Part shown: positions 1 through 64,000 of the stretch, piece by piece
How positions within the stretch are numbered: the stretch's first letter is position 1
Layout of the letters: the number at the start of each line of letters is the position of its first letter
NCBI GenBank assembly: GCA_002245135.1
Contig: NGBS01000002.1
Span: forward strand, 186,001-250,000
Origin: Proteromonas lacertae
Lineage: Eukaryota
Reading direction: 5' to 3'
Length of the DNA stretch: 64,000 bases
Made by a program: the position numbers and the translations under genes
The notes under the pieces: generated by a model
What the model saw: only the letters and a program-made list of their open reading frames with translations
Database searches by the model: none
Told to the model about the DNA's origin: nothing

Positions 1-297
1 TGTTTATTACTTGAAGTACTATCAACAGATTCAATAGATTTTTTAACTGGAATATTTTCATTTTTTACTTTTTCAGTTGGATTACAATTTATTTCTGTTG
101 TTTCTGTAGGTTTTGTTACTATTTCATCTATTGTTTCTTCATTATTATTTCCTGTTTTATTTGTATCATTCTCCACTAAAACATCTTGTTCATTATTATT
201 AACTTCAATTGGAGGTGGAGGTTCTAAATATTGTGATAAAATATTACTACATATTGCTTTGATTATTTTGGAAGATAATTCACAAAATACTTTACTC

Positions 298-329
<32 letters not shown>

Positions 330-619
330 TATATTATATATATACATTATCTTTACAATAATTCCTTATTTCATTTTCAATATTTGATAATATTTTGGGA
401 GATAACATTTTGTATATGAAATTCTGTTTTTCGGTAAGTTGATTCATTAATATTATTTCATAGATATCCAATATATCTTTAGGATGTAACGCATCTATTT
501 ATTGTTATTAATTTTATATTTGTATATATAATATACTTGATTCATATTTTGATATTTTATTAAAAGAGTTATAAATTGATGCAATTGTTGCAGCTGCACA
601 TGATGGTCCACTCTATTAA

Positions 620-654
<35 letters not shown>

Positions 655-1239
655 TTGACCTACCCAACTTTTTAATAATTGAATATTATATTTAGGATGA
701 ATATTCTCACTGTGACCACATATACATATATTTGGATTATATTCATTTGGAGTATAATAGCAACAAACACAACCACCATCAGGAGGAATTATACGACTAT
801 CTATACCTTTATCATAAGGAATTTCATAACACTGATTTGTCTAAGTATATAATATGTTTAATAATACATGACATGAAAGAGGATGATGACAATAACACAT
901 GTAAGTATCAAATTCTGCTTGAGATGGAATTTTACATTCACAAAATTGGCATTTTATGCCATACACTAAATGTGGTGGTTTTACTCTTTTTTGGTCGGTT
1001 GTTATAACTGGATCTTCCTCTACATCATCTGCTGTTAATAAAGCATCTTGTTTACTACTACCATTTGTATTTTCATTAGTATTTGTTTGATTCACTTCAG
1101 ATGAATCATTTTGAGTAGGATTAGCAGATTTATTTGATTGAGCAACCTTTTTCTTTATTTTCTTCTTTATTTTCTTCTTCTTGAACATGTCAGAGTAGTC
1201 CATTAACAAATCTTCTTCTTCGACATTGTTTTCATCCAT
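1..1239 (-). CDS. Hypothetical protein, 3' end outside window; Cys/His-rich N-terminal region followed by a QSGPSCAAA motif
   Basis: ATG at 1239. Removing GT-AG introns at 841-867, ~613-654, ~495-536 and ~297-346 keeps one frame (CQFCEC..CYCHHPLSCH|TNQC..CVCC..CICGH..H..WVGQ|SGPSCAAATIASIYN). The Q-x4-C motif loosely resembles C39-like/papain-fold cysteine proteases (weak). Confidence 0.6.
624..653. repeat. (TA)n microsatellite within an intron
   Basis: Pure TA run at an intron 5' end; similar runs at ~9703-9727 and ~39852-39867. Confidence 0.8.
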
Positions 1240-1346
1240 AGTTTTGAATTTTTAAAAACTGTTTCAAAAAATATAGTGAGTTTCAATTTCAGTCAAAAAA
1301 CTCAACAACTACAACTACATTTACAAAAATTTAATAAAATTATTTT

Positions 1347-2502
1347 ATGGTGCTAGATACTAAATTGAAAAGCAATATGAAGAGTTTTTCAAACACATAC
1401 AAAAGAAATAAAGGTATTTTATAATTGTTTTGAATAATAGGAGTTACAATTGGTTGGATTATTATTTATGTGGCTATATTAGGATTAGTATATCATTTTA
1501 CAATTCGTTTTACCTCTTATTATTACACTTAATCGCAATTACTTACTTTACGATATTGATAGGGTGGGATACATTCTTCATAAAAATACTTAAAAACAAA
1601 GAGTATGGTTATCTCAACGAAATATTGTTAATGGGTATAATATCTGTTGTTTCAACTGGTTATCTATACCAATATGCTCCATGTTCAGAACAAGTGCTTC
1701 TACATTTTTATTTACTTCTTTTTTCAACGTATAATATTAATAGAATAAAAATCATAATAAAATTAATATAGATGTGTGAATGGAATATCTTCTGCTTATT
1801 GTTCATATTTACACAAACCTAATAAAACTCTATTTGATATTGGTTTTTGGTTATTTCCAGAAATATCTCGTGATTCATGGTTTTTCTATATTGGTGATAT
1901 AATGGATGTAATATTAGTATTTTCGTTAATTACAATATTTGTATTTTTATCTCCTGAAAGTCGATTAAGTTTCTTTTGCAGTTCAATTCGTTTAACTTCT
2001 ATAGTATATTATTTGAGAGCAATTACTACATTTTGGACTTCTTTGCCTGGTCCAGCTATTCATTGTAGAATTGGTTCAACTGAATTACCTGTTACTAGTA
2101 GTATATATGATATATTAGGTCATATATCTCCGTTATATGGAATGAGTCGAAATTGTGGTGATTTAATATTTAGTGGTCATATTGCTGGTGCATATGTATG
2201 GTTATATTGCTTTACAATGGCATTACCAAAGAAATGTATTATTTTATTAATAGTTTTTATAAAATAGATCGAAGAACTGGATGGATAATAATGATAGTTT
2301 ATTTATCAATATTAATTCCCAATTTATTATGTTGTCGTCGTCATTATTCAATTGATATTGTTGTTGCTTTATTTATTGGAATCTTTACGTATATAATAGC
2401 TATTTATTAATGATGAATAGATCTTATTTATTTCATAATTCATGGATTCCTCGAGGTTGGAATGAAAAACCAGCAAATAAATATTCTGTAGAAAATTATT
2501 AA
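1347..2502 (+). CDS. Sphingomyelin synthase / inositolphosphorylceramide synthase family (PAP2-like)
   Basis: Family motifs TSLPGP, CGDLIFSGH and RRHYSIDIVVA plus TM helices. Five introns, including an AT-AC intron at 1490-1542; stop TAA 2500-2502. Confidence 0.88.
1490..1542 (+). other. Putative U12-type AT-AC intron (53 nt)
   Basis: 5' ATATCATTTT; branch-like CACTTAAT 9 nt before terminal AC. Removal gives in-frame ILGLV-YFTILIGWDTFF. Confidence 0.7.
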
Positions 2503-2693
2503 TGGATATATTGCCAGTTGGTGAGAATCATTTTTACAAACATTCTCATCAATTGGAAAAATAAAATTAGATAGAATTTCACAAGAAGATCTCCAACATT
2601 ATAAATATATCAGATTTTTCCAAACTCAGAATAATATTCATATAATTATACTTGATTAATTTTGTTGTATTAAAAAAAAGAAATAAAATGGAA

Positions 2694-4128
2694 TTAAATA
2701 TTTATTATATTATTCTCTTCTATCTCATTTACTTTTATACTTCTTTCTATCATTTCCATATCACTCATATTTATCAACTCTTCATTTATACTTTTCATCT
2801 TTATACTTATATTCAACAATTCATTCTTTAGATTGATTATATTTTTATTTAATTCTCCTACATCATTCAAATATACTACAAAACAATTATCAAGTGTTAA
2901 ACATAATGTATAACATTCATCTAATTCTTTTAATAAACCACTTTCATCATATTCTATGTTTCTTAATGGTAAATAATTGCAACTATTATATACTTCTTTC
3001 ATAATATATTGAAATTTACTCTAAAATATATAAATATTTATTATACTTTAAAATCATTATAATACTTCATTAGTGATGATAAATCTGTGTTTGTATTATT
3101 AATTATTTCATTATATATTGATATTAATTTATATTTGTTATATGTAATTAATGTTTGATAATATTTCATCTTTCTTCTTTCATTTTCTCGATATACATTA
3201 CAGAATAAATTCTATTCATAATGATTAAAAATATATAATATATATACTTCAATTTTTTCTTTTTCTACTTTTATATTATTATTAAACATACAATTTATAT
3301 AATTCCATTGTATATATTCATTATATAATATATTTATTATCATATCTTTATCTTCATCACTTGTATTATTAATATAACACTCCAATACTTCATCATTTAA
3401 ACAACTTAATTTAAAATCGATTGGTATATCAGAGTTTATATAATTTGACAATTGTTTTGATTTTGGTGTTACTAAGGGACTTTTCCTCTGTGATGGTGAT
3501 AATGATCTAGATGGAGTTCTACTTCTATTTCTTATACTCATCCTTGTACTTGGAGAAGATGATCTAATCTTCGTTGTCTTAGAGAGTGAAGGTTTTTTAT
3601 AATTTGAGGATGGTGTTTGTAATGTATTGGATGGTTTTGTTGATTGGTTTCTTCGAATTGACAGAGATGGAGAAGATGAACGATATAGAGTATTTCCTGG
3701 TTGTTGTTGTTTAGATGAATTTAGTGTAGTTGATTTTGTGACTGATATTTTAGGAGGTAATTTATTTAATGATTGTCTTGACATTGTTGTAGATTTTGAG
3801 CGAAGTGTTAAGTTGGTTGTTGATGATTGTTTAGATGTTGATTCCTTGTTGAACAGGAGTTCTACTACGATTTAAAAGAGTTGAATATGAACTATTAGTA
3901 GAAGGAGTAGAAAATGAGTTTCTAGGTTTGGGAGCAACTGGAGTTTTAGATCTATTAAAAGCCAGTGGTGGCTTTGATTGAATTGTTTTGTTCATTTGCT
4001 TCTAAACATTATAAATAATAAAAATACAGATTGACTTTCCTCTTTTCGTTTCTTCCATTCTTCCAACCTTTTTCTAATCGGATCTATTCAAATTATATAA
4101 AGTGAAGTAATATACCTTCTGATTGCAT
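2694..4128 (-). CDS. QWRF/augmin subunit 8 (HAUS8)-like microtubule-associated protein
   Basis: Spliced MQSEDPIRKRLEEWKK, a long basic Ser/Thr/Pro-rich region, then LYNEYIQWNYIN (compare the LHNRxLQWRF motif) and a coiled coil. One frame break near 3845. Confidence 0.6.
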
Positions 4129-4158
4129 TGATATTCAATTTTTAAATTTGAATTTAGC

Positions 4159-4184
4159 TCAAGCTTTTTTATTTAAATCAAGCT
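4159..4184. promoter_or_regulatory. Tandem TCAAGCTTTT motif, candidate promoter element (one of several instances)
   Basis: Two copies 31 and 50 bp from ATG 4128; the same TCAAGCY core lies near six other start codons. Confidence 0.5.
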
Positions 4185-4260
4185 TTTAATTGTTTGTTTT
4201 GTTTTTGAGTGAAAAATAGAGAGAATAGAGACTAATTACTCTTAAAATAAAGATTATGAT

Positions 4261-5250
4261 TATTCTCATGATAACAAGCGTATTAAATTGAATTTTAGTC
4301 ACATGACTAATCCAACTGCAAATGTGGATAAAGGAAATACAACATATATATTTAATAACTCATTCATTTAATATGAAAATAAAAGTGGAAGGAGAAAAGG
4401 TATTAACTCTTTACAATATTGTGAGTTTCTACAAAAACCAATTCCTCAGTTAATAGAAAAATATCCAATTGTAAATAATAATGATAGATAAAAATCATTC
4501 AAATCATCCGATAATTATAACATCCTTCTTACTAAGGATTTAAATAGAGAAAGTATTATACATTTATCTATTCAAATTTCATATGATGGAGTAGAATTAA
4601 CACCATTTTCATCAATCAAAAAATCAATTAATATACTATCATTTAAATTATTAAATGTAAAAAATAATGTAAAACTAGTTAATGTTATAGCTGTGGATGA
4701 TAGCTGCAATTAAGTATTTAAATTTTCATTGTTATACTTCCGCTAACTAATTTTAGTAGATGGTGTAAAGGTAAAAGCATATGAAAAATAGAAGAAGGGA
4801 AAACAATTAAAGTAAGAGAAACAATGCGAGAGTATAGAAGAATTGATTTCAAAAATATAAACATCAAAACGGTTATTCAGTGAATAGATGTGTAAAAGTG
4901 TTTAATAATGATAGTTATAAACTTTTTCTGATGAAAGAATATGGAAAGAATGTGAGTATTTTCAATTAGAATTTTTATCTATTCAAACTGAGATTAAATT
5001 TATTACATACTCTATCTATCAATCTTTTATGAAGATTTAATAAAAATATTGGAATACTACATATGGTAGTATATTTGTTGAAATTTTGCATTTACATAAG
5101 ATTATTTTGAAATGTGAATTACATCACTACAATAATATAAGTAAAATATGTGATTAAAAATGAGTAATTGACTTTGGAAGAAGAATAACGGCTGGTAAAT
5201 CCGTCGATTCTGTATATTAAAGATTAAAGAATGGTAAAAAGAAAATATAA
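4261..5250 (+). pseudogene. Degenerate coding relic, possibly an EnSpm/CACTA-like transposase fragment
   Basis: Frame from 4261 reads protein-like but has TAA at 4369, 4489 and 4711. It includes HLSIQISYDGVELTPFSSIKKSINILSFKLLN, resembling the LxLxxDGxxxxPxxS..LxN motif of EnSpm-type transposases. No clean splice model was found. Confidence 0.4.
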
Positions 5251-5436
5251 TATAAACATTTCACTAATCATTAACAGTTAAATATATATTAATAAAATTA
5301 ATTACTATTTTTATTATTAGTAGCATTACATTGTCATTATATTCTATATTCTCTCCTTTACTCAATTTAAGGCTTTATTTTCTTTTTGTTAATTTCATAA
5401 AACGAACAAATTATTGAAACAGAAATTCCCTCCAAA

Positions 5437-6402
5437 ATGCTATATACTCTACAATTACTCAAAAATCTAGAAATACAAGATGAAACAATTGATGAATCAG
5501 TTGCTGCATTTTTAGACGGTATAAGATCATTAATTAAGAAAGTCTAGGATTACTGGAAGATAAAGTAAGTATTGAAGAATATGAAGATGCTTTAAAAGGA
5601 TATGTCACTGATTTGGAAGAATATGATGAACCAAAACTACATAAAGAAGTATTTTGTAATTATTAAGGTATATACATAGATTGAGGATATATTTAAAAGT
5701 TACAATGAAGATAGTGACAATAAGAAAAAAGAAAATAAAGAAAATAAAGTACCAGAAACACATCTTTCGAAATCCAAAGAAAATTTAGTAATATCAAGTA
5801 AATTACAAATAGATCAAGAAGAAACAAACGATACAAATGAAAATGATGCTTCTGATGATGATTTTGATGATATTGTAGAAGAAGAACCAAAACCAAACGA
5901 AGAAAAAGTAAGACAATTAACAGAGTTATTTCCACAATTATCATTAGATATTATAACATACTTAATACTCAGATATGTAGAAGTATCAGATATAACAGAG
6001 AAGATATTAAATACAGCAAATGATAATGATTTAGTTAAGGAAATGAATGATTATAAAACAGAAAAGCAAGAAGAAAGAATAAAAAGACAATTAGAAAATG
6101 ATAAAAATAAGAAAAAAATGAAAGAGAAAATTATAAAGAAACATATGTTTGTACCTAAGGATACGATAGTTGTATATATTTTATGTTTATAATGATAGAA
6201 AGAGAATCTAATAGAGAAATCAGCATTTGCTGTTGATAAGAAGAAGAAGAAGAGAGAAGTTCGTTATTTAGATGGTGCTGTTGTATCTAGTAAAGGAGAA
6301 AAATATATAATTGTAGATAAAAAAGAAGAAAATCAAGATACATTTTGTAATATAAAAATAAAACCTAAAGGAAAAAGAGGTCCTTCTCCTAATTTTAAAT
6401 AA
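5437..6402 (+). CDS. CUEDC2: CUE domain-containing protein 2 homolog
   Basis: Three short introns; CUE-like LTELFPQLS; C-terminal VRYLDGAVVSSKGEKY matches the CUEDC2 tail. Confidence 0.75.
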
Positions 6403-6510
6403 CAAAATATTTTTACAATATATTTATTATCAGGGTAAATAATAAGAGAATTAAATATTAGTTTGATTATCATCAAGCCTATATTCTTTTTAAATTCCTC
6501 TTTTCTCGTC

Positions 6511-9500
6511 ATGAGTAAATCTAATGCTTCAACTTCTTGTTTATTTCCAATTTTGGGAGATGACAATATAGAAATAGATGATGATAATAACCAAGGTAAT
6601 ACTATAGAAGAAACTGAGTCAAATGAAGAATCAATAAAACCAGAGAAGAGAAAACATTCTCATCATCATCATAGTCACCACGAAAGAAAACATAAGAAGT
6701 CTAATAAAGCAGATGAAGAAGAAAAAATCTGTATGATAAAATCTGTATTATATAAATAGCTAAAAATGATAATTATATAATTGATAAAAATGGTGATGAT
6801 AGTATTTTATTTTATGGAAGTAATGATAGAGAAAAAGTTTCAAAGTATAATAGACTCTATTATTACAATGTTAATAGTTACAAAATTGATAGAAGAATAC
6901 TACCACTTGGTATAGAAGATCAACCTGCATTTGTTCAATACAAATTACAAAATCACTTACCATCAAAGAATGTTAGATATTTCTCAAGTGCAGTAATAAA
7001 CCAATTAAAAGACAAAAACAAAAAAAGAATTCATTATGAAAAATCAACATTAAGAAATAAAAGATTAGATAAAGATATGATTATACTGAATAGTGATTTT
7101 TTACCATTACCACCAGAAATAGAGTTAAAAGATGATGAAGAAATAGATAGTAAAGAAGAAGAAGAAGAAGCTTTGAAACTACAAAAACAATTTAGCGAAG
7201 AAGAAAGAAAAAATCCAAAAAGAGTAGAATTATGGTTAGAATATATAAGTAAACAAGCATCTCCAGATACATACCTTACTGGAAAAGCATTAGTATTATA
7301 TATATATATTATTATTATATTATTACCAAGTAGAATACATTAGTAGAAAGAAAAATATCACTTTATCAAAAAGCATTAGAATATAATCCATGTGATTTGA
7401 GATTGATCAAAGGATTAATGAATATAATATCAAAAGTATATATATATACTATTATTATTATTATTATCGAATTATAGTATTGCGAAGAAGAAAGATCAGA
7501 GAAATTATGGTCAAATATATTAAAAGTAAAGAAAATGAAACCAATACTATGGAGTGACTATATTCGATATAGAGTGAACAATTTTAGTGATTTTAATATG
7601 ACTAAAATGAGATTATTATTTGAGAATGGATATAATGATTTATTAGAGTATTATAGTGAATTAGAAGCAGCAATAAATAATAATAATAAAGCAACAATAG
7701 TAATCAATAGTGATAATAACTACAACAATGATATAAATAGTGATAATATTGAGAAACTAAATGAAATTGAATATTCACTTAGAAGGTTGATTAATATGAG
7801 TTGTGAAATAGAAAAATGTTCAGGTTATAGTAGTATTGGATTAATTGCATATCAATGTATTTACGAATATAACTTCAATGTATTTATAATATTTATTTAT
7901 TCATTTATTAGATGCCAAATGCAGTAAAAGGTCAAACAGTTGAAACTAAGAAGAGATTCTTTGAAGTATATTATGAAGGAAATAACAACAATATAATTGG
8001 ATTTAAGAGAGATAATAGTGGTTGGAATAAATGGATGGAAGAACAGGAGAATGAGATTGGAATAAATAAAGATGAAGAAACAAAAGCAAAATCATTTTTT
8101 AAACACAAAAGAACAGCAAACCAGAATAATAATAATAATAATAGTGAATTATCCATATTACAACAACAACAACAACGACAATTAAGGAGTGATTTATCGA
8201 CAATAATGAAGAGAAGAAATGAAATAATGTTTCCTTGGAGATTAGATCCAATAATAACTAATGATGAAGAAGAAAAAGAGAAAGAGAAAAGTGATGATGA
8301 TAAAATAGAAAATGATGAAAATGTGGAATATGAGACATTTTGGAGTACAGTTCATAGAGCAAGAATTACTCGTCCAAAAGTCATGCAAACAGAGAAAATA
8401 TATAAGAAAATATTAGGTGAAATAAACGAAATAGAAGAAAGTAAAAAAGTAGAAAAGGATAAGATAAAATATAAGAATATTGATCCAAATGATTCTTATT
8501 ATTTGTATGTAATAGTTTAATTTTTATTTATATATATTATATAGATTATTGAATAAAGAGAATGAATTGGACGAAATTAACTGGAAACCTAATTATATTG
8601 ATAATAATGTATAAATTTCACTTTTCTTTTATATATTATTCTCTCTATAGATTGATTTCAAGATTATCTCTCCATATCTTATAAGATTCAACAACAAAAT
8701 GAAATATGAATTATTATACGATATGTTAGAATATAATGGTGTTTATATAACCAACAGATATTCAACTAATTCACCCATTTATCAAGACAAATTACTGTTA
8801 TCAGATACTCTAAAGAATGATATATTGTTATTTGATGAAACTTATTCATTATGGGAAATTATACAGAAACAATTACTTATATGTAATATAAATAGTAATT
8901 ATATGATGGATAATGGAAGAATAGAATTTGTATATTTTATTTCATTTTTTTAATTTTATTTTTATATAGATTCGAAATGTTATTTATACAGTTTGTCAAA
9001 ATAATCCAACAGATATTCCACTTCATTGTTTATATATGACATTTGAGAGTGAAATATCATTAATCAATAACAACAGTGACAATGAAATATTATATAGAGA
9101 AATAGGTAAAAAGATACTACAATCAAACCCTTCAAGCCAAAGTGACTTAAGATTGTGGTATTACTACATAGCCAATGAAATAAGACATAATCAAATAGAT
9201 GAGGCTTTGAATTTGTTAAATAGAATATTATTAACTTCTAATCAATTACCTTCTCAATCTAAAGTCTATTCATCTTTATTAACTCAATTACTTGTTTCAG
9301 TATTACTGTTCAAAGGTTCACAGAAGGTAATTCCTCCATTTATCGATGATTTTTCAGCTGTTATTCAAGTTATTGTGTTATTTACTGAAGGGAAATACTG
9401 TGATTATAAAACAGCAATTAATATTGATCAAAGTAGAATTAATAAAGCAATACAGTGGTTTGAACTGAAAATAGATGTATATATTTTATGCTTATAATAA

Positions 9501-10389
9501 TATCATTTATTTATATAGAGAATAAAGAGTTTAAATGATAAGAATAAACTGCAATTTCTGCAAGATGAATATTTCTTATTACCTCCATTTGCATGTATAA
9601 TTCTATTATATGGATATTTGCAATATACTCAAAATGGAATTGAAGAATTTATAAACACAATGAATGAAAAAATTGAAATATTTCATGTTGATAATGAATT
9701 TGTATATATATATATATATATATATATTTATAGTTACCTTATGGTGAATGGTTATTATACAAAGAATATGAATTTTTATGTTATTACATCAACTCATCAA
9801 AAACAATAAGTAGAAAAATAATGAGAAAATCAATTTATAATTCATTGCAGATATACCCAAATAATCAACTGCTATTACTGTTGTTATATAAATACCAAGA
9901 GAATGGTCCTTTATCATTTGTATATATAATAATAATATAAATTTTATAAATACATAGACAATTCGATATTATTTAATGTTATTACTAGATAATTGTGAAT
10001 CTTATTTAACAAAATTATCCATTTTAATCACACCTATATCTATGCTATATTGTATCCTATTTCACTCAAGTATTCTCTATCGCCAGTCAAAATATGCCAA
10101 TTCAAAGCCTTCACCATTTTCTATTAGAAGTTTATTTGAAAAGGTAATTGAAAAGGGTGGAACAAATATACCATTGATATGGAGAGAGTATATTCTGTTT
10201 GAAATGAATAATAATGAGTATGAGAAAGCAAAACAGGTGTATTATAGATCAATTTATAGATGTCCATGGTCTAAAAAGTTATGGTTAGATGTAATAAATA
10301 TTCTAAGACCAATTCTAGAAGAAGAAGAGATAAAAGAGACACTTAAGATCATACTTGATAAATCTATTAGTTTAAGGAGTATTGAATGA
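6511..10389 (+). CDS. NRDE2: NRDE2 nuclear RNAi/exosome regulator (HAT-repeat protein)
   Basis: About ten GT-AG introns. Motifs DKNGDDSILFYGS, NPKRVELWLEYI, ERKISLYQKALEYNP and C-terminal LIWREYILFE..AKQVYYRSIYRCPWSKKLWLD. Confidence 0.88.
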
Positions 10390-10505
10390 TTTTATGGATA
10401 TTTTAATTAATATATCTTCTGTATATGTGTTTGTTTTTTATTTTGAAATACTGTAACGAGTATATATTTTTAAACTGTTTTTTTATTTTATGACTCTCAG
10501 ATATT

Positions 10506-12807
10506 ATGTATTTATTAGTAGTTATATTTTTAGGATACAACTCTACGAGAAGAGCAAGAAAAACAACTTGTCAATCCTAACGATCCTGATGTTTTAATTG
10601 AATACTTCGAAAAATATCCTAGAGAAGTAGTAATCCGTATAATAAAAACTATTATACATTTTAAACGAATATAGAAATGCCTACTCTTGGATTAGCTCAT
10701 TTAGGCCTTCCTGGCTTTCCAAAGTGTTTATTAGACTTTTCAAAACTGAAGAGTCTAAATTTAAGTGATAATAAAATAACTCGTCTTCCAGCGCATACTA
10801 TTTTACATGATTTGAAGTGCTTGGAGGATATAGATGTGTCAAATAATTTTTTACATATATTTGAGGATGTACAAATACTGGGGTATTTAGCTAACCTTAA
10901 ATCACTTAATTTCCTTCACAATCCATTACCTTACATGTTTAACAAATTCATTTTAATTGCTTCTTTATTTAGAACAGTGAGTTATGGTATGATTAAAAAA
11001 AAGTATTATATATATCAATAGATGCTGGAATAGAATTCTTACAATATCCAAGAAAAGGGTTATTTCCAGTATTGAAAGTATTAAATACAAAAGAAATAAG
11101 GATGAAAGATTTAGAACATATTGTCAGAGATATTACATTATTTCGTTCAAAACCTGAAGAAAAACCAAAATTATTTCAACCAGAGATTAATAATCATGTT
11201 ATTGCAAGTAGTATGAATAAAAAAATGTTATTATTGTATAGATTATGTTGAAAAGACAATTGAAGATAATAAAAAAAGACAAAAACAAAGACAAATTCTA
11301 GTATTATACCATTTTATTATCATTAGAGGCAAAGAGCTAAGAATAAAGAGATTCAATCGAAGCTTAGGACATTCTTTTTATCAGGAACAGATACTAATGA
11401 AATAAAGTATATATAGATATGTTTATTTATTAATGAATATAGTGAAAAACCAGATACAGCTGATATGGATTTGTTGTTATTAGCAAAAGAAGGTGAAACT
11501 TATAAAAGTTCTCCAACAAAAGAAAAACCAAAATCAATTCAAGAAAGAAGTAAACCAACCTCGTATATATATAAATACATTTTATAATTCAATTAATAGA
11601 AAGAAAAATTATTTAGATGGCGAAGTAAAACCAATAAAAGATGTACTTTCAAATAATCCACAAGAACATGAATTGTTTTTAAGACATAGAGCATTTTGTA
11701 TATATTCTATATTTTGTAAAGACATATAATATTCTATTTATTAAATAGGTGAATTAGAAAGAAGTGAAAATCTTATTTTAGATAGTAATAATGTAATTCC
11801 AGATACACAGAAGTCAGATTATCAGAAACAAGTGATTGAATATGATATAAGTAAAAAAGCATATGAAGAAGTGAAGGAACAATTTCCTGAGTCAGATTTT
11901 ACTTATACATCTCTTTTACAAGCTTTTCATGAAGAACAAAAACAAAGAACAGAAGAATCTGTGGATGTGAAAAGAAGTAGAAAGATTAATACTTCTTTTA
12001 GAGGTAAAATAAATCCATTACTGAAAATGCCAGTATTATTATTATAGATTATAATTATAGGTTGAAAAAATGGATAATTATTTTGTAAAATTAAGAACTA
12101 ACATGATTCAATATGATTTACCACCGCCAAAACCAACGCCTGCTCAATTTGAAGCAATAGAATATGATTTAATCAATAAAAATGTACAAAGAAATCACAA
12201 TATAAAGAGAAAGAACTTCTCACAGATGTATAAAAATAAAGAAAGTAAATTGTGGAAGACTAATCCACAAAAGATGAATGATATATACACAAGAAATAAA
12301 GTATGATTATATCTTTGAACTCTTTATAGTTTTTGAAAGAAATAAGAGAAAAATCACAAAAGAATAAAAAAGATGAAATAAAAACTGATGATGATGATGA
12401 TAATTCAAAAACTGCTTTGGCTAGACCCAAATCACTGTTTGATAAACTTAATGTTAAAGGTTATAGACCAATCGAAACTGTAGAAATAGCAGAGAAAGAT
12501 CCATTGAATCATATTCCATATGAAAAGATTATGAAAGAGTATATATAATAATATATTAATTAATAGTTGTTCTGAAATAAGAAGTAAAACGGAGGAAAGA
12601 CTCAATAAATTATCAAAGTTGAATGATGATTTTATTCAACAAGAAATTGAATGTATGTTAATTTCATATTTGTATATATTATTAGTTGATAATTCAAGAA
12701 GTAACATTTTACCAATTGTGACACAGAGAGTATTACAAGCAACAGAAGATTATACTCAAATTAGTATAGGAAAAAGAACTATTAGTTATTCAAAAGAATT
12801 TGTTTAG
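10506..12807 (+). CDS. Leucine-rich repeat protein (SDS22-like LRRs, LRR cap, charged tail)
   Basis: LKSLNLSDNKI, LEDIDVSNNFL, LKSLNFLHNPL, then FPVLKVLNTKEI. About 12 short introns; start uncertain. Confidence 0.75.
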
Positions 12808-12912
12808 ATTAGATTTTATTTTTTTATTTTTGTTTGTGTTTATTTCTTATTTACCATACAAATTTCAAATGTTTTATAAGTCAATGAATAATTGAAACGA
12901 AATGAAATTCAT

Positions 12913-15900
12913 TTATTCACTTTCAGCTGCTAATCCTTTCTCTTCTTTTGGAGCTGCAGCTGTGGCTTTCTCTGGAGCTGGTTCACCACCAGCTGCTGCT
13001 TTCTCTCTAGCTTCCATTGCAGCTTTAGCTGCTTGTGCTTGAGCTGTTCTCATTCCTCTTCTAGTAGCTCTCTTCTTGGCAGAACTAGCACGAGCATATA
13101 CACAGAATCCAATCAATAATAAGAAGATTACACCAGCTATTGAAGCAACTACTATAACTGCTGTTGAGGTTTTCTTACTCACTATTTCTTCTGCTGAACA
13201 ATTATCTTCTAAAGTCTCCCAATGAGGATTCATACCAGATGTACATCTTCTTGTCATTGTTCTTGTTGACCCTGTACATTGAATTGTTACTGTTTTGCCT
13301 TGTTCAGTTGCTGGCCATGAACCATCAGTTGGACATCTAACTGTATCTACACGAATGTAAATATTTCCATATAATTCATCAGAAACTGGATTTTTAACTG
13401 TTACTCTGAATGTGGTTAAAGCCATTTCTGCTTTGGGAGTTCCTGTAATTGCACCAGTTGATGTATTGAATGATAATCCTGGAACTGTTGTTTCAAGAGA
13501 TGGAGTAATTGCATATTCTAATTCAGCACCATATACACTAAATGTTGGAACTAATCCAGCCACATCAAAATCTTTATATACTGTTGAAGTTCCATTACTA
13601 ATAACGAAATCTTTAATCATCTTTAATGAACAAACAAGTGAGAATACTGGTTCTTGTCCCCATGTTGGACTTCCACCTAAATCATTACACATTCTAGTTT
13701 GTTTACCACTATAACCTTCTGGACATTCTCTTACACATTCACTTCCAGCTACTGTTGCAGTCCATTCTCCTTGTGGAGCACATAATTTATTGTTACAAGC
13801 ATCAAATGTCACTTCCATCAATTCTAAACCATCATAACCTGGCATAGTTGGCTCACATGGTGCTAAACCAGGAATACCAGTTGTTGTGAAGTTGATTAAT
13901 ACACCATCAAATGATTCAGAAACACCATAAATGTAAAACTCTTTTGTTACTTGTTTTGCTTGCCAGTTTGTTTCATCATCTATATTATCTGGATCTCTGA
14001 AGATAATTTGATCTTGCGAATCTAATAATTTCCATGTTTTACCACCATCTGTTGTTGCATATACATCCCATGCAAATGGAACTCTAACTGGATATAAGCC
14101 TTCCTTCAACATGTCACCAGTTGTTATAGTGTATTTGTTGAAGAATTCTGATCTTCCATTTGGCCACATGAATGTAATTTCTACACCATTACAACCACAT
14201 CTAACATAACCTTTTGAATTTTTATTACCATCAACCCAGTTAGTTAATGGTTCATCTGGATAAACAAAATCTGATCCAAAGTTGTTTGTAACTTCCATAC
14301 TTCTTACACTTCTTCTGTAACAATCAGCAACTATATAATTGAAGAAAGCAGCAAATGGATTGATATTTACACTATTTCTGTGTTTATGAACCTCTGCAGC
14401 AATATAATTCACACCATTTTGTAATATATCAGCTGAAGCACCAGTTCTTCTTAACATTATATTACTTCCTGTGTATATTTCTGTGGCATAAGTATTAGCT
14501 TGTTGATTTGCTGGAACATTTCTTCTGTAGAATTCTTTGTTGTTTAAGTAAGCAACAATACCAGCATCATATTTAAAACCAGCTTCAAAAGCAGCTATCT
14601 TTCTAATATCAAAATCATCAGGAATTGTGAATGTTGTTCTATAATAAGTTGTATAAACTCTATCACCTCTATCTGGATAACTTCCTGGAATATAAGATTC
14701 CCATTCACCTGGTTTGAAGTTATTATACCAATTTCTATTATTAGCTGATGCACTATATTCCCATGCTGCATTTGGTGGACTTAGATAAGCAACATCAAAT
14801 ACTTGAGTTTTTACTTCATTACCATTATAAATTATCTCACCATCAGCTAAAGAAATTGTCAAAGCATTTGAACCCCATCCTCCACTAAGACTTAAAGTAT
14901 AATTATCTGGATACATACAGAATGATCTTTTTGTTACTGTATATGGGTAAATACCAAAATCCCAATTAACTATATAATCTTGTTTATCATCTGGTGGTTC
15001 TAATCCTCTGAAAAAGTAACCATAAGCATACCAACCAGCACCATTAGATCCTGTTGAACTAGCAGCAATTTGAGCAGGGAATGATCCTTCTGGACACGGT
15101 TCTGTTTTGATTGTTAATTGAGTTGTTCCAGATCCTGCTTTATTTGTACATGTTACTGTAAATGTTAAACCATCTGGATTGTTATACATTGAATTACCAG
15201 TGATTGTTCCTGTTTTATTATCAAATACTAATAAATCAGGAAGATTAGCTGGATTAATTGAACAGTAATCTGCTGCATAACTAATAATTGGTGATATAAC
15301 AGCACCAATACCTCTTTGAATAGTATAAACACCACCATCACCATCTGGATATTCGATTTGAGGTGATGAAGAAGAACCAATAGTAACTGAAAATTGAACT
15401 ACAACATTTTCTGGAGCATCATTTCCTTTCACTTTATCATTCAATATATATTTACCATATCTGTAAATACTTGTTCCTTCACCATAAACCCAATATTCAC
15501 CTGGAACTGAATATACATTTGGACCTAATGTCACTTGATAAAGACCATTATCAACACATTGGAATATTGAATGAGTACCAAATGCTGAACCTTGCCTTTC
15601 CATTATCGTATTTCCTTCAAATGTCTTTAATTTCATTCTTTGGAGTGGATCATTTCCAAGATTTGCACCACCAGTAAATACCATTCTCACAAATGATTTA
15701 CCTGTTTCACATGAATCAATTTGAATTGGAACTAATGCTTGAGTAATACCACCATCAGATTGACCAAAGATTGTTATAGTTCCTGAAGCTGATTCTAATG
15801 GAGTTCCAGTTATTGCACCTGTGGCTGAATCTACACTTAAACCAAGTGGCAATCCACCTTCTACATAATAATTTACACCTGTTGGAGCTGTGATTGGAGC

Positions 15901-18131
15901 AACTGTATCAATTGGCACTCCTATTTTTCCAGTAATTGTAACACCAGTATAATCAATTGGAATTGGATCTACATATTTAACTATTTCAATTTCTACTGTC
16001 GCTGTTAATACACTTGTTCTATCAGTTGAAGTGGCTGTTACAGTATATTTTGTTCTGTAAGATGAATCAACTGTGGGTGTTCCTGAGATTACACCAGTTC
16101 TTGAATCACATCTTAAACCAGCTGGTAATGTTGGATAAATACTGAATGATTGATATATTTTGTTTGACATAAAGATAATTGGTCTATTTGCATCAAGTTG
16201 AATTTGAGACATGTAAATAGCTACTGGAGTTCCATAAGATAAGGATGAAGATGGTAAATAATAATAATAATCAGATGGAATATAATTCTTTTCCATCATA
16301 TTTGGACCTCCTGACCAGAATAACTGTACTTGCTTCAATGAATTTGTATATGATTTTAAATATGTAAACTCAATTGCTCTTGGACCTTCACTTGTTGTTA
16401 ACGAAGCTTGACCTGATCTTGTATTAGCTAAACAATCACCTTCAATGGTTAATTCTGACACATCTCCTGTATATTCTGCTGTCCATGTAACCTTAGCAGA
16501 ATCCATAACATCTGCACCATAAATATAAGTACCTGATCTTGGGAAATTGATATAACCTTCATACACTACTTTTAAGTTTGTTCCATACTTTGCAATTAAA
16601 CCTTCAAATGATTTACTCGATTTTTCTCTATTTATTGTATCTACTACATGCTGAGCTACTAAAGTAGGATTTTCACAGGATGATATACGGCATGAAGAAT
16701 AAGAGCATGAATAATAACGAGCCATTATACCTGGCTTTAAGATTTCTGTTGATAAAGTTACAACTGTAAGATAAATATCAGCTGTTGTTGTTGAAACACC
16801 ATTCTTGGCAGTAATCTTATAACGAGTTGAACTACTTTCTATTGATGGATTACCTGTAATTGCACCTTTATTAAATGATAAGCCAGTTGGTAAAGCTGGT
16901 TCTATATACCATTCAGTTGGACTTCCTTCATAACTTGGTTGGATATTTACACCTGTATGAATTCTAACAATATAATCACTGGATGGATAAGTTAAGAATT
17001 GAACTGGTTGTTGAGGACCAGATATAAATTCACCACCTAACACTTCATAATACATTATACCAGCTGAGAATATCTTCCATTCAACATAAAACTGAGTTGC
17101 ACCAGTATTTTCATAATGTAGAGCAGTAAATGCATGATCGCCCTCAGTCATTTCAAATCTAATAACAACACCAGTTGTAGTACTAATAGTAGCAATTGGA
17201 TGAGTGTAATTATTATCTAAAAATACCCAAGCACATTCATCAACTTTGAATCTAAATGAGTAAGTACCTGTAACTGGAGCATGAATAATACCATCATATC
17301 TGGTGAAATATCTTTCTTGAGGAAAAGCAGCTGGACAAGCTGTTATACCATCATTACATTTATGATTTAATTCGCTGAAATAATAAGTGGTGATTGGATT
17401 CATATTTCCATTTTCAAAATCATATAAGTATGGATCATAAGTTGAAGGACATTTCAATCCACCATCAGAATTATAATAACCATTTGGAGATATTCTAGCC
17501 ATTATACCAGGTGGTAATTTTGAATTATCAACTACAATTACATTCACAGATACTGGTAATGAACCAGCAGTGTTTTTAGCTGTTACAACGATTGTAATAG
17601 CTCTTGTAGTTGTTGTTGGAGTTCCACTAATTGCACCAGTCACTGGATCTAAAGTCATTCCTGCTGGAATGTTGTTTGTTTGTTTTTCAAAGGAAGTAGC
17701 TTGTGGATCACACTTTGGACCTTGTATAATTGTATAAGTGTTGATTGGGATTTGAATTCTGTCAGTAACACCATAAGTACAAGATTGAATTGGAGCAGTT
17801 ACTGACATTGAGATTGTTGCTGTGGATGTATCACCTGTAGGTCCTGTAAAAGTGATGGTAAATGTAGTCTTGGGTAAAGCAGACGTAGGAGAACCTTTAA
17901 TTGAACCATCACTTCCTAAAAACAAGCCAGTGGGTAAAGCTGGATGAGATGCAGCTTTTGTTGGTGTTGGTAAACATGATGGAATGATTTCTACTTCTTG
18001 ATTCACATCGAATGAGAAATCAGTGTTATCATTGTTGTAAGTACACCTTGGTCCTTGTGCATAGCCTAGCAACAGTATAAATAATTAAACTTACAGATAG
18101 ATATCAGTATTAAAAACGCTAAATACCTCAT
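12913..18131 (-). CDS. Type I membrane surface protein with multiple putative-Ig (He_PIG) repeats, PA14 domains, galactose-binding-like domains and Cys-rich modules
   Basis: A 29-nt intron completes signal peptide MRYLAFLILISICYAQ. Repeated LPxGLxxdxxTGaIsGTP, PA14-like segments, CPTDGSWPAT..C..RRC..W modules, one C-terminal TM helix. Confidence 0.88.
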
Positions 18132-18822
18132 AATTTTATTTCACAAAATACAATTCTGTTTTATTGTTCAGTTATAAGATTATTCTTTGATTAGCAAAGA
18201 GATTGAAATAACTGAAACACAAAAAACAATAATCATGAATCTTCTTTTTGAACTGTATTTCTATTTTTATATAATCTTTGTCACTTTTTGACCTTTTAAG
18301 AGAATAAATCATATATATTTCTGTTAAGTCTGAATTGAATGTGTTAAGAATTCTATTAACATATTCTTATAATGTTTGCATTTGAAGAAGTATTATGAGT
18401 AACATACAAATACACCTTTATCAAAACAAAAACAGATTGTATCAAATCAAAACTGATACATATGTATTAGATTCTATTCCATGATTGTTATTTACACAAA
18501 CTGAGAACATTATACTGGTTTAATACAGCACAATCACTGTTTTAGATAAATCTTGGGATAACGAATATATATACACCATTAACACATTTATTGAAACACA
18601 TTCATTAAAAATAAAAGTACAATTTTTCGTAAATACTAATTTTGGAAGAGAAAAAAGGGATAAACATTTTGAATTAAGTTTGATGAAAATCAAACCTACA
18701 AAACATTTATAATGATGTTATTTCATTACCAAACATACAAACAATCATATATATATATAATAAAATAATAATTAATAAAATTAGATAATAATCTGTGTAT
18801 ATATTTATATAATTAACTATCC

Positions 18823-21800
18823 TTATTTTTCATAAGAAGAACAAATCTCACAAGTCCACTTCTCAGGAATAGCTTCAGTCTCTAAGAAACCAGCACATGT
18901 AGGATGTATCATAACACCACAATGGTTAGAACAAGGTATCAACAATGTAGGATTCTTCTTCACACCTTCAGCAGCTATTCTGTGACAGAATGTACATTTA
19001 GTTAATTTCTTCTCAGGAACATAATCAGCAGGTTTCTCCCATTGTGATTTACCAGTTGTAGTATCATAATAATATGTTCGTTTCTTATTATCATCATACA
19101 TTTCTTTCCATTTATTCTTTGTTATAATTACACCACTTGGAACACCTTCTGGTCCTGTTGTTGGTACTTCTGGAACATTCTCTACATATTTATTCAATGT
19201 CTTATCATGATCATATTTAGCTTTATTCTCTATTCTCTTCATATGTTCTTCTAATGTAAAACCGAATTTGTGAGCTAATGTTCTCTTGATTTCTAATTCC
19301 TCTACAGTGCTCATTGGAGCAAAAACGATATTATAATTTGAATAAACAGTTATGTTGAATAAACCTTCATCATCTAAATTGTAAGTACAAACTAACAAAG
19401 CATAACAACGTGGAGATAATGTTGCTCTTATTTCCACTTCTTGTTTAAAATCAGGATTACCAGTTGAAGATACTACATTCATATAATTCAATTCATCAAC
19501 TCTAAACTCTTCATTCTTATAATTTGAATCTTTGACAATATAAGCTGCAATTGGTAATGGTTTTTCTATAATATGTCCACTTCTATCACATTGTTGTATT
19601 TTAATAATCACATCAGTATCTCTATCAATCTTTAATAAATAAGTTGGAACTTTTCTTAAATCACATAATAAGTTATGTCTGCCAGGTAAACCAACAGCTG
19701 TTCCATTTTGTTTATTCCATCTTCCATCTAATACTTTCTTTTTCCATATATCTTCACTTATATAATAACATACAAATAATGATCTAAATACTTGACAGAA
19801 ATCATTGAATGACATCCAGAAGGTAGTTTCATCAACATCATATGGATCGTAATGTAACTTATGTCTCATTCTGGTAGTCCATAACTTTGAAGCTCTTCCC
19901 CAGTCTCCTTTCCATATCATATCACCATTACAATAATCTGGTGGATTTCTTAACTTTATTAATTTATGTCCATCTACTGCTTTTACATCCAATATTCCAT
20001 AAGCTGAACCCCATACTAATCCACTATCTAATACCTCTTTATCAGCTGCAGCTTGTGTAACAGTACCTGCACCTAGTAAGAATCCATTGTGTTTAAATTT
20101 CAATAAGTTAGACCATAATAAAGATCGATTATTACCTCTAGCAGCTCTTGCTAAATGGATTTCTTCAGCTGGGAAACCTGTTAACATATATAATGCTTGA
20201 TGAACATAACCAACTTCTAAACTTGCATAAGCACCATAATATTTAGCAAATGCTTTTTCTATTAAAGGAACCCAAAGTTTATCAAAGTCACTGCAATAGG
20301 CCATTGCAGCTCCAGCACATTTATTTGCATGGAATGTTTTATCTAAGATAGGGAAGTAATCATCTACTAACAATTGATGCCAAACTGCATTCTTATATAA
20401 TTTGATCAAATAAGCACCAGTTTTAGAAGTGTGTTTATTATATATAATATTTCTAATCATTGGATTAATTCTTTTAATTACATTATCTTTATTAGTAGCA
20501 GCTGCTAATATTGATAATGAACTTAATAACCATCCATCACTTATCACTCCTTGGAATATATCACTTGGATCAGTTCCACTATGACCATATAACTCTACAG
20601 ATGGATTAATAGAATTGGCAACTTCCCAACCAACGATTGGCTCAGCGGTTGTACATAATACACCAATAGAATCATTGTTATGAGGGAAATCAGGATCTTG
20701 GAATTGTATTTCATCTGTTTCAGCATCTGGTTTACAACATCTACCTCTCTTTATTTCACTCAATGTGCAATCGGCATTGTAAGTCAATTCATCTTTACCT
20801 TTTGGTATTTTAATATTTCTCTTTAATCTTTCTTTTCTTCTATCTTCTAACATCTTATTATGTACTTTCAACATATAAGTATCTCTTGGTTTCCAATATT
20901 TCTCTAATTCTACAGCTGCATCATCCATACACTTATCTTCATCATCACTTATCTTTTCTTTTAATATTTCTTCTCTATCAAATTGATCTTTCAACGCAAA
21001 GAATTTTTCCTTTTGTTCTGGTGTTAATTGACTCAACCATGTTGCTATAATAGTTGTATCTAATGTAGCTGAACTTCCTTCTCTAAATACTTCTTTGGGT
21101 GGAACAATATCATTTGCCATTAATCTGAATTTATTCTCTTTCATAAATTTAGTGAATAATAATCCATCTCTCTTCATTCTACCATGAGCTGAAACTAACA
21201 ATAACAATGTAAACTCAATTAAGGCTCTATATTCTTCAGAATACTCAACAGCTAAACAATTATCAGCAATTACTAAGTCTCTTAAGGTTTCTCTAATATT
21301 TAATTCAAATTCATTAGTAATTTTATCATATTTATTTCTACTACAACAATTCCTTATACATGGCCAAATACCTAATGGTGATATAAATCCATAAGGTCCT
21401 TTACCTTTCAATGAATAATCCAACATATCTTTAAATCTCCATAAACCATTGGATTTTCTAATAATTTCTTCTTTTTCTTCTTCTATTTCTTCACCATGAT
21501 CATCTATATGTTTTTCATGAACTACATTTACTTTGATATATAAATCAATCATATAATCTCTCACTTGTTTAGCTGCATCAAATGCACATTGATATTTCCT
21601 TCTATCATATGCTGTTTTTAATCCTGCATTGATTAGTTCAGGTGTTAATTCTTCTTCACGAATATATTCATCTTTTTCATCTTCTAAATAGATTGGTATT
21701 CTTTCTCGTCGTTTTCTATAATCTCTTATTGTCTTATCAATTGCTTGTTTAATCTCTCTCAATTCACAATATGCTGCAGCATCACCTAATCTTATAGGAA

Positions 21801-24800
21801 TTGTGCTTAAACAATAAGCCAATATCCATTCACCAATTAATATAAACACACACATAAAACATACTCCTACACCTATTGGATGTACAAACGCTATTAATAT
21901 AAAACCCCATGCAACTGCTAGACTCATCACTGATATCATATCAATACCACATCTATTCTCATCTTTAATAGTATTTGTTTTAGCATCATATGAATAGATT
22001 GGGAATAAATATGGACTAAAATATAATGGACTATCTTCATTTCTATTACTAACACATATGAAGAAATCAATTACAAAGAATGCTGCAATAATGATCAATG
22101 ATACTGATAAGAAATAGACTAAAGAGACACTAAATATAAGTGAAACTAATAACAGAATAACTATGATTGTAACACCACCTCTCATTAGTTTATGTATCAT
22201 CTTTGGAGCTATATAATAATCATGTATCACCCATTGTCTTATCATATAATAAGCTAATATCAATACAGCTAATACTATTAACACAGATAAGGCTACTAAA
22301 TAATCAGCCCAGAAGTATAATGGAATATGGCAAATAATTAATATTACTAAATTCACCCACATATATGTTAGAGTTTTCTTACATAATTTCCATTCATCAT
22401 CCCACCATTTAATAATAGAACCACATAATAATATGAAGGATGGATATACGAATAACATCATTAATATTAATACGAAATTATCATTAGACATATCCCAATC
22501 TAATATAGCCCAACCACTGTATACTTCAGTTATTAAGAATAAAAACACTGTTAATATAATCATATTTTGAACATATATTGACATTTCATATTTATGGAAA
22601 TATCTTACTATTGGTTCTATTGTTGTTATTAATGTTAATAAAATCAATGCAATTAACATTCCAATCCAATGTGGTTTAATGAATATTGATAAGAACATTC
22701 CCATTAATAAGATTAATAATACATCGATGATTAATAATGCTATGACTATATAATCTTGCATTGTTAAACAACCAGCCCAGAATGCTTCCCATGATGATAA
22801 TGTTGCTGGATCAATAACTACATGTTGTTCTTCTTCTTCCTTTGGCTTTTCATCTTTTGGTTTCTTACCTTCTTCCATTTCTATTTCTTTCATTGCCTTC
22901 TTTCTAGCTTTCTCTTCTTCCTTTTGTCTTTTCTTTTCTTCTTTAGCTATTTGCTTGGCTGTATAACCTTCCACACCAAATTGTTCTCTTTCATCATACA
23001 TTATATTACCATTCTTATCAACTATACTCTTTGCATATGGTTTTCCTTCTTTTACTTCAGTTGGTTTATCATCTTTTGTTTGTTGTGGAACAGTTGCACC
23101 AGCTGTTATTGAACTACCTTGAATTGGAGGAGCTTCAAATCCTGTTGGTGTTTTCTTTGGTTTAGAAGCAGATGGTTGTGATGAAAGACCAGCTGCTCCA
23201 GGCATTGGTTGATGTTTTAAGAAACTATTAGCGGGTTTAGCAAATCCAGAATCAGGAGTAGCACCATTTCTAACACGGAAGGATGATGTAGCACCAATTG
23301 GAGCAGCAGTACCAGCTGGTTGAATAAATGAACCAGCTCTACCAGCACCTATTGTACTTGGAGTTGCCATTACAAATGATCCACCTCTTGCACTACCTAT
23401 TGATCTGCCTGGACCTGAAGCTGTTGGTACACCTCCTGCTCCTGGACCACCAATTGCACCTCCTACAAATGAACCTCCAACGAATGAACCACTTACCATT
23501 GAACCACCTGCATTGAATGTTGGTGCGATAAATGAACCAGTCTTTGTACCAACGGCTGCTGCTACTTGACTAATACCAGCTGCATTAGCTGCAGGAGTCA
23601 TAATGAATGAACCACCAGTTGTTGGATCAGCGACAAAGTATGAACTACCTCTTGATTTTGGAACACCACTTGCAATAAATGATGAAGTTCTAACAGGTAA
23701 TGGAGCACCAGTTACACCTTTACCAGGTCTTGAACCAGCAAATGCAGGTTTAGCTATTACTACACTATTATCACCACCACCAACCAATGAATTACTTGGA
23801 ATTGTAACACCTTTCTTTGGTTTCAAATTAGCTTGAGGAATAGCATTAGCTGGAATAACGAATGAACCAGATCTTACACCAATTGGAGCAGCCATACCAC
23901 CACCTCCACCTGTTGGTACAATGAATGAACCAGTCCTTCTTGCAGAAAATGAACCTGTTGATTTGGGAATAACAACTGAACCAGTTCCTTGTGGAATAGC
24001 ACCTCCAATGAAAGAACCACCACCCATACCACTCATACCAGGAGCTAATATTGATCCTTGACTAGGCATACCACCTAAGAATGAACTTTGACGAGGAGGA
24101 CCTCCCATTCCACTACCCATTGCTAATGGTGGAGCTACATTCCTTCTTGAACCAGATGTAGCACCTCTACTTCTCATGAAACTATTACCTTTACCAGCTA
24201 CAAATGAACCTGATCTTGCACCTAGTGGATTTCCCAATGGAGCACTTAATCCTGTTATACTGGATGGTGGTTGTTGTGATACTACTGGAGGACCTAAGGA
24301 TGATTGTGATGGTATAGTGAAACTACCTGATGGACCTGGTAGAGTTTCACCTGGAGCGACTTCTTGCATTAAATCTACATCAGTTGTACCATAATAATAT
24401 AAATTATAATATTCTTCACTGTTATAATATTGTTGTTCAATATCGATTTCTTCTTCTTTTTCTTTCTTTTCTGTACGTTTTTCTGGATCTTCAGTCCAAC
24501 TATAATCATTCTTTTGATATAACATAAATACACATATTGATATTGTAATAATTAATGGGTAAGAATATAAAGATAATCAACACAAATGGATTATCTGTCA
24601 TTCCATAGTTAATAAAACCACCTAAAATAAACAATATTTCTGTAATAATAGCTAAAACCCAAGGCAATCTTACTGGCTTTAAATACGAAATAATGATCAT
24701 TCTTTAAATTCCTATCACTTTCTAATCTAAATGCACGATATGTTGAGAATACTAAACTGAATAATATTCCACACATTAATGCTAATACTGCATAATCATA

Positions 24801-27504
24801 TAGATTCCATCTTACACCAAAGGCTGAAATTTCAGCTGGACCTTCATCATCCACAATAAATATATCCACTAACAACACAATTAAGAAATAAAATGAGATT
24901 AATCCAATAGAGAATAGATTTGTACCAAATAGATTATTATTCTTTCCTTTCTCACTTTCATGTATAATATCCACTTGAGTAGAATCTACAATAGACTTCC
25001 TTGGTAAACAATTAATAATAAATTCAAAACAAATAGCAAATGCAAATGTTAAATATGCAAACATATGTCCTAATAACCAATTATCACCACACCAAATACA
25101 GAACCATAATCTACTCAATCCAATAATAAATGCAGTACCACTTGGTCCCCAAGATACTTCTGCATTAATACAACTCCATAAGGATATATCTAATACAATA
25201 ATGGAGACAGTAGCACCAATTCCTTGACCACCATAATCTTCATTAGTAAATGGTGTAATGATACTGTACAATCCTAAAAACACTATTGCAAAAGCATACA
25301 ACATGATTGTTTCAGATCTTATCATTGTTTTACTCCTTCCATAATCTCCAGATAATGCATTTGAATATTTAAATACTTCTTGTGAAGGATCAATAGTATA
25401 TATATCATCTATAAAATCACTCAATAATGCTTGTTCTTCTAACAAATCATATTTATTCAACGTCTTCGGTGCATCTAAAATCTGTTTTGCTTCACCAGTT
25501 ATTGCCATTGTTAATAATTCATCTTCATTTACATCTCCCATTATAATATCTTGTTTATCATACAATTTCTCCAAGTGTTTTCTAGCTCTTTCCAACTTAG
25601 GATCATTAATAAAAACAATCCAAATCATAGGTATACAATTCATAGTTAACCATATACAACTAGATGCAAAGAATGATGTTGGTCTTTTATCAATATATAA
25701 AGCAATTAACATGAATGCAAATACACAAATAGCTGCTAGGAAGAAACACCATAATGTAGATCTTTGCATTCTCCAACCTCTCCTTTTCCAAGTTCCAATT
25801 CCATAATATAAACAGATTGCACATAAACCAAAGCATAAAATAGCTGCTCCAATAACAGGTGGATTTACTACAATAATGCAAGTTACACCCCAACTAATGA
25901 GTATTAATATTGGCATTAATAATATCATATATATAATAATCTTAGCAAAGTATAAATTCCTATTAAAATCTACATTCTGTATGTATCTACCATAGTTTAA
26001 GAATAAAGCACCAACTATATTTGGAGGTGATGTACCTATACCATTACCTCTGAATTTACAACTATCTAAATATGCATCTATTCTGTCAATTCTGAAATTC
26101 AATTTTTTGTCCATAAAATAACAAGTTAATAATCCAAAAAATAACAATGGAATAGCAAATTCTACTATATTTAATACGAAATCTACTTTCTCTAAATCAT
26201 CATCATATACAGTTTCTAATGGATCATAGGATATGATTGGTTTTATGATTGGTATATATGGATAGTTTGGTCCAGCTCGATGTTTAGATAAACCATATCT
26301 TGGACTCCATAATGTGATTCTAGTAGCTTCATTAAATACTTTCTCATAACATGGATGATCTATTGTGTCATCACTAGTTGAACTTTCTTGACGAAAATAT
26401 GACTATAAATATATATAAAAATAAATATAATAATATACAAATTTTGATTTTGTATATTGTTCCAATATCCAAGTAGGTATTCTCTCTGTTCTATAATCTT
26501 CATAATTCACACACAAATAAACAGTAGCTGGGTAATTTATAGAGATAGTTAAATATTCCTTAATATCAGCACTTAATTCTCTCTCTTTTGCATATCCTTG
26601 AACTAAGATACCACCCACTGGATCTCCAAATTTTTCATATTTATAGTTAATTTGAAATCCTAAATCATCTAAGAATGGAGCTCCCCACCATAATCTGTTT
26701 TCTTCTGGTTCATATAATCCAGCAACAGTAATTGATTTCTCTTTAAATCCATGTGAACTTTCTACCTTTACAGAAAATGCATTTACACTCTGACGGATTA
26801 ATAGACAAGCTGCATTTGGATTGAGGTAGGTTTGAGCTGATGAGATTGTATTGTTGATACACGGCACTCCATTCAGAGATAACCATAATATTTCTGAGCA
26901 TTGTTCTATTTAATAAATAACATATATATATACTGGCTTTATGTACTTCATGATCTTCTAAATTACTGGAGAATATTGAACAAGGCATCATTTTGGTAGA
27001 TGTTTCACCTAATAAATCATCACCAAATTCAAAGCCATCATCTAAATCCCATGCTTCTATTCTGATTGGAGTTCCTGCTGCTTTTACTCCAAACTATTCG
27101 TTAAATGATTAAATAAATTATATACATTCATTGAATATCCATCTCCCCATTTGGGATTTAAATCATTATATATTACAGAAGTTTCTCTTTTTGTAATGGC
27201 ATTCTTCTGGTTACTAGTTGCTGAACCTACGAATACTTTTACATATGGATCTGATTTATCTGAACCACCAAGTGTATCTTTATTTGGTAAGTTATATGCC
27301 TATGTTTGTAATTAACAATAATAATACTTCAACAACAGTTATAATTAATTCTCCTGCCATTTCTTGTGGTGAATTACACGCATTTTCATAAGGCCAGCCA
27401 GGCCATGAAGGATAATCATCACAAGAAAATCGAGTTTGATTGAAATCTGTTTTTCTTATGGCTGCACAGCATAATATAAAATATAATAGTATATTTAACT
27501 TCAT
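18823..27504 (-). CDS. Giant multi-pass membrane calpain-like protein (DEK1-like): signal peptide, C2, many TMs, GSF-repeat loop, inactive CysPc, calpain domain III, WW, PHD
   Basis: C2 (AYNLPNKD..SDPYVKV..NDLNPKW..WDLDD). CysPc (FQDPDFP, VDDYFP, LWVPLIEKAFAKYYGAY). WW (WKEMYDD..YYYDTTTGKSQWEKP). PHD (CTFC..C..C..HPTC..WTCEIC). Four GT-AG introns and two frame breaks near 24680 and 24558. Confidence 0.82.
23220..24330 (-). repeat. Low-complexity Gly/Ser/Pro loop with many (R/G)xGSF repeats
   Basis: Translation shows roughly 20 GSF/SSF/NSF motifs (RSGSF, RTGSF, RGGSF, RAGSF, GGSFVGGSF). Confidence 0.85.
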
Positions 27505-27670
27505 ATTAACAACATATCAAAACTAAAAAAAAATAAAACTCAGAAGTATATTAAATATCTATATTAAATAAAACTAATTAATGCACTTTATCGCAAGAAC
27601 GTAAATAAACATTTTCATACACCACAAAATAGAGTTTTCCGATAACCTTATTTTCAATTCTATATTGATA

Positions 27671-28859
27671 ATGCCAAAGAAATCAAATGAAACAAACAAT
27701 GATGATGATGATGATATTCCACTAAAATTGAATATTGGTAAAAAAACACATCAAACACAAAAACAAAAACCAATCACAATATCTACTCCAACAAAGACTC
27801 CACTCAAATTTTCTAGTATTCCATTACCATTAGCTCCGGCTATACAACCTTTGTATATTATTTAGATTATTATTTAGAACTCAATGGAACATTCCACCAA
27901 CTGTTGCATCTTCGGTGCAGACATCAGGATTAACAACTCCTACATCATCTGTATAATATATCTAACACTATATTGATGTTTTTATTAATAGTCTTCAAAA
28001 AAGAAATTCAGACCAAAAGGTTTTTCATCTTCTACTCCAGAGGCATCAACTTCAAATTCACAACAACAACAACCTCCTCCTATAACTACAACTAATACTT
28101 CTTCTTCATCAACAACTAAAACACCATCACTACCAATATCAAAATTCACAACAAAAGCTCAAAACACAGAAAGAACATTCAAACCAAAACCAAGAACCAA
28201 ATTAGTAAGTGGAAATGTCACATTATCATCAGGAGGATCCAATAATAACAGAGTTAGTTCAATACTTACAGGTTTATCAGATGAACATAATATAGATGAA
28301 ACTCCAATGCCAGAAAATACAAGCATTGAAGAAAGTAAAACTGCTCCAATCACATTACCATATGTAAAAAATCCACCAGAAAATAAATTTCTCACTTTGG
28401 AATCAGTTGGGACAATGTTTGATACTGTATTATATTATATTATATTATATATATATACATATATAGACTAATTCAAATGAATTTTTCTTAATGTCTTTTC
28501 CTTCCTATTTACCAGTATATCCACCAGAAAATGATGAAAATGATAATTCTAACAAGTTGAGAAGAATACCTGAAGGATTAATAGGAAAAGTATATATATA
28601 TCTTAGATTTGTAATTATTATAAATTAGTTACGTATTCATAAATCAGGAAAAGTAACAATGAAAATCGGTGATATGATATTGAATGTTAATCCTTCTCAA
28701 CCATCTCCATTTATTCAACAATTAGTGACATTAAATGCAGATACTCAACAGATGTGTATGATGGATGATATAAAACAACATATCATTTTAACACCAAATA
28801 TAAGCAACATTTTAAACGCTGATAGTAATTCAAGAAATACAAATTACAGAATATCTTAA
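27671..28859 (+). CDS. RPC4: RNA polymerase III subunit RPC4
   Basis: C-terminal PEGLIGK|LRIHKSGKVTMKIGDMILNV signature; four short introns. Confidence 0.88.
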
Positions 28860-28916
28860 TTTTTTTAATCTTTTTGTTTAAATTTATATTATTTTTAAAT
28901 GCTTAATTACTAGTAA

Positions 28917-30143
28917 TTAAATTACATATTTTAGATAAAGGATAGCATATAACAAGCTAATTTGAAACTGTTTTGAGTTGATAACCATATTAGTAACTTC
29001 AAATCGACGATATATTGGATAATTATGTGAATGATATGTTGAAATAAACAATTTAGGATGTTTTTCAAATCCATAATTCTCATTAAATCCATAATCATAA
29101 GTAAAAGGATTTAAACCTTCAATAGGAGAAAATAGTGGAATAAAATGATAGTTTAATGAATAACTTAAATAAAAATAATCAGCTGTAACAAATGCAGACA
29201 TTGTGCTAATTATTACAGCTTTCGATGAACTCATCCATAGAATATTTACAGTATTTGCTCCAAATGGTGCAATTATGATATTTGCATATAATATTGACTT
29301 AATTTGATCAATTGGTTTAATTCCATCAAAATGGATTATAGTATAGTTATAACCACTTTCTTCAATTATTTTAGTTAAATCATTTAAGTTTAATATCATC
29401 CTATATCTATTTTTATTCTTCCTAATAATTAACACAATTCTTACTGATTCTATTAAAACTTTTGGTTGGATTTTCAAAATTTTATATCCATCTTCTCTGA
29501 ATCTATTTCTTTGAAATAATGATCTAAATATTCCTAGCCAACCTCCATTTTGTGTTTTGAACATTAAATTCAAACTATTGAAACATATGTATCTATTATT
29601 GCTTTTTCTCATCAATTTTGCCAAATTTTGTTGATATATTATTTCATATTGTTTATAATTGTTTAAGATTATTCTTAACATCATATTATTATAGGGGATC
29701 GTTAGTCGTGGATCAAAATCTGCCATAATCAAATGCTCTAATGGTGGATATCTACCATCATCTTGAATATTATACAAAAACATTGTATCAAGAAAATGAC
29801 CAATGTTACTATGAAACCATAATGAAGTGAACCAAGCATTTTTAATTTCAATAGAATCTTCAGGAAATTCATCTATATAGAAATCAATGTTACTAAATAG
29901 TCCAAACATGTAACTACTCATTTTTTGTTTATATGAATTATATACATCAATATTTGGCACATAAATGTGTAAAATAGATTATTTTTTATCCAATTTCTTT
30001 TTTATACACACGTTATTAGCAGTAAACCAATAATTCCCTGTTTCGAGTAATAGTTTATCTTGAAAAACAAATGAAGAATATTCGCAAATTGTAATCTGAA
30101 TAAATTGAGTAACAAATAGAAAGCATATATTCTTTTCAATCAT
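28917..30143 (-). CDS. Glycosyltransferase family 61 (DUF563), intronless, with an in-frame TAA near the N-terminus
   Basis: NIGHFLD, R..RMILNL, DQIKSILYANIIIAPFGANTVNILWM. ATG 30143 with a hydrophobic leader is in the same frame but interrupted by TAA at 29979-29981. Confidence 0.7.
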
Positions 30144-30223
30144 TTTAAATAAAAAGCTTGATTCTCATTTGACACAAACACAAAATTTAAAAATAACATA
30201 TATATATATAATTTATCCATAAA

Positions 30224-33200
30224 TTATGGCATTTTACTTCTTTTCCTTCTACCTATTGTTGATGTTTTCCTATTATTTACCAGAGTTGAACTTCTTTTTA
30301 GATGTGGATTTACACTCATATTTGTTGTATTAACGCTTGCCATTGAAATTGATGTTTTACTTCCTTCTGCAACACTTAGTTCTGAAGAATGAGTCAAACT
30401 ATCTGTATCTTCCAGAGCTTCATCGCTAGTAAATCTATATACAAACTTTGGAATGAATTGCAAACCAATAATAAATAAAATCATTAGCTGATATCCTATT
30501 CCTCTAAATAAAATTAAAGAATCAGGAGATGTTTCTATAACAAATTCTAAAGCAAATAAAACAAGTGAGAAGAAGAGTAAAATAATGAATTAAGAAAATA
30601 TTATATCAATAGATTCATTTAAAAAAAGATATATTCTACAATAAATGTTACTAATAACATATAAGAATCTAAAAACTCATTTGCTCTTCTTCTTCCTTGA
30701 ATAGATTGAATTAATCCATAAAATATATTAATTCCTATAAGTACTGCAATAACAATTCTATGGAAATAATAAAATAAATACAAATAATATATACACGAAT
30801 ATTTCATTAGTAGAACATTCTTCATAGTATGAATCTGACAAGAATGTTGTTTCACTATTATCCAATTGCAATGTATATTCTGTATGAGATATTGTTTGAT
30901 ATAATATAGAAACAAATAATGGGAGCAAATAATTTAGAGCAAATAGTTTCACAGCATATAAAACATGAATATGAATCTTACGAACTTCTCTTCTTTTTGA
31001 TTTTCTAATTTTCCTTGCTTTTACTGTGAGTAATGAAGTAACAAGTGAATATGATAAAACAACTAAATTGACTCTTAAATAACATACTAATGAACTATTA
31101 TTCTCTGGAGCATATATTGTTGTTATAACAGAACCACTAGCAATCAACAAAGTTAATATTATAAAGTAATGATAAGGAGTTGAGAAGCATTTTATTACTC
31201 TTTTATTTTTATATTTCATTGTAAATACTAATGCTGCTAAAAGTGCTAAGCAATTAATTGCACAGAATATTAATGCAATATATTGAAGAGCTACTGTTCT
31301 CTTTAAGATTATAGTATCTTTTGTATTGAAATAATCTGATGGAGTACCATCAGGAAATGGAACTGGTTCATAGGTTTTAACTTCACCAATCTTAGGATTA
31401 ACTTGAACAAAGCCAGTAGTGATAATTTCCATTAAAAATGCTGATCTTTTTACATAATTATTCTCATCAACTGTAATAAGGCCAGAAGGTGCTAAGTATT
31501 GTAAACCAGGTAAAGTTAATCGTATATAATCTGTTGAAGGCCAATTATCTTTGTCGTGAGAGTTTGAATCTTTTTCAGATATATAATTCTTAGCAATATT
31601 AACAGCTTCTTTGATTAACTGCATTGCTATATAAGTATTTTCATAGTAAGGAGTTATATAGAATTGAGAATCTAATTTATCTTTTGCATTGTTAATAAAT
31701 GCATAATTTGATGATGATTCAATTTCCTCTTGATATGATATTGGGATATAACTTCCTAGTGAATGTACTGATATATCTGATGATCCTAATAAATAATGAT
31801 CGAAGATAAAATTGACAAAAAAGAATCTTTTCAATCTCAAATTATATTTTATATAATACTTCATACAAGTGATGGAATTTGATAATTTCAATGCAATAAA
31901 TACTATGATTTAAATTATTATATAAAAGAATATACTAATCAAATTATTTATCTTACCATATATTGATTCAAATTTCTTCATTACAGTGTCACATTCTCTT
32001 CCATCATTGATTATTTTTTCACCTAATAATGCTGTGTTTGATATACTTTTTATACCTGTCACGATATTTTGATAATATTCAGCTGTAAAAATGATTAAGG
32101 ATAATCAATTAATAATATAAAAACAATCAAAAAAAGATATTCATTCTCTTTATCAATTAATATGAAATAATTGGTGAAATATTGTTTTGTATAATCTATT
32201 GATACTTGTACCATTTGCGATAATGTTGATCCAACAGTGAATGTATATTTGGAGAAGAAATTTCCATTACTATTACCTACATACATAAATATCATCCTTT
32301 TCTCATTTGTAACTTTACTAACAATATCTCTACATCCACTTGTTATACAACCAACTATTGCTTTGACTGATGGATCATTACATAATTCTATTGTTGTATT
32401 TTCTATCAATTCATTTGGTACTATTTTCACTATTGCATAAACTTCATAACCATTTATTCCTCCTGTATTATCTAATTGATTCACTGTATCGTCAAAACAT
32501 AACCATACATTATATTTTTCTTGATATGGCTCATAATCTTTTTCTACAATCAATGCAATTCGAATTATTTTCTCAATCTTATACACACCATTATGATTTG
32601 TAAAGTCACATGATTTTCCACTATTCTCTTTTATCCATCTTGAAAACGTATAAGGATAAACTAAACCAGATGGTGATGATACTGGTGTTAATACTTTATT
32701 CCTCATTTCAGTTATATATACTCTTCTTGACAAGTAATTGTTTGTTTCTAATTGAATATAACCAGTAGCAACACTATGTTTCTTTCCTGTCATACCTTTT
32801 CTTATTGATAATGGTTCAAAACTTCCACTTTCTCTTACTCCAGTTGCCCATAATTTAACTGCAGTATAGGCTGCTTCAACAATGGCAGTAACAACTACAG
32901 AATTCTTATATTCTTCTTGGAATTTATCATAAAACATTTTTAATTTCTGATTACTTCTTAATGTAGATTTGCCTAATACTGAGAACCAACTTGATATGAA
33001 TCTATCTTCTTCAAAATATTGTTCATTTCCTGTCAATATCAGCTCATCAACTAACATATGATAATAGATATATGTCGGAGGTTTTAAGCCAATTGAATAC
33101 GAGTCTTGTGCCAATTTCAACGAATCGTAAGAATAAACAATATCCAATAGAATTGCACCATTAGGATAGTCTACTAATATTTTCTGCAATGATTCTATAG

Positions 33201-36200
33201 AACTATAAAGATAAGCATCATATCGAACTTGAATTTCTTTTAATAATTCAGCAATAATATCTTTAGCAACAATACTAAATGATGAATTTGAATATACTAT
33301 TGCATATGCATTCGTTTGTTCCATTGAAAAAGTTGCTTTTACTGCCGATATTAATTGATTAAACACAGTTTGTGTTGTAATTCCAAAACTACTACAACTT
33401 TCACCTATTGCAATTCCTGGATAGAATAACAATTTCTTTGCTTTTGAGAAATAAGGTTCCATCACTTTATACTCATCATCCCAACTTCCACCAAATACAG
33501 TATTTAATCCTGTTAAAGCAGCTGTTTCTTGACTTAAAGCAGGCAATTTTTCTAAATCTGATGCTGTATCAATAACGTCCAATTCTATTTTATTTCCAGA
33601 AAGACCTCCTTCGCTGTTTATTTCTTTTATTGCCAATTGAATTGCACTTAATATTCCTCTGCCTCTTTCTTCATCTTCTCCTGTTAATGAAGTAACCACA
33701 GCAACTTTATGACTTGGATATTTATATTTTGCTCCATATTTTGAATTAGTTAAATCACATATATAAACTCCACTATTGATTAATTCTTTCCAAACTGATG
33801 GCTCACCTAAATCATCTGTTGATACTACTGATAATCTACCATCTGAATTACCTGAATATGATCCAATATATGTTACTCTTTTTGCAACATTGTTACTTGC
33901 TATTGTGAAAATTCCTGATGGTGACTTATACTCTGTATTGAAATATTCCAAATCTAATTTGCTAATTGGTATATCTTTATGATCATTAACTACTTTTTGC
34001 CAGAATAATACTGCAGTATAAAATGCCTCATGATAGCTATTTATAGGTATTCCTGTTGGTAAACCCACTTCCATTGCTTCTTTAAATGCTTTGTTTTCTT
34101 TTGTATCAATTGTATTAAAGTATTTATTTATTGAAAAGAATGGTTCAACTCCATATATTGCTGCATTTTCTGATGTTGAATATGAATAGAAATGATAATC
34201 TGAATCTACTGGTCTTAACTCTTTTAATGCAGCAGATATAAGAACATGCAACCTTACTGTACCAAAGAAGAATATAGAAGCATTACTTGTTAATCGTGCA
34301 ATCATATTCTTTATTGCAGACACTACGTTATCTGTTGTTTCATCTAATGTTATTGAGTATAATACATCTCCATATAAATAATTTATATATCTTTCAGAAT
34401 AAGTTGTAAATTTCAAACTTGTTGCATCAGATGTCCCAATTATTCCAAAAGATCTACGACCTAAATTCAAAGCTCTTTTAATAATAAATTCAACAGCTGT
34501 AGCATCAACACCAATATGGATGATATTCCTTTCACATGATTCTCCTCCATATACTCCAATGTGGAATATTTTAACTTCCTTTTCAATAGCTAATGCATTT
34601 ATCATATCTAAACAAATTGAACTTGCTGTTGTAAATATTGCACTGTAGTTTCCTTTTGTTAATAGATTATTCAATTGAGTATGACAATTTGTCGAATCTG
34701 ACTCATCATCAACTGTAGTGATTTCTACTCTATTTCCTCTGATAGCTTCATTATTATTTATCTCTTGTATTACTAAACTAAATATATCATTTATTCCTTT
34801 ATAATCTAAACTATAAGCACCTGACTCAGATGTTAAAAGAATGACTTTAATAACATCCACCATAACAGTTGCATCACTATTATCTCCTAGAACTAAAGAT
34901 GTATCACATAATTTTCCAAAATTTCCTGGTAAATGCCAATTAAATGATTCTGGCTCAACCTCTAAATACTTTCTAACAATTACAGCATTTGAACCTTCAT
35001 ACTTATATACAAAAATATCTCTATAAAGATAATTACTTTTAGCAAATCTTACATATTTTTCCATAGTTAATGTTTTATTGAATAACAGAGGCTTTATTAT
35101 ATTCATATTCAACGATCCTGCCTGTAACACACACTCATATACCTTCTCAAATAGTAAAACAGTAGATACACTTTCTTCAATAATATCTTCCATTCCTGTA
35201 TATTTATGAAGCAGATTATGAACATTTTTTATAATACTATTCTCAGAATCTGGTGCATCAATACCACCAATAAAATAGTAAGGTATTGTCAAGTCTGGTA
35301 ATTCTTCTCTAATTGTTATTGGATTGACTCTAACTTGAATTATATCATATATATCTCTATTTGGTTGTATAATCTCAATATTCTCCAACAAACTAACCAA
35401 TGGTATAACGTTTAAAAAACTAACAATTAAACCTCCTCTACCTAATTTAGATAAAATTGTTCTTACAGTATTTAATGATATTCTGTCATAATCACCTATA
35501 CTAAGTGTATATGCCATTGTAAATCTAGAATCCATTGTCATCATAAATACACCTCCAAAATATCCCCATGTATCCATCTTTGCATTACTGTATAATAATA
35601 CAACATTAAATCTATTCTCTAAACTCATCATAAATGTCATTGTTGAATCTATAATTTGGTTTGGAATTGGACCTGAAAATAAGATATTTGGATGGCATAA
35701 TTCAGCTTCAAATTTCTTTGGATATAATAACAACTTCCTTTCCTCTGTTAATAATATTTTCTGAATTGTATTTAAACAGAAATGTGTAGTACAACCTATA
35801 TACAATAAATTATTCTCATATTTCATTGAATCTTTAAGTCTTTGATCTAATGTTAAATCATTATCATTATAAAACAGAAATACAATTGACAATGGAACAC
35901 CAAATATACCACCTTTTTCATTTACATCTTCAATAGCAGCTACACAAGAAGATAGAATATAAATGAAATAAGGTTCATCTTTTAATGATAATATTACTGT
36001 TACATTCATTGCCAATTTTGGCAATTTATCTCCAATTCCATTCTTATTGTTTCCTGACCAATCACATGTATATATATCATATGACATATATCTTGTTGAA
36101 TATGGATCAGGTGAATAATCTGATGTACTATCAAATTTTACATCAAATTTATAACCCTCATCTGAGTTTACAACTTCAGCAATATATATTGGTATTGATA

Positions 36201-39200
36201 AATGGTGATTTTTAGTGGATGAAACCATACCAAATGAAGTATCAAAACTAATATCATTTAAAGTTGCTATGACATTTTCAACAGCAATGGATTTCTTTGC
36301 TTCTATTGCTTGTCTCCACAATAATACAGCTGATAATGCATAAAACTGATTTACAGATCTTGAAGTTATATAAGGATAATAAGCATCATAATACCTATTA
36401 ATTACAAATATTATTGAACTAGTATATTCAATTTTATCTGTCAGCAATATATGTCCTTCAAAATAAACAGCATATTCAGTATTAACAACCATAGCATCAA
36501 TCCCTAATATATAGAATGTATATTGTGGAGCTTTCAATCCAGACAAATATGCTAATTTATAAAATTCATATCTATTTGGACCATCTATTAAGGTGATTAC
36601 TATTCCATCACCTAATAAATGAAGTAATGTACTTTCTACAATTCCTGTCATATCTGTTGTATCAAATGGGATTTTCAATTTCTGATAGATTGATACATCC
36701 AAATCATTCAAATCAGCTTCAATTATCTTTGCTACTGTACTATAATAGTAATTATTTGTATAAACAATGATAATTCTCCTTTTTGTCCTTATATGATCTT
36801 CTTGAATATAATATCTTATGTATTTCTAGATAATAATAATATAATACTCATAATTAAAATACTCTTGCTGTAAATGGAACTCCAACATATGAAATACATT
36901 CTTCACATTCTAAACCTTCATAATCATGAGCATAAAATAATAGTATTTTGTTTTTTCTTAAGTATGGTATTGCTGCTTTTCTCATCTCAGAAATATAAAA
37001 TAAAGGAAATTATAATAAGAGACGAAGAAAAAAAAAGATATTTACTTAATCCGAACATAAAACTAACACCATTTTCTACTAATATAGAAGTAGCATTACC
37101 TATTCTAGATGGATCTGACTGAATATCAATCGTAATCGGGTGAATATATAATCCTCTAATACCGTTATATTCTATATTACATAAATCAATGGCCATTAAA
37201 TATGTTGATAATAAACTAATATCTTGTAAAGAATAAGAACCAGATAGAGAAACTAATAATCCAACCTTAATAAGAGATCTTTCATATCTCTCAGAAAATG
37301 ATTCTTTCCAATTACATGTATATATTCTACTTTCTCTATAGGTTCTTTTCCATATTTGAGAATCAAATGTGGCTTTTATTGTATATGTAACAAAACGAAG
37401 TAGACCATCACTATCTTTTTTATACATACTAATAGGTCTTGATAAAACGTTGGTTCTATCCATTTTCAAATAACCAAATGGACTTTCTTCATCAATACTA
37501 TATACATTTTCAAATATATAGGATTGCTTAACAGAATCATCTGTTTTTAACAAAACTGATAACATATATAAAGATAATAGAACATTTATTTCATCTCCTC
37601 TAATTACATAACTCTGTGTCAAAATACTATTAATCTGCTCTTGAATATTTGATTCAGTAACTAATTGAGATGTAACAACGTATTGATTTACAGTATAACT
37701 TTTATCTATCAATCCAAAAGTATAATCATCAAAACATATTACAGTATAAGGTTTTGATAAATTAAATGCACTTAATCTGTCAATTATATACTGCTTAAAC
37801 AATTTAAAGAATGTTTTTAATGATTCACCACTTAATGTTGTAACTATAAAAGTATTTGATGATCCATAGTAAGTAATGTTCTCAAGGAATGAAATTACAT
37901 CATCTTTTAGATTTGCTTCATTTACTTTCATCAATCCAGATACTTCAAAATTAATTACATCAAATGAACTTATTATAATGTCATTATATACTTCCATTGA
38001 AGGATTTGAATCATAAATAAAAGCTATTTGTTTTCCAAATGCATATAACATGTAATTGATTGAATATGATATATATTGATCTGGTGATGGAGTAATCAAA
38101 TATCTAATAGAAATATGATGATAAATATTATATTATAAATACGAGTTCTGTTTACATATTCCTCCTGTATTTACTCCTGTATAAAATAGTACAGTTTTCT
38201 TCAATACTTCATCCTCTGCAAATGTATTTATAGTATTTGTATCACATCCACCAATAAAAATCAATATGCCAAAATCTTCTATTCCTTTTTTTATTTTTGT
38301 TAGCTTAACATTATTTGTTGGACAATCGTACAAATGAGGAACCTATTATATTTACATAATATGATATTTAACATACAACAAATCTTTCATTGAAATGATA
38401 ATTTCCTCTAAGTTCATTCAAATACCAATTGATTAGTATCACATTCTGTAAAGCCTTTGTAGATGTTATATCATCAAATATAAATCCGAAATGAAGAGGA
38501 ATATTTCTACCATCACTACTACCACCGTTCTGTTGATAAAAATCACATACTCTATCATAATTATCAGTAGTCTATATATATATAAAATGAATTATTTATA
38601 CAGTCCAATCATATCCATTTGAATATAATGGAGATGGATATGAAACATATAATTCTTCATTATAATTACCATTATTGTCATCGCTAATTAATCTAGTTAG
38701 ATAAAAACTTTTAGAGAAATATCTTCCATCTGTTACTTTCATATTATTACCTTCTGGAGTATCAATATTCATATCTTTGAAATGTAATAATACAGTTGAA
38801 GCTTTAAGCATTTTCTTTGATTGAATAGCATCTCTAGTTTTGATAAGAATTTCATAAAATGATATGAAATCTTCTTCTAATAGTAATTCTGTATCTCCAA
38901 GATAAGTCTCTATATTCTTAATCATATTCATATTTGCTTCATTTTCTAAATCTTTATAATACGAAGTCAATATCAAATGATCACTGAAATTTTGAAATAA
39001 TTCATCACCTCTATTGTATAATAAATTATTAACATATCTTCTGGATAAGGTAAAATGTATATTCTCAGCATTTCCTGTTCTACAACTAACATTATTAACA
39101 AATTTCACTGTTGTATCTCCCATTATGAAGAAATTCTTCTGCTTCGTTGTACAATCCCTAAAATCATTATCAAATGATTCAGCTCCTGATTCTATCTCTA

Positions 39201-42200
39201 TAAATTCACATTTTTTAGTAGTATAACTATTAGCAAGAAATTTCTTTGCAGATACAATCATATGTTGAGAATATGAATCATTTGTATAATATATAACACA
39301 TTTATCTGATTCTAATATTAGGTAGTTCAGTGCTGGATATAAACTATTATCAATAGTTCTAGAATAGTATATCAATTAAGAAATCAATAATTGTTATATA
39401 TAACATTAAAAAAAGATATAACTATAGTGTTTGCTTCACACACATCTCCATCGAATGGATAGAATAGAAATAATATTTTATCATACACTGTTATTATATC
39501 ATTAAGTATCTTTCTATTTTCTCTTCTATTTAATAATATATATAATGTAAAAAATTATACGATATAACTCCTGTAAATGCAAAAACAAGTTCATCTTTTG
39601 CTAACGCATTCAATTCTTTTTTGATTTCAGAAAGTGACTTTTCATATTTGGGGAAGATTGGCTTTACTATTCCATTTAATAAACCACCTTGAATATTTAA
39701 AAAATCACATGCTGCAATTGCTACTTCAGCCAAATTAGAAAATATCTTTTGATATTCATGTTTATAAGGTAGTAATACAACTAGTTTATAGACATTGTAC
39801 GATGAATGTATGTCATTATTAAACACTATAATAATTATATTAGAAGATAATTATATATATATATATACCATAATGAGAATAATCACAAATCTGATTTGTA
39901 TTTTCAATCATCACATAAGTTCTAAATGATGCATAAGTTTTAGAACTTAACGAAAACAACCTCACATAGTTCTTTTTTGTTCCCTATATAATAATTAGAT
40001 AAAATGATATATACCATTACTAAATGAAATCCATTAATTGCATAACCTGACTCAGTTATACCAAATGGACCATTAGTAGTATTAATATAAGTTCCAACTA
40101 TTTGCCTATTTAATTAATATATATTTAACTGTAATAATACTTTTGAATATATTCATATTTTGTTGATAAAGCATTCAACATCCACTATTATAGATAATAA
40201 TAATATTTTATAAATACTTCTTTAAAGAGATATATTGCATTATATGCTGTAATCTGATCATTACTAATTGCACCTTCATTATCAGTATAATATTTCTTTA
40301 TATTCTCTTTTAATTCATTAAGATTTCCTTGATTTTCATCAACATAGTATGAAAAAGTGTAGAATTTATATGGATATTCATAACCTGTATCTAAAAACAA
40401 ATTTTGATTAATATCGGGGATTATAATTCGATACATTGAATTCATATCTTGAATATTAATAGCTTTAACAACCAAATCTAAATACTCTTCTTCTAAACAC
40501 AATATTCCATATCCTACAGCTTCTATATCTATATCATTGCTCTCTTCATCAGAAGCTAAAATAGAATCAAGTTCTTTTCCATCTAATTTAATAATACAAA
40601 TAAATAAATAATATATACAAGGATATAACGTAGATCTAAACACTGATATAGCTGTCATTGCTTCAGCTCTTGAACATTCAATCATTTTATATTCCACTAT
40701 ATTTGTAATACCATTCTCTATTAATTTCTCCTTCCATTGTTTCGCTGTAATTGTTCCATATTCTAATGTACTTGATATTATGACAATTGGATTTGTATTT
40801 TCTCTCAAAAGAGTTGTAAATGCTTTTGATATTTTAGCAGTAGTTGAAATTGCTGTAGTAACCAATTTTTCTTTACATTCAGCACTAGATGCGTATTTCA
40901 AAGCTATTACTTGAACATTTGTTAGCTTTTGAATTGATAACTGATTTAATAATTCATTTCTATCTTCCATTCTTAACGTGGTTAAAATATAATTAAATTC
41001 GCCTGTATCATAGAATCTTTTCAACTATATTATAAGTAAAATAAAGTGAAATTATATACTGTTTTAACTGTTTGAGTAATATTCATATTACCATCCATCA
41101 ACATTGGCAATATTCTAACTCCAAAATTATTAAACTACAATATATTATAATGAATTAATATATACATTAATTAATTCTCTCATAGCTTGAATTACTGCAT
41201 CAACAATATACATATCTTTACCTGAATAAGGCCCAGTAATATACACTATTAGAGCAATATCATATTGTTGAATATCTTTCACTTTTGGACTTTGGAATGA
41301 ACAAGTAATCTTTCTTGGCCTTCCATAATAGAAATTGTAAGTAAATAATTCATCTCTTTGAATAGTAACATCAGTTATTAAATTTCCACTTCCATCATGA
41401 TTAGTTGATAAATATACATCAGAAGTAAGCGTATTTATATGCGATACAAATATTGATACTTTATCATTGCTGCTTGATATATTTACTTCAATAGTGTTAT
41501 CATACAAAACATAAAACAAATTTGGTACAAAATCACTCAATGTCTTTTTATAACCATATAAAAATACTTCAAACATTATATGCAACTTATAAAAGACTAA
41601 ATCTTCTAAATCAGGGGTGGGTTTATACAAAACATTATAATAACTAAGATATTCAGCATAATATGTTACTATTATATCACTTGTATAATAATTATAATTA
41701 TATAATTCCATAACTTCTATATTTAAAGGTATTTCATAATAATCATTTACATCTATAAGGTCTTGTAGAATTGATTCGGTTGTGGTTGGATCTGCTAATA
41801 TAACAAGGTTAATCTCTTCGTCATATTCATTAAAAGTGTTGATTAAAATATCACCAGTTCTTTGAGGTATTGCATTTTCACCAGGTTGAAGAGGAGGTAA
41901 TTCAACTAAAGTTCCACCAATTATAGGAAGGAATTCTTTTAAATAATCTACATATACAGAATATGGATGATTTTCTTGATATAGTACAGCTATGAATTTT
42001 GATTCTTTAACCATATACATTGTATCTATGTAAAAAATTAATCATAAAGGGTGTATACATCTTTCAGCATATCTTCTAAACGATCCATAATACATGATAT
42101 TACTATGACAAGCATCAAATAACTGCGGTGTTGTAGTCCACAGTATCATTTTTGATTCTATCAGTTTCTCATTGATTTTGGTGAAATTATCGAAGATTAT

Positions 42201-42485
42201 ATACGTAAATATATGCGTAACTTTATTATTCTTAAAATACTGTAGAGCTTGATCAAAGTTAACCCCATTCTTCTGACAAGTTGTATTAAATGCTACTAAC
42301 GAGTTTTCCGACAACTTAACGTCTATATTACCGAGAAAGTTCTTTATATCTACATCTGGATTAGGTGCTCCTGTATTATCAATCTCGTTCAAAAATCCTA
42401 TATTTGTCGTAGCAATAACAACTACATATAAAATTTCGATACAAAACAAAACTTTGTCAAACCTAAAACTATATCTATTAACCAT
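30224..42485 (-). CDS. Giant class C GPCR-like receptor with about nine tandem UrtA/AmiC-type periplasmic-binding modules (~3,850 aa)
   Basis: All ORF fragments join in frame via about 19 introns. Modules repeat the pattern V..SLSG..AI.EIN..GG..G, FYP..GE.C..NI, AAY.AV.LW and a linker CD. The C-terminus has 7 hydrophobic helices with KNKRVIK, C.LR..VKARKI, an ECL2 Cys, NEFLDS and FIPKF. Confidence 0.8.
30577..30632 (-). other. U12-type AT-AC intron (56 nt)
   Basis: ATATCTTTTTTT..TTTTCTTAAT..TTTTAC. Removal restores TM6 (FIVEFFFSLVLFALEF). An AT-AT acceptor 6 nt earlier is also in frame. Confidence 0.8.
32085..32140 (-). other. U12-type AT-AC intron (56 nt)
   Basis: ATATCTTTTTTT..TATCCTTAAT-CATTTTTAC. 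Removal gives DKENE-AEYYQNIV in frame. Confidence 0.88.
36993..37041 (-). other. U12-type intron with AT-AT termini (49 nt)
   Basis: ATATCTTTTT..TTTCCTTTAT..TTATAT. Removal gives FGLSNSEMRKAAIP, colinear with UrtA-type FGCWTSASRKAVLP. The nearby GT-AG alternatives are out of frame. Confidence 0.75.
39367..39419 (-). other. U12-type AT-AC intron (53 nt)
   Basis: ATATCTTTTTTT..TTTCTTAAT-TGATATAC. Removal gives CEANTIV-YSRTID in frame; I found no GT-AG solution. Confidence 0.85.
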
Positions 42486-42911
42486 AACTTTTAAAAAACG
42501 AAAAAAAACACTTCAAGCCTAAACTTGTTTTAACTGTTCGTTGTTTTTTAAATACCTTTTAAGTAAAACTTAAATAAATCAAATATATTTCTACTACATC
42601 AATGCCATTACTTATAACTGTAACACTGCTGAGGAACTATACTAAGAAATGTCATTCATTTAGATAATGAAGATTTGAAGTTATATATATTTAAATTATT
42701 AATGTAGCATTATATTTTTGATATTTTAGTTTGTGAATTTACAATTGAACTATATGAAAGAAATTATGTGACATTGAGGTGCTTTCTTTTTCAATTAGTT
42801 GCAAAAATAGAATAATGGATTTTATCTATTTGAAAATAATAGTGAAAGTAAGAAAATTGTATTTAACAAAAACACAATTAAAAGTGTCGCTTCATTTGTT
42901 TTTCATTTTTT

Positions 42912-44529
42912 ATGTTCACAGATTTAATAATTCCAGGTATAAATCCTTTCATTTTATTTTATTACATAATATTTAATAAAATATCACATTATATATCACC
43001 CTAGGGTTAATAAATTCATTTTGTGGTTTGGCTTATGGTTATAACAACGGTATTGTAAGTGGATTAAAAGTACAAATTATAAAATACACATATCTTCCAA
43101 ACGAACGTAATGAGGATTTATTATCTGTTTATTATGTATATATTTATTGATTTAAAAAATCATTTAGGGATTATATACATCAGCTACATTGTTTGGAATG
43201 GTAGTGGGAAGTACCTTTGGTATGTGGTTTGCAAACCGATTTGGTAGAAAGAAAAGTTTACTTATGTGTGGAATTATATTATTTATACTCCCAATACTGT
43301 TAGCAATAATTGAGAATTATTGGGCGGTTTTTGTAATAAGAATTATTTTGGGTTTTGCAATTGGTTTATCAACTTGTGTTGGTCCAATGTATGTGACAGA
43401 AACTGTTGAAACTAAGTATCGTGGAAGGTTAGGTAGTATGTATCCATTAATATTAATCTTTGGAATGACATTAGCGGTATTTTTATGAATTTATTTTTAT
43501 TGTTAATAGTATTTAGCTAATTATGCATTTGCTGAAGGAGAATACAATGAAAATATCCCATTTAAGAAATGGCAATGGTCAATACAATACGCAATAGGTG
43601 CAATAATTGGATTAGGTTTGTTAATAACATTAATATGGACAAAAGAAAGTGAAGTATGGTTAAACTCAAGAAAGCTAGAAAAAGAAGCAAAGAATGAAGT
43701 AAAAACTAATATAACAGTTAATTCAATCAATATGAAATTGACTTTAAAACAAAAAATAGGTTGGTACAGTTTAGCTGTTATGTTAGGAGTATTAGCTCAA
43801 TTCTGTGGAGCAAATGCAGTTGTATTTTATAGTACAAGCATATTGAATAAAGCTGGAATGTCAAATCCTTTATTATCTGTATTTTTAATCATTGGATGTT
43901 GGAATTTCTTATGTGTATGTTTAGAGATGTATATAGTTGGTAAATGCAAAAGAAGAACAATGATGGTATGTGGTACATTTGGTTTAACAATTGGTAATAT
44001 GTTATTAGGAATAAGTTTTGAAACTGATGTTACAGCTTTAGCTATTATTGGATTAATATTATATTTGATCACTTATGAAAATAGTATTGGGTCTTTATTC
44101 TATTTATTATCAAGTGAAATATTTCCAAGGGAAATAAGCTCATCTGGTTTAAGTATTGCTGTTAGTACATCAAATGTTGGTAATATATTAGTTTCATTTT
44201 TATTCCCAGTAGTTGAAAAGGAAATTGAATCTGGACCTTGTTTCTTTATTTTTACTGGATTTACTTTTCTTTGTACCATTGGTTGCTATTTCTTCTTACC
44301 TGAAAGCAGTGGTGATATTATGGAATTGAAATCAGCTCCTGTTTCTCCTACATCAGTACTTTCACCTGCATCTCCTATAACAGAGGTTGAAATGACTGAA
44401 AAAGTAGAAAAAGCCGAAAATTCAGAACAAATTAATCCAGTTACACCAGTTGGATCTTCTGATGCTGTTTCTAAAGAAGAAGAAATTGGACAAGCTTCTA
44501 AAACTGAGAAAATAGTAAAAGAGAATTAA
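42912..44529 (+). CDS. MFS sugar porter family transporter
   Basis: GLAYGYNNG, NRFGRKK, PMYVTE..RGRLG, QFCGANAVVFYS, SEIFP, FFLPES; three introns. Confidence 0.9.
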
Positions 44530-44706
44530 CTAGTAAATTATCATCTTATAAATAAATTTTGTTCATGCTATATTTCAATAATAACATAATAAAATAATAA
44601 AATTCTTACTACAACAGGAGATAAATCAATTTCAATCAAGATAAAACGGTCATATTATTCAAGCCAAGTTTTTCAACATTTTTTATTTTTATTTTTTTAA
44701 AGATAA

Positions 44707-45779
44707 ATGAAGATAGTTTTACTATTATATATATGCTTTATAATAACACAGGCTAGTGTCTGTCCACATTTATGCAGTGGACATGGCTCATGTATGAAAA
44801 ATGGAATTTGCCTGTGTTTTCCAGGTTGGCTAGAAGGCGATTGCTCACAACGTATATTTTTAAGTGTTATAAAATAATAGGATCTTGCCCATATGATCAT
44901 CCATACGTTGATCCGAAATATCAAATAAAAGACGAAGATAGATTGTTTTTAGAATGTAGTGGCCAAGGTGAATGCGATAGACGAACCGGATTATGTGAAT
45001 GTTATGAAGGTTATGAAGGAACAGCATGTCAGAGACAAAGTTGTCCAAATGACTGTAGTAATCATGGTGTATGTACTTCTGTCCATTTAATGAAAATTGA
45101 TAATAGTCACCATGAAGCAATGTCCTATGTAAGTGATTATAACAATTTGAATTATAATTATTGGGATATTGATCAAAGTTTTGCTTGTGTATGTGATAAA
45201 GAATATACTGGATATGACTGTAGCATGCGAAAATGCCCAATTGGATATATACCTACTAGTGATTGTGATACTCCTTCTCAATCTACACAAATATTAGAAT
45301 TTTCAAATTATTCAGATAATACAAAAGGAAGTACAGTTTATGTAGAATATATTGATAGTTTTGATAGAATTTGGTATACAGATCCAATCACAATAGATGA
45401 TGTAGAATCATGGAATTATGAATTAAATAGATTACCTGCTGGTGTAATAGATGTTGAAAATATAAATTGGAAAGCTGATGAAAAGAAATTAGAAATATTA
45501 TATGGCAAATATCAAACTGGAAGACAACCTGATTTTAAAATAATAACAAAAGAAATATTAAATGAACCACCTTATTCTCCTGCTAGTAAAGAAGCACCAG
45601 GATATCATGGTATGGTTTTAAGTTCAGTAACATACAGTGGAGATGTAAAATATAGGTCTGATGGTATTCCTGGATTAGTATGTAGTGGTAATGGTGTATG
45701 TGATGGTGAGAGTGGAATATGTGAGTGTTTCACAGGGTATTATGGTTTAGCTTGTACAGAACAATCCGAATTAATATAA
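44707..45779 (+). CDS. Secreted EGF-repeat protein resembling the stramenopile SIG/tubular mastigoneme family
   Basis: Signal peptide, CPHLCSGHG, ECSGQGECDRRTGLCECYEGYEGTACQRQSCPNDCSNHG, WD..CVCD..YTGYDCSMRKCP and a C-terminal EGF; one 29-nt intron. Confidence 0.72.
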
Positions 45780-45860
45780 TTATTTGTATTATATATAGAG
45801 TGTGTTGTTTTAATTCATTCATTTTCATAATAGAATTGACAAACAAAAAGCTTGATCATA

Positions 45861-47290
45861 ATGGGTATTTTTGTAATTTTCTAATTATGTAATAGAGTTA
45901 CCAGCTGGCCTTGTTGATAAAACACTCTATGAGGATATGCAGAAGCAGCTCAACAAGAGAGGGTTAAGTAGAGATGAAGAAGAAGAAATGGCGCGAAAAA
46001 GAGCCAAAATAGAAGGTATATAAGAATAATATATTATTAAAGATGATCGTGCAAATGCTCCAAATAAATCCCCTTTTGCTTTTAACTCGAATGAGATTAT
46101 AAGAATTCATATTGGTATTATTTAATTTATATCGTATATGTAGTGAAAAATGTAGAAGAATTTCATAATCAAGGTGGAATAACCTATAATCCAGAATTTT
46201 CTCACCAAATGTTTGATTCTGAAGTAATTGTCGGTTATTCAAACCCTAAAATAGACATATATTATAATGCATACACTCTTCAATCTCATTATACATTTAC
46301 ATACGATAGTTGTGTTGATCACATAGATTGTATATATATCCATAGTTATATCTCATATTCATAGTGGAAGAAAGTGACTTATTGCAAGATGACGTAAGAA
46401 AATGTATTTCATTAGGTTTAGCAGAAGACAATTGTACAAAAGAAGATTTTGAATTAAGTTTAACAAACCCACCCAAAGCCGAATTTGGTAATATCATTTA
46501 TGAAGGAAATTGTGGAAATGCATCCAACGATATCATTCAAATATCACGTTCAAATTTCCAAGATCCTAAAATAAAGTCGTTTCATGAAAGAGCTCAAAGA
46601 TTATCCTTTTGGGAGATAGAAGCTGCTTCACTAATTGAGTTAGATGATCCAAGATGGGAAGTGATCTATTTATATAATAAAACAGCTGATTTATTTATTG
46701 GTTACATAACATTATTTCATTTTTATTCACCCTTTAAACATATTCAGAATAATGATAATAATAGTGATAAACCTGAAATATTAAGAATCTGTCAAGCATT
46801 AATTATTCCCCCTTATCAACATAGAGGATATATGAAACAATGTTTTGACTTGTTATATGATATTGTTAAGAAGGAAGGCGCATATTGTGAAATTAATGTT
46901 GAATCTCCATCTGATCAATTCACTAATATGAGAGATTTGTATGATTTAAGTCAATTTTTTAATTTGATTAATGTGCCAAATGAACCAAATATGATTGAGA
47001 AAAATGACTTAGAGAAATATTATGTTGATTTTCATATTACTAAAAAACAGATTATTATGCTGTATGAAGTTAAGATGTTATATAACATTCAGGAAAAAGA
47101 GAATAATAGTAAAGTATTGGTTGATAAATATAGACATATGATCAAAAAGAGAATTTATAAAGAAAAGATTGATATGTTGAGAGAATCATCTAGAAATGAG
47201 AGAGTTGAGTGGTTGCAGAATGAATTTACATACATTTTAAATAATTACAGTAAGTTGTTGGAGAAATTGAAAGTAATTTTGAAATTATAA
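45861..47290 (+). CDS. HAT1: Histone acetyltransferase type B catalytic subunit
   Basis: PEFSHQMF..E.I.GY, FHERAQ..W.IEAAS.I..DD.RW, RICQALIIPPYQHRG, VESPS; four introns. Confidence 0.9.
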
Positions 47291-47385
47291 TTGTTTTGTT
47301 ATTATTATTTTCTATAACATTTTTACATTTGTTTTTGTTAATTCAATATATTCCAAAGAATAAAATAATATATAAAAACCAATAA

Positions 47386-48027
47386 TTATGGATATTCCAA
47401 TAATGCTGCTTTTCTTTCATCTTCATTCGTTATACTTCTTACTACACGACAAGGATTTCCTACTGCAACACAATCACTTGGAATATCTTTGCCAACTACA
47501 CTTCCACTACCAATTATTACTCTATCACCAACAGTAACACCTGGAGTAAATGTAACACTTCCACCAATTACACAATCCTCACCAATATTTATAGGCATAC
47601 CATATTCCCAACCATCTGCTCGTAATTTATAATCCATTGGATGATTTACATCATAAATACTAGTTCTTGGACCAAATGTGGTTCTATCACCTACTGTAAC
47701 TGGACATATATCCATTACGATTGAATCGGCATTAAAGTATACACCTTCACCGAAATGACAACGAAAACCATACTCAGTACGAATTGGTGGTTCTAAGTAA
47801 AAATTTGTCTTTGATGCAGGAAATATTTGATGTAGCAAATCCATTCGATATTCTTCTTCCTCATAATTAGCTCCATTATATCTCTTTACAAGCATTCTTA
47901 CATCAACAAATTCTTTGTGTATCTCAGGATCTACTGGACAAGAAGGGTTGTATAAATCTCCTGCTTCTAGTCTTTCTCTCTGTGTTCTTTTATCATTTGG
48001 ATCAACAGTTTTCTCTTTTGATGGCAT
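47386..48027 (-). CDS. Maltose/galactoside O-acetyltransferase (hexapeptide repeat)
   Basis: LEPPIRTEYG, left-handed beta-helix repeats, GSVVGKDIP..AVGNPC; intronless. Confidence 0.92.
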   Translation of the reverse strand: MPSKEKTVDPNDKRTQRERLEAGDLYNPSCPVDPEIHKEFVDVRMLVKRYNGANYEEEEYRMDLLHQIFPASKTNFYLEPPIRTEYGFRCHFGEGVYFNADSIVMDICPVTVGDRTTFGPRTSIYDVNHPMDYKLRADGWEYGMPINIGEDCVIGGSVTFTPGVTVGDRVIIGSGSVVGKDIPSDCVAVGNPCRVVRSITNEDERKAALLEYP

Positions 48028-48166
48028 ATTTTCGGAAGAATAAAGATCTTATTATTGTGTTTAGTTTTTGAAATATTAGATTGAAATATGTTTTTCTAAT
48101 TAAGAAGAATCTGTCTTTTTTTTAAGTATAAATACTTGGCTCGTGAATTGTGTCTCAATATTAAAA

Positions 48167-49441
48167 ATGCAATTAACAGCTAATAAAACAATATTTCTTT
48201 CAAAATTTGTTGGAAGTTTTGTTGGACTGTTTCTTGAGGGTATGCTAGATGTGGCAAATGGAGTTATATTACCTTTAATTAAGAAATATCATGGTTTTAA
48301 CTACAAATTTTATAGTCTCATGCTTACACTATCTGGAATATTTGGAATCACATTTTCATACATCACAGCTTTTGTTATTAAGAAGTTTGGCTACAGATAT
48401 TCCTATTTCTGTGCGTACATGTGTTATATTCTTGGATACCTTGGTTTTTATTATGTGGAAGCACCTGCTTTAATTGTAGTGAGTTATATTATTATTATAA
48501 TTGGTCAAAATTTTATTGATCTTTCTGCTAATTCTTTGGGTAGTGCAATATATATAAAATATGTAGCTATTATGTTTTCATTGTCTAATTGCATTTATGG
48601 AGTTGGTTCATTAGTAGGTCCTCCATTTATTCAATTATTAGAGAATACTCAAAAATCATGGTGTTATAAGGAGTATAGTTTAATGTTACTTATCCCAGTT
48701 GGTATATCATTTATTATATCAATCTTTACTCCCTATGATAAAGATACAGGATATGAAAGAAAGCCAGAAAATGCAAAACCATCTGAAGATGTAAAAACAG
48801 TAGAAAAGAGACTAACTTCTAAAGAAGTATTCTTTTCATCAAGAGCAATGTTAATGACAATTATTTTAGGACTGTTCACACTTTGTGAGAAATCAACAAC
48901 TGCATGGGGCTATTTATATGCAACTGAATATCTTCATCAAGATTCTACAATTGGTAATAATTATTTGACATACTTTTTTATGATTTTCACTATATCAAGA
49001 TTTGTCAATGGATTTATAACCGAGAAGATTGGTTTTTTCCCTATGTTGGAAATTATTGGAACAATGGTTTGTATTTTGTCATTAATAGGATTTAGTTTTA
49101 CAGAAGGAACAACAGGATTATATTTTTTAGCTAGTTGTGGCTATTTTGTTTCTACATTTTGGCCTTGTATGTTAGGTGTAATAATCGAAGTATATAAAGG
49201 CAATGCAGAAACAGCAACAGGATGTATATTACCAGGTCAAGGAGTAATGATAATGTTGGTTAATTCTGTTCTTGGAATAATCAATGATTCATTTGGAAAT
49301 CAATATGCTTATATGATTTCGATGGCTTTTTGTGCTGTTGCTTTGTCATTGACAATCTTCTTACATTGTATGGTATATTTAGAAAGAAAAGAAGAACAAA
49401 AGAAGAACAAAAATAACTTATTAACAAATGAAAATATATAA
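48167..49441 (+). CDS. MFS permease (FucP/MFSD4-like), intronless
   Basis: About 12 hydrophobic segments, YGVGSLVGP, E..TTAW, SRFVNG. Confidence 0.8.
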   Translation: MQLTANKTIFLSKFVGSFVGLFLEGMLDVANGVILPLIKKYHGFNYKFYSLMLTLSGIFGITFSYITAFVIKKFGYRYSYFCAYMCYILGYLGFYYVEAPALIVVSYIIIIIGQNFIDLSANSLGSAIYIKYVAIMFSLSNCIYGVGSLVGPPFIQLLENTQKSWCYKEYSLMLLIPVGISFIISIFTPYDKDTGYERKPENAKPSEDVKTVEKRLTSKEVFFSSRAMLMTIILGLFTLCEKSTTAWGYLYATEYLHQDSTIGNNYLTYFFMIFTISRFVNGFITEKIGFFPMLEIIGTMVCILSLIGFSFTEGTTGLYFLASCGYFVSTFWPCMLGVIIEVYKGNAETATGCILPGQGVMIMLVNSVLGIINDSFGNQYAYMISMAFCAVALSLTIFLHCMVYLERKEEQKKNKNNLLTNENI

Positions 49442-49526
49442 TAAAATTAATAAATTATAATATATTTATTTTATTGTTCAATTTCAAAAAAGAAATCATA
49501 AAATAGATTTAATTATTCTTATAAAG

Positions 49527-50138
49527 TTAACTACTAGCATATTCTGTAGCAGCTGCTTGTCTTTCTTCTGCACTTTTTATTTGTTTAATAACATGACAAG
49601 GGTTTCCAACAGCTACACAGTCACTTGGAATATCTTTACATACTACACTTCCACTTCCTATCACTGTTCTATCACCTACAGTAACACCAGCTACAAATAC
49701 TGTTGAACCACCTACAAAACAGTCTTCACCAACTGTTATTGGCTTACCTAACTCTAAACCACTGTTTCTTTCATTATGATCAATTGGGTGAGTTGCTGCA
49801 TAAAAACTAGCTCTTGGACCAAACCAACTTCTCGCACCTATTCTTATTGGACATATATCAAGGATAATAGCGTTATAATTCATATATGATCCTTCTCCAA
49901 AGTAACAATTATCACCATAATCAACATGAAGTGGTGGTTCGATATAAAATGGTTTTGGACAATTCGGGAATATTTCATGAAGTAATTTAATTCTATATTC
50001 TTCTTCACCTGGGTAAGTCTCATTAAACTTCTTAACTATTTTCCTGACTTCAATAAAACGTTTTCTAATCTCTGGATCAGTTGGGTCATAAAGCTCTCCT
50101 GCAATCATTTTTTCTCTTTCTGTTTTGGTTTCACTCAT
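49527..50138 (-). CDS. Maltose O-acetyltransferase
   Basis: MSETKTEREKMIAGELY, IEPPLHVDYG, ATHPID..RNSGLELGKPI. True start is ATG 50138 by comparison with the paralog. Confidence 0.93.
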   Translation of the reverse strand: MSETKTEREKMIAGELYDPTDPEIRKRFIEVRKIVKKFNETYPGEEEYRIKLLHEIFPNCPKPFYIEPPLHVDYGDNCYFGEGSYMNYNAIILDICPIRIGARSWFGPRASFYAATHPIDHNERNSGLELGKPITVGEDCFVGGSTVFVAGVTVGDRTVIGSGSVVCKDIPSDCVAVGNPCHVIKQIKSAEERQAAATEYASS

Positions 50139-50424
50139 TTTTGGATTTATATTTCTAAAATGACAAACTATTGGCTTGAGTAATTGTGTTTCAATTCTTA
50201 ACAAAAAAAAAGAAACACAAATAAGTGTTATTTATCTGCTACACTTAACTAGATGATATATTACTATTTAAAATCAACCATTTATTTTTTTCTGTTGATA
50301 TTTTAAGTGTTTATGACTTTATTAATACAAAAAATATAATGAAGTAAATGTTATGTCTTTTCAAATACAAAACATATTCTCTTATTATAATGAATACTAC
50401 TTTAAAAAGTGAATATTATTTTCA

Positions 50425-51036
50425 TTAACTACTAGCATATTGTTTAACAGCAGCTTGTTTATCGTCTGGATTATTTAAGTGTTTAATAACATGACAAGGG
50501 TTTCCAACAGCTACACAGTCACTTGGAATATCTTTACATACTACACTTCCACTTCCTATCACTGTTCTATCACCAACAGTAACACCAGCTACAAATACTG
50601 TTGAACCACCTACAAAACAGTCTTCACCAACTGTTATTGGCTTACCTAACTCTAAACCACTGTTTCTTTCATTATGATCAATTGGGTGAGTTGCTGCATA
50701 AAAACTAGCTCTTGGACCAAATAAAGTTCTTGCTCCTATTCTTATTGGGCAGACATCAAGTATTACAGCATCAAAATTCATGTATACACCTTCACCAAAG
50801 TAACAGTTCCAACCATAATCAACATGAAGTGGTGGTTCGATATAAAATGGTTTTGGACAATTAGGAAATATTTCATGAAGCAATTTATTCCTGTATTCTT
50901 CTTCATCAGGGTCAGTTGCGTTAAACTTCTTAACTATTTTCCTGACTGCAACATACTCCTTTCTTAGCGATGGCTCCATTGCATTATAAAGCTCTCCTGC
51001 AATCATCTTCTCTTTTTCTGTTTTGGTTTCACTCAT
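50425..51036 (-). CDS. Maltose O-acetyltransferase (tandem paralog)
   Basis: Same motifs; 3' half nearly identical in DNA to the 49527 copy. Confidence 0.93.
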   Translation of the reverse strand: MSETKTEKEKMIAGELYNAMEPSLRKEYVAVRKIVKKFNATDPDEEEYRNKLLHEIFPNCPKPFYIEPPLHVDYGWNCYFGEGVYMNFDAVILDVCPIRIGARTLFGPRASFYAATHPIDHNERNSGLELGKPITVGEDCFVGGSTVFVAGVTVGDRTVIGSGSVVCKDIPSDCVAVGNPCHVIKHLNNPDDKQAAVKQYASS

Positions 51037-51251
51037 TTTTGGATTATTAATTTTCTAAAATGACAAACTATTGGCTTGAATAATTGTGTTTTTGACTTTA
51101 CATTTTTAGATTTAACAAATTGGAACACAAATACAATTAAACATCATGCATTATTATAATACATTATTATTCATTTTTAATTATAACATCTCACGTAACT
51201 AAATAAATAATTTAAAATACACATAGAAAACACGTATGTATGTGTAGAACA

Positions 51252-54200
51252 CTATATATAAATAGTTTTTCTCTTGTTCATATTCACCACTGTTGGAGCT
51301 TTTCTTAATTTCTTTCTATTACTGTTATTATTCTTGATATTAATATTATTATTGTTTTCATCAGCATATGGAATATAGTATTTTATATCATATCTATTCT
51401 TTTTCCTTGAACTTAACCTATTTGCCTTTCCACATAAATATACAATAAATATAATCGAAACTACTGTTAATATGGAGAAAAAAGTAAACAAAAATGTTGA
51501 TAATTGTTTGTAAATGGAATCATAAAAGGATGGATTAAATTCAATTGTGTTTGTGAGGATATAATCATCAGTAGAACCTATATATTTATATGGAAATGAA
51601 ATATCATATAATATTGATAAAATTATCTCTTTAATAACATAATAATCTTTTTCTTTACATGTAAATTGAAATGACACTTTAGTTAAAATACTATTGTTAT
51701 TCTGTTCAGTTCCTATAAATGATGTTTCATTCAATAAATAATGACTGATGTCCAATAAATCAAAGAAATTAATTCTTCCTTTATATTTATCAGAAAAGAA
51801 ATATGAATCAATTGATGTTACAAATGAAACTACTACTACAGTTTCAAATGCATAATATGGCTCATGTTTGACTAAAAAACACTTTTCAGTAAAAGATGTT
51901 TCATCCCATTCTGGTATTCCTGTATAATTCACTTCATTTATTATACACATTTCAGATTTATAACCAAAATATCCATTCTCACATTGACGATAGGCTATTT
52001 CATCAACTAAAGTGGAATAAAAATATTCATTCTCATAACAAGAATGTGCTAATATTTCCAAGCAAACTTCTGTATCAATACACAGTACTTCATTACATCC
52101 TATTACTGTATAACAATTCAAATCCATTATTTCAGCTACTCTTCCATCTATTATACCATTATTTAAATTAAATGTTAAATTATGTGGAAGTGTCTTTGAA
52201 ATTGTCCAGTTTTTGATTGTGTTGTAATAAAGTGGGAAATTTCTTGGAGCATCAATTCCATATTCATAGATATAATACTCATAATTATATCTCAACGTAA
52301 ACGGTGGGTTTTTTATATTTATTGTCTTTTCTATATGTGGATTATAAAGATTTGGATCTATTTGAAATTCTGTTACATTTAATATATTTTTGAAAGATAA
52401 TTTTACATTAAAAGGATAATAAATATCATCATCTCCAACTACTATATACGGAAGTTCTTTTATATCAAATATAAACGTAGAATTTCCATCATCTATACAA
52501 TAATCAATTGAATTTGAACTATCATATATCATCTCATAGAAATACTGTTTATATTCATTTGAACTGTCCAATATTGTTGTACTTAATATGATATCATTAT
52601 AAAGATTAGATATTTCAATATTTAATGTTATTCCATGTCTGCATTCATCAATAACAAATGATACATTCTCTTTAATTTCACCCATTAAATTACTAGCTGT
52701 TACTGTGAAATTATTATAATCAAGTTGATATTTGGGAATTCCTAATAATTCACATTTGTTACCAAAATACATTCCAATTGGTAAAGATGGTGTTATATTA
52801 CAATGTTGAATAAAACCATAATTATAATCAATTTTATCTACTGATACATTACTATATGTTTCAAATATAAAGAATGAGGGTTTATTTGAATCTGTTCTAT
52901 TTAGATATAGTAATAAATAAGGTTCTGAAATCGTATGTAATTGTAAATGTAAATTAAAAGTGATATTATTATTATTATTATCACTATGTGAAATAGTAAA
53001 TTCAATGAAATGGTTATTTATAAGTTCTGTAACATTTTGATTAATTGGTATAACTTTTCCATATATAATTCCACAATCAGAATTAAAATTCAATCCTATT
53101 GGCAATTCTTGATCTATAGAATAATTACCATTATAACGCCTATTTGGCTTTAACACAATACTCTGATTGTATAACAAAGTTAAATACTCATATTCATATA
53201 GTAACAAATCTTTGTAATTGGCTTTTATAAAATAACTATCACAATCAATATATCCATTAAAAATACATTTTATTTTTTCCAATTGATTAATATGAGATAA
53301 AGTTATTACTATTTTAACATAATAATACTTTACTGAATTATCTAAATGTATTGAAAAATCTGTTGTTGAATGATTGGCTACATATGAATGTGATGGATTA
53401 ATATAAAATGAAAATGATTCAAATTCTCCATATAACCTTAATGAATATATAAAATATTCATTTATTAATAATGTATAATACTCTATCACTATTGGTGTAT
53501 CTATATATATCGGATTATCTATACTTAATACATTAGTACTATTCTTTATCAACTCTTTATTAAAGCTCTTTACAATTATATTATCATCATTAAAATCATA
53601 ATAACACCAATATAATGAATGATCTTTCTTATAAATTATCTTTGTACTGCTTAAGTGGGATTGTTTCTTTTAATTGATATATGATTGTTATATTAGTTGT
53701 TGATATAATATTATTATTGTCTAATCCACACACTTCAATCACATAATTCATTTTTTCATTCTCAACATTGTTGAATATCAATACACCTTCAATTACACCA
53801 TTATCTTTATTAAAACTCAAACCGTTTGGTAATTCTGGAAATATCTTAAAACACTTTATATATCCTAATCCTAGGATTATTGGTTGAATATTAATATATG
53901 TATTGTTCAGCAACATAACATGGTTATTATTTGGATATTTAATCATAATAGATAATAAATTAGTGGAAATAAATGTATCGTTTAATAATTGATAATTGCT
54001 ATCATCATTATTTTCATCATCTTCTTCTATTCTGTAATATAACTTTAACAATTCATGGTCATTTGTATTTCCAACATAATCAATATGAATGTAAACATTT
54101 CCTTTTGGTAAAAGTATTGATTTTTCCATACTATTATAAGTACATCCTTCATATTCCATAAATGCACAATCCAATGTGTTGATATACATCCTTGCTGAGT

Positions 54201-55055
54201 TAATTGACACTAATTTGAATGTTATTAGAGCTGTTTCTTCCAATATCATGTTCATATCATATGTTGATATATATGATATATCATTAATAACACCTTTATC
54301 TTCTGGTACAATGTTTATTTCACTAATTATGTCTTTATTATAAATTGGATGTGATAAAAGTGAACACTTTGGAAAGGAACATCTATTATCAGTACTAAAT
54401 GACTCATTAATGTAATTGACTAATATACCGTTTGGAAAACTAGACATTAAAGATTTATCTTCAATTATTATAGTAAAACTACTGCTATAATCTATTTTTT
54501 CGTTTGAGCAAAATACATTCACATCAATTAATGCTGATTCTGTAAAATATCCTGTAATTACTCCTGTATAACTGTCAATCTTTAGGTTATTATCATAAAC
54601 ATTTGCGATCTGGTAATTAGAACAGTCTGAATCTGTAATAGGTGATAAGAAAAATGTGATATGTGTAGTTGTATACACATTCTTAGTTGAAGTGTAAGTA
54701 AATAAAGTTGTATTCTTAAAAACTATTCAAGTGGAAAAATAAAAAATATACCTTGAATGATAATATTCTCTTTTAGGATATTTTTCTTCGTGAAACCAAA
54801 CACCGTTACATTTGCTAAACAAGCCTGTTGAGGTCGTCCAAAAATATATCCAGTTTTGGGATTTAGGTAAATTCCAATCGGTAGTCCAACAGCATCATAC
54901 TTAATTATCTCTTTACCCAAAGATGGGACATAACCACTTATTTCATCGTTTATAATATATGTATATGTAAAGGACTCGTTGTATATTTGTTGATATTCTT
55001 TTGGTTGAGATATTCGAATAAATAGAAGATAAAACAACAAAAATACTACGGTCAT
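51252..55055 (-). CDS. Type I membrane protein with putative-Ig repeats and a PA14-like domain
   Basis: Signal peptide, LPxGLxFNxxxGxIxG repeats, C-terminal TM. One GT-AG intron near 54723-54751 and a frame break at ~53644-53680. Confidence 0.78.
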
Positions 55056-55112
55056 TTAGTTGTGTAAATTACATAAAAAAGGTAAAAGATATAAAAAAGA
55101 AAAATACAACTC

Positions 55113-56026
55113 TTATTCATTCTTCTTATCTATACTACTCATTGATTCCATTTCTAACCTTCCTAATTCGAAGCATATTTCTAAACTTTTCTATTGAAAA
55201 AAAAAATAGAAAAAAAGAGTATACTTTATCTATAACCACTCTCATTACTTCACCATTTTGAGCAAAATCAGGTAGTCTTCTTATTTCTTTACCATTTTTA
55301 AACAATATAAATGTTGGTAATTGCCAAGACGATCCAGATATGTCGATCTTATATTTATCAGCAAGATTTGTATATCTAGTTAAATCAATTTTGCCAAATT
55401 TTAATGTTTCAGTTGTGTACCTGTTTGAAATGTCAGCATAATCTGCAGCTAGGTATTGTGAAGCAGGAGACCATGAACAGTCAAATTCTATTAACCATGT
55501 ATAATTTCTATTTCTGATTACTTCCTTTTCAAATTCAACAAAATCTAAACTGATAATTTTTGAAGGACCATGATAGATTGGGGTTGGAATTAATAGATAT
55601 ATAACTATAAATTACAATTTGATACACATATATACATAAATAAATTATAAGATACCACACACAGAGACGTTTATCAAGGAAAAATAATAAAGCCATAACT
55701 AAAACTTTCAAATATAGAAAAACTAAATCTACAAATTTCTATTTATTAATATAGAACATATTAAATATACAGCAATTGAAGCCATTTTTCTATATCTGAT
55801 TGCGAGTGTTATAACTGCCAAAATCAAGTACTCTCCTTCTTTATTCAATCCACGGATAGATGTTTCTTCCCTCAAATATGCAGATTTATATATATACTTC
55901 TCTCTCCAAAAGAAATATGACAGAATAATCTAGTTTTGGTTAAAATATGGGTTAATTATATACTATTGAATTAATAATGTAATAAGGATGGAAATAAAAC
56001 TCCAATCTAGCCTTAGAAATGCTCAT
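55113..56026 (-). CDS. TMX2: Thioredoxin-related transmembrane protein 2 homolog
   Basis: Not in the ORF track. Four introns join PYY.IN, PIYHGPSKI, WLIEFDCSWSPASQ, LKFGKIDLTRY and SWQLPTFILFKNGKEIRRLP. Confidence 0.85.
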
Positions 56027-56086
56027 TATATTTTCACTAGGCTCGAATTATGATTTGATTTAAAAACTGTTTTATTTTTAAAATAA

Positions 56087-59000
56087 ATGTCCAGAAATCA
56101 AGAGCTGATAGACGAAGCTTTAGGAAGAACTACTGCTGTGAAAATAAATGAGAATAAGATAAAATTTCAAGAACTTATGACAGTATCTCTTTAATTTTGC
56201 TATATTAATATTTAATAGAAGTGCAGAACAGAAAGGAATGAATTATGCAATTATCCAATAGATACTAAACCAAATATTGAAGAAGACAATTTTAGAGAGA
56301 TTACAACTCTGGAGAGTGAAGAGGATGATGTAGAAAATGATTTAAATGCAGCTGATACATTACCACATATGCCAATAGTACAAGTATAATTTATTTGTAC
56401 ATTTGTGAATTTTTATAGATTTACACAGATTCTCTACAAGATTACTTACATAAACTAGAAACTCCATCCATTAACATCAATGAAAACTTGGAATCTCTAT
56501 ACAAAACATGTCAAAGTTACACAGAAATGACCAGAAACTTAATCATTCATCACATACAAAGATATGTTCAGTATTGTCAGGGAAGTGAATCAATTGAAAG
56601 ACTATACAATGATTTTCAGAGGCAACAAGAAAAATTGTCGTTTATATACAGTGATGAACAAGAAATGTTAAGAAGATTCAAAGAAGCAAATGATTCAACG
56701 AAATCAGATGTGTTAAAAGACAGTGATTTATATAAACTAAATTCATTTTTATACCAAACATTAGCTTCATTAGACAAATTCAATTCATATTTAACTGTTG
56801 TTCAATTATCACCATTATTGTATAGTTTATGATTTATATTAATGTTATATAGAAACTGTTTTGAACTGTTACATCAGACATATTCATACTTTAAAAAGAA
56901 TGAAGGTGATTATGCATTTTCAAATAGGACTATGCCTGTTAATTTTACAAAAGTATATTATTAATAGTATTATAATTAATAGATTGAAGATTTAGAAAAA
57001 TCTCTGAGTTTACACACAACATATTTTGGAATTGCAACTAATAATGCTTTATCATCTGATGATCTTGAAAATTTAATAACAAAAACACACAAGAAAGTAT
57101 ACGAAGATCAAACTAAACGTGGAACATTCTTAAATTACAATTTTCAAGATGCAAACTCTGCAAGTGGTACTTATTTCTATACTAAACCATGTAATTGGGT
57201 TGATTATATACCATTCCCAGCTGTTTTATCAAAATTACAAATTAAGCAAGATGAATTCTTTTCAAATACACTCAAGAAGCAATATGATGAATTTCTAAAA
57301 GGAGAAATATTATTTGTATCAGATACAGATTATACTAACACATATACAAGAATAAAGACATCCATTAATAATTATAAAGACAGATTATGTCCTGTAGATC
57401 CTCCAGGTCCAACTAATGGTACAACAATGTCAACATTAAGACAATTACGTAACGTATTATCACCTGAATTGAATTTAGATGGAAGTACATTCAAAAGTCC
57501 AAGAGGTTTTGATGGAGATTCAAATGATTTGAATAGTAAAATGAAAGAGATTTATAAAGCAGAATCTTTACCTTTACCATTATTAATGAGTAATTATTTG
57601 TTAGTGAATATTAGAATCAGAGAAGCTAGATTACAATTGTTATATTTATTGAATTATATAAGAGGAATGGAGAGAAATATTGTTAATGATTATTATGTTT
57701 ATAAAAATGTAAAGTTTGATTTTGATACAAAAGAGAATTTACCAACAAAAGATATTGATTGGTCCATTCCATTAGACAAATCTCATGAAACACCAATAGA
57801 TATTTCAAATCTCTCAAACCATTCGTTATTATACATTAATGGACATACATTACCTAGATATTTAGATACATTAAACAGTGATGATAATGAATTTACAGTG
57901 AAAGATGAATATGGCATAAAAATAATGTATGAAGAAAGTATTAAAGACTTAGAATCAATAGAAAATGAGATATTAAAGATTGGCAGTTATTATATATTAC
58001 AAACTAATAAGAAAAGAACTGAAGAATTAGATAAAGTAGAAGTAGAAGGAAGAGATTTTGTATCAACCGATAGACAGACAATGTTAATGAATTTATATGA
58101 ATGTGAAGTGTTATATTACCAATCTAAATGTAAATTATTGAATCAATATTACTTTGGATTTCTACACAGTTGTTTAGATGAAGATAGATTGGAATTAACT
58201 CATGTAATATTTAATATAATGAAAGAAAGACCATTGTTCGATTTAGATGAAAATTATTTCAGTGATTCATATTCTAAAGAAATTATCGCTTATGAAACTC
58301 ATACGAAAGTAATAAAAGAGATAATCAGTGATATTACCTACAGTAGCAGAAGTGTTAATAATTCAATGAATAAACAATATAAAAAGGACATAGAAGAGAA
58401 TAATATAAATAATAATTATAATAGATTCGTTACACTTGGAACTCCATCATTGATTGTAGAAAGTAATAACAGTAATAATGACTCTCCAATGATAAATCCA
58501 GTAACAGATACTCCATTAATCAATCCTTTTGAAATACATAACAATTTAAGTCAAATCTATAGGTTTTATAAACTATATCTTCATATATTTGAATATATGT
58601 GTAGATATCATTCAATTAGTGATAATTCTCATGTTTGTACAATGAAAATAGCTTTATTAAGACAGTGTGCGAAGGATTGGAAGAATATGGGAACTTTTCT
58701 TATTCATCATTATGTATATATATCATTATTAAATTATAATTTAAATAGTTAGGAGATGCTTTTAATCTTCACAATTACACTACAAAGTTAAATGATGCTG
58801 TAAACTTTTTTAAAATCAACCAAACATCAGAAAATCAAAATATTACAACATTGTCATTGTTTCATAATAGTTATGTTTTATTAAAGCTAAGAAATCCAAT
58901 TATTACTGAGATATTAAGAACTTATTATTATAGAATAGTTTATACTCGTCAAGTTCAATTATATGGTACTGAACAGACTGAATTGATGATAATGGATCAT

Positions 59001-62000
59001 TCTACACCTAATGATCGACCAGATGATATATTTAACTTTAATATCAATATAAACTCATTTGAGCCAAGTTGGTCTTTATTTAGTTTGAATAAACCTGAAG
59101 AATTGAGTAAGTTGATAATGAACGAGAATGTTGAACATATGAGATGGATATATAATGTATATATATATATTTATAATATTATTTATAATATGGTTAGACT
59201 CAATATTATAACAATGTAATGTTTTCCACAATAATAGCACATAACCAAATTCCACTAAATCGTTTATTACGTTATCAGACAATGAAAGAGTTAAAATCAG
59301 AAGGTTTTATATACAATGATACACAAAATACATATAAAGATGATGAAGAAAGATTAGGTCATGAAAGAAGAGCATTAGCTTTAGCAATTCACAGAGCCAG
59401 AAACTTCTTTGTTTCATTTAAGGAATGGAGTTTAGCTTGTATTCAAGAATCTCAAAGTTTATTTAAAAATGAAATAACTGAAAGAAATTCAAATTCAAGT
59501 GCTGTTGCAACAAATAAAGAAATAGATCAAATCAGAATTAAATCATTAGTCTTCTATTGCGAAATGATTAATAGAATCACACAACCAGAAATAATGAAAC
59601 TACAAACAATCGAAGTCATAAACGAACTTCGTGTAATATCCAAGAAATTTACAAAGAAACAAAACCCATTTGCTGTTGGTTATATGCCTTCTGTTATTCC
59701 TTCAGATTTAGATAATGATGAAGATGATGCTGATGATATGACAGATAGTAAATTCATACTACCAAATGGCTATATTTGTAGTACAAATTATTTACCTCAT
59801 GAAGAACAAATATTAGCAATGTATACATCCAATATTAATCCACCAGAATCAGTCAATTTACATTTATCGATGTTATTATCATATTATACGGCTTTATTTG
59901 ATATTGTGAAAATGTTTAAGTTTCACATTTCATTCCAACCAAGAGTTATTGATGAAGATACAACAGTTGAAACAACCATTGTAAAGAAGTCAACACTTTC
60001 ACAGTTAAGTTCAAAAATTAAGAATTTGAATATAGAACTTCAAGGCTTACATGAAGCAGAAGTTAATCCTGAATTATTACCAAGTTTCTTGTGGAAGAAG
60101 AGAAGAATGATGTTTTATCAAACATTATCAATATTCCAATACTTCAAATATCAATTAATTATCAACAAAAGAGATGCGAAATTGAAAGAATTCTTATATA
60201 TGGAACAATATCTTTTCCATTCTCCATTACCATTGTCATTAAATGATTCAAGTAGGAAAATAGGTGAATGGTTATCATGGAAAAACACATTAGTTGCTGA
60301 TGAACCAATTAAATCATCTGATTATTGGAGTTCATTGTATTGTCAAAATTCTCCAAGTGAATATCCATTATATATGTATAATAATAATGTTAGAAATACA
60401 AGGAATAATTTATTGTCATTTTATATGTTATATTTAAAGTCATTGGATAAGAATGATCAGATTGTGTTTAACAATTCTGTTTTGACAATTTCTAATTATT
60501 TAGATGAAAATCTGATTAGTAATAATATCCATGAAGGTAATTCGCCATTACAATGTATTGATTTAAATACAAAATACTTGATGTATATATTGAAAATATT
60601 TAATTATTTCACATTATACTATAAAGATAAATCAATTGCTAATCTCTCACTTCATAAAGATATTACTTATTTGTTGTTAGAGAAGTATGTAAAGAGAGTT
60701 AAAATAGAATATGCAAAAGAGAATAATATTCCATTAGATGATGATGTAGAAGATGATTTATTCTTTGATTATAAAGATATATTGAATTATATAATACCCA
60801 AACCTGCTCAAGCCGAAATAGCTGAAAAGGTGATAAAAGATATCTTAATCACACAATTATACAATAATTTATTAAACAAAGGAAATGATTTATTAACATA
60901 TTACCATACTATGTTGTTAGATTTAAAAGCAAAATCAAAGAAAGGACCAATTCCAGTGACAAATCCAGTAATTGATTATATTTACAAGTTTTATAATGAT
61001 ATATTACATCAAGGATCAATAAGAGAAACAGATGGTACTGAAATATTATCAATTTCAAAAGCATCTTTACAACAGAATATATCAACTTTAACTCAATTTA
61101 TTAACGAACAATACTATAAACAATTGGAAATAGATAAAAAACATCTGCATTCAACCATTGAAGATTTTCATACTCAATTATTAGAGAAAGAGAAAGAGAT
61201 TGAAAAGAAGATTGTTACAATAAAAGGATTAGAACAAACTGTAGTTAGAAATATAGAAACACAAGTAAATGATCGATGCTATTCTTTATTATATGAATTA
61301 GATGGATTAAAAAGAAAATTGAAGTTTTATGAGAAGAAAATGAAGTATGAATGTGATAAAGCAAGAGAAGAAACAAAAAAAGAGTTTATTGATAAAATAA
61401 GAGATTTAGAAATGGAATTAAAAGCTGTAAATAGTGAATTTGAAATGTATAAAGAGAATGTAGATCAAACAGTAAAGAATAAAGTTTCAGAATTGAAACA
61501 AAGTGCATTAGTAAAAGCAGTAGAAGAATCAGGAGCTTCATTACTAATGAAAAATGATTTGATGAGACAGCAGAATGAATTAGAAAAAATCAACGAATTA
61601 GAAAAAGAAAACAGTGAACTTCGTAAAGAAATAATGAGATTAAAGTTGATGTATGATAATAAAGAAGTAGCTGCAAGAGCTGTATATGATAGAGAGTTGA
61701 GTAAATTAAATGCAAAAGTGTTAGAACTTGAGAGTTTATTAACAGAATATGGAGCAAGAGATAAGCGTGAACAATCATTAGAAGATAGATTGATTGATTT
61801 ACAAGATAGATTATCCTATAAAGAAAGAGAAGTTGTAAGTTTGAAGAAACAATTAGCATCTATTACAAGTGTAAAACAACAATTAGAAGCACACAGAGAA
61901 GATGAATTGAGAATTATTACTGAATTAAGATCAAAACTTCGAAAATATCAAGGTTGGGATAAGATGGATGTTGGTAAATTGGTTTTAGATTTAGAAAAAC

Positions 62001-62662
62001 AGCAACAACAATTGAATCAATTGAATAATGTAGAAAGAAAGGAATTATTAAGAAGACAGATGATTGAACAAGCTGCAAATAGGAAAATCAATCATATGAA
62101 GAGTAAACTAAACACAGCTGAAAATATCAAACAACAAGCCTTACAAACCATTATAACATTTAGGAAAGTACAAGAAGTAGCTCCATCTACAGATCCAATC
62201 ATTTGGGCGCAGAATTATGCAGAATTATTGAATGCCTATGAAGATACAATTCATGAGAATATAAAACTGAGAGGAATGTTATCAGATATTGGTATTGATA
62301 CAACTACAGTTAGTTCTGCAGCTCATCCATTTAAAACACCAGAGGAAATAGGTAATAGTATAGCCAGATCACCTAATGCCAATTCTAGTAGTAATGGAAC
62401 TAATTATTTACCAAGTGTGTCTCCTTTATATCCTATGCCTCCTAGTAAACATAAACCATCGACACTTGATGCAAATATTATCCAACAGAGGAATGCTCTG
62501 AGAAGTGTTCCAAAATCTGCATTAGAGAATAGAAAAACTGAAAATGTGACTAATTTTGGTAGTAAAAGTGGTGATGGATCATTTTATGTAAGGAAACCAG
62601 TAGAATCTCCAAGAATGCCTATATTAGGCACTCCAATTGGTAGAGCAAAGTCTAATAAATAA
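56087..62662 (+). CDS. Large coiled-coil protein, CCDC162-like
   Basis: Six introns join the ORFs. LLYLLNYIRGMER, ILKIGSYYI, DR..L..LYECE and RLELTHVIFNIMKERPLFDL resemble CCDC162 as recalled; long C-terminal coiled coil. Confidence 0.6.
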
Positions 62663-62795
62663 TTTACTATTATATTCATATATTTATTTGTGTATATGAG
62701 TATTTAAATAACAAATCAACAAATTAAATAATATTTACCTTTTTGATTTTTTAATTATATTCTTATATAATAATATTCATATGTATATATTAACT

Positions 62796-64000
62796 TTATG
62801 CTACAGTTGGTAATTGTGGTTGAGCTGGTTCTTTAGATAGTTCTTTAGCTGGTAATTCAACTGTAGTAACAGGTGGTTGACCTTCTTTATGAACTTCAGT
62901 AACTTCATTTGGATTGCTTGATACTGCAGGTGTTGAACTTGTAGTTGTAGCAGTTGTAGTAGTTGCAGGAACGGCTTTAGTTTCACTTTCTTTAACTGTA
63001 GTAGTACTACTTTCAGGTAAGAAGAAGAAGCAATAAACTGATGCAAAAGCACTAACACCTGTAAAGATGTAGAAGACTACATTTGGTCCAGCTTTCTCTT
63101 GTAATATAGGGAATGTAAATGATATTACAATATTGGCAAGATTGTTTGCAGTAACAGATACACTTAAACCACTACTACGGATTGGTCCTGGGAAGGCTTC
63201 ACTTGCTACAACCCAAAATAATGGACCTGGACCCCATTCGAACATGAATAAGAAAATGACAATTCCAACAATTGATAAGGCTGTAACATGAGCTTCATAA
63301 CTAATTGCCATTACTAAATTACCAACAGCTAACCCAAAGTATGTAGAAATTAATAATGTTCTTCTCTTGAATTTATCTATAAATGGCATAGCTAAAGCAG
63401 TACTGGCGAAATTCCATAAACCAGTTACACAGGCTGTTGCAATAAATGGATTAGTTAATCCTGCTTTACCTAATATATCATTACTGTAATACATAACAGC
63501 ATTAATACCACATAATTGGCCACAACAACCAAAGATTACTGCAAATGAATACCACTTTATTTTACCAGCTGTATCTACTGTTTCATTAACTGTTACTTTT
63601 GTTTGATTTTGTTGTTGTTGAGCATTTCCATTCTTTTGTTTATTTAACCATACATCAGTTTCTTTAGCAAATAAACAGCAGACTAATATCAATAAACCAA
63701 CAAAAGCTCCAATTGCATATTGACATGACCATTGCCACTGATCAAATGGTTTATTATCATCATATTCATTCTTAGCAAAAGCCATATTCATGAAATAGCC
63801 AAATGCCATACTCAAAGTAACAATTAATTGATACATACCACCAATTCTTCCTCTATATTCCACATCCACTGTTTCAGTTACATACATAGGACCTACACAA
63901 CTAGTCAATCCTACTGCAAATCCAACAATTATTCTTAACACAAATGCTCCCCAATAGTTCTTCACTACTGCCAAAATTATTGGAATTACTGTCAATATTA
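62796..64000 (-). CDS. MFS sugar porter (5' end outside window), paralog of 42912-44529
   Basis: PMYVTE..RGRIGGMYQL, QLCGINAVMYYS, GPGPLFWVVASEAFP, FFLPES. Confidence 0.92.
   Translation of the reverse strand, partial: ILTVIPIILAVVKNYWGAFVLRIIVGFAVGLTSCVGPMYVTETVDVEYRGRIGGMYQLIVTLSMAFGYFMNMAFAKNEYDDNKPFDQWQWSCQYAIGAFVGLLILVCCLFAKETDVWLNKQKNGNAQQQQNQTKVTVNETVDTAGKIKWYSFAVIFGCCGQLCGINAVMYYSNDILGKAGLTNPFIATACVTGLWNFASTALAMPFIDKFKRRTLLISTYFGLAVGNLVMAISYEAHVTALSIVGIVIFLFMFEWGPGPLFWVVASEAFPGPIRSSGLSVSVTANNLANIVISFTFPILQEKAGPNVVFYIFTGVSAFASVYCFFFLPESSTTTVKESETKAVPATTTTATTTSSTPAVSSNPNEVTEVHKEGQPPVTTVELPAKELSKEPAQPQLPTVA

What the first reader, a model, noticed from the sequence alone, without database searches (positions are those of the whole stretch)
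30224..42485. Class C GPCR-like receptor with about nine tandem bacterial-type urea/amide-binding Venus flytrap modules
Seen: the ORF fragments splice into one ~3,850-aa protein. Modules start near 42410, 41260, 39790, 38500, 37275, 36010, 34855, 33712 and 32570, and each of the first eight ends in a Cys-containing linker (CSF, CDY, CDF, CNW, CDW, CDT, CDL, CDF). Seven TM helices with class C-like marks follow, then a Ser/Thr-rich basic tail. Established: class C GPCRs (GABA-B, mGluR) normally carry a single flytrap. The best-kept modules here (SLTG..AIKEIN.EGGLSG, EAAYTAVKLW) resemble bacterial UrtA/AmiC solute-binding proteins. Inference: a laterally acquired binding domain was tandemly amplified and diverged on a 7TM scaffold, giving a possible multi-ligand nutrient sensor.
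Basis: partly seen in the sequence, partly recalled or inferred. Interest (0 to 1): 0.9.

Follow-up and report, generated by a model that had tools for sequence, protein, structure and literature searches.

The report
Nine-flytrap class C receptor
This protist gene is predicted to encode one 3,841-residue surface receptor in which nine head-to-tail copies of a bacterial urea-binding protein sit on a class C GPCR membrane core; distant relatives keep the urea-gripping residues and would likely sense urea, while this copy has lost them and likely senses other small molecules.

Summary
Confirmed. Nineteen short introns (15 GT-AG, four U12-type-looking AT-AC/AT-AT) join the fragments into one stop-free 3,841-aa frame; homologues span 18 of 19 junctions in register. 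It reads signal peptide, nine flytrap modules, 7tm_3; module 1 is only weakly supported. The modules derive from UrtA, and the 'Cys linker' is UrtA's own C-terminus. The design is a family: three unbroken nine-module ORFs (P0001-3), 33 AT-rich pieces, and 2-3-module forms in a chytrid and Capsaspora. P0001-3 keep all five key urea residues in 20 of 27 modules; the window keeps at most one per module, so it is not a urea sensor. Modules group by position (133 of 136) and a module pair is predicted to pack rigidly (pTM 0.92). Ligand, mRNA and G-protein coupling are untested. The host fits a Proteromonas-like flagellate (inferred). No paper describing the architecture was found. The scan noted a paralogue earlier in this genome (e1-10696960).

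The parts
30224..42485 (-). Whole gene: 20 exons, 19 introns, 3,841-aa predicted receptor
   Evidence: stop-free spliced frame; 18 of 19 junctions spanned in register by homologues
42405..42485 (-). Likely signal peptide (aa 1-27)
   Evidence: hydrophobic stretch aa 7-25; P0024 starts alike; no signal-peptide predictor was run
41262..42404 (-). Module M1, most degenerate; probable flytrap
   Evidence: family HMM E 5.5e-4, both Cys kept, hhalign probability 1.7%; no Pfam hit
39791..41261 (-). Module M2 (flytrap)
   Evidence: family HMM E 1.5e-41; hhalign 99.4%
38500..39790 (-). Module M3 (flytrap)
37272..38499 (-). Module M4 (flytrap)
   Evidence: E 1.2e-51
36010..37271 (-). Module M5 (flytrap); lobe-1 pocket residues S,S,Y,D,E conserved in relatives, best candidate ligand site
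34852..36009 (-). Module M6 (flytrap)
33712..34851 (-). Module M7 (flytrap)
32566..33711 (-). Module M8 (flytrap), closest to UrtA
   Evidence: phmmer to 8HIC E 2.6e-20; model matches UrtA 8TG1 at Z 44.6, rmsd 2.5, 363 aligned
31298..32565 (-). Module M9, membrane-proximal, lacks the Cys pair; degenerate also in P0001-3; likely relay
30431..31297 (-). Class C seven-helix domain (aa about 3516-3773) with TM3 and loop Cys, TM3 basic residues, TM6 acidic residue, TM7 PK motif; no cysteine-rich domain before it
   Evidence: 7tm_3 E 1.6e-12; hydropathy; alignment; marks as listed in PMC3727952
30224..30430 (-). Ser/Thr-rich, basic cytoplasmic tail and stop
39367..39419 (-). AT-AC intron, 53 nt, U12-type look, inside M3
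36993..37041 (-). AT-AT intron, 49 nt, U12-type look, inside M5
   Evidence: spliced junction matches P0011 letter for letter over 8 residues
32085..32140 (-). AT-AC intron, 56 nt, U12-type look, inside M9; site shared with homologues
30577..30632 (-). AT-AC intron, 56 nt, U12-type look, inside TM6

Best explanation
The locus holds nine tandem UrtA-derived flytrap modules on a class C seven-helix core, likely one cell-surface chemoreceptor whose pockets have lost the urea residues and are predicted to bind other small solutes, with M5 the likeliest live site. Shown: domain order, UrtA ancestry, loss of the urea residues, position-specific divergence of the modules. Predicted: neighbouring modules pack in a fixed orientation (M7-M8 model), each closed by its own Cys pair. 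Inferred: the minimal unit is [UrtA sensor]-[ligand-less relay]-7TM, as in the two-module chytrid protein P0122; the sensor was multiplied to eight; closure of a bound module would shift its packing on the next one and be passed through M9 and a short GABA-B-like stalk to the helices, which would activate a heterotrimeric G protein. In P0001-3 the array would be a many-site urea sensor; in the AT-rich lineage of the window it expanded into many receptors with different pockets.
For: One frame and domain order. Same order in single unbroken ORFs P0001 (3,909 aa), P0002 (4,080), P0003 (3,745). UrtA ancestry. Urea residues (W120, S122, Q144, Y190, N246 of PMC10392092): 5 of 5 in 20 of 27 modules of P0001-3, at most 1 of 5 in 9 of 9 window modules and in 127 of 136 modules of the divergent group; the two Cys kept in 128 and 126 of 136. 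Nearest neighbour is the same-position module of another protein for 133 of 136. M7-M8 model pLDDT 92.4, pTM 0.92 over 762 residues. Last module degenerate in P0001-3, P0033, P0070, P0122. M5 pocket identity 0.78 against background 0.37 in 3 close relatives. If the host is Proteromonas-like, G-alpha genes exist (7 in P. lacertae, with 116 7tm_3 proteins; PMC12129017 Table S5).
Against: Pockets of M6-M9 are less conserved than the average column across all relatives (0.12-0.16 against 0.21-0.23) and not significantly above it in close relatives, which fits loss of binding as well as diversification. Even in M5 only lobe 1 is well kept. M1 is weakly supported. Signal passage across eight modules is not shown; pTM is a model confidence from 33 sequences for one pair only. 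No genome was held, so G-alpha genes were not searched; the host is inferred from G+C and gene content only.
Confidence: 0.55

Rival explanations
1. The modules have lost ligand binding and form a rigid stalk or adhesive antenna that holds a tip or surface away from the membrane, so the protein would be a contact or force sensor rather than a chemoreceptor.
For: M6-M9 pocket columns are more variable than average while the fold and Cys pair are kept; fixed module packing is predicted; module number nine is kept in the window, P0001-3 and P0024.
Against: M5 lobe-1 pocket is conserved across 18 relatives (Y 16, D 12, E 14 of 18); M7 and M6 pocket strings look similar in close relatives though not significantly; the ancestral state has intact sites.
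Confidence: 0.25
2. Only one module (M5, or one near the membrane) senses a ligand; the other eight are passive relics kept for spacing or folding.
For: M5 is the only module with pocket conservation above background; two- and three-module relatives carry a single UrtA-like module.
Against: Each position forms its own long-lived clade, which suggests separate roles; P0001-3 keep 6 to 8 intact sites each.
Confidence: 0.12
3. It is still a urea or amide sensor like its ancestor.
For: UrtA is the best sequence and fold match.
Against: At most 1 of 5 residues whose single mutation reduces or abolishes urea binding in UrtA is kept per module; TIGR03407 score 263 over five stretches, under the 492.75 cut-off.
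Confidence: 0.04
4. The stretch is several separate genes or a decayed pseudogene.
For: No transcript was seen; four junctions need non-GT splice sites.
Against: All 19 gaps are 30-56 nt with splice signals and restore one frame; homologues read across 18 of 19 and the 19th ends homologous ORFs at the same place; whole-length relatives are single ORFs.
Confidence: 0.04

Closest known systems
GABA-B receptor and GABA-B-like protist class C GPCRs (diatom, Dictyostelium Grl)
   Same: 7tm_3 core with class C marks; type I flytrap joined to TM1 without a cysteine-rich domain (PMC3727952 passages).
   Different: Nine flytraps rather than one; the modules match UrtA (Z 44.6) far better than GABA-B (Z about 31); dimer and G-protein coupling untested.
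UrtA, urea-binding protein of the UrtABCDE ABC transporter (PDB 8HIC, 7S6E, 7S6F, 8TG1), and AmiC (1PEA)
   Same: Fold, length and, for the cyanobacterial type, the Cys pair and C-terminal CDW end.
   Different: Concatenated and fused to a eukaryotic 7TM; window modules lack the urea residues.
BvgS-type sensor kinases with tandem flytraps (PMC4352136, abstract)
   Same: Tandem flytraps with a mobile distal and a closed membrane-proximal module passing strain to membrane helices: a working analogy for M1-M8 and M9.
   Different: Bacterial, two modules, histidine-kinase output; its modules are of another binding-protein family (recalled).
Capsaspora CAOG_05347 (P0070) and Phlyctochytrium bullatum HDU96_010091 (P0122)
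   Same: Tandem Peripla_BP_5 modules, degenerate last module, 7tm_3.
   Different: Three and two modules; both are database entries named hypothetical, with no function found in print.
EhVFT of Entamoeba histolytica (PMC12965686, passages)
   Same: Bacterial-type flytrap used as a surface receptor by a gut protist.
   Different: Single, GPI-anchored, no 7TM.

Membership tests
Class C (glutamate family) GPCR | 7tm_3 domain above the curated cut-off | tested here: met
   48.1 bits against 33.5 on the exon holding TM1-TM4; seven hydrophobic segments
Class C (glutamate family) GPCR | TM3/loop Cys pair, basic residues at the end of TM3, acidic residue at TM6, PK in TM7 | tested here: met
   seen in the alignment; marks as given in PMC3727952
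Class C (glutamate family) GPCR | Extracellular type I flytrap before TM1 | tested here: met
   nine copies instead of one
Class C (glutamate family) GPCR | Obligate dimer | not testable with these tools
   needs biochemistry or a structure of the whole receptor
Class C (glutamate family) GPCR | Ligand-driven coupling to a heterotrimeric G protein | not testable with these tools
   no genome held; G-alpha counts come from a paper on the inferred host
mGluR/CaSR/T1R subfamily | Cysteine-rich NCD3G domain between flytrap and 7TM | tested here: not met
   no NCD3G hit in the exon that spans the end of M9 and TM1; about 20 residues separate them
UrtA (TIGR03407) | Type I binding-protein fold closest to UrtA | tested here: met
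UrtA (TIGR03407) | Urea residues W120, S122, Q144, Y190, N246 | tested here: not met
   at most 1 of 5 in each of 9 window modules; 5 of 5 in 20 of 27 modules of P0001-3
UrtA (TIGR03407) | Score above the family cut-off | tested here: not met
   263 bits against 492.75 for the long exon
U12-type (minor) introns | Extended ATATCYTT donor, branch motif near the 3' end, AC or variant end | tested here: met
   4 of 4 non-GT introns; donor is ATATCTTT rather than the recalled ATATCCTT consensus
U12-type (minor) introns | Minor snRNAs in the genome and splicing seen in RNA | not testable with these tools
   no genome; no Rfam hit in the window

The most novel reading that the evidence does not exclude
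An unrecognised, widely spread eukaryotic receptor family built by chaining a cyanobacterial-type urea-binding protein onto a class C core: its conserved members are urea-sensing GPCRs with up to eight allosterically coupled sites on one chain, and gut flagellates turned the same nine-slot scaffold into a large chemoreceptor repertoire in which each slot carries a different pocket, so that one receptor integrates several solutes.
Probability: 0.35. Interest if true: 0.88.

Novelty: new variant of a known kind. Interest (0 to 1): 0.72.

Why it matters
Class C GPCRs are described with one ligand-binding module per chain, and activation is explained by closure of that module in a dimer. A chain of nine packed flytraps asks how a distal binding event reaches the membrane and whether one receptor can count or combine ligands. 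The relatives with intact sites give a direct test for a urea-sensing GPCR (I recall none known). The natural series of 2, 3 and 9 modules, with and without urea residues, makes the question testable and offers a scaffold for multivalent biosensors. The expansion appears tied to a flagellated gut lineage: P. lacertae has 116 7tm_3 proteins and 7 G-alpha, the eight Blastocystis genomes none (PMC12129017 Table S5). Separately, three minor-type introns sit inside a domain of bacterial origin and so were gained after the transfer, which bears on whether minor introns can be newly gained.

Tried and rejected
No whole genome held: no paralogue or G-alpha search. No sequencing run was listed. Single-sequence fold of most of M1 was useless (pLDDT 38). 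The ESM Atlas gave no answer. Complex job on two copies of M8: no verdict. The 7TM search for shorter relatives returned one weak hit, P0178 (only 7,998 candidates scored). The metagenome scan gave 51 loci, none with a multi-module ORF. The first GTDB scan found nothing. My first host guess, Blastocystis, was dropped: eight Blastocystis genomes have 0 7tm_3 and 0 G-alpha and G+C of 21-23% or 39-55%, and the TGTTTGTT motif occurs only 9 times in 64 kb. A GT-AG reading of the four odd gaps was rejected because it breaks the frame or removes conserved residues. One origin of the eukaryotic modules is not settled: FastTree 0.968 with two unlabelled rows inside, unresolved in quick IQ-TREE, not rejected by AU test, p 0.52. 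Literature searches without a description of the architecture: (listings only). Zahonova et al. 2023 was not held. Supplementary file 12 of PMC12716839 and fig. S3 of PMC3971589 were not seen and may list the Capsaspora or chytrid architecture.

Full report
Observation. The minus strand from 42485 to 30224 is coding sequence broken by 19 gaps of 30-56 nt. Removing them gives one frame of 3,841 residues without a stop. Fifteen gaps are GT-AG introns of 30-43 nt. Four are 49-56 nt, begin ATATCTTTTT, hold a branch-like motif and end in AC (three) or AT (one); four such sites were seen where 0.007 were expected in 300 Markov simulations. The model was checked against homologues: for 18 of 19 junctions the best local alignment to a relative runs across the junction in register; many of these alignments are weak, but those at aa 1304, 1658, 1702, 3682 and 3724 are strong. 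The 19th (aa 3263) is not spanned in that test, but 15 of 33 AT-rich homologous ORFs stop in the first half of M9, 6 of them with a Y-L/P-F tail (a seventh Y-L-Y) as an unspliced AT-AC donor gives, 3 with a GT-like tail and 5 otherwise. The neighbours are a divergent sugar transporter and a glycosyltransferase-61 gene. No RNA run was listed.

Domains. Pfam finds Peripla_BP_5 in 4 of the 10 fragments of the gene and 7tm_3 above cut-off in the exon 30761-31909. A profile built from the family finds nine consecutive modules, E 1.5e-41 or better for M2-M9 and 5.5e-4 for M1; M1 is therefore probable, not proven (hhalign 1.7% against 99.4% for M2). Window modules are only 8-20% identical to each other. 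M8 matches solved UrtA best (E 2.6e-20). An AlphaFold2 model of M7-M8 from a 33-sequence alignment has pLDDT 92.4 and pTM 0.92; its best matches are UrtA (Z 44.6, rmsd 2.5, 363 aligned) and AmiC (Z 42.6), with GABA-B at about Z 31. The high pTM over two domains indicates a confident relative orientation for this pair. The alignment shows that the C-D-x end of each module is UrtA's own C-terminus; both Cys occur in 25 of 25 cyanobacterial UrtA sampled. A disulfide is inferred, not seen. The 7TM has the class C marks listed in PMC3727952 (passages) and joins M9 without a cysteine-rich domain.

A family. P0001 (3,909 aa), P0002 (4,080) and P0003 (3,745, cut at the start) each hold nine modules and 7tm_3 in one unbroken ORF. 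Of the 150 hits listed, 33 are AT-rich ORF pieces with three or more modules; 7tm_3 follows in 9 of 23 scanned. P0024 covers M1-M8 and part of M9. Shorter forms are named by their sources: Capsaspora owczarzaki CAOG_05347 (three modules and 7tm_3), Phlyctochytrium bullatum HDU96_010091 (two and 7tm_3), and a Pfiesteria protein with modules but no 7tm_3 hit. Among 594 GTDB matches (scan cut at 600 rows), 79 of the best 80 are titled as cyanobacteria, at 55-59% identity to P0002. Trees put the eukaryotic modules with the Cys-pair UrtA group; a single origin is supported by FastTree (0.968), unresolved in IQ-TREE and not rejected (p-AU 0.52). Direction and date of the transfer are not shown; bacterial sampling was biased to the best hits.

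Ligand sites. PMC10392092 (passages) shows that mutating W120, S122, Q144, Y190 or N246 of UrtA reduces or abolishes urea binding. All five are kept in 20 of 27 modules of P0001-3, but at most one is kept in each window module and in 127 of 136 modules from 30 proteins of the AT-rich group (modules covering under 270 profile positions were dropped, and 4 of the 33 pieces were not included). The last module is degenerate in every relative. In the AT-rich group the nearest neighbour of a module is the same-position module of another protein in 133 of 136 cases (127 by identity), with numbering anchored on the last module; in P0001-3 only 7 of 27. So the nine slots were fixed before the AT-rich group radiated, while the arrays of P0001-3 need not be slot-for-slot orthologous to it. 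Pocket columns are above background in M5 (0.78 against 0.37 in 3 close relatives, p 0.001; 0.32 against 0.22 in 18, p 0.06) but below background in M6-M9 across all relatives. This is the main result against a plain multi-ligand reading.

Mechanism. Shown: architecture, ancestry, loss of the urea site, slot-specific divergence. Predicted: fixed packing of M7 on M8. Inferred: the two-module protein P0122 is the minimal unit, sensor plus ligand-less relay, much as BvgS has a mobile distal and a closed proximal flytrap (PMC4352136, abstract). Closing a bound module would shift its packing on the next and pass through M9 to the helices and a G protein. I put 0.55 on a chemoreceptor with new ligands (M5 first; its Gln-to-Asp change hints at an amine-type ligand, inference), 0.25 on a ligand-less stalk or contact sensor, 0.12 on a single live site, 0.04 each on urea sensing and on separate genes. 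Confidence in the gene and its architecture is about 0.93.

Host. Window G+C is 27.8%. PMC12129017 (section 5 and rows of Table S5) gives Proteromonas lacertae 27.0% G+C, 116 7tm_3, 182 periplasmic-binding-like, 7 G-alpha and 6 maltose acetyltransferase proteins; the window has three of the last. The eight Blastocystis genomes have 0 7tm_3 and 0 G-alpha. A Proteromonas-like flagellate fits; this was not tested by sequence. Blastocystis is known to have AT-AC-rich minor introns (PMC10639083 and PMC5608401, passages); there 346 lie in 319 genes, so four in one gene is unusual. Nineteen homologous ORFs span the M5 site without a break, at least five of them ending in an intron-like tail and so likely genomic (P0011 shows no insertion there): the AT-AT intron is lineage-specific, and any intron in a module of bacterial origin postdates the transfer.

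Novelty. Non-metazoan class C receptors with varied or bacterial-type ectodomains are known (PMC3971589, PMC12716839, PMC3727952, PMC10445921; passages, and section 9 of the second). I found no paper that describes tandem UrtA modules on 7tm_3 (searches; listings only); the Proteromonas expansion appears only as domain counts in a supplementary table. Supplements that list architectures (file 12 of PMC12716839, fig. S3 of PMC3971589) and the P. lacertae genome paper were not seen. The scan itself noted a 3,855-aa nine-module receptor on another piece of this genome (e1-10696960), which was seen after my reading was formed, is unchecked here and is not counted as support; a sequence look-up found no look-alike, so it is likely a distinct paralogue. 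Verdict: real, a new variant of class C GPCR, interest 0.72.

Noticed in passing
window 39367-39419, 36993-37041, 32085-32140, 30577-30632 (-): Four U12-type-looking introns in one gene, one with AT-AT ends; three lie inside modules of bacterial origin. The M9 site is shared by homologues, with AT-like tails in some and GT-like tails in others, which hints at U12/U2 conversion.
   Followed up: partly
window 18823-24576 (-): 1,917-aa open frame with a calpain protease domain followed by calpain III, WW and PHD-like domains; upstream frames at 24609-27093 have no Pfam hit and may belong to the same giant gene.
   Followed up: no
window 47386-51054: Three maltose/galactoside acetyltransferase genes on the minus strand, with an MFS transporter between the first two.
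   Followed up: no
window 12913-18084 (-) and 51252-54726 (-): Large surface-type proteins with He_PIG Ig-like repeats, the first also with a PA14 domain.
   Followed up: no
window 56983-62662 (+): Long open frames (589, 156 and 1,154 aa) without any Pfam hit.
   Followed up: no
P0038: Two UrtA-type modules fused to a glutaminase domain, cluster of 46 members; P0004 and P0006 join such modules to ephrin-like repeats or a TRP-like membrane domain.
   Followed up: no
P0031, P0032, P0040, P0058, P0106: Proteins of about 1,500 aa with an intact UrtA module at each end around HEAT, NACHT-helical or AAA domains; source organisms not known.
   Followed up: no
P0024 against window 36826-42485: P0024 runs through M1-M8 without a break yet ends in an intron-like tail, whereas the window gene has 15 introns in M1-M5 and none in M6-M8: strong intron turnover between relatives.
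   Followed up: partly

Follow-up and report, generated by a model that had tools for sequence, protein, structure and literature searches.

Can one gene of a protist hold several introns of the minor, U12-dependent type, and would such introns have been inserted afresh or inherited? Minor introns normally occur about once per gene, are old and reside in conserved genes. The original prediction, made for a 64,000-nucleotide stretch of Proteromonas lacertae DNA (hereafter, the window; GC content 23-35%), placed four of them in a single lineage-specific gene built from a bacterial-type domain, and proposed that they had been gained there de novo and may exert rate-limiting control over splicing.

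Architecture of the gene and its predicted product

The locus reads as a receptor-like gene whose main features are as follows.

30224..42485, minus strand: receptor-like gene; script-built model with 20 exons, 19 introns, 3834 aa and a single terminal stop
30400..31291 (ends approximate), minus strand: 7tm_3 region, from Pfam and alignment to the C-termini of homologues
32141..36825, minus strand: intron-free exon of 4685 nt with an open frame, running from the remainder of module 5 through modules 6-8 into module 9, of which it takes the first part

The predicted protein runs from a signal-peptide-like start through nine periplasmic-binding-protein modules to a 7tm_3 domain (Pfam and motif), module limits being set by a recurring C[DN]x motif. 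The large exon matches Peripla_BP_5 in Pfam with E=3.9e-84, and Peripla_BP_6 was also matched; all nine tandem modules score better with these two families than with ANF_receptor, and the nearest solved structures are bacterial urea-binding proteins (7s6e_A, E=4e-18). The 7tm_3 match (Pfam, E=1.6e-12; 48.1 bits vs a cut-off of 33.5) spans residues 207-381 of the exon translation, and the region is cut by one GT-AG intron (30794..30758) and by one of the four introns in question. A 7tm_3 transmembrane domain behind a PBP/VFT ectodomain (Pfam) gives the product a class C GPCR-like character, since in those receptors, too, 7tm_3 is preceded by a type-1 PBP fold. Unlike them, however, the predicted protein would carry nine tandem modules that are Peripla_BP_5/6-like and closest to bacterial urea-binding proteins.

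The family is narrow, with 41 relatives found among 1.84 billion representative proteins, and as judged from these searches it is lineage-restricted; the ten homologue clusters that were looked up are all Logan-only. The description of a lineage-specific gene assembled from a bacterial-type domain is thereby upheld. On the minus (coding) strand of the 4685-nt exon there is no GTAT..TAG candidate of ≤16% GC, and the plus strand has one match, at 34112. Elsewhere in the window, the best named relative of a sugar transporter is from Aduncisulcus paluster (29% identity), a calpain domain matched only generic eukaryote clusters (Atlas search), and no tRNA or rRNA genes were found within the 64 kb.

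Introns with U12-type signals

Four of the 19 introns (4/19) depart from the gene's ordinary type.

39367..39419, minus strand: U12-type intron #4 in module 3, phase 0, 53 nt with AT-AC ends; branch-like TTCTTAAT stops 8 nt ahead of the 3' end
36993..37041, minus strand: U12-type intron #3 in module 5, phase 2, 49 nt with AT-AT ends by homology; branch-like TCCTTTAT stops 7 nt ahead of the 3' end
32085..32140, minus strand: U12-type intron #2 in module 9, phase 2, 56 nt with AT-AC ends; branch-like TCCTTAAT stops 9 nt ahead of the 3' end
30577..30632, minus strand: U12-type intron #1 in TM6, phase 1, 56 nt with AT-AC ends; branch-like TTCTTAAT stops 12 nt ahead of the 3' end

The other 15 introns are of the form GTAT/GTAA...TAG and measure 30-54 nt (median 35). 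All four introns listed above begin with the identical 12-mer ATATCTTTTTTT, of which the window holds 4 exact copies, only at these introns (shuffles: mean 0.29, with 0/100 reaching 4). A composite pattern, in which the donor is followed by TYCTTWAT, a gap of 5-14 nt and AY, gave 7 overlapping matches, again only at the four loci (shuffles: mean 0.14, with 0/100 reaching 7). The branch-like TYCTTWAT is present in 4/4 of these introns vs 0/15 of the GT-AG introns of the same gene, and with it a candidate branch A falls 8-14 nt from the final base of the intron. Three of the introns have AT-AC ends and one AT-AT ends, in agreement with the U12-type terminal rule of AT-AC or GT-AG and, more rarely, AT-AN, AT-AT being a rare but accepted U12 subtype. 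According to one published account, the U12 consensus combines a /RTATCCTTT donor with a UCCUUAACU branch, and either of the two Cs may be T (PMC2846911). All four donors fit /RTATCCTT(T) with one C at +5/+6 allowed to be T, and in all four introns a UCCUUAACU-like branch site sits near the 3' end, from which no polypyrimidine tract separates it. The reading of the four elements as introns with U12-type cis signals, namely a /RTATCCTT donor with one C-to-T change and, near the 3' end, a branch site resembling UCCUUAAC, is supported by these features.

Within the window, where every [AG]TATC[CT]T site was listed, no GT-AG introns of U12 type were found. Other such sites followed by a branch-like motif, at 7078, 5603 and 46831, proved to be opposite coding frames on the other strand, and a candidate at 40626 was set aside, as it hides an in-frame 36-nt GT-AG intron.

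Borders fixed by frame and homologues

Once all 19 introns, these four and the 15 of GT-AG type, are removed, a single open frame of 3834 codons remains, and homologous proteins align without a gap at all four junctions. Frame and alignment together fix the borders, including the AT-AT border of intron #3, which is set by protein alignment alone. The junction of intron #4 is spanned in 4/4 rows (three from P0039, one from P0015), and the model and P0039 share a spacing of 17 residues from the conserved Cys to PAL. For intron #3, spanned in 14/14 rows among the matches listed, only a 49-nt removal gives FGLS^NSEMRK, to be compared with FGLS^NSVMRK in P0015 and FGLS^DSQMRK in P0016. At intron #2, KEN^EAEYY aligns gaplessly at the junction with EEN^ENSYF of P0004. 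Nine continuous homologues span the TM6 junction of intron #1, where the NEF-to-RG distance is 37 residues in the model, P0004 and P0006 (manual count). Other 3' ends for the four introns alter residue spacing. The homologues that run through the intron sites may be spliced transcripts and are therefore silent on whether the introns are present in them.

Much of the original prediction stands at this point: the common donors, the TYCTTWAT motif 7-12 nt from the intron end and the lengths of 49-56 nt recur at all four sites, the gene model places the introns in modules 3, 5 and 9 and in TM6, and their joint removal does restore the frame.

Relatives that read into the same donors

Other relatives break off at the intron sites, with peptide tails that appear to be translated intron. 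At the intron #3 site, the three orthologue fragments P0106, P0107 and P0108 (71-73% identity) end FGLSKYLF.. or KYLS.., as expected from read-through into AA/ATATCT. At the intron #2 site, orthologue P0109 (74% identity) ends KENEYLFF, corresponding to GA/ATATCTT. At the TM6 site, where the homologue has 46% identity, 15/15 members of the P0002 cluster end FLVEYIFF.., corresponding to T/ATAT.TT. In all of these the ATATCTT donor is read in the codon phase of the gene itself. The intron types of relatives are deduced here from such tails, in which the residue 'I' does not fix the C of ATATC. Searches for the relatives' DNA found none in metagenome contigs (queries: the 383-aa exon and a 3-row alignment) and none in genome contigs. 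With donor and codon phase apparently retained by relatives at three of the sites, the introns appear to be inherited and not fresh insertions.

Shared positions and a probable switching of intron type

Two GT-AG introns of sister modules bear on the descent of these introns.

39526..39560, minus strand: GT-AG intron of module 3, 35 nt, phase 2; matches U12-type intron #3 (module 5) in alignment column and phase
38104..38142, minus strand: GT-AG intron of module 4, 39 nt, phase 2; close to where U12-type intron #4 would fall by homology with module 3

In the module alignment, the GT-AG intron of module 3 and the U12-type intron of module 5 both fall at column 114 in phase 2, and Gly-to-Cys spacing is 33 residues in both modules. 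A permutation gave P ~0.03 for at least one of the 3 U12 introns lying exactly on a GT-AG site of another module, the exact coincidence being a single event. Intron #4 of module 3 and the GT-AG intron of module 4 lie 7 nt apart by MAFFT columns, or 1 nt apart if the downstream Y-x-x-T-x5-Y is aligned, the alignment here being ambiguous. Each U12-type module intron is found in just one of the nine modules, at differing module positions, and intron #2 is without a counterpart in any other module.

The TM6 site offers a comparison among paralogues. Exactly 13 residues past the xEF motif, three sequences (the model, P0002 and P0023) read Y-I-F, and at the same position P0018, P0034 and P0033 read C-I or S-I, as expected for N/GTAT. 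Three family members thus appear to have a U12-like donor at this site, and three more a GTAT donor. Rows of the GTAT-like kind group in a single clade of the 7TM tree (SH-aLRT 96), with the model and P0002 placed in a different one; the tree is unrooted, 7/17 of its inner branches are weak and P0023 sits on a long branch.

Because the module 5 and TM6 introns sit where a sister module carries, and paralogues appear to carry, GT-AG introns, it is likely that intron type has switched at old, fixed positions, from U12 to U2 or from U2 to U12. The documented direction of such change elsewhere is U12 to U2, the reverse supposedly being near-impossible. A doubtful version of events is that in this protist lineage GT-AG introns became U12-type, or that sites of old introns acquired U12-type ones, always with the stereotyped donor ATATCTTTTTTT, so that one young gene family would carry four of them. 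The comparison of positions among modules and orthologues that the original prediction called for has cut both ways: the introns do occupy differing module positions, yet the module 5 intron matches the GT-AG site of module 3. De novo gain itself is left unsupported, given the donors and phases shared with relatives, that same module 3 position and a TM6 site apparently of either type across the family.

Splicing model and alternative explanations

We favor, with a probability of roughly 0.7, the reading that these are four spliceosomal introns, predicted to be removed by the minor (U11/U12-dependent) machinery at AT-AC (three) or AT-AT (one) borders, inherited, with a probable switch of type at two or more old positions. 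U11 would pair with ATATCTTT at the donor and U12 with TYCTTWAT, leaving the branch A bulged out 8-14 nt short of the intron's 3' end. There is no polypyrimidine tract, and distance would decide the choice of the 3' site. The U11 5' end and the U6atac box may complement ATATCTTTTT rather than ATATCC. No snRNA matches were found within the 64-kb window, at gathering threshold or at E up to 1.

The original prediction held that the four junctions have no GT-AG solution. This is not strictly so, as frame-keeping GT/GC-AG pairs exist at each: for junction 3 the pair spans 43 nt (GTCTCT..GATGAG), for junction 4 it spans 83 nt, for junction 2 at least 149 nt and for junction 1 at least 152 nt. Were these the real introns, or were the gene a pseudogene or a misassembly with frame breaks, the AT-AC reading would be an artefact. 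However, the alternative donors are unlike the gene's GTAT/GTAA (GTCTCT, GTGTGA), three of the removals (83 to at least 152 nt) compare poorly with a median of 35 nt, and all delete or replace homologue-conserved residues (the module Cys, SEMR or TM6). With orthologues keeping the same structure and the frame fully open after removal, we regard this explanation as scarcely credible. Removal of the AT-AC and AT-AT introns by the major spliceosome, in an organism without the minor one, has somewhat more in its favor: no snRNA matched in the window, donor position +6 is T instead of C, and tiny introns could accompany unusual splice-site recognition. Even so, we judge it very unlikely, as the major-type introns of the gene are uniformly GTAT/GTAA...TAG and devoid of TYCTTWAT, the four introns have both U12 hallmarks at canonical spacing, and ATATCT is described as an accepted U12 donor variant (PMC2846911). 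A reading on the antisense strand fares no better: three of the U12 introns, when reverse-complemented, resemble plus-strand GT..AG introns, and taking out that shorter span would break the frame.

More serious, though still improbable, is that the U12-type introns were newly made in this gene lineage after module duplication, by stereotyped element insertion or local mutation, the GT-AG coincidences being due to chance or to reuse of favored sites. Confinement of each intron to one of nine modules at different positions, the 12-nt donor common to all four, the unmatched intron #2 and the restriction of the family to one lineage would all fit, and mass U12 gain with rtatctt donors has been proposed in Physarum (bioRxiv 10.1101/2020.10.12.336362). 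Against new gain, relatives down to 46% (probably 22%) identity read into the same donor and phase, so any gain would not be recent, and the module 5 intron has the exact position and phase of the module 3 GT-AG intron. Nor are the intron interiors more alike than shuffled ones (mean score 0.025 vs -0.052, with 6% of shuffles as high), and manual reading found no terminal inverted repeats or target duplications common to the four. Derivation from transposons, as in introners or the Physarum TE model, would be marked by many near-identical copies, terminal inverted repeats and target-site duplication; it likewise finds no match among the four copies examined, in which interiors are not significantly alike and no flanking repeat is shared. 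ATATC...GATAT ends occur only in intron #4 of the four, and a reading as ciliate-type IESs was set aside on this ground and because of the elements' splice signals and their apparent retention in the assemblies of relatives.

Comparison with known minor-intron systems

Blastocystis genomes are far more GC-rich than the present window. In Blastocystis sp. ST1, 346 minor introns are reported in 319 genes, about one per gene, with a mean length just under 42 bp, a median of 39 and 77% AT-AC ends, together with minor snRNAs and seven specific proteins (PMC5608401; PMC10639083). As here, the published picture is one of short, mostly AT-AC minor introns in a protist with tiny major introns, with phases not biased away from phase 0 and fast turnover between close relatives. 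Short, AT-AC-rich minor introns are thus already on record for Blastocystis, and what is unusual in the present case is their density: four predicted in one gene, as against roughly one per gene.

The U12 donor of Physarum polycephalum is given as 'rtatctt' (bioRxiv 10.1101/2020.10.12.336362), and as described there, Physarum shares with this gene the T at +6, the presence of U12-type introns in non-ancient genes (many of them in Physarum) and a tolerance of non-AC ends. It differs in its TTTGA branch motif with a co-changed U12 snRNA, the motif here being near-canonical, and in TA-flanked inverted repeats suggestive of a transposon, which the four introns lack. A full-text literature search for an ATATCTT donor with U12 found nothing relevant among the matches listed.

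Conversion from U12 to U2 at fixed or slightly shifted sites has been described between Trichinella spiralis and Caenorhabditis elegans (PMC2846911). The parallel is close, in that one position is U12-type in one sequence and U2-type in its homologue, and one nematode case, shifted by three codons, resembles the module 3/module 4 pair. In the nematodes the DNA of orthologues was compared, whereas the present comparison is among repeated modules and paralogues, the types of the latter being read from peptide tails.

Implications

Gene callers restricted to GT-AG introns would split this gene at four places. If the DNA of relatives confirms the reading preferred here, a single gene family would display several independent and datable changes of intron type, and an AT-rich eukaryote with tiny introns would be seen to keep a minor spliceosome. 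Should conversion of GT-AG introns to U12-type, or birth of the latter at old sites, prove true, minor introns would not be relics, and the U2-to-U12 direction, or ongoing birth, could be watched between sister modules and paralogues.

The receptor gene and its setting

The window is eukaryotic, with a GC content of 23-35%; the standard code fits it, the longest open frames reaching 1917 codons. Tiny GTAT...TAG introns are abundant, with 88 low-GC pattern matches over both strands, a count that includes false positives. Its sugar transporter shares 29% identity with the closest named relative, and searches for tRNA, rRNA and snRNA genes within the 64-kb window found none. All four introns considered here lie in one multi-module receptor gene.

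Features of the receptor gene
42485 to 30224, minus strand: the gene, ATG to stop, script-built model
39560..39526, minus strand: GT-AG intron of module 3, column 114 of the module alignment, phase 2
39419..39367, minus strand: candidate U12-type intron, module 3, 53 nt, AT-AC, phase 0
37041..36993, minus strand: candidate U12-type intron, module 5, 49 nt, AT-AT, phase 2
32140..32085, minus strand: candidate U12-type intron, module 9, 56 nt, AT-AC, phase 2
30632..30577, minus strand: candidate U12-type intron, TM6, 56 nt, AT-AC, phase 1

Removal of 19 introns leaves a single open frame of 3834 codons, in which Pfam identifies repeated Peripla_BP_5/6 domains and then 7tm_3 at the C-terminus. 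The nine ectodomain modules (354-405 residues each) are delimited by a recurring C[DN]x motif, and the solved structures nearest to module 8 are bacterial urea-binding proteins (7s6e_A, E=4e-18). Among 1.84 billion representative proteins searched, 41 homologues were found at E up to 0.001, and all ten homologue clusters examined derive solely from Logan assemblies; the gene family is narrow. Intron density is uneven: 15 introns fall in the 5' 5.7 kb (36826-42485, minus strand), the next 4.7 kb (32141-36825, minus strand) is intron-free and modules 6-8 carry none. One GTAT...TAG intron of 36 nt (40583-40618, minus strand) is in-frame and stop-free and is therefore concealed within an open reading frame. 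Before it comes ATATCCTT, a perfect match to a U12-like donor; this string is exonic and goes unused in the model.

Elsewhere on the minus strand, three adjacent maltose O-acetyltransferase-like hexapeptide transferase genes (Mac + Hexapep; 47389-51054), of a bacterial-type family, may have arisen when a transferred gene expanded in tandem. Also on this strand, 12916-18084 and 51255-54726 encode very large proteins with He_PIG repeats; they look like cell-surface adhesins, because one of them carries in addition a PA14 domain and a GLEYA-like match below threshold.

Splicing signals of the four introns

The 15 ordinary introns of the gene have the form GTAT/GTAA...TAG, a length of 30-54 nt (median 35) and a GC content of 8-24%. 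The other four open with the identical 12-mer ATATCTTTTTTT, which occurs in the window four times, solely at these introns, against 0.29 expected (0 of 100 shuffles reach four). Each contains TTCTTAAT, TCCTTAAT or TCCTTTAT, a branch-like motif that stops 7-12 nt short of the intron 3' end and is absent from all 15 GT-AG introns; matches to donor and branch combined are confined to these four loci in the window, where 0.14 would be expected. Lengths, motifs, module assignments and frames given in the original prediction all proved correct on re-examination. The published U12 consensus comprises the donor /RTATCCTTT, with T tolerated in place of one of its two Cs, and the branch site UCCUUAACU, and lacks a pyrimidine tract (PMC2846911), and the donor described for Physarum minor introns is rtatctt (bioRxiv 10.1101/2020.10.12.336362). 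All four introns agree with the U12 type in donor, branch site, distance and terminal dinucleotides, and on these signals they are likely U12-type.

Placement of the intron borders

The original view that these junctions have no GT-AG solution was too strong: frame-keeping GT/GC-AG pairs are present at every one, of 43 nt in module 5 (GTCTCT..GATGAG), 83 nt in module 3, at least 149 nt in module 9 and at least 152 nt in TM6, but homology decides against them. This was judged by BLASTP searches of the 41 homologues with 140-residue segments of the spliced model taken around the junctions. Nine continuous homologues span the TM6 junction (P0004, P0006, P0012, P0014, P0015, P0021, P0022, P0031 and P0039), with an NEF-to-RG spacing of 37 residues in the model, P0004 and P0006 alike. 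The module 5 junction is spanned in 14 of the 14 matches listed. There, only removal of 49 nt yields FGLS^NSEMRK (^ marks the junction), which aligns with FGLS^NSVMRK (P0015) and FGLS^DSQMRK (P0016); with 46, 52 or 61 nt removed, or the GT-AG intron used instead, residues of this peptide are gained, lost or replaced. In module 9, KEN^EAEYY meets EEN^ENSYF of P0004 without a gap at the junction, and in some rows from more distant homologues a gap of one or two residues adjoins it. The module 3 junction is spanned in four of four rows, with the same Cys-to-PAL spacing as in P0039. From this alignment of homologues across the junctions we therefore infer three AT-AC borders and one AT-AT border.

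On the plus strand, at 30577, 32085 and 39367, the reverse complements of the three AT-AC introns read GT...AAAAAAAG, so that a scan limited to GT-AG calls them as antisense introns, each shorter by 4 nt, and gene models on the wrong strand may result.

Probable inheritance and intron type

The four introns had been taken to imply de novo gain, which the evidence opposes: open reading frame (ORF) tails of relatives read into the same donor, and position and phase are shared between modules 5 and 3. Plain-ORF proteins of relatives stop shortly after entering an intron, and their peptide tails reveal the donor. At the module 5 site, three orthologue fragments (71-73% identity) end in FGLS-KYLF.. 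or KYLS.., corresponding to AA/ATATCT (slash, exon/intron border); at the module 9 site a 74% orthologue ends in KEN-EYLFF (GA/ATATCTT); and at the TM6 site 15 of 15 members of one 46% homologue cluster end in FLVE-YIFF (T/ATAT.TT). Post-donor residues vary among relatives, as intron interiors would. A mobile-element origin finds no support, comparison of the four intron interiors having shown no significant likeness and inverted ends occurring in the module 3 intron only.

Both intron types appear to occur at homologous positions. In the nine-module alignment the module 5 intron falls at column 114, phase 2, identical to the GT-AG intron of module 3, with a Gly-to-Cys spacing of 33 residues in both modules. 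By permutation, P is ~0.03 that one or more of the three U12-type introns within modules would lie exactly on another module's GT-AG site, and ~0.009 for the pattern as a whole, with its one exact coincidence and four near ones. Depending on the alignment, 1 to 7 nt separate the positions of the module 3 U12-type intron and the module 4 GT-AG intron; one documented U12-to-U2 conversion involves a three-codon shift (PMC2846911). The module 9 intron has no counterpart in the nine-module alignment.

At TM6, the ORF breaks exactly 13 residues past an xEF motif in six family members, reading Y-I-F in three (the gene, P0002 and P0023) and C-I or S-I in three (P0018, P0034 and P0033), as expected from N/GTAT. 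A quick unrooted tree of the 7TM region places the GTAT-like rows in one clade (SH-aLRT 96) and the gene and P0002 in another (100), with P0023 on a long branch. Most simply, the intron position would be old and its type would vary from branch to branch; homologues that continue across the site may represent spliced transcripts. The ORFs of many relatives (P0003, P0007, P0008, P0009, P0013, P0026 and others) end at ~3616-3621, 3649 and 3676 of the model, which suggests further family-wide 7TM intron positions, absent from or common to the gene. Inheritance with heterogeneity of intron type is a better reading than de novo gain, which is unsupported; control of splicing rate by the four introns is pure conjecture.

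For Blastocystis, a protist whose introns are tiny, minor introns that are short and mostly AT-AC are already published: one report gives 346 of them, spread over 319 genes, together with the full set of snRNAs and proteins (PMC5608401), and a later survey 253 introns, 77% of them AT-AC, with a median of 39 bp (PMC10639083). What is unusual in the gene is the density of putative U12-type introns (4 of 19), the lineage-restricted, module-built nature of their host, the invariance of the extended donor sequence and the apparent presence of either intron type at homologous sites.
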